This document shows, piece by piece, positions 1 to 64,000 of a DNA stretch of 64,000 nucleotides. The translations under genes and the position numbers were made by a program. The stretch covers positions 122,822,001 through 122,886,000 of the forward strand of contig OZ024744.1 in the NCBI GenBank assembly GCA_964016885.1. Direction: 5' to 3'. Within the stretch, counting starts at the first letter, position 1. The number at the start of each line of letters is the position of its first letter. Below the pieces are notes generated by a model. The model ran no database searches, had not been told where the DNA came from, and saw nothing but the letters and a program-made list of their open reading frames with translations. The DNA is from Eledone cirrhosa. Taxonomy: Eukaryota.

Positions 1-3000
1 AGTAACAACAACAGTAACAACAACAGTAACAACAACAACAGTAACAACAACATTAACAACAACAGAAATAACAACATTAACAACAACAGTAACAACAGCA
101 GTAACAACAACAGTAACAACAACAACAACAACAGTAACAACAACAACAACAGTAACAACAACAACAACAGTAACAACAACAGTAACAACAACAACAGTAA
201 CAACAACAGTAACAACAAGAACAGTAACAACAACAGTAACAACAACAGTAACAACAACAGTAACAACAACAGTAACAACAACAGTAACAACAACAGTAAC
301 AACAATAACAGTAACGACAACAGTAACAACAACAGTAACAACAACAACAGTAACAACAACCCTAACAACAACAACAGTAACAACAACAGTAACAACAACA
401 GTAACAACAACAGTAACAACAACAACAGTAACAACAATAGTAACAACAACAGTAACAACAACAGTAACAACAACAGTAACAACAACAATAGTAACAACAA
501 CAATAGTAACAACAACAGTAACAACAACAGTAACAACAATAGTAACAACAACAGTAACAACAACAGTAACAACAACAATAATAACAACAACAGTAACAAC
601 AACAGTAACAACAACAGTAACAACAACAGTAACAACAACAGTAACAACAACAACAGTAACAACAACAGTAACAACAACAGTAACAACAACAGTAACAACA
701 ACAGTAACAACAACAACAGTAACAACAACAGTAACAACAACAGAAACAACAACAGTAACAACACAACAGTAACAACAACAGTAACAACAACAGTAACGAC
801 ATCAACAGTAACAACAACAGTAACAACAACAGTAACAACAACAGTAACAACAACAGTAACAACAACAACAGTAACAACAACAGTAACAACAACAGTAACA
901 ACAACAGTAACAACAACAACAGTAACAACAACAGTAACAACAACAGTGACAACAACAACAGTAACAACAACAGTAACAACAACAGTAACAACAACAGTAA
1001 CAACAATAGTAACAACAACAGTAACAACAACAGTAACAACAACAGTAACAACAATAGTAACAACAACAGTAACAACAACAGTAACAACAACAGTAACAAC
1101 AATAGTAACAACTTATAGTAACAACAACAGTAACAACAACAGAAACAACAACAGTAACAACATCAACAGTAACAACAACAACAGTAACAACAACAACAGT
1201 AACAACAACATTAACAACAACAGTAACAACAACAACAGTAACAACAACAGTAACAACAACAACAGTAACAACAACAGTAACAACAACAACAGTAACAACA
1301 ACAGTAACAACAACAGTAACAACAACAGTAACAACAACAACAGTAACAACAACAGTAACAACAACAACACTAACAACAACAGTAACAACAACAGTAACAA
1401 CAACAACAGTAACAACAGCAGTAACAACAACCACAGTAACAACAACAGTAACAACAACAACAGTAACAACAATAGTAACAACAATAGTAACAACAATAGT
1501 AACAACAACAGTAACAACAACAGTAACAACAACAGTAACAACAACAGTAACAACAACAACAGTAACAACAACAGTAACAACAACAACAGTAACAACAACA
1601 GTAACAACAACAGTAACAACAACAGTAACAACAACAACAGTAACAACAACAGTAACAACAACAACAACAGTAACAACAACAATAACAACAACAACAGTAA
1701 CAACAACAGTAACAACAACAACAGTAACAACAACAGTAACAACAACAGTAACAACAACAGTAACAACAACAACAGCAACAACAACAGTAACAACAACAGT
1801 AACAACAACAGTAACAACAACAGTAACAACAACAGTAACAACAACAGCAACAACAACAGTAACAATAACAATAGTAACAACAACAGTAACAACAACAGTA
1901 ACAACAACAGTAACAACAACAGTAACAACAACAGTAACAACAACAACAACAACAGTAACAACAACAGTAACAACAACAGTAACAATAACAGCAACAACAA
2001 CAGTAACAACAACAGCAACAACAACAGCAACAACAACAGTAACAACAACAGTAACAACAACAGTAACAACAACAACAGTAACAACAATAGTAACAACAAC
2101 AGTAACAACAACAATAGTAACAACAATAGTAACAATAACTAACAACAACAACAGTAACAACAACAGTAACAACAACAACAGTATCAACAACAACAGTAAC
2201 AACAACAACAGTAACAACAACAGTAACAACAACAGTAACAACAATAGTAACAACAACAGTAACAACAACAATACTAACAACAATAGTAACAACAACAGTA
2301 ACAACAACAACAGTAACAACAACAGTAACAACAACAACAGTATCAACAACAACAGTAACAACAACAACAGTAACAACAACAGTAACAACAATAGTAACAA
2401 CAACAGTAACAACAACAATAGTAACAACAATAGTAACAACAACAACAGTAACAACAACAGTAACAACAACAGTAACAACAACAACAGTAACAACAACAGT
2501 AACAACAACAGTAACAACAACAACAGTAACAACAACAGCAGTAACAACTATAGTAACAACAAAAGTAACAACAACAACAGAAACAACAACAGAAACAACA
2601 ACAACAACAGTAACAACAACAGTAACAACAACAACAACAGTAACAACAACAACAGTAACAACAACAGAAACAACAAGAACAGTAACAAGAACAGTAACAA
2701 GAACAGTAACAACAACAGTAACAACAACAGTAACAACAACAGTATCAACAACAGTAACAACAACAGTAACAACAACAGTAACAACAACAGTAACAACAAC
2801 AGTAACAACAACAGTAACAACAATAGTAACAACTTATAGTAACAACAACAGAAACAACAACAGTAACAACAACAACAGTAACAACAACAACAGTAACAAC
2901 CACAGTAACAACAACAACAGTAACAACAACAGTAACAACAACAGTAACAACAACAACAGTAACAACAACAGTAACAACAACAGTAACAACAACAGTAACA

Positions 3001-6000
3001 ACAACAGGAACAACAACAACAGTAACAACAACAGTAACAACAACAGTAACAACAACAGTAACAACAACAGTAACAACAACAACAGTAACAACAACAGTAA
3101 CAACAACAGTAACAACAACAGTAACAACAACAGTAACAACAACAACAGTAACAACAACAGTAACAACAACAGTAACAACAACAGTAACAACAACAGTAAC
3201 AACAACAACAGTAACAACAACAGTAACAACAACAGTAACAACAACAGTAACAACAACAACAGTAACAACAACAGTAACAACAATACCAACAACAACAGTA
3301 ACAACAACAACAGTAACAACAACAGTAACAACAACAGTAACAACAACAGTAACAACAACAACAGTAACAACAACAGTAACAACAACAGTAACAACAACAG
3401 TAACAACAACAACAGTAACAACAACAGTAACAACAACAGTGACAACAACAACAGTAACAACAACAGTAACAACAACAGTAACAACAACAGTAACAACAAC
3501 AGTAACAACAACAGTAACAACAACAGCAACAACAACAGTAACAATAACAATAGTAACAACAACAGTAACAACAACAGTAACAACAACAGTAACAACAACA
3601 GTAACAACAACAACAACAACAGTAACAACAACAGTAACAACAACAGTAACAACAACAGCAACAACAACAGCAACAACAACAGTAACAACAACAACAGCAA
3701 CAACAACAGCAACAACAACAGCAACAACAACAGTAACAACAACAACAGTAACAACAACAGTAACAACAACAACAGTAACAACAACAGCAGTAACAACAAC
3801 AGTAACAACAACAGTAACAACAACAGTAACAACAATAGTAACAACAACAGTAACAACAACAACAGTAACAACAATAGTAACAACAACAGTAACAACAACA
3901 ATAGTAACAACAATAGTAACAATAACTAACAACAACAACAGTAACAACAACAGTAACAACAACAACAGTATCAACAACAACAGTAACAACAACAACAGTA
4001 ACAACAACAGTAACAACAACAGTAACGACAATAGTAACAACAACAGTAACAACAACAATAGTAACAACAATAGTAACAACAACAGTAACAACAACAACAG
4101 TAACAACAACAGTAACAACAACAGTAACAACAACAGTAACAACACAACAGTAACAACAACAGTAACAACAACAGTAACAACATCAACAGTAACAACAACA
4201 GTAACAACAACAGTAACAACAACAGTAACAACAACAGTAACAACAACAACAGTAACAACAACAGTAACAACAACAGTAACAACAACAGTAACAACAACAA
4301 CAGTAACAACAACAGTAACAACAACAGTGACAACAACAACAGTAACAACAACAGTAACAACAACAGTAACAACAACAGTAGCAACAATAGTAACAACAAC
4401 AGTAACAACAACAGTAACAACAACAGTAACAACAATAGTAACAACAACAGTAACAACAACAGTAACAACAACAGTAACAACAATAGTAACAACTTATAGT
4501 AACAACAACAGTAACAACAACAGAAACAACAACAGTAACAACATCAACAGTAACAACAACAACAGTAACAACAATAACAGTAACAACAACAGTAACAACA
4601 ACAGTAACAACAACAGTAACAACAACAGTAACAACAACAACAGTAACAACAACAGTAACAACAACAACAGTAACAACAACAGTAACAACAACAACAGTAA
4701 CAACAACAGTAACAACAACAGTAACAACAACAGTAACAACAACAACAGTAACAACAACAGTAACAACAACAGTAACAACAACAGTAACAACAACAACAGT
4801 AACAACAACAGTAACAACAACAACAGTAACAACAACAGTAACAACAACAGTAACAACAACAACAGTAACAACAGCAGTAACAACAACAACAGTAACAACA
4901 ACCAACAGTAACAACAACAACAGTAACAACAATAGTAACAACAATAGTAACAACAACAGTAACAACAACAGTAACAACAACAGTAACAACAACAGTAACA
5001 ACAACAGTAACAACAACAACAGTAACAACAACAGTAACAACAACAGTAACAACAACAGTAACAACAACAACAGTAACAACAACAGTAACAACAACAACAA
5101 CAGTAACAACAACAATAACGACAACAACAGTAACAACAACAGTAACAACAACAACAGTAAGAACAACAGTAACAACAACAGTAACAACAACAGTAACAAC
5201 AACAACAGCAACAACAACAGTAACAACAACAGTAACAACAACAGTAACAACACAACAGTAACAACAACAGTAACAACAACAGTAACAACATCAACAGTAA
5301 CAACAACAGTAACAACAACAGTAACAACAACAGTAACAACAACAGTAACAACAACAACAGTAACAACAACAGTAACAACAACAGTAACAACAACAGTAAC
5401 AACAACAGTAACAACAACAGTAACAACAACAGTAACAACAACAGCAACAACAACAGTAACAATAACAATAGTAACAACAACAGTAACAACAACAGTAACA
5501 ACAACAGTAACAACAACAGTAACAACAACAACAACAACAGTAACAACAACAGTAACAACAACAGTAACAACAACAGCAACAACAACAGCAACAACAACAG
5601 TAACAACAACAACAGCAACAACAACAGCAACAACAACAGCAACAACAACAGTAACAACAACAACAGTAACAACAACAGTAACAACAACAACAGTAACAAC
5701 AACAGCAGTAACAACAACAGTAACAACAACAGTAACAACAACAGTAACAACAATAGTAACAACAACAGTAACAACAACAACAGTAACAACAATAGTAACA
5801 ACAACAGTAACAACAACAATAGTAACAACAATAGTAACAATAACTAACAACAACAACAGTAACAACAACAGTAACAACAACAACAGTATCAACAACAACA
5901 GTAACAACAACAACAGTAACAACAACAGTAACAACAACAGTAACGACAATAGTAACAACAACAGTAACAACAACAATAGTAACAACAATAGTAACAACAA

Positions 6001-9000
6001 CAGTAACAACAACAACAGTAACAACAACAGTAACAACAACAGTAACAACAACAGTAACAACACAACAGTAACAACAACAGTAACAACAACAGTAACAACA
6101 TCAACAGTAACAACAACAGTAACAACAACAGTAACAACAACAGTAACAACAACAGTAACAACAACAACAGTAACAACAACAGTAACAACAACAGTAACAA
6201 CAACAGTAACAACAACAACAGTAACAACAACAGTAACAACAACAGTGACAACAACAACAGTAACAACAACAGTAACAACAACAGTAACAACAACAGTAAC
6301 AACAATAGTAACAACAACAGTAACAACAACAGTAACAACAACAGTAACAACAATAGTAACAACAACAGTAACAACAACAGTAACAACAACAGTAACAACA
6401 ATAGTAACAACTTATAGTAACAACAACAGTAACAACAACAGAAACAACAACAGTAACAACATCAACAGTAACAACAACAACAGTAACAACAATAACAGTA
6501 ACAACAACAGTAACAACAACAGTAACAACAACAGTAACAACAACAGTAACAACAACAACAGTAACAACAACAGTAACAACAACAACAGTAACAACAACAG
6601 TAACAACAACAACAGTAACAACAACAGTAACAACAACAGTAACAACAACAGTAACAACAACAACAGTAACAACAACAGTAACAACAACAGTAACAACAAC
6701 AGTAACAACAACAACAGTAACAACAACAGTAACAACAACAACAGTAACAACAACAGTAACAACAACAGTAACAACAACAACAGTAACAACAGCAGTAACA
6801 ACAACAACAGTAACAACAACAGTAACAACAACAACAGTAACAACAATAGTAACAACAATAGTAACAACAACAGTAACAACAACAGTAACAACAACAGTAA
6901 CAACAACAGTAACAACAACAACAGTAACAACAACAGTAACAACAACAACAGTAACAACAACAGTAACAACAACAGTAACAACAACAGTAACAACAACAAC
7001 AGTAACAACAACAGTAACAACAACAACAACAGTAACAACAACAATAACGACAACAACAGTAACAACAACAGTAACAACAACAACAGTAAGAACAACAGTA
7101 ACAACAACAGTAACAACAACAGTAACAACAACAACAGCAACAACAACAGTAACAACAACAGTAACAACAACAGTAACAACAACAGTAACAACAACAGTAA
7201 CAACAACAGCAACAACAACAGTAACAATAACAATAGTAACAACAACAGTAACAACAACAGTAACAACAACAGTAACAACAACAGTAACAACAACAACAAC
7301 AACAGTAACAACAACAGTAACAACAACAGTAACAATAACAGCAACAACAACAGTAACAACAACAGCAACAACAACAGCAACAACAACAGTAACAACAACA
7401 GTAACAACAACAGTAACAACAACAACAGTAACAACAATAGTAACAACAACAGTAACAACAACAATAGTAACAACAATAGTAACAACAATAGTAACAATAA
7501 CTAACAACAACAACAGTAACAACAACAGTAACAACAACAACAGTATCAACAACAACAGTAACAACAACAACAGTAACAACAACAGTAACAACAACAGTAA
7601 CAACAATAGTAACAACAACAGTAACAACAACAATACTAACAACAATAGTAACAACAACAGTAACAACAACAACAGTAACAACAACAGTAACAACAACAAC
7701 AGTATCAACAACAACAGTAACAACAACAACAGTAACAACAACAGTAACAACAATAGTAACAACAACAGTAACAACAACAATAGTAACAACAATAGTAACA
7801 ACAACAACAGTAACAACAACAGTAACAACAACAGTAACAACAACAACAGTAACAACAACAGTAACAACAACAGTAACAACAACAACAGTAACAACAACAG
7901 CAGTAACAACTATAGTAACAACAAAAGTAACAACAACAACAGAAACAACAACAGAAACAACAACAACAACAGTAACAACAACAGTAACAACAACAACAAC
8001 AGTAACAACAACAACAGTAACAACAACAGAAACAACAAGAACAGTAACAAGAACAGTAACAAGAACAGTAACAACAACAGTAACAACAACAGTAACAACA
8101 ACAGTAACAACAACAGTAACAACAACAGTAACAACAACAGTAACAACAACAGTAACAACAACAGTAACAACAATAGTAACAACTTATAGTAACAACAACA
8201 GAAACAACAACAGTAACAACAACAACAGTAACAACAACAACAGTAACAACCACAGTAACAACAACAACAGTAACAACAACAGTAACAACAACAGTAACAA
8301 CAACAGTAACAACAACAACAGTAACAACAACAGTAACAACAACAGTAACAACAACAGTAACAACAACAGGAACAACAACAACAGTAACAACAACAGTAAC
8401 AACAACAGTAACAACAACAGTAAATACAACAACAGTAACAACAACAGTAACAACAACAGTAACAACAACAGTAACAACAACAACAGTAACAACAACAGTA
8501 ACAACAACAGTAACAACAACAACAGTAACAACAACAGTAACAACAACAACAGTAACAACAACAGTAACAACAACAGTAACAACAACAGTAACAACAACAA
8601 CAGTAACAACAACAGTAACAACAATACCAACAACAACAGTAACAACAACAACAGTAACAACAACAGTAACAACAACAGTAACAACAACAGTAACAACAAC
8701 AACAGTAACAACAACAGTAACAACAACAGTAACAACAACAGTAACAACAACAACAGTAACAACAACAGTAACAACAACAGTGACAACAACAACAGTAACA
8801 ACAACAGTAACAACAACAGTAACAACAACAGTAACAACAACAGTAACAACAACAGTAACAACAACAGCAACAACAACAGTAACAATAACAATAGTAACAA
8901 CAACAGTAACAACAACAGTAACAACAACAGTAACAACAACAGTAACAACAACAACAACAACAGTAACAACAACAGTAACAACAACAGTAACAACAACAGC

Positions 9001-12000
9001 AACAACAACAGCAACAACAACAGTAACAACAACAACAGCAACAACAACAGCAACAACAACAGCAACAACAACAGTAACAACAACAACAGTAACAACAACA
9101 GTAACAACAACAACAGTAACAACAACAGCAGTAACAACAACAGTAACAACAACAGTAACAACAACAGTAACAACAATAGTAACAACAACAGTAACAACAA
9201 CAACAGTAACAACAATAGTAACAACAACAGTAACAACAACAATAGTAACAACAATAGTAACAATAACTAACAACAACAACAGTAACAACAACAGTAACAA
9301 CAACAACAGTATCAACAACAACAGTAACAACAACAACAGTAACAACAACAGTAACAACAACAGTAACGACAATAGTAACAACAACAGTAACAACAACAAT
9401 AGTAACAACAACAGTAACAACAACAGTAACAACAACAACAGTAACAACAACAGTAACAACAACAACAGTATCAACAACAACAGTAACAACAACAACAGTA
9501 ACAACAACAATAGTAACAACAATAGTAACAACAACAGTAACAACAACAACAGTAATAACAACAGTAACAACAACAGTAACAACAACAGTAACAACAACAA
9601 CAGTAACAACAACAGTAACAACAACAGTAACAACAACGACAGTAACAACAACAGCAGTAACAACAATAGTAACAACTATAGTAACAACAAAAGTAACAAC
9701 AACAACAGAAACAACAACAGAAACAACAACAACAACAGTAACAACAACAGTAACAACAACAACAGTAACAACAACAGAAACAACAAGAACAGTAACAACA
9801 ACAGTAACAACAACAGTAACAACAACAGTAACAACAGCAGTAACAACAACAACAGTAACAACAACAGTAACAACAAGAACAGTAACAACAACAGTAACAA
9901 CAACAACAACAACAGTAACAACAACAGTAACAACAACAGTAACACCAACAGTAACAACAACAACAACAGTAAAAACAACAGTAACAACAACAGTAACAAC
10001 AACAACAGTAACAACAACAGTAACAACAACAACAGTAACAACAACAGTAACAACAACAGTAACAACAGCTGTAACAACAACAGTAACAACAACAGTAACA
10101 ACAACAGTAACAACAACAACAGTAACAACAACAGTAACAACAGTAACAACAACAACAGTAACAATAACAACAACAGTAACAACAACAGTAACAACAGAAA
10201 CAACAACAACAGTAACAACAACAGTAACAACAGCAGTAACAACAACAGTAACAACAACAGTAACAACAACAGTAGCAACAACAACAGTAACAACAACAGT
10301 AACAACAGTAACAACAACAGTAACAACAACAACAACAGTAACAACAACAGGAACAACAACAACAGTAACAACAACAGTAACAACAACAGTAACAACAACA
10401 GTAACAACAACAGTAACAACAACAGTAACAACAGCAGTAACAACAAGAGTAACAACAACAACAACAGTAACAACAACAGTAACAACAACAACAACAGTAA
10501 CAACAACAGGAACAACAACAGTAACAACAACAGTAACAACAACAGTAACAACAACAGTAACAACAACAGTAACAACAACAACAACAGTAACAACAACAGT
10601 AACAACAACAGTAACAACAACAGTAACAACAACAGTAACAACAACAGTAACAACAACAGTAACAACAACAGTAACAACAATAGTAACAACAACAGTAACA
10701 ACAACAACAGTAACAACAATAGTAACAACAACAGTAACAACAACAGTAACAACAACAGTAACAACAACAGTAACAACAACAGTAACAACAACAGTAACAA
10801 CAACAACAACAGTAACAACAATAGTAACAACAACAGTAACAACAACAGTAACAACAACAGTAACAACAACAGTAACAACAACAACAGTAACAACCACAGT
10901 AACAACAACAGTAACAACAACAGTAACAACAATAGTAACAACAACAACAGTAACAACAACAACAGTAACAACAACAGTAACAACAACAGTAACAACAACA
11001 ACAGTAACAACAACAGTAACAACAACAGTAACAACAACAATAGTAACAACAATAGTAACAACAACAGTAACAACAACAGTAACAACAACAGTAACAACAA
11101 CAGTAACAACAACAGTAACAACAACAATAGTAACAACAATAGTAACAACAACAGTAACAACAACAGTAACAACAACAGTAACAACAACAGTAACAACAAC
11201 AGTAACAACAATAGTAACAACAACAACAACAGTAACAACAACAACAGTAACAACAACAGTAACAACAACAGAAACAACAACAACAGTAACAACAATAGTA
11301 ACAACAACAGAAACAACAACAACAGTAACAACAACAGTAACAACAACAGAAACAACAACAACAGTAACAACAACAGTAACAACAACAGAAACAACAACAA
11401 CAGTAACAACAACAGTAACAACAACAGAAACAACAACAACAGTAACAACAACAACAGTAACAACAATAGTAATAACAACAGTAACAACAACAACAGTAAC
11501 AACAATAGTAACAACAACAGTAACAACAACAGTAACAACAACAGTAACAACAACAGTAACAACAACAGTAACAACAACAGAATCAACAACAACAGTAACA
11601 ACAATAGTAATAACAACAGTAACAACAACAACAGTAACAACAACAGTAACAACAACAGTAACAACAACAGTAACAACAACAGTAACAACAACAGTAACAA
11701 CAACAGTAACAACAACAACAGTAACAACAACAGTAACAACAACAGAAACAACAACAACAGTAACAACAACAGTAACAACAACAGAAACAACAACAACAGT
11801 AACAACAACAGTAACAACAACAGTAACAACAACAACAGTAACAACAACAACAGTAACAACAACAGTAACAACAACAGTAACAACAACAGTAACAACAACA
11901 GTAACAACAACAGTAACAACAACAGTAACAACAACAGTAACAACAACAACAGTAACAACAACAGTAACAACAACAGTAACAACAACAACAGTAACAACAA

Positions 12001-12684
12001 CAACAGTAACAACAACAGTAACAACAACAGTAACAACAACAGTAACAACAACAGTAACAACAACAGTAACAACAACAGTAACAACAACAACAGTAACAAC
12101 AACAACAGTAACAACAACAGTAACAACAACAGTAACAACAATAGTAACAACAACAGTAACAACAACAACAGTAACAACAACAACAGTAACAACAACAGTA
12201 ACAACAACAGTAACAACAACAGTAACAACAACAGTAACAACAACAACAGTAACAACAACAGTAACAACAACAGTAACAACAATAGTAACAACAACAGTAA
12301 CAACAACAGTAACAACAACAGTAACAACAACAGTAACAACAATAGTAACAACAACAATAGTAACAACAACAGTAACAACAACAACAACAGTAACAACAAC
12401 AGTAACAACAACAGTAACAACAACAGTAACAACAATAGTAACAACAATAGTAACAACAACAGTAACAACAACAGTAACAACAACAGTAACAACAATAGTA
12501 ACAACAACAACAGTAACAACAACAGTAACAACAACAGTAACAACAGTAACAACAACAGTAACAACAACAGTAACAACAATAGTAACAACAACAATAGTAA
12601 CAACAATAGTAACAACAACAACAGTAACAACAATAGTAACAACAACAACAACAACAACAGTAACAACAACAACAGTAGCAACAG
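1..12684. repeat. Cryptic trinucleotide-based satellite (AGT[AAC]3-4)n, mostly 12- and 15-bp units, with higher-order duplications
   Basis: Continuous AGTAACAACAAC / AGTAACAACAACAAC units with variants (AAT, AGC, AGA, ATC). Rare landmarks ACTTATAGT (~1111, 2832, 4492, 6410, 8182) and AATAACTAAC (~2134, 3921, 5839, 7496, 9262) recur. Runs off the left edge. Confidence 0.98.
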
Positions 12685-13124
12685 TGAATGGGCCTTCTCT
12701 GTATATAATCCTGTAGGTTGAGGAAGATAAACAGGGAAGACAGGAACACCTACAAAACATGTTCCTGGTGTTGAGGGTTGTTCTATATACGGGGTGTAAA
12801 ACAACCCAATTGTAACGTTGTAAGCTTTCGGTTATTTATTATTTGGGGGCTTTGGCAGTATCGGTAGAGGGTCGGAGGTTATGCTTTGTAACATTGAGTT
12901 ATGGCCCTTTATGGTGTGAGTTCAAATCCCGTCGAAGTTAACTTTGCCTTTCATCCTTACGGGGTCGATAAAATAAAGTACCAGTAATACACTGGGGTAT
13001 TTGCTGGCCTTGTGCCAAAAGTAGAAAAAAATTATTTTATAACAGTTAAAACCTTTTTACACTTAAATGTAAAGTCTTGTGCACCCTTGTAGCAAATAAA
13101 GAAATCTATCTATCTATCTATCTA
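12682..13124 (+). mobile_element. Tx1/L1-clade LINE A: extreme 3' fragment (end of ORF2 + 3' UTR + (TATC)n tail), interrupted by a SINE
   Basis: GTGAATGGGCCTTCTCTGTATATAATCCTGTAG matches the ORF2 ends at 21512-21544 and 29180-29212. AATAAA at 13095-13100, then TCTATCTATCTATCTATCTA. Confidence 0.9.
12845..13035 (+). mobile_element. tRNA-derived SINE inside the 3' UTR of LINE A
   Basis: A-box-like TGGCAGTATCGG (12853-12864), B-box GAGTTCAAATCC (12918-12929). Body (TTTGCCTTTCATCCTTACGGGGTCGATAAAATAAAGTACCAG...GGCCTTGTGCCAAAAGTAGAAA) is shared with the copies at 21728, 39341 and 45563. Confidence 0.88.
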
Positions 13125-13740
13125 GCTATTCGGCTATGTCGAACGACTGCTGTCACGGGTGGGACTTATCCGGTTCGACCACCGAAGCCATTGTAACGAT
13201 TAAGCCCCCCTCCCCGCTTCAAAAATGAAGGAGAGGCGGTGTTTCTGTGCGTAATAGCCATGCTGAAAGAAGTTGTATGGTTGACGCGTCTGAAAGGACT
13301 GAGGTCAGACACCTTTCTCTCTGGCCAACAACTGATCCGTTTCTTCCGATATCATTTCGGAAGAAGGATCAGGATGGAGAGAGAGATGCTCAACCCCAGT
13401 CGTTTTTATGAAAGGTGGGTGAAAGTGGCGAGAATGGCCCGTGTGAATGGGCCTTCTCTCTACATCAGCCTGTAGGTGGAAAAGAGGAAGGAACGAGGGA
13501 GCACCCTCTCTCTGTCCTCCTGAGGAGAAGGGTTGCACACTTTTTTCGGGGGTGTGTGCGACCCCCCAAAACGCCCCCTCCCTATTGAGGACTTTATTGT
13601 TAATTTTATATTTGTTATTTGTTTTCTTTACTCGCCTTTTTGTGTAGACTCCCCCCTTGTATTTATCCCCTTCTTTTGCGCCCTAGTGGCAATAAATAGA
13701 AATATTCATAGAAATATTCATCTATTTATTTATCTATCTC
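13125..13740 (+). mobile_element. Tx1/L1-clade LINE B, 5'-truncated (ORF2 C-terminus + 3' UTR)
   Basis: ORF 13239-13475 ends ...ERWVKVARMARVNGPSLYISL*, homologous to the intact ORF2 end. AATAAA at ~13691 and a TATC-like tail. Confidence 0.92.
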
Positions 13741-16700
13741 TCTTTCTGTCTGACGCGTGAAACATCGCCGGTAAGATTTTTTCTAAATTTATATACGAAA
13801 AACAGAACAAATTGTTTGAAAAAACATATTATTTTGTAGATTAGCCCCCAAGCTGAATTGTCAGCTGGGTGGTAATCCCATTTTTCGCTCCTGTAGGGGC
13901 GAAAATTTTATTTTGAAAATTGTTTTAAAATATCAAATTTTACAAACTATAAAACATGAATAACACGAAGGGAACACTGGAGAATGTCAATAGAGAAAAG
14001 AGAGAGAAAGAGGCAGATATTAACGTTATATCTGCCTCTGCTACTATGAACGTCGCCATAGATACGACTGTCAACAAAGAGGAAAAAATGTTACCACTCG
14101 AAAATTGTACAATTTCTACCGTCGAAGCGAAGAAAAATAACACTAACTCACATGAAAACACAGAAATTAAACCTATTAACATACATACACATGAAAAAGA
14201 CATCAACAACTCCACAGATACATCTACACATAATGTTTCACCTCGTCAAGGAACTGAGATTTCCAACACCGAGGCTAACAACAACAAGAACAGCAACACC
14301 ACACAAAAAAAGAAAATGTCATTCGCTGAAACAGTGAACAAAAAACAAGATTTTATAAATCTTGATATCTCCAATGCAAGAGATATGCTCCAGCAAGGGA
14401 GAAAATTTGTAACTTTCGAAGAAAAAGGTGGGTTTAGAATTAACTCACCCCTTGAAATAAAGGAAGACACAGTGCGCAGATCAGTCACTTCTAGGACTGT
14501 GTCAAATTCCACAAGAATTCCACATTTGTTAGCCAAGCAGATATAGAAGCTACTTTCAAGGAAATTCTACCAAATATCGATTTTCTCCAACGAGGAAAAC
14601 AGTACGGAAGTGCTTCCGTACTGTTTAAAAGCGAGGTACTCGCCCAAAAACATTCTGTGACACCAATGGTGTCAAAAGCATTCACCTTTTTCCCTACATA
14701 CATTCGAAAAAGGACACAAAAATAAAAATAAAAAATATACCCCCAAACATTAACATCTGGCGGATCTTGGCTGGCTTTATAGAGCCAGAAACTGATATGA
14801 TTCTTTCGATACGAAAATCTATTCGACAAAGGTGGGCGGGTACTGATTTGGAGATTCTGTTGCAAATGAAATCGGAGAGAATCTCCAAAATATCCGAAAG
14901 AGTCGTCATCGATGATAACAACAAAATAAACATTTCGGTAGTAGGACGAACATTTCATTGCTTTCGCTGTGGTAGCATAGCATACCTAAAAGCCTCTTGT
15001 CCACAAACACACAACAACAACATCATTAGAAAAACACTATTACCAACACCAACACCAAAACAACCACCACCACCACAAGTACAAACGACAGACGAAACGA
15101 GCAACCACACCAAAACAAACAGACACTCAACCAACAACAACAGAAAAAACAGAGACAACACTCCTGAAGAACACAGCCCCATCCCATCCCACTCCATCAA
15201 ACACTACAACAAACACACCCACCGAAATACCACCACCACACAACATACCCCTACGCCACACACCTGACGATGATTATTCATCGACGGATGAAGCTGCTTC
15301 TCCTTTAAGTGAAGAATGAGAGCCGCGGAAATCTAAAAAAAAAGAGACACCACAAAACCCCCAAAACTCCAAACACCAACACCAACACACAACCACAGAC
15401 ACAAACAACAACACAAACAACACCACAGCCAAACATCCCCCTATCAGCAAAACCAACACCAACACCACCCCAAACACAAGCACCTACCATAAAAAGAAAA
15501 CTCCCGGACGAACAACAAACTAAAACAACACAACAAAAACACAAACAACAATACGTATACATCAACACAACAAGAATTTGATGGAGGTCATCTCCCAAAA
15601 CCCCAAGGTGGAGACGGAGGGCAAAACTTTCGTCATGGCAGAATCGTCTCCACAACTGAAACTTATAAGGGTTTCTATGGAAACCTATAATGACCTAAAA
15701 AATAAATTTTCACAGGACGTGGGCAACCCATCAACCGCGTCCTGTTAAAATGTTTCCCCACCCCACCCAGCACCCCATCCAACACCCAAATGGAGATTCA
15801 ACAATCCGATCTCCAGGAAACGAAAAGGTAAGTGCACCTTTCGTCCTTTTTCTCCAACTCTTCTTCACCAACATGGCTAGTTTACGAGTTGGAAGCGTGA
15901 ATGTGCGTGGCCTAGGGATACCCTGGAAACGGCCAACTTTTAAACGACCTTAGGTCACACGGTATGGATGTGATAGCCATCACCGAGTCCAGGATCCACA
16001 ACAGGCAGCAACTAACCCCTATCTTCAACAACTTTGAGATCTACGCATCTCTCTGTCAGCCAGGAGGTGGAGGTGGAGTGGCTGTTATGTTTCGGAAAAA
16101 CCTGGACGTCGAAGTACAGCAAGTACACTTGGACCCGGAGGGTAGACTGGTAGTCCTAGACGTGAACAGTATTGGAGGTGGAGCCTTCTGACTGGTGGCC
16201 GTTTATGCCCCGACCGGGCAATCGCAATCACGGCCAGGCTTCTTTAGGCGTCTAGAGTCTTTTCTGGGAACGTCTTGCTCCTTACTTTTAGTGGGGGACT
16301 GGAATGGTATCCTAGATGCACGATGGGACTATGTGGGAGCATGTCCCAGTAGAACGGGGTGCAACAGCCTCAAAACTTTAATCGGCCAATTCCAACTGGC
16401 CAATAGGTATCAATTGGATTTCCCGACTGCACCACAGTGGACGTGGGCAAACCGTAGCGGGACATCTAGATCGTATTTAGATAGGTTCTTCATTAGAGAA
16501 AGGGACAAGGAGATGTTAAGCTGGCCACGAATGCACATGGTTGCCTATTCAGATCACAAATTAGTCGTCTGCTTAGTCAACCGTGATAAGCACACATACA
16601 CAGGGACCCGGATACTGGAAGCTGAACGTGTCGTTGCCGGTACGTAAAGCTTACAGTGAACGGATAAGTAGACTAGTCAAGCAACAGTTAACGGGAGCCA

Positions 16701-19401
16701 TCGTCAACAATAGATGGTGGTACACTCTCAATAAAGCAAATAGAATAGAATCGATAGAGTTTAGCAGAGAGTTAGCCTTAGAAAAAAACAGAATAGAAAG
16801 AGAACTAGTAGCCAAGGTAGAGGAGGCACTTAGAAGTGGCAACGCGGCTAGAGTGTTAGCGTCGAGAACGGCACTGGACCAGTTCTTCGATGCGAAACAA
16901 AGAAGGCTGCGTGGTCAGAAGCAAAACACGTGCTCTAGGAAACGAAGGAGCGAAAGCTGTCAGCTGGGCCCGAGTGGCGGAGGCAAAAAGTGACAACAAG
17001 TCAACGATTTGGTCTTTGAAAGACCAAAACGGACGCGTGCTACTTGACCCCAAGCAAATGTGCGCGGCCTTTCAGCAGTACTTAGCGCGACTGTTTGAGC
17101 AGAACGACGGTGAGCCGAACGGGGCAATGGACTTTGGTTCATACCTTGACGGCCTGCCGCGTCTCTCGAACACTGACGCCGAGTTCTGCGAAAGACCGAT
17201 CACGGACACTGAGGTACGGGACGCTCTGTGCCGCTGCGGGAAACGCAAGTCACCCGGTCTAGATGGTCTACCCTATGAGTTTTACATAGGCATGCTGGAT
17301 TTGTTCTCTGGCGTCCTCAAAGCCGTCTACTACAATTGGCAGCAGAACGGGTGAATTCCCAGTTCTGCAGGCAAGGGCGTAGTGACGCTGATCAGGAAAG
17401 ACGAGAACAAGGGGGACGAACTAAGCAACTTTAGGCCCATAACTCTGCTCAACACAGAGTTAAAGATTTTGGCCAAGGTGCTAGCAACGAGGTTGGCTCT
17501 TGTCGTCGAGAACCTGGTAGGGAAAGCGCAAACGTGTGCAATCCCGACCAGGTCCATACACGACAACCTCCACCTCATGCGATACATCATAGAGAGGGTA
17601 GGGTGTAAACCCGGCTTTGGTGGGGCTCTGATCAACTTGGATCAGTCTAAGACATTCGATAGGGTCGACCATCGATACTTGGAAGCGGTTCTCAAGGCGG
17701 CCGGTTTCGGTCCCGTTTTCAGAGGCTGGATCGAGGCGATGCACACCAGCATCTGCTCGAGGCTCAAGGGGAACGGCTACCTATCGGAGCCCTTCGCAAT
17801 CACGCGTTCCATTCGACAGGGATGCCCTCTCTCCTCCATTCTGTATGTATTGACTCTAGAGCTACTACTGCGGAAATTGGAGCTGTTGCAGGGCATCCCT
17901 CTAGAATCGGGACTGCGCAAAGCGGCGTCGGCTTATGCAGACGACGTGACGGTAATGGTGTCGAGCACCTCGGAAATCGGGGTGATCGGCAACTTACTGA
18001 AAGAATACGAAACGCTGACGGGGGCAAAACTAAACCCGGACAAGTCTGTCGGTTTGCAACTCGGTATGTGGAGAGGGAAACCGATGACATCCGACAGCGT
18101 CATTGGATGCTGGATGGAAGGACCGGTGAAATTGCTCGGGGTCTGGTTCGGTCCAGACCTCCAGGTGGAGAAAAACTGGAACGAGGTCATGGCCAAGGTG
18201 TTTGCACTCACACAGAAGTGGGCAGAGTGCAGACTGTCCTTGAAAGGTCGAGCGGAAGTGGCGACACTTTCATAGCGTCCGTCATCTACTACCGCTTGAC
18301 TGTCGTGCCTTGTCCCCGTGAACACCTCGCCAAGATGGAACGCATGCTCTTCCAGTTTCTGTGGAAGAAGCAGGCTCCGCTGGTGAGGAGATCCGTCTGC
18401 TGTCAGCACCCTTCCAACGGAGGGCTGGGAATGCCGTGGCTGATGATGTGCAAACATGTGCTGAGGCTGCGGCATCTCCAGGTATTCCTCACTGACTCCC
18501 AACCGGTGTGGGCACCGTTTGTGAGACAGGCTTTCCCACAGCTCGTCTCGCTGACCGAGCTGCAATCCTGGGTCAAGAGAAGACCGACAACGATGGGCGC
18601 CTGGTACATTGAATGCGCTCAGGCGCTCACAGTCCTCTGGCAAGCGGGCGCAACAATCTGTGGAGACTCGACTTCGACATTCTATAGAGGGATTGTACGT
18701 TACAAGGGCGACGACGTGCTCGGAGAGACTCTGGGCGTCGAAGACGTTTAGCTCACCAGTCTGTTTGGTAGGACTTTCCGCCCGGGACCTATGGACAATT
18801 TCCAGAGGTCACTGGCCTGGCAGTGCTACCGAGGAGCTCTACCGGTTTGTGACAAGATCTACAGGCACGGACGCCCCGGCAGGGATCTTTCAAAAACGAA
18901 AGAGAGGCAGTTTTCCTCTGTACGGTGGCTATGGTGAAAGAGGTTATATGGTGGACGAGATTGAGGGGACTGAGGAAAGATGCCTTTCTCTCCGGACAAC
19001 AATTGATTCCCTTCTTTAAGTATCACTTTAGAAGGAGATCAGAGTGGAGAGAGAGGCACTGCACCCCAGTAAATTTACTGAAAGGTGGGTGAATGAAGCG
19101 AAAATGGCCCAAGTGATTGGGCCATCTCTGTTTATAAGCCTGTAGGTTAAAGAAGAGAGCTAAAGGAAGAAAGGAGCACTTGCACAACACGCTCCTGAAG
19201 TTGAGGGTTGTTCTATCGACGGGGTATTAAACAACCCATTTGTGGCGCCTCCCCCCTATTGGGGATTTCGATTGTTGTAATTGTTTGTTTTTATATTTTT
19301 TACACGACTGTATGTAAAATCCCCAACATGTCTTTGTATTGTCCCCGTTTCTTGTGCGCCCTTGTGGCAAATAAAGAAATATATCTATCTATCTATTTAT
19401 C
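13741..19401 (+). mobile_element. Tx1/L1-clade LINE C, full length but decayed (ORF1 13956-15831, ORF2 15873-19145, both broken)
   Basis: ORF1 pieces with degenerate knuckle CFRCGSIAYLKASC. APE motifs GSVNVRG, ITESR, GDWN, YLDR, SDH. RT motifs QGCPLS and YADD. Stops, frameshifts and a deletion near 18890. AATAAA plus (TATC)n tail at ~19370-19401. Confidence 0.95.
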
Positions 19402-19780
19402 TGGTCCTTTTCTTCCGATATCATTTCGGAACAAACATCAGGATGGAGAGAGAGGTGCTCCACCCCAGCCAGTTTTATAAAAGGTGGGTGAAAGTGGCGA
19501 GAATGGCCCGTGTGAAAGGGCCTTCTCTCTATATCAGCCTGTAGGTGAAAAAGATGGAAGAACAAGGGAGCACCCTCCCTCTGTGCTCCTGAGGAAAAGG
19601 GTTGCACACTTTTTCGGGGGTGTGTGCGACCCCCAAAACGCCTCCTCCCTATTGAGGACTTTATTGTTAATTTTATATTTGTTATTTGTTTTTTTTACTC
19701 GTTCTTTTGTGTAAACTCCCCCTTTGTATTTATCCCCTTCTTTTGCGCCCTCGTGGCAATAAATAGAAACATATCTATCT
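19402..19780 (+). mobile_element. Tx1/L1-clade LINE D, short 3' fragment of the same subfamily as B
   Basis: Ends ...RMARVKGPSLYISL* at 19544. 3' UTR is near-identical to 13476-13700. Tail ATATCTATCTA. Confidence 0.92.
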
Positions 19781-21950
19781 AGCTACGACAACCTCCATCT
19801 CATGCGATACATCATAGAGAGGGTGGGTGTAAACCTGGTTTTGGTGGGGCTCTGATCAATTTAGATCAGTCTAGGGCATTTGATAGGGTCGACCATCAAT
19901 ACTTGGAAGCAGTTCTCAAGGCGGCCGGCCTCGGTCCCGTCTTCAGAGGCTGGATCGCTGCCATACACACCAGTATCTGCTCGGCAGTCAAGGTGAATGG
20001 CTACCTATCAGAGCCATTCCAAATCATGCGTTCCTTCCGTCAGGGGTGCCCTCTCTCCCCCAATCTGTATGTACTGACTCTTGAGCTGTTACTGCGGAAA
20101 TTGGAGCTGTTGCAGGGCATCCCGATCGAACCAGGACTGCAGAAAGCAGTGTTGGCCAATGCCGACGACATCACCGTAATGGTGTTGAAAACCTCGGAAA
20201 TCAGGGTAATAGGCAACCTATTACAGGAATATGAAACGTTGACAGGAGCAAGATTAAACCCAAACAAGTCTGTCGGTTTGCAACTCGGCACATGGAGAGA
20301 CAAACCCATGCCTTCCGACAGTGTCGTTGGACGCTGGATGGAAGGACCGGTGAAATTGCTCGAGGTCTGGTTCGGTCCAGACCTCCAGGTGGACAAGAAC
20401 TGGAACGAGGTCACGGCCAAGGTGTTTGCACTCACCCAGAAGTGGGCTGAGTGCAAACTCTCCTTGAAAGGTCGAGCGGAGGTGGCGAACACTTACATAG
20501 CGTCCGTCATCTACTACCGCTTGACAGTCGTGCCTTGCCCCCGCGAATACCTTACCAAAATGGAACGCCTACTCTTCAAGTTCCTCTGGAAGAAACAGGC
20601 TCCATTGGTGATGAGATCCATCTGCTGTCAACACCCTTCTAACGGAAGGCTGGGCATGCCGTAGCTGATGATGCGCAAACATGCGCTGAGGCTACGCCAT
20701 CACCATGTATTCCTGACCGGTGAACCGGTGTGGCTGTCGTTTGTGAGACGAGCTCTTCCACAACTCGTCTCACTAACAGAGCTGCAACCCTGGGTCAAGC
20801 GAAGACCGAAAATGGGTGTCTGTCACCTGGAGTGCCTACAGGCGCTCACAGCCCTCTACTAAGCGGAAACAGCAATCAGCGGAGACTCCACTTCGGCATT
20901 CTATAGGGGATTAGTGGAGGATAAGTGCGACGACGTTCTCTGGGAAACTCTAAGCATCGAGGAGGACGAACTGACCAGTCTGTTCGGGAGGACTTTCCGT
21001 CCAGGGCCTATGGATACCTTCCAGAGATCTCTGGCCTGGCAGTGTTACCAAGGAGCTCTACCAGTTCGAGACAAAATCTACAGGCACGGACGCCCTGGCA
21101 GAGATCCTGCCAAAAGTACCTGTCCAAGATGCGAGTAGGACAATGAAACCATTCTGCACGCAATTGTTCAGTGCCCAGGGGTGACCGACCTGTGGAATTA
21201 TGTCGAACAGCTGCTGTCACGTGTAGGACGCATCCAGTTGTCAGCCGAGTCCATCGTGACGATCACGCCGCCGCCTTCATTTAAGAACGAAGGAGGGGCG
21301 GTTTTTCCTCTGTCTGGTGGCTATGGCGAAAGAGGTAATATGGCGAACGAGGTTAAAAGGACTAAGGGCAAACACCTTTCTCTCCAGACAACAACGTATC
21401 CCCTTCTTTAAGTACCACTTCAGAAGGAAGGTGAGAGTGAAGAGAGAGGTGCTACACCCCAGTAAATTCGCTGAAAGGTGAATGTGGGTGAATGTAGCAA
21501 AAATGGCCCGAGTGAATGGGCCTTCTCTGTATATAAACCTGTAGGCGAGGAAGATAAACAGAGGGAAGACGGGAACACCTACAAAACGTGTTCCTTGTGT
21601 TGAGGGTTGTTCTATCCACGGGGTGTAAAACAATCCTGCAGTAACGTTCCCCTCTACTGGGGATTTCTATTGTTATTTTATTATATATAGTTTATTGTTA
21701 TTTATTATTGTTATTTATTAATGTTATAAAGGCAAAGTCAAATCCCGCTGAGGTTGACTTTGCCTTTCATCCTTACGGGGTCGATAAAATAAAGTACCAG
21801 TAATGCACTGGGTAATTGCTGGCCTTGTGCCAAAAAGTAGAAACAGTTATTTATTAATGTTATTTATCAAAGTTATTTTTATGTAAAACCCCCGCCGTCA
21901 CGTCTTGTAATGTCCCATTTTTGTACGCCACTGTGGCAAATAAATAAAGA
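19781..21950 (+). mobile_element. Tx1/L1-clade LINE E, 5'-truncated within RT, decayed, with a SINE in its 3' UTR
   Basis: Starts at DNLHLMRYIIER. RT fragment 19903-20664 (QGCPLS, NADD) and zinc finger CPRC. ORF2 stop at 21542-21544, AATAAA at ~21938. Confidence 0.93.
21728..21845 (+). mobile_element. 5'-truncated SINE with 18-bp target-site duplication and 5' fold-back
   Basis: GTTATTTATTAATGTTAT at 21710-21727 and 21846-21863. The empty site is visible in the paralogous 3' UTR at ~29365-29390. Confidence 0.9.
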
Positions 21951-23988
21951 TATGCGCAATCCCGACCAGGTCCATACACGACAACCTCCATCTCATGCGA
22001 TACATCATAGAGAGGGTATTGTGTAAACCCGGCTTCGGTGGAGCCCTGATCAACTTGGATCAGTCTAAGGCTTTCGATAGGGTTGACGATCGTTACCTGG
22101 ATACGGTGCTCGAGGTGGAAGGCTTCGGAGCCGTGTTCAGGGGCTGGATTGCTACAATGCACAACAGAAACATCTGCTCAAGGGTTAAGGTGAACGGCTA
22201 CCTCTCGGAGCCGTTCTATATCACGCGATCCATTCGACAGGGATTCCCTCTCTCCTCCCTTCTGTACGTACTGACTCTCGAGCCACTACTGCGCAAGTTG
22301 GAGCTGCGCAGGGCAACCCTCTGGAACCGGGACTGCGGAAAGCGGCGGCGGCCTACGCCGACGACGTGACAGTAATAGTGTCGAGCGCCTCGCAAATCGA
22401 GAAGGTCGGCACCTTACTGAAGGAATACGAAAGGTTCACAGGAGCGAAGCGGAACCGGGACAAATCCATCGATTTGCAACTCGGATTGTGGAGAGGCAAA
22501 CCGATGCCTTCCGATGGCGTCGTCGGACGCTGGACGGAAGGACCAGTAAAGCTGCTCGGGGTCTGGTTTGGTCCGGACATCCAGGTGGAGAAGAACTGGA
22601 ACGAAGTGACGGCCAAGGTGTTTGCACTCACCCAGAAGTGGGCCGAGTGCAAACTATCCTTGAAAGGTCGAGCGGAGGTGGCGAACACTTTTATAGCGTC
22701 CGCCATCTACTACCGCTTGACCGTCGTGCCTTGTCCAGCCAAAAACGCTCACCAAAATGGAGCGCACGCTCTTCCAATTCCTTTGGAAGAAGCAGGCTTG
22801 TTTGGTGAGAAGATCCATCTGCTGCCAATATCCTTCCAACGGAGGGCTGGGGATGCCGTGGCTAACGATGCGCAAACACGCGCTCAGGCTGCGGCATCTC
22901 CACGTATTCCTCACCAGACAACCGGTGTGGGCCCCGTTCGTGAGGCGAGCCTTCCCACGACTCGTCTCGCTGACCGAGCTGCAGTCCAGGGTCAAGCAAA
23001 GACCGAGGAAAATGGGCGACTGGCACATCGAATGTGCTCAGGCGCTTACAGCCCTCTGGCAGGCGGACCTGGCGATCAGTGGAGACTCCACTTCGTCATT
23101 CTATAGACGGTTGATCCGCAGCAAGTGCGACGACGTGCTCGGTGAAACTCTAGGCGTAGAGGAAGACGAACTGGCCAGTCTGTTCGGTAGGACCTTCTGC
23201 CCGGGACCGATGGACAAATTCCAAAAGTCCCTGGCCTGGCAGTGCTACCGAGGAGCTCTACCAGTTCGAGACAAGCTCTACAGACATAGGCGCCCGGGCA
23301 GGGACCCTGCAAAAAAGATCTGTCCGAGGTGCGTGCGAGACGAAGAAACCGTCCTGCACGCATTCATACACTGCCCGGGCGTCACCGACCAGTGGGGCTA
23401 TGTAGAACGACTATAGTCGCGGGCGGGACCAATCCGGTTGACCACCGAGTCCATTGTCATGATCAAACCGCCACCCTCCTTCAAAAACGAAGGAGAGGCG
23501 GTTTTCCTTTGTGTGATAGCTATGGCGAAAGAGGTTGTATGGTGGACAAGGTTGAAAGGGCTGAGGTCAGACACCTTTCTCTCCGGCCAACTGATTCTTT
23601 TTTTCAAATACCACTTTGGAAGAAGAATCAGGATGGAGAGAAAGGTGCTGTACCCCAGCAAGTTTTATGAAAGGTGGGTGACAGTGGCGAGAATGGCCCG
23701 AGTGAATGGGCCTTCTCTCTATATCAGCCTGTAGGTTGAGAAAAAAGAGGAAGAGAGGAAAGGAGTACAAACTCTTCGTACTCCTGGAGATGAGGGTTGC
23801 ACATTTTTTTTCGGGGGTATGTGTTACCCATATGAGCTGTCTCCCCCTATTGAGGAAAATCGACTACTTTTTAAATTGCATTTGTGATAATATTTTACAC
23901 GTTTTTATTGTATGTAAACTTCCCCCTTTGTATTTGTCCCCTTCTTTTGTGCCCCTGTGGCTAATAAAGAAACATATCTATCCCTATC
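21951..23988 (+). mobile_element. Tx1/L1-clade LINE F, 5'-truncated within RT, decayed
   Basis: Frameshifted RT (QGFPLS, YADD at ~22354) and CPRC...H...C finger. ORF2 stop at 23732-23734. AATAAA plus ATATCTATCCCTATCT tail. Confidence 0.93.
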
Positions 23989-26900
23989 TGGGATGGACAC
24001 ACGTGTTAAACTTGCTCGGAAAGTTTTGTTTAAATTTCTTTAGAAATTCCTCATTGTGAACTTTTATTTTTATACCAATTTGTAGAGGGACTGACAGGTC
24101 AAATTTTGATCTGGTCAGTCTCCCAAAACATTGTGCCCCTCAGGGCAAAAGCATCCAAAATATTTTTGAAAAAAAAAAAACACTTCAATTTTTTTTAAAT
24201 GGCTGAAGCAAAGGCACCTACTTCTTCGTCAAAACAAGATGGGAAGGGAAAGCCATGCCTACTTGACCAGCAGGTAGTACCAGACATGGACAAAGGAATA
24301 CCAACATTATCACCTCAACATTTAGAAGAGGAACAAGCTTCAGCTGCTTGTAAGCAACTGAACGCGCCTGACGTCACAAACGTCACATGTACCCACACAC
24401 AGAAGGAAGTATGTGTAGCAAATATACCACCACAACACAATAAATGAGAACAACAACACAACAAAAGGAATCAGTGGCAACACAACAAATGAGACCATCA
24501 TCACCACCGACAACAATACAATTTCATTTGCAGCAACACTTGCTAAGCAACAGGATTTTAAATACTACTCCATGGACATTTCCAAAAGGTCCCAATATTT
24601 GGAAGAAGCTCCCAACTATGTGACGTTTGAGGGAGACACTCCACACATACACATACAAGTAAGAGAAATGACACAGAAAAAGAAGCTAATTTGTAGAACA
24701 GTTGACATCACTACCAAAAAACCCATAACGCTCCCAACAAACACTATCGAAGCTGCACTAAAAGACATCAAGCCAGACGTGGCATACCTCCAAAGAGCTA
24801 AACAGTATGGAAATGTGTCAATGCTCTTTAAGAGCGAAACTCTGGCACAAAAACACTAGGTTCACCTAATAAAAACGGATCAACACATCTTCTTCCCCAC
24901 ATACATGGGAAGAAGATCCTACAAAATAAAAATAACCAGGATCCCAGCAGAGGTAAACATATGGTGGATCCTACGCTGCATCCTGAAGAAGGATGAGGAC
25001 ACCCTCCTATCTGTAGACAGGACAGACCGGTATAACTGGTTTGGAACCATCGAGGTTCTGGTACAAATGAGGCCAGAGAGAGTTGAGAAAATACTGGAGA
25101 GGATCGTCCTTGAGGAAGATGTCATCTCCATTTTAGTGGAGGGGAAAAGACCTCAGTGCCATAAGTGTGGGAAAATCACACACTTAAAGGCCTTTTGCCC
25201 TCTCTTAAACAAACCGAGGACAAACAAGGTGTTATTACCAACACCAAAACCCCAGCATCAACACTCCAAACCAAACACAACACAAACACCTGCAACATCC
25301 ACTCCCACACCACCACAGACCAGAGACAACCACACACACAAAATCCCACTGAAAAACCCTCCATTGCCTCTTCCCTCCCTGTCAAATACTTCCACAAACA
25401 CTCCACCACACAACATACCCCTCCCATCTCCCCCTGATTCAGAAGTCTCAGATACGGGAACCTCTACATCTCCAAGTGAGAATGAAGAGGAACCACAAAA
25501 AAGACACAAAAACATTTACAGAAAACACGCACACACCTAACCCCACCATAAACACACCGCCACAAACGACAAACACATCAACAACACAATCATCACCAAC
25601 ACAACCAAACATTTCAACAAAACAAACACCCACACCACCACAATCACAAACCCCAACCACAAAAAGAAAATTACAAACAGAAACAGTACACATAAAAAAC
25701 AAAACACACTACACATACATAAAAACAAGAAACAAAGAACTGGTGGAAACTGTCCGAAAGGACCCCACAATACAAACGGAAGGGAAAACCTTCCCCACGA
25801 ACGACCCACCCCCAAACCTCAAACTTATGAGGGTAACAACCCTACAGTATGAAACTTTAAAAGAGAACTTCCCACATGATGTGGGCCCCCCCTTGCCAAA
25901 AGCCCCTTAACCGTGTCCTGCTAAAAGGATTCCCTCCCTCCCCAAACACCACCAATCTGGACATGGAGATCGAACAACCCGACCCCCAGGAAACAAAAAA
26001 GTAAGTGTTCCTGCCTTTTCTCTCCTTAACTCTTCTTCACCATCATGGCAACTATACAAGCTGTATGTTTGAATGTACATGGCCTGGGCATGTGCTGGAA
26101 ACAGGGCCAGCTTTTAAATGATCTCAGGTCACATTGTATAGATGTGATAGCCAAACCGAGTCCAGGATTCACGACAAGCAGCAGCTAACCTCCATGTTCG
26201 ATGATTTTGAGATCTACGCAGGTGAAGGGGGAGTTGCTGTTCTGTTTCGAAAAAACTTGGATCTCAAAATACAGACGATTCACTTGGACCCGGAGGGCAG
26301 CCTGGTGGTCCTGGACGTCAATAGTAGTGAAGGTGGAGCTTTCAGACTGGGACATCGCGACCAGAGTTCTTCAAGCGTCTGGAGCCATTCCTGGGAACGT
26401 CTCGCTCCTTAGTGTTAGCGGGGTACTGGAATGGCATCTTAGATGCACGTTGGAACTATGTAGGAGCTTGTGATAATAGAGGGGGGTGTAATAGCCTCAA
26501 AAATCTCATCAGCCAATTCCAACTGGTTGATAGATATCGACTAGACTTCCCAAGTGCACCACTGTGGACGTGGAGAAACCGCACTCGGTCTTCTAGATCG
26601 TATTTAGATAGATTTTTAATTAGACAGAATGATAAGGAAACATTAAGCTGTCCACAAATGCACATGGTTGCCTATTCAGACCACAAATTAGTCACCTGCG
26701 CAGTCAACCTTGATAGAACACATAGACAGGGACCCGGATACTGGAAGCTAAAGATGTCGCCCCCGGCGCGTAAGGCCTACAGTAAACGGATCAGCACCTT
26801 ATTTAAGTGCCAGTTGACGGGGGCGATCGTCAACAACAGGTGGTGGAGCTCTCTCAAGAGAGCAATTAGAATAGAATCGTGGAGCTCTCTCAAGAGAGCA

Positions 26901-29468
26901 ATTAGAATAGAATCGATAGCGTTTAGCAAGGAAGTAGCTTTAGAAAAAAACAAAACTGAAAAGGAACTGGTAGCTAAAATAGAAGAGGCACTTAGGAATG
27001 GCAGTACAGCTGACGTGCTAGCGGCGAGAACGGCACTAGACCAGTTCTTCAACACGAAGGTTGTATTGTCAGAAGTAGAACACGTGCTCTAAGAAACGAG
27101 GGAGCCAAAGCTGTTAGCTGGGCCCGAGTGACAGAGGCGAAAAGTGGCAACAAATCCACAATTCGGTCTTTGCAAGACAAAGATGGACGCATTATACTTG
27201 AATCCAAGCAAATGTGCGCGGCCTTCCAGCAGCATTTTGCAAAACTGTTCGGGCAAAGCGGTACATCAAGCGAGGTGATGGACTTCAGCTCCTACCTCGA
27301 CGGCGTACCGCGACTCTCGAGCACGGATGCGGAGAGCTGCGAAAGGCCGATCACAGCGGGCGAAATAGAAGATGCCCTAGGCCGCTGCGGGAAACGCAAA
27401 TCACCCGGTTGAGATGGTCTGCCCTATGAGTTTTACATAGGCATGCTAGACTTGTTCTCTGGCGTCCTCGAAGCGGTTTACTGCAACTGGCAGCAGAACG
27501 GGAGGATTCCCAGTTCTGTAGGCAGAGGCGTAGTAACGCTGATCAGAAAAGATGAGAACAAGGGGGATGAGATAAGCAATTTCAGGCCCATAACTCTGCT
27601 CAACACAGAGTTAAATATTTTGGCCAAGGTGTTAGCAACAAGGCTGGCGCTTGTCGTCGAGAACCTGGTAGGGGAAGCCCAAACGTGCGCAATCCCGACC
27701 AGGTCATACACGAAAACCTCCACCTCATGCGATACATCATAGAGAGGGTAGTGTGTAAACCTGGCTTAGGTGGAGCTCTGATCAATTTAGATCAGTCTAA
27801 GGCATTCGAAAGGGTCGACCATCAATACTTGGCAGCAGTTCTCAAGGCGGCCGGCTTCGGTCCCGTCTTCAGAGGCTGGATCGCTGCCATGCACACCAGT
27901 ATCTGCTCGGCAGTCAAGGTGAATGGCTACCTATCAGAGCCATTCCAAATAAATGCGTTCCATCCGTCAGGGATGCCCTCTCTCCTCCATTCTGTATGTA
28001 CTGACTCTCGAGCTGTTACTGCGGAAATTGGAAATTGAAGGACCGGTGAAATTGCTCGAGGTCTGGTTCGGTCCAGACCTCCAGGTGAACAAGAACTGGA
28101 ACGAGGTCATGGCCAAGGTGTTTGCACTCACCCAGAAGTGGGCTGAGTGCAAACTCTCCTTGAAAGGTCGAGCGGAGGTGCGAACACTTACATAGCGTCC
28201 GTCATCTACTACCGCTTGACAGTCGTGCCTTGCCCCCGCGAATACCTTACCAAAATGGAACGCCTACTCTTCAAGTTCCTCTGGAAGAAACAGGCTCCAT
28301 TGGTGATGAGATCCATCTGCTGTCAACACCCTTCTAACGGAAGGCTGGGCATGCCGTAGCTGATGATGCGCAAACATGCGCTGAGGCTACGCCATCACCA
28401 TGTATTCCTGACCGGTGAACCGGTGTGGCTGTCGTTTGTGAGACGAGCTCTTCCACAACTCGTCTCACTAACAGAGCTGCAGTCCTGGGTCAAGCGAAGA
28501 ACGAAAATGGGTGTCTGTCACCTGGAGTGCCTACAGGCGCTCACAGCCCTCTACCAAGCGGAAACAGCAATCAGCGGAGACTCCACTTCGACAATCTATA
28601 GGGGATTAGTGGAGGATAAGTGCGACGACGCTCTCGGGGAAACTCTAGGCATCGAGGAGGACGAACTGACTAGTCTGTTCGGGAGGACTTTCCGTCCAGG
28701 GGCTATGGATAACTTCCAGAGATCTCTGGCCTGGCAGTGTTACCAAGGAGCTCTACCAGTTCGAGACAAAATCTACAGGCACGGACGCCCTGGCAGAGAT
28801 CCTGCCAAAAGTACCTGTCCAAGATGCGAGCAGGACATCGCAATTGTTCAGTGCCCAGGGGTGACCTGTGGAATTATGTCGAACAGCTGCTGTCACGTGG
28901 GGGACGCATCCAGTTGTCAGCCGAGTCCATCGTGAGGATCACTCCGCCGCCTTCATTTAAGAATGAAGGAGAGGCGGTGTTCCTCTGTCTGGTGGCTATG
29001 GCGAAAGAGGTAATATGGTGGACGAGGTTAAAAGGACTGAGGGCAAACACCTTTCTCTCCGGACAACAACTTATCCCCTTCTTTAAGTACCACTTGAGAA
29101 GGAACGTGAGAGTGGAGGGAGAGGTGCTACACCCCAGTAAATCGATGAAAGGTGGGTGAATGTGGCAAAAATGGCCCGAGTGAATGGGCCTTCTCTGTAT
29201 ATAAACCTGTAGGTTGAGGAAGATAAACAGGGGGAAGACAGGAACACCTACAAAACGTGTTCCTGGTGTTGAGGGTTGTTCTATCCACGGGGTGTAAAAC
29301 AACCCTGCAGTAACGTTCCCCCCCTATTGTGGATTTCAATTGTTATTTTATTAAATATAGTTTATTGTTATTTATTAATGTTAAAGTTATTTTTATGTAA
29401 AACCCCCGCCGTCACATCTTGTAATGTCCCATTTTTGTACGCCCCTGTGGCAAATAAGAAAGGTATCT
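23989..29468 (+). mobile_element. Tx1/L1-clade LINE G, full length but decayed, distinct ORF1 subfamily (ORF1 24199-26004, ORF2 26045-29212)
   Basis: Knuckle CHKCGKITHLKAFC. APE and RT fragments with a deletion removing YADD (~28035). 36-bp tandem duplication at ~26844-26915. Confidence 0.94.
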
Positions 29469-32400
29469 CTCTGCCTGACGCGTGGAACATCGCCGATAAG
29501 CTTTTTTTGTAAATTTCTATACAAAAAACTGAACTAATTGTTTGAAAAAACATATCATTTTGTAGATTAACTCCCAAGCTGAATTGTCAGCTGGGTGGTA
29601 ATCCCATTTTCCCAGAATTTAATTGAAAAATTGTTTAAAAAAATCAAATTTTGCCAACTATAAAACATGAATAACTCGGAAAGAACGCTAGAGAACATCG
29701 ACAGAGAGAAGAGAGGTAGAGAGGCAGATATTAACGTTATATCTGCTTCTGCTACTATGGACGTCGTCATGGATACGACTGTCAATAAAGAAAAAATAAT
29801 ATTACCACTTGAAGATTTTAAAATTTCAAAAAAAAAAAATGTCTTTCGCTGAAACAGTGAACACAAAACAAGATTTTATAAATCTTGACATCTCCAATGC
29901 AAGGGATATGCTCCAGCAAGGGAGAAAATTTGTAACTTTCGAAGACAAGGGTGGGTTTAGAATCAACTCACCCCTCGAAATAAAAGAAGAGACGGTCCGA
30001 AGGACAGTGACCTTCAGGACTGTCTCAAACACAACGAGAAAGCCAATATTTGTGTGAGTCAAGGAGTCATAGAAGCCACCTTGAAGGAGATTCTAGAAAA
30101 TATTGACTTTCTTCAACGAGGAAGACGGTACGGAAGTATTTCCATACTGTTTAAAAGCGAGGCACGCGCCCAAAAACATTCTGTGACACCAATGGTGTCA
30201 GAAGCATTTACCTTTTTCCCTACGTACATGGGAAAAAGGACACAAAAAATAAAAATAAAAAATATACCACCAAACATTAACATCTGGTGAATCTTGGCTG
30301 GCTTCGTAGAGCCAGAGACTGATGCTATTCTTTCGATATAAAAGTCTATTAGACAAAGGTGGGCGGGTACTGATTTGGAGATTCTTATGCAGATCAGGCC
30401 GGAAATAATCTCCAAAATACCGTAAAAAGTCGTCATCGATGACAACAACAAAATAGACATTTCGGTGGAGGGGCGTAAACCTCACTGCTTTTGCTGTGGT
30501 AGCACAATACACCTAAAGGCCTCCTGTCCTACACAAACACAACACAACAACATCATTTAAAAAAACACTATTACCAACACCAACACCAAAACAACCACCA
30601 CCACAAGTACAACAACAGACGAAACGAGCAACCACACCAAAACAAACAGACACTCAACCAACAACAATAGGAAAAACACAGACAACACCTCTGAAAAACA
30701 CAACCACACCCCATCCCACTCCATCAAACATTACCACAAACGCACACACTGAAACACCATCACCACACAACATTCCCCTACCCCACACTCCTGACGATGA
30801 TCATTCATCGACGGATGAGGCTGCTTCTCCTTCTTTAAGTGAAAAAGAACCTCAGAAATAAAAAAAAAAAAAAAAAAGAGACACCCCAAAACCCCCAAAA
30901 CTCCAATCACCAACACCAACACACAACCACAGACGCAAACAACAACACAAACAACACCACAACCAAACCTCCCCCTACCAACAAAACAAACACTAACACC
31001 ACCCCAAACACAAAAAAGAAAACTCACAGACGAACAACAAACTAAAACAACACAACCAAAACAAAAACAACAATATACATACATCAACACCAACAATAAA
31101 ATTTTAATGGAGATCATCTCCCAGGACTCCAAAGTGGAAACTGAGGGGAAACTATTTATAAAATCTGACACTGCACCACACCTCAAACTAATAAGGGTTC
31201 CGGTAGAAACCTACCAAAAACTAAAGAGCAAATTTTCACAGGACGTTGGCAACCCATGCCCAAAACCAATAAACCATGTCCTGTTGAAATGTTTCCCCAC
31301 CCACTCAACACCCCCACCAAAACTGAAATGGAGATCGAACAACCCGATCTCCAGGAAACGGAAAGGTAAGTGCATCCTTTCGTCCTTGTTTTGCCAACTC
31401 TTCTACACCAACATGGCGGATTTACGAGTTGGAAGTATGAATGTGCGTGGCCTAGGGATGCCATGGAAACAAGGCAAACTCTTAAACGACCTTAGGTCAC
31501 ACAATATAGATGTGATAGCCATCACCGAGTCCAGGATCCACAACAGACAGCAGCTGACCCACATCTTCGACGACTTTGAGATCTACGCATCTCTCTGTCA
31601 GCCAGGAGGTGGAGGGGGAGTAGCTGTCATGTTTCGGAAAAACCTGGACATCGAAATACAGCAAGTACACTTGGACTCGGAGGTTAGACTGGTTGTCCTA
31701 GACGGGAACTGTATTGGAGGTGGAGCCTTCAGACTGGTGGCCGTTTATGCCCCGACCGGACAATCGCAATCACGGCCAGACTTCTTTAAACGTCTAGAGT
31801 CTTTTTTGGGAACGTCTTGCTCCTTACTTTTAGTGGGGGACTGGAATGGTATCCTAGATGCACGATGGGACTATGTGGGAGCATGTCCCAGTAGAGGGTG
31901 CTACTCTCTCAAGAAAGCAATTAGAGTAGAATCGATAGAGTTTAGCAGAGAGTAGCCTTAGAAAAAAACAGAATAGAAAGAGAACTAGTAGCCAAGGTAG
32001 AGGAGGCACTTAGAAGTGGCAACGCGGCTAGAGTGTTAGCATCGAGAACAGCACTAGACCAGTTCTTCGATGCGAAACAAAGAAGGCTGCGTGGTCAGAA
32101 GCAAAACACGTGCTCTGCGAAACGAAGGAGCGAAAGCAGTCAGCTGGGTCCGAGTGGCGGAGGCAAAAAGTGGCAACAACTCCACGATTCGGTCTTTGAA
32201 AGAGCAAAACGGACGCGTGTTACTTGACCCCAAGCAAATGTGCGCGGCCTTTCAGCAGAACTTTGCGCGACTGTTTGAGCAGAACGACTGTGAGCCGAAC
32301 GGGGCAATGGACTTTAGTTCATACCTCGACGACCTGCCACGTCTCACGAACACGGACGCCGAGTTCTGCGAAATACCGATCACGGACACTGAGGTACGGG

Positions 32401-34232
32401 ACGCTCTGGGCTGCTGCGGGAAACGCAAGTCACCCGGTCTAGATGGTCTACCCTATGAGTTTTACATAGGCATGCTGGACTTGTTCTCTGGCGTCCTCGA
32501 AGCCGTCTACTACAATTGGCAGCAGAACGGGTGAATTCCCAGTTCTGCAGGCAAGGGCGTAGTAACGCTGATCAGGAAAGACGAGAACAAGGGGGACGAA
32601 ATTGACAACTTCAGGCCCATAACTCTGCTCAACACAGAGTTAAAGATTTTGGCCAAGGTGCTAGCGACGAAGTTGGCGCTCGTCGTCGAGAACCTGGTAG
32701 GGAAAGCACAAACGTGTGCAATCTCAACAAGGTCCATACACGACAACCTCCACCTCATGCGATACATCATAGAGAGGGTGGGTAGTAAACCCGGCTTCGG
32801 TGGGGCTCTGATCAATTTGGATCAGTCGAAGGCATTCGATAGGGTCGACCATCGATACTTGGAAGCGGTCCTCAAGGCGGCCGGTTTCGGTCCGCGTCGG
32901 CTTATGCCGACGACGTGACGGTAATGGTGTCGAGCACCTCGTAAATCGGGGTGATCGGCAACTTACTGAAAGAATACGAAACGCTGACGGAAGCAAAACT
33001 AAACCCGGACAAGTCTGTCGGTTTGCAACTTGGTACGTGGAGAGGCAAACCGATGACGTCCGACAACGTCGCTGGATGCTGGACGGACGGACCGGTGAAA
33101 TTGCTCGGGGTCTGGTTCGGTCCAGACCTCCAGGTGGAGAAAAACTGGAACGAGGTCACGGCCAAGGTGTTTGCGCTCACCCAGAAGTGGGCAGAATGCA
33201 AACTGTCCTTGAAAGGTAGAGCGGAGGTGGCGAACACTTTCATAGCGTCCGTCATCTACTACCGCTTAACTGTCGTGCCTTGTCCCCGTGAACACCTCGC
33301 CAAGATGGAAGAAGCAGGCTCTGCTGGTGAGGAGATCCGTCTGCTGTCAGCATCCTTCCAACGGAGGGCTGGAAATGCCGTGGCTGATGATGCGCAAACA
33401 TGCGCTGAGGCTGCGGCATCTCCAGGTATTCCTCACCGACCCCCAACCGGTTTGGGCACTGTTTGTAAGATAGGCTTTCCTGCAGCTCATCTCGGTGACG
33501 GAGCTGCAGTCCTGGGTCAAGAAAAGACCGAAAACGATGGGTGCCTGGCACATTGAATCTGCTCAGGCGCTCACAGTCCTCTGTCAAGCGGACACAGCAA
33601 TCAGTGGAGACTCCACTTTGACATTCTATAGAAGGATTGTACGTTACAAGGGTGATGACGTGCTTGGAGACACTCTGCGCGTTGAAGATGATGAACTCAC
33701 CAGTCTGTTTGGTAGGACTTTCCGCTCGGGACCTATGGATAACTTCCAGAGGTCCCTGGCCTGGCAGTGCTACTGAGGAGCTCTACCAGTTCGAGACAAG
33801 ATCTACAGGCACGGACGCCCCGGCAGGGATCCTTCCAAGAGGACGTGTCGAAGATGCGAGCAGGACATTGAAACCGTCCTGCACGCAATTGTACACTACC
33901 CGGGTATAACTGACCTGTGAGACTACGCAGAACAACTGCTGTCACATATGGGACAAATCCAGTTGACTGCTGAATCCATAGTAAGGATCAAACCGCCAGC
34001 CTCTTTCAATAACGAAAGAGAGGCGGTTTTCCTCTGTACAGTGGCTATGGTGAAAGAAGTTATATGGTGGATTAGATACCACTTTAGAGGGAGAATCAGA
34101 ATGGAGAGAGAAGCACTGCACCCCAGTAAATTTACTGAAAGGTGGGTGAATGAAGCGAAAATGGCCCGAGTGATTGAGCATTCTCTGTTTATAAACCTGT
34201 GTGTTGAAGAAGAGAGCAAAAGGAAGAAAGGA
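29469..34232 (+). mobile_element. Tx1/L1-clade LINE H, decayed sister of C (ORF1 29667-31369, ORF2 from 31413), with internal deletions and 3' UTR lost
   Basis: 5' end CTGACGCGTGGAACATCGCCG and ORF1 start match C. Deletions at ~31900, ~32894 and ~34070. Confidence 0.94.
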
Positions 34233-35045
34233 AAAATATCCATGAAAATTTCAAATGTTAACAGGAATGCTGCCCTCCTTACAAACACAGAATGGGGAGC
34301 GTAACAGAAGATATTACGCCTTCTACTACAATTATAGTCAATTCTCAAAAAATGGCCGAAGAGAAGATACCTTCCTTGTCAACAGAAGAAAATGGAAAGG
34401 GGTAACTATACTTACTGTCACAACAGCCTTCCCCTTTGATAGGAGCAGACAGCAACAAGGCAATACCACCCCGAAAGGGACACATTCCTGCTTACAAACA
34501 ACTGAACAATTTTGACGTCATGGAAAATATTGTCATGGCAACACAAACAAACGGAAACAATAACAACATGAACACGAAACAAGTGACTAACAATAATACC
34601 AACAACAAAAATGAAAAAAAAACAATAAAAACAACAACACAAGTGAAAATAAAAATCGAATACACACGAAAAAAACTTTTGCAGTGACCCTTGCCAAAGA
34701 AACGGAATTCATAGAATTTGACAGCAAATAAAGCACAGCACCTGAAGGACACTGCGCAATATATAACTGTTGAGGGGAATGGATTTCAGATCAACACCCT
34801 ACCAGAGATTAGGGCCACAACCCTAAAGAAAACAATAATAATGTCTCTATAGAATCAAGAAAACCTACCTCTTTGCCTCAGAATACAGTAGGAAGCGTGT
34901 TGAGGTAGGCAATACCAGACATTGCCTACCTCCAGAGGACCAAGCAGTAAAGGAGCATCTCAGTGCTCTTTAAAAGTGAGACCCTCGCCCAGAAATACTC
35001 GGTGGTTCAAATCAAAAGAAACCATTACATCTTCTTCCCTACATA

Positions 35046-35948
35046 CGAGGTGTGTCAGAAAACTTCCAGGAATGATGTGACAAAAGATTTTTTTCAAACC
35101 CAAACTTCACACTAAGAGTTTTCTCCTTCAAAGTAATCCCCTTGGAGTCTAATGCACTTTTCCATCCTTTTCTGCCACGCTTGCATGCACTCCTGGAAAG
35201 ATTCTTCCGGGATCCTCCGCAGTTCCGTCGTCACAGCCTTTTTGATGTCGTCCACGTCTTCAAAACGGGTCCCCCAGGGTCATATTCGAAGATCCATGAC
35301 TCATCACCGGTGATGACTGTCCCTAGCAAGTCTGGTTCGGTTTCTAGATGCTCGAGGATGTCCTGGCACACTTGCATGCGTCGACCCTTCTGGTCATCGT
35401 TCAGCAGTTTTGGCACCATCTTCACGCAGACTTTCCGCATGTCCAAATCTTCAGTGAGAATTTTCCAGACGCTGTCCCAATTCATGCCCAGCTCATTTGC
35501 CATCAGTCGAACAGTCAGCCGACGATCGCTACGCACCATCTGCCTGACACGCTCAACGTTGACCTCAGTCCTGGTTGTTGAGGACCTTCCGCTACTGGGG
35601 TCATCTTCCACGTCCTCGCATCCTTCTTTAAACCTCTTGCACCACTCAAAAACACATGAGCGTGACATCGTCTCATCTCCATACACTTGCTGCAGCAATT
35701 CCAGTGCTTCTGATGGAGTTTTCAAGTTTGTTCGTTTGTTCGTTGCTCTGTGCTCATTGCTTGACGACCTGAAACAGAGGACATGTATATAAAATTATGA
35801 AGAAAAAAGTTTGATCGCTGCAGAGAGCTAAGATTACAGTTACATACTCCAGGGGGATTACTTTGAAGGAGAAAACACTTAGTGTGAAGTTTGGGTTTGA
35901 AATAAATTTTTTGTGACATCAGTCCTGGAACTTTTTTGACACACCTCG
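35046..35948 (-). mobile_element. Tc1/mariner DNA transposon, internally deleted, ~103-bp inverted ends, TA target duplication
   Basis: TA|CGAGGTGTGTCA...TGACACACCTCG|TA. Removing it restores the ORF1 motif FFPTYMGRR seen in the sister LINEs. Confidence 0.95.
35231..35725 (-). pseudogene. Mariner transposase remnant (HTH region, WVPHEL-like MVPKLL, first catalytic D in VITGDESW)
   Basis: VFEWCKRFKEG..DDPSSGR, VCVKMVPKLL, VITGDESWIFEYDP. The rest of the catalytic core is deleted; the C-terminal GDYFEG lies at ~35120-35140. Confidence 0.92.
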
Positions 35949-38854
35949 TACATGGGAAGAAGAACACACAAGATAAGGGTGTCACAGATCCTACCGAACA
36001 CCAACATTTGGTGGATCCTGGGTGACTTTTTGGAGGAGGGTAAAGACACCCTCCTCTTTGTAAAGAAGTCAACCAGGTATAACTGGAATGGGACTTCAGT
36101 GGAACTCCTGGTCCAAATGAGACCAGACAGAATCTCAAAAATACCCGAAAGGGTACCTGATGATAACAACCACGTTACCAACATCACAGTGGAGGGCAGA
36201 AAACTACAGTGTTTTAAATGTGGAAAAGACACACACATAAAAGCATTCTGCCCAATGCTGAACACACAGAAACCAAACACCCAAACCTCAACAGCAACAC
36301 CTGAAAACAAAAAAAAACGCAACCCCAAACCATCAACATCCACCCCACCATCACAAACCTCAAAAGACACCACACCAAAAGTTCCCCTGAAGGACTCTGT
36401 CCCACCCCTTCCCATTATGTCTAACACTCCCACAAACATTCCACCACCACACAACACCCCCCTCCCATATACCCCCGATGATAACACCTCAGACGCGGCA
36501 ACCTCCTCATCTCGAAGTGAGGATGAAGAGGAACCCCAAAGGTCTAAAAAACAAAAAAAAAGACACCACAAAAATACAAAAGTACCAATCACCAACAAAA
36601 CACACAGACATCACCACAAATGGCAATCACACCAACAAGACAGACACCACCACAAGCACAAATGCCCACCATCAAAAGAAAATTAGACAACAAACAGAAA
36701 CATCACAGCAAAATACCAAACCACACTACATACAATAACACCACAAATAAAAACCTAATGGAAGCCATCACTAAAGAGCCCACCATTCAGAAAGAAGGGC
36801 AAACCTTCACAAACACAGCACCACACCAAAAACTAATAAGACTACAAACTGAAACTTACAGTTTTCTTAAAGAAAACCTTCTCCACGATGTTGAACCCCC
36901 GTGCCAAAAAACCCTCAACCGTGTGCTACTAAAACGTTTCCCCACCCCACCAAACACCACCATCTCCACCAACATGGAGATCAAACAACTCCACCTCCAG
37001 GAAACTAAAAGGTAAGTGTTCTGCTTTTTTCTCTCCATAACTCTTCGTCACCAATATGGCAACTGTACGAGTTGGATATTTGAATGTGCATGGCCTGTTG
37101 ATGTCCCGGAAACAGGACCAATTTTTAAATGACCTCAGGCCACACTGTACAGATGTGATAGCCGTCACTGAGTCAAGGATTCATGACAAGCAGCAGTTAA
37201 CCCCCATGTTTGATGACTGTTCTGTTCGATGACAGTTCTGTAAGCAGAGGCGTAGTAACGCTGATCAGGAAAGACGAGAAGAAAGGAAATCCATAAGCAA
37301 TTTCAGGCCCATAACTCTGCTCAACAGAGTTGAAGATTTTGGCCAAGGTGTTAGCAACGAGGCTGGTGCTTGTCGTCGAGAACCTGGTGGAGAAGCACAA
37401 ACGTGTGCAATCCCGACCAGGTCCATACACGACAACCTCCACCTCATGCAATACATCTTAGAGAGGGTAGGGTGTAAACCCGGCTTCGGTGGAGCTCTGA
37501 TCAATTTAGATCAATCTAAGGCATTTGATAGGATCGACCATCAATAATTGGAAGCGGTTCTCAAGCCGGCTGGCTTCGGTCCCGTCTTCAGAGACTGTAT
37601 CGCTGACATGCACACCAGCATCTGCTTGATAGTCAAGGTGAATGGCTACCTATCGGAGCCATTCCAAATCATACGTTCCATCTGTCAGGGATGCCCTCTC
37701 TCCTCAATTTTGTATGTGCTGACTCTCGAGCCATTACTGCAGAAGCTGGAGCTGTTGCAGGGCAACCCAATCGAACCAGGACTACAAAAAGCAGCGTCAG
37801 GCTATGCCGATGACGTAACCGTAATGGTGTCGAAAACCTCGGAAATCGGGGTAATCGGCAACTTATTACAGGAATATGAAACGTTGACAGGAGGAAGACT
37901 AAACCTGATCAAGTCTGTTGGTTTGCAACTCGGCACATGGAGAGGAAACCCATGCCTTCCGACAGTGTCGTTGGACGCTAGATGGAAGGACCGGCGAAAT
38001 AGCACGGGGTCTGGTTTGGTCCAGACCTCCAGATTGCGAAAAACTCTCCTTAAAAGGTCGAAGGAAGATGGCAAACATTTACATAGCGTCCATCATCTAT
38101 TACCTCTTGACAGTCGTGCCTTGTGCCCGTGATCACTTCACCAAGATGGAGCATCTTCTCTTCAAGTTCCTTTGGAAGAAACAGGCTCCGTTGGTGAGGA
38201 GATCCATCTGCTGCCAACATCCTTCTAATGGAGGCCTGGGCATACTGTGGCTGATGATGCGCAAACACGCGCTGAGGCTATGCCATCTCCAGGTATTCCT
38301 GACCTGCTAACCAGTGTGGCTGTCGTTTGTGAGACGAGCTCTTCCACAACTTGTCTCGCTAACAGAGCTGCAGTCCTGGGCCAAGTGAAGACCAAAAATG
38401 GGTGCCTGGCATCTCCAGCGCACTCAGGCGCTCACAGTCCTCTGTCAGGTGGACACGGCAGTCAGCAGGGACTCCACGTCAACATTCTATGGAGGATAAG
38501 TGCGACAACGTTCTCGGGAGACTCTAGGCATCAAAGAGGACGAATTGGCCAGTCTGTATGGGAGGACTTTCCATCCAGGACCTATGACTAACTTACAGAG
38601 GACTCTGGTCTGGTAGTGCTACCGAGAAGCTCTACCAGTTTGAGACAATATCTACAGGCATGGACGCCCTGGCAGGGATACTGCGTAAAGAACCTGTCCA
38701 AGATGCGAGTAGGACATTGAAACCATTCTGCCCGCAATTGTTCAGTGCCCGGGGGTGACCGACCTGTGGAATTATGTCGAACAGCTACTGTCACGTGTGG
38801 AACACATCTGGTTGTCAGCCGAGTCCATCGTCAGGATCACACCTTTCCTGTACC

Positions 38855-39198
38855 GTCTACTGTGTCGATGACACAACAGTCGACACTGTAAGGCGGTCAT
38901 GTAGGAGACACGATAAAAAGCCCCCCCCCCCCGTCCACACTGTAAATGTGGTTGGTGTTAGGAAGGGCATCCAGCTGTAAAAAACCTGCCAGAGACACTT
39001 CCGTACGAGCGAGACATGGTCTCTCGACCATTCCCACATCAAATGAAACAAAACCGTCTAATCCATGGTAGCGTGGAAGATGGACGTTAAACGACGATGA
39101 TGATGATGATGATATATGTATATATATCTAACCCATTCTAGCATGGAAGATGGATGTTAAATGAAGATGATGATGATGATCATGATGATGATGATGAT
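38855..39198 (+). mobile_element. 3' end of an unrelated retroposon with a (GAT)n tail, plus a second short tail copy (39130-39198)
   Basis: GGTTGGTGTTAGGAAGGGCATCCAGCTGTA...GGAAGATGGACGTTAAACGACGATGATGATG, repeated as GGAAGATGGATGTTAAATGAAGATGATGAT. Family not assignable from sequence alone. Confidence 0.6.
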
Positions 39199-39280
39199 AT
39201 ATATATATTTATTAAAATAATAGATTAAAGTTTAAGCAAAGAATTGCTGCTTTCACCCTTAACAGGATCTTCTGAAACTC

Positions 39281-39292
39281 ATATATATATAA

Positions 39293-39340
<48 letters not shown>
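39281..39340. repeat. (TA)n microsatellite
   Basis: Direct reading. Confidence 0.95.
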
Positions 39341-39346
<6 letters not shown>

Positions 39347-39546
39347 ATGATAATAATTGTTTCTACTTTTGGCACAAGGCCAGCAATTACCCAGTGCATT
39401 ACTGGTACTTTATTTTATCGACCCCGTAAGGATGAAAGGCAAAGTTAACCTCGGCGGGATTTGAACTCAGAATGGCAAGGGCCGTAACTCTATGCGTCAA
39501 AGCATGGCGTCCGACCCTCTACCGATACTGCCAATTCACCGCCCTT
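39341..39546 (-). mobile_element. Full-length tRNA-derived SINE immediately after the (TTA)n tail of LINE J
   Basis: Minus strand: GGCGGTGAATTGGCAGTATCGG...GAGTTCAAATCC...CCTTGTGCCAAAAGTAGAAACAATTATTATC. Confidence 0.9.
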
Positions 39547-39547
39547 G

Positions 39548-39587
<40 letters not shown>

Positions 39588-42500
39588 TTTCTTTATTGGC
39601 CACAAGGGCTGACATCAAGAAAAACATTACAGACGGTACGATGTGGGTTTTGTGCGTGTAAATATTTTTATATTTATATAAGAAAAGAAAAAAAAAGGAC
39701 ATAGAAACATATATATATATATATAAACAATAAAAATGAAAATTGAAACAATGAAAAATTCCCCAATAGGGGGAAACCTCCGAGGGTTACTCGTGGCGAT
39801 AACCACTCAAAAGACCACGGCCACCCTGACCACCAGGGCAAGCACCCTCTCTCAATTTTTCCATCTCTCAAACTACAGACGTATTTTCCATCTCTCAAAC
39901 TACAGACGTATATTCACTCGGACCATTCTCGCTACATTCACCCACCTTTCAACAAACTTGCTAGAAGGCAGCACTTGCCTTTCCACCCTGATTTTCCTCT
40001 TCAAGTGAAACTTGAAAAAGTTAATTAGGGATTCGTCGAAGAGGAAAGTGTCTGTCTTTAACCCTCTTAACCTTGACCACCACACAATCTCTTTCGCCAT
40101 GGCCACCAGGCAGATGAAAACCGCCTGCCCTTCCTTCTCGAAGGAAGACGGCGAGACCATCTGCACAATGGACTCAGTCGATAACCCTGCTCGTCACCTC
40201 GTTCCAGTTTTTCTCCATCTGGAGGTCCGGTCCGAACCAGACCCCGAGCAATTTAACCGGTCCGTCCGTCCAACGCCCCACGACGCTGTCGGACGGCATG
40301 GACTTGCCTCTCCAGGTGCCGAGCTGCAAGCCAACCGGCTTTTCCTGGTTTATCTTTGCTCCTGTCACCGCTTCGTATTCCTTGAGAGCGGTGCCGAGCA
40401 TCTGGACGTGTCTGGTGCTCGACACCACCACAGTGACGTCGTCAGCGTAATCCGACTCGGATTTCCCCGCATCCTAGTTCGCGTGCGACGCCCCTCATCG
40501 CCCCCAGTTTGTGGAGTAACGGCTCGAGAGCCAATACGTACAAGAGGGACGAGAGGGGACAACCCTGGCGGACTGAGCGCATGATGCTGAACGGCTGCGA
40601 CAGATGACCGTTCACCCTCACAACTGAGCAGATGTCGCTGTACATTGCTGCGATCCAACCCCTGAAAAAGGGCCCGAAACCAGCTGCCTCGAAGACCGCC
40701 TCCAGGTACCGATAGTCGACCCTATCGAATGCTTTGGATTGATCCAAGTTGATCAGAGCCCCACCCGTGCCAGGTTCCTTAACCACCCTCTCTATGATGT
40801 ATCGCATGAGGTGGAGGTTGTCGTATATGGATCTGTCCGGAATGACGCATGTATGCGCCTCTCCCACCAGACGACAAGCGCCAACCTCCTTGCTAACACC
40901 TTGGCCAAAATCTTGAACTCTGCATTTAGCAGGGTTATGGGCCTGAAATTATCGATAACATTCCCCTTGTTCGGGTCTTTTCTCAGCAGCGCCACTGCTC
41001 CCCAGCTCACAAAACTGGGAATGCTCCCGTTCTGCTGCCAGTTGCAGTAGACGTCTGCCAAGAGATCACCGAACAAGTCTGGCATAAATGCATAAAGCTC
41101 GTAGGGCAGACCATCCAAACCTGGCGATTTACCCCTTGTGCAGTTAGCCATCGCTTCCCATATTTCACCGGCTGTTATTGGCTTTTCGCAACACTGTGCT
41201 GCGGTCGTCGAGAGCCGAAGCAGTCCGTCGAGGTATGCACTGAAGTCCATGCCCCGATCCGACTCGCCGCCGCTCCCGAACAGTTCAGCAAAGTGCTGCT
41301 GAAAAGCTTCACACATCCGCTCGGGTTCGAGCATCACGCACCCATTTTGGTAAGACAAAGACCGAATTGTGGCTTTGTTTCCACGTCGTGCCTCTGCCAC
41401 CTGGGCCCATTGGACGGCTTTTCTCTCCCCGTGTTTCAGAGCACGCGCTCTAGCTCTGACAACGCAGCCTTCGTGTTTTGAGTTGAAGAATTGGTCGAGT
41501 GCCAATCTCGCCGCAAGCACGTCGGTCTGATGCCTGTCCTAAACGCCTCTTCTAGCTTTCTGACTAGCTCTTACTCTACTCTATTTTCCTCTATCACTAC
41601 TCCTTTGCTAAACCTAATCGACTCTACTTTAATTGCCCTTTTCAGGGCGAACCACCACCTGTTGTTGACGACTGCTTCCGTCAACGCCCGCTTAACTAAT
41701 ACGCTAATCCAGTCTCTGTAGGCTTTGCGCGCCGGGAAAGACTCATTCAGCTTCCAGTAACCAGGCCCTTGTCTATGAAGTCTGTCTATGTCGATCTCAC
41801 AGATCACAAATTTGTGGTCTGTGTAGTCGACTATTTTAAATTGTGGACAACTTATACTAGCCTTATCTAGTTCTCTGCAGAATACCCTATAGAGATACGA
41901 TCTGGATGACCCGATGCGGTTTGTCCATGTCCACATTGGCACATTCGGGTGATCCAGTCGATACCTGTCAGACAGTTCAAAACGTCTGAGCAGGTTGGTG
42001 AGGCTCTTGCACCCTCCTCCCCTATCCACTAGCCCCACACGATCCCAACATACCGTTCCAGTCGCCCACTAACACTAAAGACGGGACGTTCCAAGAAAGG
42101 TCTCTAGACGTCTGAAGAAATCTGGCCGTCCTGCCCCAGTTGGGGCGTAGACGGCTACTAGCCTGAAAGCATTGCCTTCGCTGCCGGTCACGTCCAGCAC
42201 CACCGACTTACCTTCTGGGTCTAGGAAGATGGCTCGTATGGCGAGATCCAAGCCTCTCCGAAAAAGCTCAGCAACTCCACCCCCGATCCTGGACGGCTGG
42301 GAGATGCGTATACATCGTAGCCGCCGAAGATCGGTGCGAAGGCCTGTGCTTCGGAGATTCTGGTTTCACTGATGGCCACCACATCTATGTTTAGTGACCT
42401 GAAGTCGTTGAGCAGGTGACCCTGCTTCCAAGATGACCCCAGGCCACGTGCATTTATACTGCCTATTCTGAGTACGGCCATGTTGGATGAGAAATGGAGC

Positions 42501-43032
42501 AAGTGAGAAAGGGTCACTTACCTTGATCGTGTGGTGAAGGGACAGTAGAACCGTCCCTTTCGCTGGTCATGGGTGTTTCCAAGAGGATGTCAGTGTATAT
42601 CCTCTTGGTAACCGACCCTCTGAAGTCTCCAACTGCGTTGGGGAATTTTTGTTTTAAAGGTTTGTACTATTCTATTTTGATTTCAATGATGCTTATGTTT
42701 GTCGGGAGAGTTCTTGGTGTTGGTGGGGTGTAGTAGTTTTTTTCTGTAATGTCTGTGTGCTGCTTTATATATTGTATGAGTTCTTTTTTTGCTATGTTTA
42801 TGGCTGTGTACTTTTTGGGGGAGGGGTGATTTTGTTGCTGTTTTCTTCTTGTTGCTGTTTGGTGTGTGTGTTTTGTTGTGTTTGCGTTGTTGGTGTTTTT
42901 GGTGATGCTGGTGGTGGTGTGGTTGTTGTTGTCAGTGGTGCTTGTGGTGGTAATGGTGGTGGTGTTGCTGCAAGTTTCTTTGCTGCCTTTACCCCTCTTT
43001 GTATGCCTTCGCTTTTGGAGGGTGAATCTAAG

Positions 43033-43065
<33 letters not shown>

Positions 43066-45562
43066 TGGCAGACCGTTTGCCATTTCGCTCCCGCCTCAAA
43101 CACCATGTCGGATTCTGTGGCATTTGGGAGGAGTATGTGCTCCACGGCTGTTGGTGGAGGTAGTGGAGCCCTCTTCGGCAATTTTGTTGCTGGTGTAGCT
43201 ACTACAAATGTAGCTATTGGTGTTGCTGCCACTGATGATGCTGCTTTAGTTGTCCGTGGCCTTGGTACGGGTGCTACGGACGTTGCCCTCCTACTCACCG
43301 TGGAAGGGGCTTCTTCGTTTGTTGCCTGCCCTGCTCTTGGTAGCAGGGGACCAGGTATTGGAAGGAGAGGAGCCTTCTTCGCTGTCTTCTGCGGGCAAAA
43401 GGCCCTGAGGTGACCCTTCGACCCACAGATAACATTTTGGCCGCTTCCTACTACACTTATAGGGAGTTGGAGTCCTTCCTCGATGTCTATGATATCGGGG
43501 ATAGCGTCGATACATTCCTGGTCAGTTTGTATAAGCATTTGCATGCCTATACCTGACCAGTTCTCTCTCCCTATTTTTTCTACTTGCAGCATGGTCGTCC
43601 TGTTCTCGATTCCAGCAAGGACAGATGCGGCCAGCCAAGGTATGGGCACGTCGGGTGGGATCTGGGTCACTTTGACCCTCACAATTTTCTGCCCGCAGTA
43701 GGAGGGCACCAAGTCTATCTCCTCACTCTTTAGGGTTTCCAAAGAGTGAGACTTTGCTTCCTGGGGGGTGGCGAAAAGTACGTCTACTGTGGTGTACTTT
43801 CTGCCTCGGGTGATGTGGGTTTTGCGTGCCCAGATGCACCCCAAGGCCTTTTGGATTTGAGCCTCCGTGGCTCTCTCCACTCGATGTGAGATTTTGCTTA
43901 CGGTGCGGTAAGTCACCGTCCGTAGCTGCTGGTCCTTGAAAAAATCGGGTGGAGGTTTCAGGGAAACTCTATTGGCGCTTCTTGTCACCATGGCTCTTGC
44001 GACTGCCATCTCCTCCTCTGTGACTAACACTGTCTCGATATTTCGGGCGACACCTGCACAAGAAGTGGTCCCTTTTTCAGCAGCACCACTATTGCTGCCG
44101 TTACTGGTCTTACTGGTGGTGCTGAGATCGCTGTTACAGGTATCGGTGTCACTGTTGTTGTTTTCGTTGGTACAGTTGTTGTTGTTGTTTTCGTTGATAC
44201 TGTTGCTGTTGTTACTGTTTTTGTGGCTGTTGTTATTATTGTTGTTTTTGTTGATACTGTTCCTACTATTATTGTTGTTGTGGCTGTTGTTATTGTCATT
44301 GTTATTGTCGTTCTCGACTTTACTGCTGTTATTTTTGTTATTGTCGTTCTCGACTTTACTGCTGTTATTTTTGTCGTTGCTGTTGTTATTGATGGTGTTG
44401 TTGTGAGTGTTGTTGTTGGTGTTATTGTTGGTGTTGTTTGTGTTAGAAATATTTGTTAATTTTAAATCTGTAACAATCTTCGGCGATATCCAATTTTAGT
44501 GGACTAAATGCCGCTTACGTGCTGTAGTTGCTGCTTACTTCAATGTATGAGGCTATTCCAACAAATTTACATTCCCTTTTTTTTAGCCGTTAAAAGAAAT
44601 ATAGATTTATTGTTTTTTTTTTTTGTGATTTATTTGCCACTGGGGCATAGATTTCTTTATTTGCCACGTTTTTGTTTGTTTGTTTGTTTGTTTTTTTGCG
44701 ATTTATTTGCCACTAGAGCATTAGGCGGGTAGCGAAAGTAGCAATAATGGCCCGTGCAAGTGGGCCATCTCTCTATATCGGCTTGTACAGGTAAGAGAAG
44801 AAGGGAGCACCCCCCCTCTCTCTGTGCTCCCTGGCAGAAAGGTCGCACACTTTCTACGGGGGTGTGTGTGACCCCAAAAGGCTGCCTCTCTATTGAGGAC
44901 TTAATTTTTTATATTCCTTTTTAATCACTCGTTAAATGTTTGTACTTGATTTTTGTAAAAACTTCCCCCGCCTAATGCTCTAGTGGCAAATAAATCGCAA
45001 AAAAACAAACCAACAAACAAAAACGTGGCAAATAAAGAAATCTATGCCCCAGTGGCAAATAAATCGCAAAAAAAAACCCAATAAATAAATCTATATTTCT
45101 TTTAACGGCTAAAAAAAAGGGAATGTAAATTTGTTGGAATAGCCTCATACATTGAAGTAAGCAGCAACTACAGCACGTAAGCAGCATTTAGTCCACTAAA
45201 ATTGGATATCGCCCAATCTTCTTTTCCTTTGTAATATTTTCGTTTATATTTACCTCCGTTGGAACGCGGTCTTGTTGACATGCTGATAAAGTCTCCCCCT
45301 CTCTGTGTTGTATGACAGCGCTCTCTCTCTTTCTTGTGTTATCCATGTTGAAATTTAAAAAAATATATATTTTTACACAAATACGAATACGACACCCCGT
45401 AAAGGGGTGCCGTATTATTTACGAGTGCACCCCTGTATTAGTTGGGTCACTTCTTCTAAACTTTTATCAAATTTAAAACTTGAATAAAAGGTTTAGAACG
45501 GTTGAAACCGAGGTAAAACGTTGAAAAAAGCTGGAGGCGATAAGAAGGGTGGCTTCACCAAC
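39548..45562 (-). mobile_element. Tx1/L1-clade LINE J, full length but decayed, (TTA)n tail, related to the intact array (ORF1 45346->42518, ORF2 42481->39900)
   Basis: ORF fragments align with the intact ORF1/ORF2 (TVTYRTVS, TVDVLFATPQEAK, LRIGSINARG, QGCPLS). Deletion at ~40180, (AAT)n at 39548-39585, fold-back element inserted in ORF1. Confidence 0.94.
44482..45213. mobile_element. Non-autonomous fold-back DNA transposon: ~247-bp TIRs, 8-bp TSD, carrying a LINE 3' end
   Basis: Arms 44482-44729 and 44967-45213 are reverse complements starting GGCGATATCCAATTTTAGTGGACTAAATG. CAATCTTC flanks at 44474-44481 and 45214-45221. Confidence 0.9.
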
Positions 45563-45766
45563 AATAATAATAATAATAATTGTTTCTACTTTAGGCACAA
45601 GGCCAGCAATTACCCAATGCATTACTGGTACTTTATTCTATCGACCCCGGAAGGATGAAAGGCAAAGTTAACCTCGGCGGGATTTGAACTCAGATCATAC
45701 AGGGAGGTAACTCTATGCTTCAAAGCATGGCATCCGATCCTCTACCGATACTGCCAATCCACCGCC

Positions 45767-45768
<2 letters not shown>
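45563..45768 (-). mobile_element. Full-length tRNA-derived SINE between the tail of intact unit 1 and the 5' end of LINE J
   Basis: A box TGGCAGTATCGG, B box GAGTTCAAATCC, (TTA)n tail at 45563-45580. Confidence 0.9.
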
Positions 45769-45824
<56 letters not shown>

Positions 45825-46084
45825 TTTCTTTATTAACCACAAGGGTTTACATAAAGTAGACATTAAGGACAGTGCAGGACAATGCAGGACGGTACAAATG
45901 GGCATTTCTGCGTGTAAAAAAACAAAAACAGAGGATGTAACAAAAATAACAATGAAAATAACAATGAAAAATTCCCCAATAGGGGGGAGACTTCGGAGGG
46001 ACATTTGTGGAGAAAGCCCAGTAAAAAGCCACAATGACCCTGACCACCAAGGCAAGTGCCCTCTCCCAGTTTTCCACCTTTAGT

Positions 46085-49000
46085 TTACAGATATATACTC
46101 AGAGTCGGCCCATTCACTCGGGCCATTCTTGCTTCTCTCACCCATCTTTCAACAAAATGCTGGGAAGAGAGCACTTCCTTCTCTACTCTGATTTTCCTTT
46201 TCAAATGAAATTTGAAAAAGTCAATCAGAGCATCACCGAAGAGGTAAGTGCTCGTCTTCAGCCCTTTCAAACGTGTCCACCATACTATCTCTTTCGCCAT
46301 GGCCACCAGACAGATAAAAACTGCCTGCCCTTCCCGGCTAAAGGAGGAGGGCGGGGCAATCCTCACGATAGACTCAGATGATAGCTGGATCCGTCCTAAA
46401 CGCGACAGCAGGTGTTCGACATAAACCCACAAGTCAGTAATTTTCGGACACTGGACGAGTGCGTGCAGGACGGTTTCGTCGCCCTGCGCGCATCTCGGAC
46501 ATGCCCGGCTGACGGCACCTCCATGCCTGTAGAGTTTATCCCGAACTGGCAAGGCTCCTCGGTAGCACTGCCAGGCCAGAGATTTCTGGAAGTTGTCCAT
46601 AGGCCCTGGCCCGAAAGTTCTTCCGAAGAGATTGGCTAGTTGATTTTCGTCGACGCCTAGAGTTTCCCCAAGTACGTCGTCGCTCTTCCCCTCCACTAAT
46701 CCTCTATAGAACGCCGAGGTGGAGTTTCCACCGATCACATTGCCCGATTGGTCGAGGGCTGTGAGCGCCTGAAGACATTCCAGTCTCCAGGCGCTCCCTC
46801 TCGGTCTTCGCTTGACCCAGGACTGCAGCTCCGTCAAGGAAACGAGCTGGGGAAAAACGCGTCTAGCAAACGGCGACCACACCTGATCACCGTCGAGGAA
46901 GAGGTGGAGATGTCGTAGCCTGAGCGCGTGCCTGCGCATCATCAGCCACGGCATGCCCAGCCCTCCACGTAGCGGGTGTTGACAACAGATGGACCGCCTG
47001 ACCATCGGAGCACGTCCCTTCCACAAAAAGCGAAAGAGCAAACGCTCCAGCGCAGTCAGGCGAGGCTTAGGACAAGGTACGACGGTTAGGCGGTAGCAGA
47101 TGACAGACGCGATGTACGCGTTAGCCACCTCCGCTCGACCTTTCAAGGATAGCTTCCTCTCCGCCCATTTCTGGGTGAGAGAAGCCACCCTGCTCGTCAC
47201 CTCGTCCCAGTTTTTGTCCGTCTGGAGGTCCGGACCGAACCAGACCCCTAGCAATTTAACCGGTCCGTCCGTCCAGCGCCCGACGACGCTGTTGGACGGC
47301 ATGGACCTGCCTCTCCAGGTGCCGAGCTGCAGGCCCACTGACTTTTCCTGGTTGATCATTGCTCCTGTCACCGCTTCGTATTCTCTTAGTGTAGTGCCGA
47401 TCGCCTCGATGTGTTTGGCGTTCGACACCACTACGGTGACATCGTCCGCATATGCTGACACGGATCTTCCGCATCCTAGTTCGCGCGGGACTCCCCTCAA
47501 CGTCTCCAGTTTGTGCAGTAATGGCTCGAGAGTCAATACGTACAAGAGGGACGAGAGGGGACATCCTTGGCGGACCGAGCGCATGATGTTGAACGGTTCC
47601 GACAGGTGACCGTTCACTCTCACTACAGAGCAGATGTCGCTGTGCATGGCAGCGATCCAGCCTCTGAAGACGGGCCCAAAGCCAGCCGCCCTCAGGACTG
47701 CCGCTAGGTAACGATGGTCGACCCTATCGAAAGCTTTCGACTGATCTAAATTGATCAAGGACCCACCCGTGCCAGGTTCCCTAGCTACCCTCTCTACGAT
47801 GTATCGCATGAGGTGGAGGTTGTCGTGGATGGATCTGTCGGGAATGGCGCATGTCTGCGCCTCTCCCACCAGACCACCAACGACAAGCGCCAACCTCTTT
47901 GCTAGCACCTTGGCCAAAATCTTAAACTCTGTGTTTAGCAGAGTTATGGGCCGGAAATTGTCTATGTTATCCCCCTTGTTCGGATCCTTTCTCAGCAGTG
48001 CCACCGCTCCTCGGCTCACAGAACTGGGAATTCTCCCGTTCTGTTGCCAGTTGCAGTAGACGTCCGCTAAGAGGCCTCCGAACAAGTCTGGCATCTGTAC
48101 GTAAAGTTCATAGGGAAGACCATCCAAACCAGGCGATTTACCCCTTGTGCAGCCAGTCATTGCCTCCCTTACTTCAGCGGCTGTTATCGGCTTTTCGCAA
48201 CACTTCGCCTCAGTGGCCGAGAGCCGCGGCAGTCCGTCGAGGTAGACACTAAAGTCCATCCCTCTACCCGGCCCCCCGCTGCCCCCGAACAGCTGAGCGA
48301 AGTGTCGCTGAAAAGCTTCACACATTTGCCCGGGATCGAGTAGCATGCGCCCGTCGTGGTCCACCAAAGACCGGATCGTGGCTTTGTTGCCACGACGCGC
48401 CTCCGCCACTCGGGCCCATTGAACGGCTTTCGTCCCCTCGTGTCTGAGAGCACGCACCCTAGCTCTGACAACGCAGCCTTCGTGCTTTGCATTGAAGAAT
48501 TGGTCAAGGGCCAATTTCGCCGCAAGCACGTCGGTCGCAATGCCTTTGCTAAGCGCCTCGTCTAATTTTCTAACTAGTTCTCCCTCTGCTCTATTTTTCT
48601 CTATTGCTAAAGCCTTACTAAACCTAATCGATTCTATTCTAATCGCTCTTTTCAGAGCAAACCACCACTTGTTGTTGACGATGGCCCCCGTCAACGCCCG
48701 CTTAACTAGTTCGCTAATCCGGTCTCTGTAGGCCTTGCGCGCTGGTAAGGACGCGTTTAGCTTCCAGTAGCCGGGTCCTTGTCTATGAAGCCTATCTAAG
48801 TCAAGCACACAGGTCACGAATTTGTGGTCCGTGTAGCTGACTATCTTGAATTGTGGACAGCCTATGCTAGACCTATCTATTTCCCTACAAAATACTCTAT
48901 CTAGATATGATCTGGATGACCCTATGCGGTTTGTCCAAGTCCACATTGGCACATTCGGGAAATCCAATCGGTACCTGTCAGACAGTTCAAAACGCCTGAG

Positions 49001-49504
49001 CAGGTTGGTGAGGCTCTTGCACCCTCCACCCCTATCCGCTAATCCCACACAGTCCCAGCGTGCATCTAAGATCCCGTTCCAGTCGCCCACTAACACTAAA
49101 GAGCGCGACGTTCCAAGAAAGGTCTCCAGACGCCGGAAGAAATCAGGCCGCCCTGCTCCTGTCGGGGCATAGACGGCCACTAGCCTGAAAGCTTGCCCGT
49201 CTCCGCTGGTCACGTCCAGCACCACCAGCTTACCCTCTGGGTCCAGGAAGATGGCCCGTATGGCGAGATCCAAACCTCTCCGAAAAAGTACAGCAACTCC
49301 TCCACCGGATCCAGGACGGCTGGGAGATGCGTACACATCGTAGCCGCCGAAGATCGGTGCGAAGGCCCGTGCTTCGGAGATTCTGGTCTCGCTGATGGCC
49401 ACTACATCTATGTTTAGTGACCTGAGGTCGTTGAGCAGGTGACCCTGCTTCCATGACGACCCCAAGCCACGCGCATTTATGCTGCCTATTCTGAGTGAGG
49501 TCAT
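46085..49504 (-). CDS. ORF2p, 1139 aa: APE endonuclease + reverse transcriptase + C-terminal CCHC zinc finger
   Basis: GSINARG, ISETR, GDWN, YLDR, TDH (APE); KSPGLDG, FRPITLLN, DQSKAFDRV, QGCPLS, YADD, LLGV (RT); CPRCAQGDETVLHALVQC. Confidence 0.97.
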   Translation of the reverse strand: MTSLRIGSINARGLGSSWKQGHLLNDLRSLNIDVVAISETRISEARAFAPIFGGYDVYASPSRPGSGGGVAVLFRRGLDLAIRAIFLDPEGKLVVLDVTSGDGQAFRLVAVYAPTGAGRPDFFRRLETFLGTSRSLVLVGDWNGILDARWDCVGLADRGGGCKSLTNLLRRFELSDRYRLDFPNVPMWTWTNRIGSSRSYLDRVFCREIDRSSIGCPQFKIVSYTDHKFVTCVLDLDRLHRQGPGYWKLNASLPARKAYRDRISELVKRALTGAIVNNKWWFALKRAIRIESIRFSKALAIEKNRAEGELVRKLDEALSKGIATDVLAAKLALDQFFNAKHEGCVVRARVRALRHEGTKAVQWARVAEARRGNKATIRSLVDHDGRMLLDPGQMCEAFQRHFAQLFGGSGGPGRGMDFSVYLDGLPRLSATEAKCCEKPITAAEVREAMTGCTRGKSPGLDGLPYELYVQMPDLFGGLLADVYCNWQQNGRIPSSVSRGAVALLRKDPNKGDNIDNFRPITLLNTEFKILAKVLAKRLALVVGGLVGEAQTCAIPDRSIHDNLHLMRYIVERVAREPGTGGSLINLDQSKAFDRVDHRYLAAVLRAAGFGPVFRGWIAAMHSDICSVVRVNGHLSEPFNIMRSVRQGCPLSSLLYVLTLEPLLHKLETLRGVPRELGCGRSVSAYADDVTVVVSNAKHIEAIGTTLREYEAVTGAMINQEKSVGLQLGTWRGRSMPSNSVVGRWTDGPVKLLGVWFGPDLQTDKNWDEVTSRVASLTQKWAERKLSLKGRAEVANAYIASVICYRLTVVPCPKPRLTALERLLFRFLWKGRAPMVRRSICCQHPLRGGLGMPWLMMRRHALRLRHLHLFLDGDQVWSPFARRVFPQLVSLTELQSWVKRRPRGSAWRLECLQALTALDQSGNVIGGNSTSAFYRGLVEGKSDDVLGETLGVDENQLANLFGRTFGPGPMDNFQKSLAWQCYRGALPVRDKLYRHGGAVSRACPRCAQGDETVLHALVQCPKITDLWVYVEHLLSRLGRIQLSSESIVRIAPPSSFSREGQAVFICLVAMAKEIVWWTRLKGLKTSTYLFGDALIDFFKFHLKRKIRVEKEVLSSQHFVERWVREARMARVNGPTLSIYL

Positions 49505-49536
49505 GTTTAAAATAGAGTGGAAAAGATGGGAAAGAC

Positions 49537-49544
49537 CACTTACC
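49537..49544 (-). promoter_or_regulatory. Putative 5' splice site / U1-binding site G|GTAAGTG overlapping the ORF1 stop (also 55585-55592 and 61633-61640)
   Basis: CG|GTAAGT fits the donor consensus. The same motif overlaps the ORF1 stop in C, G, H, I and J. Function is inferred. Confidence 0.65.
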
Positions 49545-51636
49545 GTACTTTTGGTAGAGGAGGGATGGTTTTTACATCCCTTTTCACTTGATCGTCTGGT
49601 GAAGGGACCGTTGAATCGTCCCTTCGGCTGGTCGTCGGCTCTTCTAAGAGAATGTCTGAGTATACTCTTCGATTGATGGTTCCTCCTAGGTCCCTGAAAT
49701 CACCAACTGCGTTGGGGAATTTCGTTTTAATATTTGTGTATTGTTTCTGTGCTATTTTTAGCAGTCTTATGTTAGTTGGCGTTTTGATTGGTGCTGGTAT
49801 TATGTAGTCCTGTTGTGAAATGTCTGTGTGTTCAATTATGTAAGTCATTAGTTTCTTGTTGTGTGTATTTATTGCCGTGCATTTGTTTTTCTGGGGGTGG
49901 GGTGTGGTTCTACTATTTTCTTGTCGTTGTTGCTGGGTGTGTGTGTTTTGTTGTTGTGTTTGCGATGTTGGTGCTTGTGGTGGTGGTGTTGAAGGTGTTG
50001 TTGGCGGTGGGGTTGTCGCCGGTGGTGATGGTGGCGCTAGTGTGGGTGGTGATGGTGTTGGTGTTGTTGCTGCTGTGGGTCTCTTTGCAGTAGACTTTAC
50101 CCTTTTCTCATTTCTTTCCTCCCTTTTCAAAGGCGACGATGCGCTGCTTCTGCGTTTGTGCCTTCTTACGACCTTTTGCCATCTCTCTCCCACCTCACAC
50201 TCCATGTCTGATTCTGTGAGGTCGGGGAGGGGTACCAACTCCACTCTTTCACTTGTTGTTGTTGGTGATGTTTGCACTGGAGTCTCTGTTGCAGCTGCAT
50301 TTGGTATTGCTGTTGTTGTTGTTAGTATTTCCACTGCTGCTGCTGTTTTTGATTTCCGTGGAGTGGGTATGGGTGCCACGGGCCTATCGTTCCTGGTTGC
50401 CGCTTGTCCTGTTGCTGGTAGCCGTGGAGCCGGATTCGGAAGGAGGGGGGTTTTCTCCTTTCTCAGGGTCTTCTCGTTGCAGAAGGCCCTGAGGTGAGTC
50501 TTCGATCCACAGCGAAAGCATTTCGGGCGTTTGCCCTCAACACTTATGGGCAGTTGAGTGCCGTTATCGAAGTCTATCACATCCGGGATAGCTTCGATGC
50601 ACTCCTGGTTGGTTTGGATTAGCATCTCAATGGAGGAGCCGACCCAATCTTCTCTTACTTTTTTCTGTACTTGCAGTACAGTTGTTTTGTCCTCGATTCC
50701 GACGAGGACAGACGCGGCCAGCCAAGAAGGGGTCATTCCGGGGGGGACGTGGGTCAGTTTGACCCTCACAATTTTTTGCCCACAGTAGGAGGGCACCAAC
50801 ACCATTTCCTCGCTCCTTAGGGTCACTACTGATTGGGCCTTTGCCTCCTGGGGTGTGGCAAAAAGTACGTCTACGGTGGCATATTTTTTGCCTCGGGTGA
50901 TGTGCGTTTTCCGCTGCCACACAGACCCCAAGGCCTTTTGTATTTGGGCCTCTGTGGCTCTTTCCACCCTACGGGATTTTGTACTTACTGTACGGTACGT
51001 GACCGTACAGTGCTCTTGGGTTTCGAAAAAATTTTTCGCTGCCTTGCAGATTGCTCGGTGTCCGTTCTTTGTCACCATCTTCTTCGCTTCCTCTAATTCC
51101 TCATTTGTTATGAGGATTGTTTCCAAGTTTTTCGCAATACCTGCAAATGAGATTGGTTTTTCTCTGCTGTTGTTGTTGTCGTCAGAGCTGCTGGTACTTT
51201 TGTTGTTGCTGCAGGTACTACGACTACTGCCTCCGCCGCTGTTGCTGTGGTTGTTGTTGGTGTTGCTGCTGCTAATGCTGTTGTTGTTTATGCTGCTGGT
51301 GATGCTGTTGCGGCTGCTACTGTTGTTTTCATTGTCACTGTTGCTGTTGTTATTACGGCTGCTACTGCTATTATTCCTGACGTCAGACGAATGAACTGGG
51401 TTTTCGTATTTCCCGCACACCTGTTTCGTCGCTGTCGTCGTCGTCGTGGAGAAACCTTGCACGCTTTGCACGAGACTTTTCTTTTCTTTCGTCGCTTGTG
51501 AAAGAGAAGGGAGGGAGAGAGACACATTTAAAGAAGGGAGGGAGAGAGACAATCTTCTCTCTGCTGTAGTGATGATTGAGGAAGAAGAAGACGGAATGAG
51601 TGGGAGTGACGTATGAAATTTCTTTTTCGTAGCCAT
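49540..51636 (-). CDS. ORF1p, 698 aa, nucleic-acid-binding protein (N/S-rich N-terminus, RRM-like region, CCHC knuckle, P/T-rich linker)
   Basis: ATG in AACATGG context at 51636 (the track start is an upstream TTG). Knuckle CFRCGSKTHLRAFC. Confidence 0.93.
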   Translation of the reverse strand: MATKKKFHTSLPLIPSSSSSIITTAERRLSLSLPSLNVSLSLPSLSQATKEKKSLVQSVQGFSTTTTTATKQVCGKYENPVHSSDVRNNSSSSRNNNSNSDNENNSSSRNSITSSINNNSISSSNTNNNHSNSGGGSSRSTCSNNKSTSSSDDNNNSREKPISFAGIAKNLETILITNEELEEAKKMVTKNGHRAICKAAKNFFETQEHCTVTYRTVSTKSRRVERATEAQIQKALGSVWQRKTHITRGKKYATVDVLFATPQEAKAQSVVTLRSEEMVLVPSYCGQKIVRVKLTHVPPGMTPSWLAASVLVGIEDKTTVLQVQKKVREDWVGSSIEMLIQTNQECIEAIPDVIDFDNGTQLPISVEGKRPKCFRCGSKTHLRAFCNEKTLRKEKTPLLPNPAPRLPATGQAATRNDRPVAPIPTPRKSKTAAAVEILTTTTAIPNAAATETPVQTSPTTTSERVELVPLPDLTESDMECEVGERWQKVVRRHKRRSSASSPLKREERNEKRVKSTAKRPTAATTPTPSPPTLAPPSPPATTPPPTTPSTPPPQAPTSQTQQQNTHTQQQRQENSRTTPHPQKNKCTAINTHNKKLMTYIIEHTDISQQDYIIPAPIKTPTNIRLLKIAQKQYTNIKTKFPNAVGDFRDLGGTINRRVYSDILLEEPTTSRRDDSTVPSPDDQVKRDVKTIPPLPKVR

Positions 51637-51686
51637 GTTGTTTTTTTGTTTAAAATGAAATTTTGGGTACAAAACCCCAATAACTG

Positions 51687-51753
51687 GTTATTTAACCCCG
51701 AAGGGCCAAATAACGGACAGAAAGACCCCTCTCACGAGGAGGAGGGTGTCTTT
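51687..51753 (-). promoter_or_regulatory. 5' UTR tandem RNA hairpins, including a 12-bp stem capped by c(UUCG)g
   Basis: GUUAUUUGGCCC-UUCG-GGGUUAAAUAAC, with two G.U pairs possible only in the sense RNA. Preceded by the stem AAAGAC..CCCUC../..GAGGGGUCUUU. Confidence 0.6.
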
Positions 51754-52132
51754 ATCAACAATTTGGTTCAAGTTTTAAACAATTTACAATTGTTTTAACG
51801 GTTAAAAATTACTATACCTTACAGAGCCGAGCCTCCGTCAACCATGGCATTCAATAATAATAATAATAATGATTTCTTTATTAACCACAAGGGTTTACAT
51901 AAAGTAGACATTAAGGACAGTGCAGGACAATGCAGGACGGTACAAATGGGCATTTCTGCGTGTAAAAAAACAAAAACAGAGGATGTAACAAAAATAACAA
52001 TGAAAATAACAATGAAAAATTCCCCAATAGGGGGGAGACTTCGGAGGGACATTTGTGGAGAAAGCCCAGTAAAAAGCCACAATGACCCTGACCACCAAGG
52101 CAAGTGCCCTCTCCCAGTTTTCCACCTTTAGT

Positions 52133-55100
52133 TTACAGATATATACTCAGAGTCGGCCCATTCACTCGGGCCATTCTTGCTTCTCTCACCCATCTTTCAA
52201 CAAAATGCTGGAAAGAGAGCACTTCCTTCTCTACTCTGATTTTCCTTTTCAAATGAAATTTGAAAAAGTCAATCAGAGCATCACCGAAGAGGTAAGTGCT
52301 CGTCTTCAGCCCTTTCAAACGTGTCCACCATACTATCTCTTTCGCCATGGCCACCAGACAGATAAAAACTGCCTGCCCTTCCCGGCTAAAGGAGGAGGGC
52401 GGGGCAATCCTCACGATAGACTCAGATGATAGCTGGATCCGTCCTAAACGCGACAGCAGGTGTTCGACATAAACCCACAAGTCAGCAATTTTCGGACACT
52501 GGACGAGTGCGTGCAGGACGGTTTCGTCGCCCTGCGCGCATCTCGGACATGCCCGGCTGACGGCACCTCCATGCCTGTAGAGTTTATCCCGAACTGGCAA
52601 GGCTCCTCGGTAGCACTGCCAGGCCAGAGATTTCTGGAAGTTGTCCATAGGCCCCGGCCCGAAAGTTCTTCCGAAGAGATTGGCTAGTTGATTTTCGTCG
52701 ACGCCTAGAGTTTCCCCAAGTACGTCGTCGCTCTTCCCCTCCACTAATCCTCTATAGAACGCCGAGGTGGAGTTTCCACCGATCACATTGCCCGATTGGT
52801 CGAGGGCTGTGAGCGCCTGAAGACATTCCAGTCTCCAGGCGCTCCCTCTCGGTCTTCGCTTGACCCAGGACTGCAGCTCCGTCAAGGAAACGAGCTGGGG
52901 AAAAACGCGTCTAGCAAACGGCGACCACACCTGATCACCGTCGAGGAAGAGGTGGAGATGTCGTAGCCTGAGCGCGTGCCTGCGCATCATCAGCCACGGC
53001 ATGCCCAGCCCTCCACGTAGCGGGTGTTGACAACAGATGGACCGCCTGACCATCGGAGCACGTCCCTTCCACAAAAAGCGAAAGAGCAAACGCTCCAGCG
53101 CAGTCAGGCGAGGCTTAGGACAAGGTACGACGGTTAGGCGGTAGCAGATGACAGACGCGATGTACGCGTTAGCCACCTCCGCTCGACCTTTCAGGGATAG
53201 CTTCCTCTCCGCCCATTTCTGGGTGAGAGAAGCCACCCTGCTCGTCACCTCGTCCCAGTTTTTGTCCGTCTGGAGGTCCGGACCGAACCAGACCCCTAGC
53301 AATTTAACCGGTCCGTCCGTCCAGCGCCCGACGACGCTGTTGGACGGCATGGACCTGCCTCTCCAGGTGCCGAGCTGCAGGCCCACTGACTTTTCCTGGT
53401 TGATCATTGCTCCTGTCACCGCTTCGTATTCTCTTAGTGTAGTGCCGATCGCCTCGATGTGTTTGGCGTTCGACACCACTACGGTGACATCGTCCGCATA
53501 TGCTGACACGGATCTTCCGCATCCTAGTTCGCGCGGGACTCCCCTCAACGTCTCCAGTTTGTGCAGTAATGGCTCGAGAGTCAATACGTACAAGAGGGAC
53601 GAGAGGGGACATCCTTGGCGGACCGAGCGCATGATGTTGAACGGTTCCGACAGGTGACCGTTCACTCTCACTACAGAGCAGATGTCGCTGTGCATGGCAG
53701 CGATCCAGCCTCTGAAGACGGGCCCAAAGCCAGCCGCCCTCAGGACTGCCGCTAGGTAACGATGGTCGACCCTATCGAAAGCTTTCGACTGATCTAAATT
53801 GATCAAGGACCCACCCGTGCCAGGTTCCCTAGCTACCCTCTCTACGATGTATCGCATGAGGTGGAGGTTGTCGTGGATGGATCTGTCGGGAATGGCGCAT
53901 GTCTGCGCCTCTCCCACCAGACCACCAACGACAAGCGCCAACCTCTTTGCTAGCACCTTGGCCAAAATCTTAAACTCTGTGTTTAGCAGAGTTATGGGCC
54001 GGAAATTGTCTATGTTATCCCCCTTGTTCGGATCCTTTCTCAGCAGTGCCACCGCTCCTCGGCTCACAGAACTGGGAATTCTCCCGTTCTGTTGCCAGTT
54101 GCAGTAGACGTCCGCTAAGAGGCCTCCGAACAAGTCTGGCATCTGTACGTAAAGTTCATAGGGAAGACCATCCAAACCAGGCGATTTACCCCTTGTGCAG
54201 CCAGTCATTGCCTCCCTTACTTCAGCGGCTGTTATCGGCTTTTCGCAACACTTCGCCTCAGTGGCCGAGAGCCGCGGCAGTCCGTCGAGGTAGACACTAA
54301 AGTCCATCCCTCTACCCGGCCCCCCGCTGCCCCCGAACAGCTGAGCGAAGTGTCGCTGAAAAGCTTCACACATTTGCCCGGGATCGAGTAGCATGCGCCC
54401 GTCGTGGTCCACCAAAGACCGGATCGTGGCTTTGTTGCCACGACGCGCCTCCGCCACTCGGGCCCATTGAACGGCTTTCGTCCCCTCGTGTCTGAGAGCA
54501 CGCACCCTAGCTCTGACAACGCAGCCTTCGTGCTTTGCATTGAAGAATTGGTCAAGGGCCAATTTCGCCGCAAGCACGTCGGTCGCAATGCCTTTGCTAA
54601 GCGCCTCGTCTAATTTTCTAACTAGTTCTCCCTCTGCTCTATTTTTCTCTATTGCTAAAGCCTTACTAAACCTAATCGATTCTATTCTAATCGCTCTTTT
54701 CAGAGCAAACCACCACTTGTTGTTGACGATGGCCCCCGTCAACGCCCGCTTAACTAGTTCGCTAATCCGGTCTCTGTAGGCCTTGCGCGCTGGTAAGGAC
54801 GCGTTTAGCTTCCAGTAGCCGGGTCCTTGTCTATGAAGCCTATCTAAGTCAAGCACACAGGTCACGAATTTGTGGTCCGTGTAGCTGACTATCTTGAATT
54901 GTGGACAGCCTATGCTAGACCTATCTATTTCCCTACAAAATACTCTATCTAGATATGATCTGGATGACCCTATGCGGTTTGTCCAAGTCCACATTGGCAC
55001 ATTCGGGAAATCCAATCGGTACCTGTCAGACAGTTCAAAACGCCTGAGCAGGTTGGTGAGGCTCTTGCACCCTCCACCCCTATCCGCTAATCCCACACAG

Positions 55101-55552
55101 TCCCAGCGTGCATCTAAGATCCCGTTCCAGTCGCCCACTAACACTAAAGAGCGCGACGTTCCAAGAAAGGTCTCCAGACGCCGGAAGAAATCAGGCCGCC
55201 CTGCTCCTGTCGGGGCATAGACGGCCACTAGCCTGAAAGCTTGCCCGTCTCCGCTGGTCACGTCCAGCACCACCAGCTTACCCTCTGGGTCCAGGAAGAT
55301 GGCCCGTATGGCGAGATCCAAACCTCTCCGAAAAAGTACAGCAACTCCTCCACCGGATCCAGGACGGCTGGGAGATGCGTACACATCGTAGCCGCCGAAG
55401 ATCGGTGCGAAGGCCCGTGCTTCGGAGATTCTGGTCTCGCTGATGGCCACTACATCTATGTTTAGTGACCTGAGGTCGTTGAGCAGGTGACCCTGCTTCC
55501 ATGACGACCCCAAGCCACGCGCATTTATGCTGCCTATTCTGAGTGAGGTCAT
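52133..55552 (-). CDS. ORF2p, 1139 aa (unit 2)
   Basis: As unit 1 except KITD>KIAD and LSSQH>LSFQH. Confidence 0.97.
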   Translation of the reverse strand: MTSLRIGSINARGLGSSWKQGHLLNDLRSLNIDVVAISETRISEARAFAPIFGGYDVYASPSRPGSGGGVAVLFRRGLDLAIRAIFLDPEGKLVVLDVTSGDGQAFRLVAVYAPTGAGRPDFFRRLETFLGTSRSLVLVGDWNGILDARWDCVGLADRGGGCKSLTNLLRRFELSDRYRLDFPNVPMWTWTNRIGSSRSYLDRVFCREIDRSSIGCPQFKIVSYTDHKFVTCVLDLDRLHRQGPGYWKLNASLPARKAYRDRISELVKRALTGAIVNNKWWFALKRAIRIESIRFSKALAIEKNRAEGELVRKLDEALSKGIATDVLAAKLALDQFFNAKHEGCVVRARVRALRHEGTKAVQWARVAEARRGNKATIRSLVDHDGRMLLDPGQMCEAFQRHFAQLFGGSGGPGRGMDFSVYLDGLPRLSATEAKCCEKPITAAEVREAMTGCTRGKSPGLDGLPYELYVQMPDLFGGLLADVYCNWQQNGRIPSSVSRGAVALLRKDPNKGDNIDNFRPITLLNTEFKILAKVLAKRLALVVGGLVGEAQTCAIPDRSIHDNLHLMRYIVERVAREPGTGGSLINLDQSKAFDRVDHRYLAAVLRAAGFGPVFRGWIAAMHSDICSVVRVNGHLSEPFNIMRSVRQGCPLSSLLYVLTLEPLLHKLETLRGVPRELGCGRSVSAYADDVTVVVSNAKHIEAIGTTLREYEAVTGAMINQEKSVGLQLGTWRGRSMPSNSVVGRWTDGPVKLLGVWFGPDLQTDKNWDEVTSRVASLTQKWAERKLSLKGRAEVANAYIASVICYRLTVVPCPKPRLTALERLLFRFLWKGRAPMVRRSICCQHPLRGGLGMPWLMMRRHALRLRHLHLFLDGDQVWSPFARRVFPQLVSLTELQSWVKRRPRGSAWRLECLQALTALDQSGNVIGGNSTSAFYRGLVEGKSDDVLGETLGVDENQLANLFGRTFGPGPMDNFQKSLAWQCYRGALPVRDKLYRHGGAVSRACPRCAQGDETVLHALVQCPKIADLWVYVEHLLSRLGRIQLSSESIVRIAPPSSFSREGQAVFICLVAMAKEIVWWTRLKGLKTSTYLFGDALIDFFKFHLKRKIRVEKEVLSFQHFVERWVREARMARVNGPTLSIYL

Positions 55553-55587
55553 GTTTAAAATAGAGTGGAAAAGATGGGAAAGACCAC

Positions 55588-57684
55588 TTACCGTACTTTT
55601 GGTAGAGGAGGGATGGTTTTTACATCCCTTTTCACTTGATCGTCTGGTGAAGGGACCGTTGAATCGTCCCTTCGGCTGGTCGTCGGCTCTTCTAAGAGAA
55701 TGTCTGAGTATACTCTTCGATTGATGGTTCCTCCTAGGTCCCTGAAATCACCAACTGCGTTGGGGAATTTCGTTTTAATATTTGTGTATTGTTTCTGTGC
55801 TATTTTTAGCAGTCTTATGTTAGTTGGCGTTTTGATTGGTGCTGGTATTATGTAGTCCTGTTGTGAAATGTCTGTGTGTTCAATTATGTAAGTCATTAGT
55901 TTCTTGTTGTGTGTATTTATTGCCGTGCATTTGTTTTTCTGGGGGTGGGGTGTGGTTCTGCTATTTTCTTGTCGTTGTTGCTGGGTGTGTGTGTTTTGTT
56001 GTTGTGTTTGCGATGTTGGTGCTTGTGGTGGTGGTGTTGAAGGTGTTGTTGGCGGTGGGGTTGTCGCCGGTGGTGATGGTGGCGCTAGTGTGGGTGGTGA
56101 TGGTGTTGGTGTTGTTGCTGCTGTGGGTCTCTTTGCAGTAGACTTTACCCTTTTCTCATTTCTTTCCTCCCTTTTCAAAGGCGACGATGCGCTGCTTCTG
56201 CGTTTGTGCCTTCTTACGACCTTTTGCCATCTCTCTCCCACCTCACACTCCATGTCTGATTCTGTGAGGTCGGGGAGGGGTACCAACTCCACTCTTTCAC
56301 TTGTTGTTGTTGGTGATGTTTGCACTGGAGTCTCTGTTGCAGCTGCATTTGGTATTGCTGTTGTTGTTGTTAGTATTTCCACTGCTGCTGCTGTTTTTGA
56401 TTTCCGTGGAGTGGGTATGGGTGCCACGGGCCTATCGTTCCTGGTTGCCGCTTGTCCTGTTGCTGGTAGCCGTGGAGCCGGATTCGGAAGGAGGGGGGTT
56501 TTCTCCTTTCTCAGGGTCTTCTCGTTGCAGAAGGCCCTGAGGTGAGTCTTCGATCCACAGCGAAAGCATTTCGGGCGTTTGCCCTCAACACTTATGGGCA
56601 GTTGAGTGCCGTTATCGAAGTCTATCACATCCGGGATAGCTTCGATGCACTCCTGGTTGGTTTGGATTAGCATCTCAATGGAGGAGCCGACCCAATCTTC
56701 TCTTACTTTTTTCTGTACTTGCAGTACAGTTGTTTTGTCCTCGATTCCGACGAGGACAGACGCGGCCAGCCAAGAAGGGGTCATTCCGGGGGGGACGTGG
56801 GTCAGTTTGACCCTCACAATTTTTTGCCCACAGTAGGAGGGCACCAACACCATTTCCTCGCTCCTTAGGGTCACTACTGATTGGGCCTTTGCCTCCTGGG
56901 GTGTGGCAAAAAGTACGTCTACGGTGGCATATTTTTTGCCTCGGGTGATGTGCGTTTTCCGCTGCCACACAGACCCCAAGGCCTTTTGTATTTGGGCCTC
57001 TGTGGCTCTTTCCACCCTACGGGATTTTGTACTTACTGTACGGTACGTGACCGTACAGTGCTCTTGGGTTTCGAAAAAATTTTTCGCTGCCTTGCAGATT
57101 GCTCGGTGTCCGTTCTTTGTCACCATCTTCTTCGCTTCCTCTAATTCCTCATTTGTTATGAGGATTGTTTCCAAGTTTTTCGCAATACCTGCAAATGAGA
57201 TTGGTTTTTCTCTGCTGTTGTTGTTGTCGTCAGAGCTGCTGGTACTTTTGTTGTTGCTGCAGGTACTACGACTACTGCCTCCGCCGCTGTTGCTGTGGTT
57301 GTTGTTGGTGTTGCTGCTGCTAATGCTGTTGTTGTTTATGCTGCTGGTGATGCTGTTGCGGCTGCTACTGTTGTTTTCATTGTCACTGTTGCTGTTGTTA
57401 TTACGGCTGCTACTGCTATTATTCCTGACGTCAGACGAATGAACTGGGTTTTCGTATTTCCCGCACACCTGTTTCGTCGCTGTCGTCGTCGTCGTGGAGA
57501 AACCTTGCACGCTTTGCACGAGACTTTTCTTTTCTTTCGTCGCTTGTGAAAGAGAAGGGAGGGAGAGAGACACATTTAAAGAAGGGAGGGAGAGAGACAA
57601 TCTTCTCTCTGCTGTAGTGATGATTGAGGAAGAAGAAGACGGAATGAGTGGGAGTGACGTATGAAATTTCTTTTTCGTAGCCAT
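55588..57684 (-). CDS. ORF1p, 698 aa (unit 2)
   Basis: Translation matches unit 1. Confidence 0.93.
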   Translation of the reverse strand: MATKKKFHTSLPLIPSSSSSIITTAERRLSLSLPSLNVSLSLPSLSQATKEKKSLVQSVQGFSTTTTTATKQVCGKYENPVHSSDVRNNSSSSRNNNSNSDNENNSSSRNSITSSINNNSISSSNTNNNHSNSGGGSSRSTCSNNKSTSSSDDNNNSREKPISFAGIAKNLETILITNEELEEAKKMVTKNGHRAICKAAKNFFETQEHCTVTYRTVSTKSRRVERATEAQIQKALGSVWQRKTHITRGKKYATVDVLFATPQEAKAQSVVTLRSEEMVLVPSYCGQKIVRVKLTHVPPGMTPSWLAASVLVGIEDKTTVLQVQKKVREDWVGSSIEMLIQTNQECIEAIPDVIDFDNGTQLPISVEGKRPKCFRCGSKTHLRAFCNEKTLRKEKTPLLPNPAPRLPATGQAATRNDRPVAPIPTPRKSKTAAAVEILTTTTAIPNAAATETPVQTSPTTTSERVELVPLPDLTESDMECEVGERWQKVVRRHKRRSSASSPLKREERNEKRVKSTAKRPTAATTPTPSPPTLAPPSPPATTPPPTTPSTPPPQAPTSQTQQQNTHTQQQRQENSRTTPHPQKNKCTAINTHNKKLMTYIIEHTDISQQDYIIPAPIKTPTNIRLLKIAQKQYTNIKTKFPNAVGDFRDLGGTINRRVYSDILLEEPTTSRRDDSTVPSPDDQVKRDVKTIPPLPKVR

Positions 57685-58180
57685 GTTGTTTTTTTGTTTA
57701 AAATGAAATTTTGGGTACAAAACCCCAATAACTGGTTATTTAACCCCGAAGGGCCAAATAACGGACAGAAAGACCCCTCTCACGAGGAGGAGGGTGTCTT
57801 TATCAACAATTTGGTTCAAGTTTTAAACAATTTACAATTGTTTTAACGGTTAAAAATTACTATACCTTACAGAGCCGAGCCTCCGTCAACCATGGCATTC
57901 AATAATAATAATAATAATGATTTCTTTATTAACCACAAGGGTTTACATAAAGTAGACATTAAGGACAGTGCAGGACAATGCAGGACGGTACAAATGGGCA
58001 TTTCTGCGTGTAAAAAAACAAAAACAGAGGATGTAACAAAAATAACAATGAAAATAACAATGAAAAATTCCCCAATAGGGGGGAGACTTCGGAGGGACAT
58101 TTGTGGAGAAAGCCCAGTAAAAAGCCACAATGACCCTGACCACCAAGGCAAGTGCCCTCTCCCAGTTTTCCACCTTTAGT

Positions 58181-61100
58181 TTACAGATATATACTCAGAG
58201 TCGGCCCATTCACTCGGGCCATTCTTGCTTCTCTCACCCATCTTTCAACAAAATGCTGGAAAGAGAGCACTTCCTTCTCTACTCTGATTTTCCTTTTCAA
58301 ATGAAATTTGAAAAAGTCAATCAGAGCATCACCGAAGAGGTAAGTGCTCGTCTTCAGCCCTTTCAAACGTGTCCACCATACTATCTCTTTCGCCATGGCC
58401 ACCAGACAGATAAAAACTGCCTGCCCTTCCCGGCTAAAGGAGGAGGGCGGGGCAATCCTCACGATAGACTCAGATGATAGCTGGATCCGTCCTAAACGCG
58501 ACAGCAGGTGTTCGACATAAACCCACAAGTCAGCAATTTTCGGACACTGGACGAGTGCGTGCAGGACGGTTTCGTCGCCCTGCGCGCATCTCGGACATGC
58601 CCGGCTGACGGCACCTCCATGCCTGTAGAGTTTATCCCGAACTGGCAAGGCTCCTCGGTAGCACTGCCAGGCCAGAGATTTCTGGAAGTTGTCCATAGGC
58701 CCCGGCCCGAAAGTTCTTCCGAAGAGATTGGCTAGTTGATTTTCGTCGACGCCTAGAGTTTCCCCAAGTACGTCGTCGCTCTTCCCCTCCACTAATCCTC
58801 TATAGAACGCCGAGGTGGAGTTTCCACCGATCACATTGCCCGATTGGTCGAGGGCTGTGAGCGCCTGAAGACATTCCAGTCTCCAGGCGCTCCCTCTCGG
58901 TCTTCGCTTGACCCAGGACTGCAGCTCCGTCAAGGAAACGAGCTGGGGAAAAACGCGTCTAGCAAACGGCGACCACACCTGATCACCGTCGAGGAAGAGG
59001 TGGAGATGTCGTAGCCTGAGCGCGTGCCTGCGCATCATCAGCCACGGCATGCCCAGCCCTCCACGTAGCGGGTGTTGACAACAGATGGACCGCCTGACCA
59101 TCGGAGCACGTCCCTTCCACAAAAAGCGAAAGAGCAAACGCTCCAGCGCAGTCAGGCGAGGCTTAGGACAAGGTACGACGGTTAGGCGGTAGCAGATGAC
59201 AGACGCGATGTACGCGTTAGCCACCTCCGCTCGACCTTTCAGGGATAGCTTCCTCTCCGCCCATTTCTGGGTGAGAGAAGCCACCCTGCTCGTCACCTCG
59301 TCCCAGTTTTTGTCCGTCTGGAGGTCCGGACCGAACCAGACCCCTAGCAATTTAACCGGTCCGTCCGTCCAGCGCCCGACGACGCTGTTGGACGGCATGG
59401 ACCTGCCTCTCCAGGTGCCGAGCTGCAGGCCCACTGACTTTTCCTGGTTGATCATTGCTCCTGTCACCGCTTCGTATTCTCTTAGTGTAGTGCCGATCGC
59501 CTCGATGTGTTTGGCGTTCGACACCACTACGGTGACATCGTCCGCATATGCTGACACGGATCTTCCGCATCCTAGTTCGCGCGGGACTCCCCTCAACGTC
59601 TCCAGTTTGTGCAGTAATGGCTCGAGAGTCAATACGTACAAGAGGGACGAGAGGGGACATCCTTGGCGGACCGAGCGCATGATGTTGAACGGTTCCGACA
59701 GGTGACCGTTCACTCTCACTACAGAGCAGATGTCGCTGTGCATGGCAGCGATCCAGCCTCTGAAGACGGGCCCAAAGCCAGCCGCCCTCAGGACTGCCGC
59801 TAGGTAACGATGGTCGACCCTATCGAAAGCTTTCGACTGATCTAAATTGATCAAGGACCCACCCGTGCCAGGTTCCCTAGCTACCCTCTCTACGATGTAT
59901 CGCATGAGGTGGAGGTTGTCGTGGATGGATCTGTCGGGAATGGCGCATGTCTGCGCCTCTCCCACCAGACCACCAACGACAAGCGCCAACCTCTTTGCTA
60001 GCACCTTGGCCAAAATCTTAAACTCTGTGTTTAGCAGAGTTATGGGCCGGAAATTGTCTATGTTATCCCCCTTGTTCGGATCCTTTCTCAGCAGTGCCAC
60101 CGCTCCTCGGCTCACAGAACTGGGAATTCTCCCGTTCTGTTGCCAGTTGCAGTAGACGTCCGCTAAGAGGCCTCCGAACAAGTCTGGCATCTGTACGTAA
60201 AGTTCATAGGGAAGACCATCCAAACCAGGCGATTTACCCCTTGTGCAGCCAGTCATTGCCTCCCTTACTTCAGCGGCTGTTATCGGCTTTTCGCAACACT
60301 TCGCCTCAGTGGCCGAGAGCCGCGGCAGTCCGTCGAGGTAGACACTAAAGTCCATCCCTCTACCCGGCCCCCCGCTGCCCCCGAACAGCTGAGCGAAGTG
60401 TCGCTGAAAAGCTTCACACATTTGCCCGGGATCGAGTAGCATGCGCCCGTCGTGGTCCACCAAAGACCGGATCGTGGCTTTGTTGCCACGACGCGCCTCC
60501 GCCACTCGGGCCCATTGAACGGCTTTCGTCCCCTCGTGTCTGAGAGCACGCACCCTAGCTCTGACAACGCAGCCTTCGTGCTTTGCATTGAAGAATTGGT
60601 CAAGGGCCAATTTCGCCGCAAGCACGTCGGTCGCAATGCCTTTGCTAAGCGCCTCGTCTAATTTTCTAACTAGTTCTCCCTCTGCTCTATTTTTCTCTAT
60701 TGCTAAAGCCTTACTAAACCTAATCGATTCTATTCTAATCGCTCTTTTCAGAGCAAACCACCACTTGTTGTTGACGATGGCCCCCGTCAACGCCCGCTTA
60801 ACTAGTTCGCTAATCCGGTCTCTGTAGGCCTTGCGCGCTGGTAAGGACGCGTTTAGCTTCCAGTAGCCGGGTCCTTGTCTATGAAGCCTATCTAAGTCAA
60901 GCACACAGGTCACGAATTTGTGGTCCGTGTAGCTGACTATCTTGAATTGTGGACAGCCTATGCTAGACCTATCTATTTCCCTACAAAATACTCTATCTAG
61001 ATATGATCTGGATGACCCTATGCGGTTTGTCCAAGTCCACATTGGCACATTCGGGAAATCCAATCGGTACCTGTCAGACAGTTCAAAACGCCTGAGCAGG

Positions 61101-61600
61101 TTGGTGAGGCTCTTGCACCCTCCACCCCTATCCGCTAATCCCACACAGTCCCAGCGTGCATCTAAGATCCCGTTCCAGTCGCCCACTAACACTAAAGAGC
61201 GCGACGTTCCAAGAAAGGTCTCCAGACGCCGGAAGAAATCAGGCCGCCCTGCTCCTGTCGGGGCATAGACGGCCACTAGCCTGAAAGCTTGCCCGTCTCC
61301 GCTGGTCACGTCCAGCACCACCAGCTTACCCTCTGGGTCCAGGAAGATGGCCCGTATGGCGAGATCCAAACCTCTCCGAAAAAGTACAGCAACTCCTCCA
61401 CCGGATCCAGGACGGCTGGGAGATGCGTACACATCGTAGCCGCCGAAGATCGGTGCGAAGGCCCGTGCTTCGGAGATTCTGGTCTCGCTGATGGCCACTA
61501 CATCTATGTTTAGTGACCTGAGGTCGTTGAGCAGGTGACCCTGCTTCCATGACGACCCCAAGCCACGCGCATTTATGCTGCCTATTCTGAGTGAGGTCAT
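58181..61600 (-). CDS. ORF2p, 1139 aa (unit 3)
   Basis: Translation matches unit 2. Confidence 0.97.
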   Translation of the reverse strand: MTSLRIGSINARGLGSSWKQGHLLNDLRSLNIDVVAISETRISEARAFAPIFGGYDVYASPSRPGSGGGVAVLFRRGLDLAIRAIFLDPEGKLVVLDVTSGDGQAFRLVAVYAPTGAGRPDFFRRLETFLGTSRSLVLVGDWNGILDARWDCVGLADRGGGCKSLTNLLRRFELSDRYRLDFPNVPMWTWTNRIGSSRSYLDRVFCREIDRSSIGCPQFKIVSYTDHKFVTCVLDLDRLHRQGPGYWKLNASLPARKAYRDRISELVKRALTGAIVNNKWWFALKRAIRIESIRFSKALAIEKNRAEGELVRKLDEALSKGIATDVLAAKLALDQFFNAKHEGCVVRARVRALRHEGTKAVQWARVAEARRGNKATIRSLVDHDGRMLLDPGQMCEAFQRHFAQLFGGSGGPGRGMDFSVYLDGLPRLSATEAKCCEKPITAAEVREAMTGCTRGKSPGLDGLPYELYVQMPDLFGGLLADVYCNWQQNGRIPSSVSRGAVALLRKDPNKGDNIDNFRPITLLNTEFKILAKVLAKRLALVVGGLVGEAQTCAIPDRSIHDNLHLMRYIVERVAREPGTGGSLINLDQSKAFDRVDHRYLAAVLRAAGFGPVFRGWIAAMHSDICSVVRVNGHLSEPFNIMRSVRQGCPLSSLLYVLTLEPLLHKLETLRGVPRELGCGRSVSAYADDVTVVVSNAKHIEAIGTTLREYEAVTGAMINQEKSVGLQLGTWRGRSMPSNSVVGRWTDGPVKLLGVWFGPDLQTDKNWDEVTSRVASLTQKWAERKLSLKGRAEVANAYIASVICYRLTVVPCPKPRLTALERLLFRFLWKGRAPMVRRSICCQHPLRGGLGMPWLMMRRHALRLRHLHLFLDGDQVWSPFARRVFPQLVSLTELQSWVKRRPRGSAWRLECLQALTALDQSGNVIGGNSTSAFYRGLVEGKSDDVLGETLGVDENQLANLFGRTFGPGPMDNFQKSLAWQCYRGALPVRDKLYRHGGAVSRACPRCAQGDETVLHALVQCPKIADLWVYVEHLLSRLGRIQLSSESIVRIAPPSSFSREGQAVFICLVAMAKEIVWWTRLKGLKTSTYLFGDALIDFFKFHLKRKIRVEKEVLSFQHFVERWVREARMARVNGPTLSIYL

Positions 61601-61635
61601 GTTTAAAATAGAGTGGAAAAGATGGGAAAGACCAC

Positions 61636-63732
61636 TTACCGTACTTTTGGTAGAGGAGGGATGGTTTTTACATCCCTTTTCACTTGATCGTCTGGTGAAG
61701 GGACCGTTGAATCGTCCCTTCGGCTGGTCGTCGGCTCTTCTAAGAGAATGTCTGAGTATACTCTTCGATTGATGGTTCCTCCTAGGTCCCTGAAATCACC
61801 AACTGCGTTGGGGAATTTCGTTTTAATATTTGTGTATTGTTTCTGTGCTATTTTTAGCAGTCTTATGTTAGTTGGCGTTTTGATTGGTGCTGGTATTATG
61901 TAGTCCTGTTGTGAAATGTCTGTGTGTTCAATTATGTAAGTCATTAGTTTCTTGTTGTGTGTATTTATTGCCGTGCATTTGTTTTTCTGGGGGTGGGGTG
62001 TGGTTCTGCTATTTTCTTGTCGTTGTTGCTGGGTGTGTGTGTTTTGTTGTTGTGTTTGCGATGTTGGTGCTTGTGGTGGTGGTGTTGAAGGTGTTGTTGG
62101 CGGTGGGGTTGTCGCCGGTGGTGATGGTGGCGCTAGTGTGGGTGGTGATGGTGTTGGTGTTGTTGCTGCTGTGGGTCTCTTTGCAGTAGACTTTACCCTT
62201 TTCTCATTTCTTTCCTCCCTTTTCAAAGGCGACGATGCGCTGCTTCTGCGTTTGTGCCTTCTTACGACCTTTTGCCATCTCTCTCCCACCTCACACTCCA
62301 TGTCTGATTCTGTGAGGTCGGGGAGGGGTACCAACTCCACTCTTTCACTTGTTGTTGTTGGTGATGTTTGCACTGGAGTCTCTGTTGCAGCTGCATTTGG
62401 TATTGCTGTTGTTGTTGTTAGTATTTCCACTGCTGCTGCTGTTTTTGATTTCCGTGGAGTGGGTATGGGTGCCACGGGCCTATCGTTCCTGGTTGCCGCT
62501 TGTCCTGTTGCTGGTAGCCGTGGAGCCGGATTCGGAAGGAGGGGGGTTTTCTCCTTTCTCAGGGTCTTCTCGTTGCAGAAGGCCCTGAGGTGAGTCTTCG
62601 ATCCACAGCGAAAGCATTTCGGGCGTTTGCCCTCAACACTTATGGGCAGTTGAGTGCCGTTATCGAAGTCTATCACATCCGGGATAGCTTCGATGCACTC
62701 CTGGTTGGTTTGGATTAGCATCTCAATGGAGGAGCCGACCCAATCTTCTCTTACTTTTTTCTGTACTTGCAGTACAGTTGTTTTGTCCTCGATTCCGACG
62801 AGGACAGACGCGGCCAGCCAAGAAGGGGTCATTCCGGGGGGGACGTGGGTCAGTTTGACCCTCACAATTTTTTGCCCACAGTAGGAGGGCACCAACACCA
62901 TTTCCTCGCTCCTTAGGGTCACTACTGATTGGGCCTTTGCCTCCTGGGGTGTGGCAAAAAGTACGTCTACGGTGGCATATTTTTTGCCTCGGGTGATGTG
63001 CGTTTTCCGCTGCCACACAGACCCCAAGGCCTTTTGTATTTGGGCCTCTGTGGCTCTTTCCACCCTACGGGATTTTGTACTTACTGTACGGTACGTGACC
63101 GTACAGTGCTCTTGGGTTTCGAAAAAATTTTTCGCTGCCTTGCAGATTGCTCGGTGTCCGTTCTTTGTCACCATCTTCTTCGCTTCCTCTAATTCCTCAT
63201 TTGTTATGAGGATTGTTTCCAAGTTTTTCGCAATACCTGCAAATGAGATTGGTTTTTCTCTGCTGTTGTTGTTGTCGTCAGAGCTGCTGGTACTTTTGTT
63301 GTTGCTGCAGGTACTACGACTACTGCCTCCGCCGCTGTTGCTGTGGTTGTTGTTGGTGTTGCTGCTGCTAATGCTGTTGTTGTTTATGCTGCTGGTGATG
63401 CTGTTGCGGCTGCTACTGTTGTTTTCATTGTCACTGTTGCTGTTGTTATTACGGCTGCTACTGCTATTATTCCTGACGTCAGACGAATGAACTGGGTTTT
63501 CGTATTTCCCGCACACCTGTTTCGTCGCTGTCGTCGTCGTCGTGGAGAAACCTTGCACGCTTTGCACGAGACTTTTCTTTTCTTTCGTCGCTTGTGAAAG
63601 AGAAGGGAGGGAGAGAGACACATTTAAAGAAGGGAGGGAGAGAGACAATCTTCTCTCTGCTGTAGTGATGATTGAGGAAGAAGAAGACGGAATGAGTGGG
63701 AGTGACGTATGAAATTTCTTTTTCGTAGCCAT
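61636..63732 (-). CDS. ORF1p, 698 aa (unit 3)
   Basis: Translation matches units 1 and 2. Confidence 0.93.
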   Translation of the reverse strand: MATKKKFHTSLPLIPSSSSSIITTAERRLSLSLPSLNVSLSLPSLSQATKEKKSLVQSVQGFSTTTTTATKQVCGKYENPVHSSDVRNNSSSSRNNNSNSDNENNSSSRNSITSSINNNSISSSNTNNNHSNSGGGSSRSTCSNNKSTSSSDDNNNSREKPISFAGIAKNLETILITNEELEEAKKMVTKNGHRAICKAAKNFFETQEHCTVTYRTVSTKSRRVERATEAQIQKALGSVWQRKTHITRGKKYATVDVLFATPQEAKAQSVVTLRSEEMVLVPSYCGQKIVRVKLTHVPPGMTPSWLAASVLVGIEDKTTVLQVQKKVREDWVGSSIEMLIQTNQECIEAIPDVIDFDNGTQLPISVEGKRPKCFRCGSKTHLRAFCNEKTLRKEKTPLLPNPAPRLPATGQAATRNDRPVAPIPTPRKSKTAAAVEILTTTTAIPNAAATETPVQTSPTTTSERVELVPLPDLTESDMECEVGERWQKVVRRHKRRSSASSPLKREERNEKRVKSTAKRPTAATTPTPSPPTLAPPSPPATTPPPTTPSTPPPQAPTSQTQQQNTHTQQQRQENSRTTPHPQKNKCTAINTHNKKLMTYIIEHTDISQQDYIIPAPIKTPTNIRLLKIAQKQYTNIKTKFPNAVGDFRDLGGTINRRVYSDILLEEPTTSRRDDSTVPSPDDQVKRDVKTIPPLPKVR

Positions 63733-63948
63733 GTTGTTTTTTTGTTTAAAATGAAATTTTGGGTACAAAACCCCAATAACTGGTTATTTAACCCCGAAGG
63801 GCCAAATAACGGACAGAAAGACCCCTCTCACGAGGAGGAGGGTGTCTTTATCAACAATTTGGTTCAAGTTTTAAACAATTTACAATTGTTTTAACGGTTA
63901 AAAATTACTATACCTTACAGAGCCGAGCCTCCGTCAACCATGGCATTC

Positions 63949-64000
63949 AATAATAATAATAATAATGATTTCTTTATTAACCACAAGGGTTTACATAAAG
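63949..64000 (-). mobile_element. 3' end of tandem unit 4 (continues beyond the window)
   Basis: (AAT)6GATTTCTTTATTAACCACAAGGG, identical to the other junctions. Confidence 0.92.

Follow-up and report, generated by a model that had tools for sequence, protein, structure and literature searches.

ORF2 of Tx1-like LINEs in Eledone cirrhosa as a possible helix-gated, mostly retained intron

The second open reading frame (ORF2) of a group of LINEs in Eledone cirrhosa may be a helix-gated, mostly retained intron, in which a predicted, co-varying helix has the acceptor-like sequence at the ORF2 stop in one of its arms and covers a splice donor at the end of ORF1; the probability of this reading is put at roughly 0.45. 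Its computed basis consists of the conservation of the donor, the complementarity and co-variation of the helix arms, two chimeric elements joined at the donor, and the lack of ORF1-only copies in the searched families, and from these we infer the timing of U1 access, the competition between helix and spliceosome, and minority splicing. The predicted co-evolving helix would gather the stop of ORF1, the donor, both ends of ORF2 and the 3' UTR into a single structure, through which splicing, reinitiation at ORF2 and cis-preference could all be controlled. The window, that is, the whole stretch of 64,000 nt analysed here (contig OZ024744.1, positions 122,822,001 to 122,886,000), belongs to a genome of 3.0 Gb, and its relevant features are collected in Table 1.

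Table 1. Features of LINE copies bearing on the proposed intron (window coordinates)
Feature	Position	Strand	Remark
ORF2 end with acceptor-like site; TAG stop 29210-29212, then G	29188..29214	+	rank 5 of 269 AGs, 1.3 bits (lineage F2)
3' arm of predicted long-range helix: last ORF2 codons, stop, purine-rich 3' UTR start	29195..29278	+	duplex of -66.8 kcal/mol with 25976-26059; best partner along the element
5' arm of predicted helix: ORF1 end, donor, pyrimidine spacer, ORF2 ATG (26045), first codons	25976..26059	+	pairing computation
Donor GTAAGT overlapping ORF1 stop of the 29212 copy; weak -1 A there	26001..26006	+	
Degraded ORF2 of the 29212 copy: frameshifts, internal deletion	26045..29212	+	
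Donor GTAAGT at ORF1 stop, copy with ORF2 15873-19145	15828..15833	+	
Donor GTAAGT at ORF1 stop; ORF2 end of the same copy without TAG	31366..31371	+	
Donor GTAAGT at ORF1 stop; ORF2 of the copy 3'-truncated	37012..37017	+	
Donor GTAAGT of element J; phase 1, ORF1 stop two codons on	42516..42521	-	
Intact ORF1, young family; 698 aa, CCHC knuckle	49540..51636	-	
Chimera join inside ORF1: J-type ORF1 to its donor position, then second family from CAG 43 nt upstream of that family's donor	49586..49587	-	
Donor GTAAGT overlapping ORF1 stop of the intact unit; again at 55591 and 61639	49538..49543	-	
Intact ORF2; 1139 aa, APE endonuclease, RT, zf-RVT; TAA end, no AG at stop	46085..49504	-	
3' arm of predicted helix, intact unit; approximate ends, partner ~49490-49568	46030..46104	-	
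Strong acceptor-like site in 3' UTR of the intact family: T tract plus CAG ending at 45908	45908..45935	-	rank 1 of 266 AGs, 8.6 bits

From about 12.7 kb onward the window is a cluster of LINE copies sitting in simple repeats. The preceding part (1-12671) is a 12.7-kb (AGTAACAACAAC)n-type satellite with a strong strand bias, the source of long spurious ORFs, and it is adjoined by a LINE 3' end truncated 34 nt ahead of its stop (12716). At the window end (45850-64000) lie three 6,048-bp head-to-tail LINE units, which differ by 5 and 0 bases and run on into the right flank; similar tandem runs were found across C1 of the same genome, and the tandem units may have arisen either by insertion into the tail of the previous copy or by assembly duplication. 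The ORF2 of the intact unit contains an APE endonuclease (PF03372), a reverse transcriptase (PF00078) and a C-terminal zf-RVT domain (PF13966), with human L1 ORF2p as its best PDB match (E 1e-52). A separate ORF1 lies upstream, whose CCHC knuckle (C-X2-C-X4-H-X4-C) was read directly; its product gave no Pfam hit, and no homologue of it, with a spliced tail or otherwise, was found in a protein search of 7,991 candidates. Long low-complexity Ser/Asn/Thr/Pro stretches occupy both sides of the knuckle. By their sequence the elements are classed as L1-group, Tx1-like LINEs.

In most copies, as judged by eye and uncounted, the LINE 3' ends pass into ATT or TATC repeats, a preference for simple-repeat targets. 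A SINE-like short repeated element recurs in or beside the LINE tails (12850-13030, 21730-21845 and 45580-45760). Beyond the helix arm, the 3' UTRs of all families (e.g., 29320-29460) carry conserved blocks, namely a hairpin-like C-run/TATT/G-run motif, a T-rich tract and a TGTCCC...GTGG motif immediately 5' of AATAAA, which are likely the tail recognised by the reverse transcriptase.

For comparison across the genome, an ORF2-start pattern that ignored both splice motifs was used and gave 7,598 matches. The sample of 118 copies comprised 80 of the first 100 listed matches (the first 40 chosen for diversity), 30 intact copies and 8 copies from the window and its flanks; 92 of the 118, with a full-length ORF2 span, formed the tree set, and 26 truncated or deleted copies were left out. 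The sampled copies fall into 14 families with 68-90% ORF2 identity, and 17 representative lineages were obtained by splitting three families in two, adding L099 and omitting the recombinant L256. The latter (G000:C1:18929830-18934130) combines the ORF1, donor and ORF2 start of one family with the 3' end of the young family, to which the intact units belong. All splice-site scores derive from general-knowledge consensus matrices rather than from matrices fitted to the introns of this genome. A first metagenome scan for relatives gave no matches, and a second returned 80 loci at 22-48% identity. Among these distant L1/Tx1-like loci, which lack the donor/TAG-G arrangement, a donor-like hexamer was seen by eye upstream of ORF2 in at most 1 of the 38 loci having an ORF2 start, and of 22 complete ORF2s seven have TAG as their stop, one of them with G next. 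A relative at 42% identity was absent from the E. cirrhosa genome itself (best 44%).

A donor-like site (GTAAGT, GTGAGT, GTAGGT or GTAATT) lies at the ORF1 end in every lineage, followed by a pyrimidine spacer of 25-52 nt, and it is kept in both phases, with the stop either within the motif (phase 2) or two codons later (phase 1). Scored by the consensus matrix, it is the top GT among 209-259 in 16 of the 17 lineages and second of 109 in L099. Parsimony counted 0 changes at positions +1, +2 and +6, 1 at -1, +3 and +5, 3 at -2 and at most 2 in the other donor columns, compared with 2-7 in the columns on either side and an average of 2.46 for third codon positions; the donor was chosen by taking the best-matching site no more than 70 nt from the ATG, a choice that favours conservation, and the site always coincides with the ORF1 end as well. 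The donor on the ORF1 stop is strongly conserved, and because two chimeras are joined exactly at it, it was likely used in splicing. Protection by U1 from premature polyadenylation was considered as its sole role; with only 0-2 poly(A) hexamers per copy in ORF2, this explains the donor poorly.

The two chimeras join the exact donor position of one parent to a CAG located 43 and 23 nt, respectively, upstream of the donor of another family. In the family of the intact units, similarity to J-type ORF1 is 0.77-0.82 over the 60 nt up to the exact J donor position (vs 0.53-0.55), and beyond the join the similarity to the second family is 0.77-0.81. L089, a single copy, shows the same kind of switch at the donor of another family, with identities of 0.82-0.92 vs 0.53-0.55; further upstream it is closer to the group of its downstream parent, indicating a more complex history. 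The chimeras may have arisen by template switching rather than splicing, as the AG is the sole sequence common to both sides at each join; two exact matches to donor positions favour splicing. Both joins used a CAG in an ORF1 end and bypassed the AG of the ORF2 stop, which counts against the helix-gated intron. Splicing at the donor appears to have founded the young family of the window, with its 1,200-plus copies, and if so, splicing is a route of ORF1 exchange among LINE families. Read-through of tandem arrays offers a route to such a join.

The acceptor-like appearance of the ORF2 stop was the starting point of the analysis. In the window, the seven plus-strand stops originally described as a CC(T/A)TCTCT(C/G)T run followed by CCTGTAG and G were all confirmed (12716, 13475, 19145, 19544, 21544, 23734 and 29212), as were the CTGTAG-T end of element J and the AG at 46079-46078 of the intact units, where ORF2 ends in TAA and the AG lies beyond. 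These seven stops are homologous copies and not independent events. A donor in cis is available to only two of them, the stops at 19145 (donor 15828) and 29212 (donor 26001); the other five copies are 5'-truncated and lack an ORF1 of their own. In the plus-strand copy ending near 34200 the TAG is absent. In element J (minus strand, ~39870-39920) the ORF2 end and the first UTR bases are tandemly duplicated with a 27-nt period, which produces two TAG sites.

Across the genome, TAG is the ORF2 stop of 15 of the 17 lineages and of 79 among 99 distinct ends, all 20 TAA ends carrying the 3' end of the young group, and a YAG is the automatic consequence of a TAG stop. By the consensus matrix the AG at the stop ranks 1-5 of about 260 AGs (1.3-4.6 bits) in 10 of the 15 lineages having it and 14-29 in the other five; the site is absent in two of 17. 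In clade A the pyrimidine fraction before the stop falls to 0.45-0.65, and the polypyrimidine tract is not preserved independently of coding and pairing, as it co-varies with the ORF2 start. As judged from sequence scores, the site would be a weak acceptor, and it is doubtful whether its motif exceeds chance. The lineages without a stop AG have their rank-1 acceptor in the 3' UTR, the best of the whole set (7.3-8.6 bits; 45908 in the window). Sister families read CAC or TAC at this position, and L099 has both the UTR site and the stop AG. Since weaker T-tract-plus-AG sites also occur in the 3' UTRs of TAG families, the UTR acceptor of the young family may be due to chance. An AG 7 nt 5' of the stop, with which phase-2 donors would retain the stop of ORF2 in frame, was also considered and left out of the count; it pairs with ORF2 codon 2 and reads AAG in several families.

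Joining the donor to the ORF2 stop would lead, in the donor's own phase, to a stop within two codons in 9 of 14 lineages; it fails in the other five, among them the family to which the 29212 copy belongs, whose product would gain 27 residues. This pattern rests on about five independent tree blocks, has a rough estimated p of ~0.2, which is not significant, and is confounded by pairing.

The pairing itself was computed with a query from 25 nt before the donor through ORF2 codon 5. This 5' arm finds its best partner in the ORF2 stop region in all 17 lineages, at -57 to -81 kcal/mol compared with -46 to -60 elsewhere, and the duplex has z-scores of -4 to -10 against mononucleotide shuffles. Pairing within a lineage beats pairing swapped between lineages in 134 of 136 lineage pairs (pairs that are not independent of one another), and the same holds for the sub-helices of ORF2 start and end (129/136), spacer and UTR (127/136), and donor and UTR (122/136); two internal ORF2 controls gave 59/120 and 55/120. 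Whole-region RNA folds (3.7 kb) contained the helix in four of four cases and included the stop region in three; in the remaining one, the young family, the donor was paired over long range and the stop region locally.

The register of the helix is fixed: the ATG and its upstream context pair with the final codon of ORF2, its stop and the two nucleotides that follow. Most pairs at positions -7 to +2 around the stop are formed in 15-17 of 17 lineages, and the A of TAG stands unpaired opposite the A at -3 in all 17. Spacer position -5 is paired to the nucleotide that follows the stop in 15 of the 17 lineages, and in the young family this pair changes from C:G to T:A (post-stop G to A, spacer C to T). 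Since the stop pairs in register with the ORF2 start, most of its acceptor look is also the complement of that start, and the conservation of TAG-G and of the pyrimidine run is probably accounted for largely by this pairing. The predicted helix would close ORF2 into a 3.4-kb loop and cover the donor on the ORF1 stop.

The genome was searched for products of splicing. The intact family has 1,226 copies with an unspliced donor and no spliced copy, and the direct donor-to-ORF2-end junction pattern of this family matched nowhere in the genome. When positions +1 to +3 of the donor were replaced in the pattern by all alternative letters, 7, 2 and 3 matches resulted, all of them point changes or a small spacer deletion. 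Junction patterns for four further family groups also gave 0 matches each, with about 570, 1,270, 840 and 670 full-length copies expected to match both junction halves (scaled from a non-random sample); F5, F6, F9, F11, F13 and F14 lay outside this search. Among 94 distinct 3' ends in the sampled DNA none begins at the stop AG. An ORF1-only copy would need just ~300 nt of reverse transcription to retain its junction. No donor-to-ORF2-end joint occurs among the matches listed for contigs of the sequencing runs X1, X2, X5, X6 and X7, and the donor is traversed without splicing in contigs of X5, X6 and X7; these runs may be DNA, and their contigs weigh neither for nor against splicing. The predicted junctions were thus not recovered by the pattern searches of the genome, and the proposed mobilisation of ORF1-only RNA in trans has left no genomic trace in the tested families. 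Given cis-preference (PMC5860796), the missing retrocopies are compatible with some splicing, and not with trans mobilisation at a visible rate.

These results suggest the following path for the helix-gated intron. As the donor is both kept and hidden, it must act before being hidden, and U1 could reach it while ORF2 is still being transcribed. Once the 3' arm emerges, the helix would compete with commitment of the spliceosome and mostly win, yielding full-length transposable RNA. A minority of transcripts would be spliced to the AG of the ORF2 stop, or in the young family to the CAG of the 3' UTR, and would supply extra ORF1 protein; having no ORF2p in cis, such RNA would almost never be copied back. 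The same helix would, in cytoplasmic RNA, mask the start codon of ORF2 as well, until unwound by a ribosome that reaches the end of ORF1. The low acceptor scores, poor in 5 of 15 lineages, count against this model, as does the failure of the junction patterns to recover an ORF1-only copy.

A different use of the same helix is on balance unlikely, though a serious contender: it may serve translation and cis-preference, hiding the ORF2 AUG until ORF1 ribosomes open it and holding the ORF2 stop beside the 3' UTR, with TAG-G being solely the complement of the ORF2 start and the donor either binding U1 or splicing rarely to cryptic sites. The fixed register around the stop, the co-variation of start and end codons, the lack of ORF1-only copies in the genomic junction searches, the bypassing of the stop AG in both chimeras, and a most active family without any AG at its stop all agree with it. 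It leaves unexplained why the consensus donor persists across changes of phase and in places where the helix leaves it partly unpaired, and ORF2 offers little poly(A) signal for U1 to suppress. The two readings are not mutually exclusive. The form originally predicted, in which efficient splicing takes out ORF2 as precisely one intron and abundant ORF1-only RNA can be mobilised in trans, is improbable. What stands of it is the conserved, strong donor with its two chimeras, a stop AG that ranks among the best downstream sites in one clade, and the stop regenerated in part of the lineages; against it are the absence of spliced copies in the intact family and in the four further patterns, the burial of both splice sites in the predicted helix, the missing AG at the intact stop, and a TAG-G and pyrimidine conservation owed largely to pairing.

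Descent of all motifs from one ancestor as a coincidence is very improbable as a general explanation. A single ancestor for all families is suggested by their ORF2 identity, and the distant relatives lack the motifs; yet donor columns change far less than their neighbours and third positions, co-variation exceeds the controls, and the chimeras join exactly at the donor. Inherited coincidence is largely refuted for donor and helix, and may hold for the acceptor alone. An intron of 42-60 nt, composed of the donor, the pyrimidine spacer and an AG in the first ORF2 codons and fusing ORF1 to ORF2, is scarcely credible and was rejected: the intact family and several others do have an in-frame AG, but it is missing in the copies at 26045 and 31413 and in the L102-type family, and such RNA would transpose in cis, yet no copy of this kind exists beside the 1,226 unspliced ones.

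A general question about LINEs is how a single bicistronic RNA yields far more ORF1p than ORF2p, and another is how ORF2p recognises the RNA that encodes it. More tentatively than the helix-gated intron itself, we propose a reverse transcriptase gene that is a spliceosomal intron between two stop codons, with a co-evolving helix of ~80 nt per arm across 3.4 kb switching between ORF1-only mRNA and full-length RNA, and with the same donor occasionally splicing into the next tandem element and swapping ORF1 between families. In phage MS2, a long-range helix couples replicase translation to coat translation. The Eledone element would resemble it in that pairing over a distance masks the start codon of the second gene until ribosomes translating the first one expose it; MS2 is a bacterial RNA phage without splicing, and the likeness is an analogy only. 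HAL1 elements are ORF1-only L1 derivatives, and the predicted spliced product would likewise consist of ORF1 and the 3' UTR; in the tested families no such copies were found.

Kibi and Koshi are microsatellite-targeting non-LTR retrotransposons of the Tx1 clade/L1 group (PMC4494074), and the Eledone elements share with them two ORFs, an ORF2 with APE endonuclease, reverse transcriptase and zf-RVT, and insertion in microsatellites. The donor on the ORF1 stop and the predicted ORF2-closing helix set the Eledone elements apart from the Tx1/L1 elements of the searched literature. A further source lists 13 L1-Tx1 families in one table, and splicing is unmentioned in its main text (PMC13282606). In the literature searched, mostly outside subscription journals, no LINE was found described with ORF2 as an intron, with an ORF2-closing helix or with a conserved donor on the ORF1 stop. 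Human L1 SpIREs lose 5'UTR or 5'UTR/ORF1 sequence, keep ORF2 and make up ~1.8% of full-length insertions (PMC5860796). They would have in common with the Eledone case a LINE RNA with working splice sites, the possible genomic fixation of spliced RNAs and a cis-preference that limits RNAs lacking a protein; the proposed Eledone junction differs in having no genomic copy in the searched families, and the Eledone donor looks selected.

A precedent for this logic is EVD, a Ty1/Copia element of Arabidopsis, in which splicing yields a subgenomic gag RNA, the full-length RNA remains dominant, and donor quality weighs more than acceptor quality (PMC5580714). In both systems the structural gene ends in a strong 5' splice site that is conserved, and there is an RNA for the structural protein only, demonstrated for EVD and proposed for the Eledone LINE, and EVD is distinguished by its LTRs, a single gag-pol frame, a short intron and premature termination (PMC5580714). 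The Ty1/Copia gag system is a working analogy of which the Eledone LINE is no member: the latter is a non-LTR element with two ORFs, whose putative intron would be the whole enzyme gene, with the 3' UTR kept and a predicted helix as the gate.
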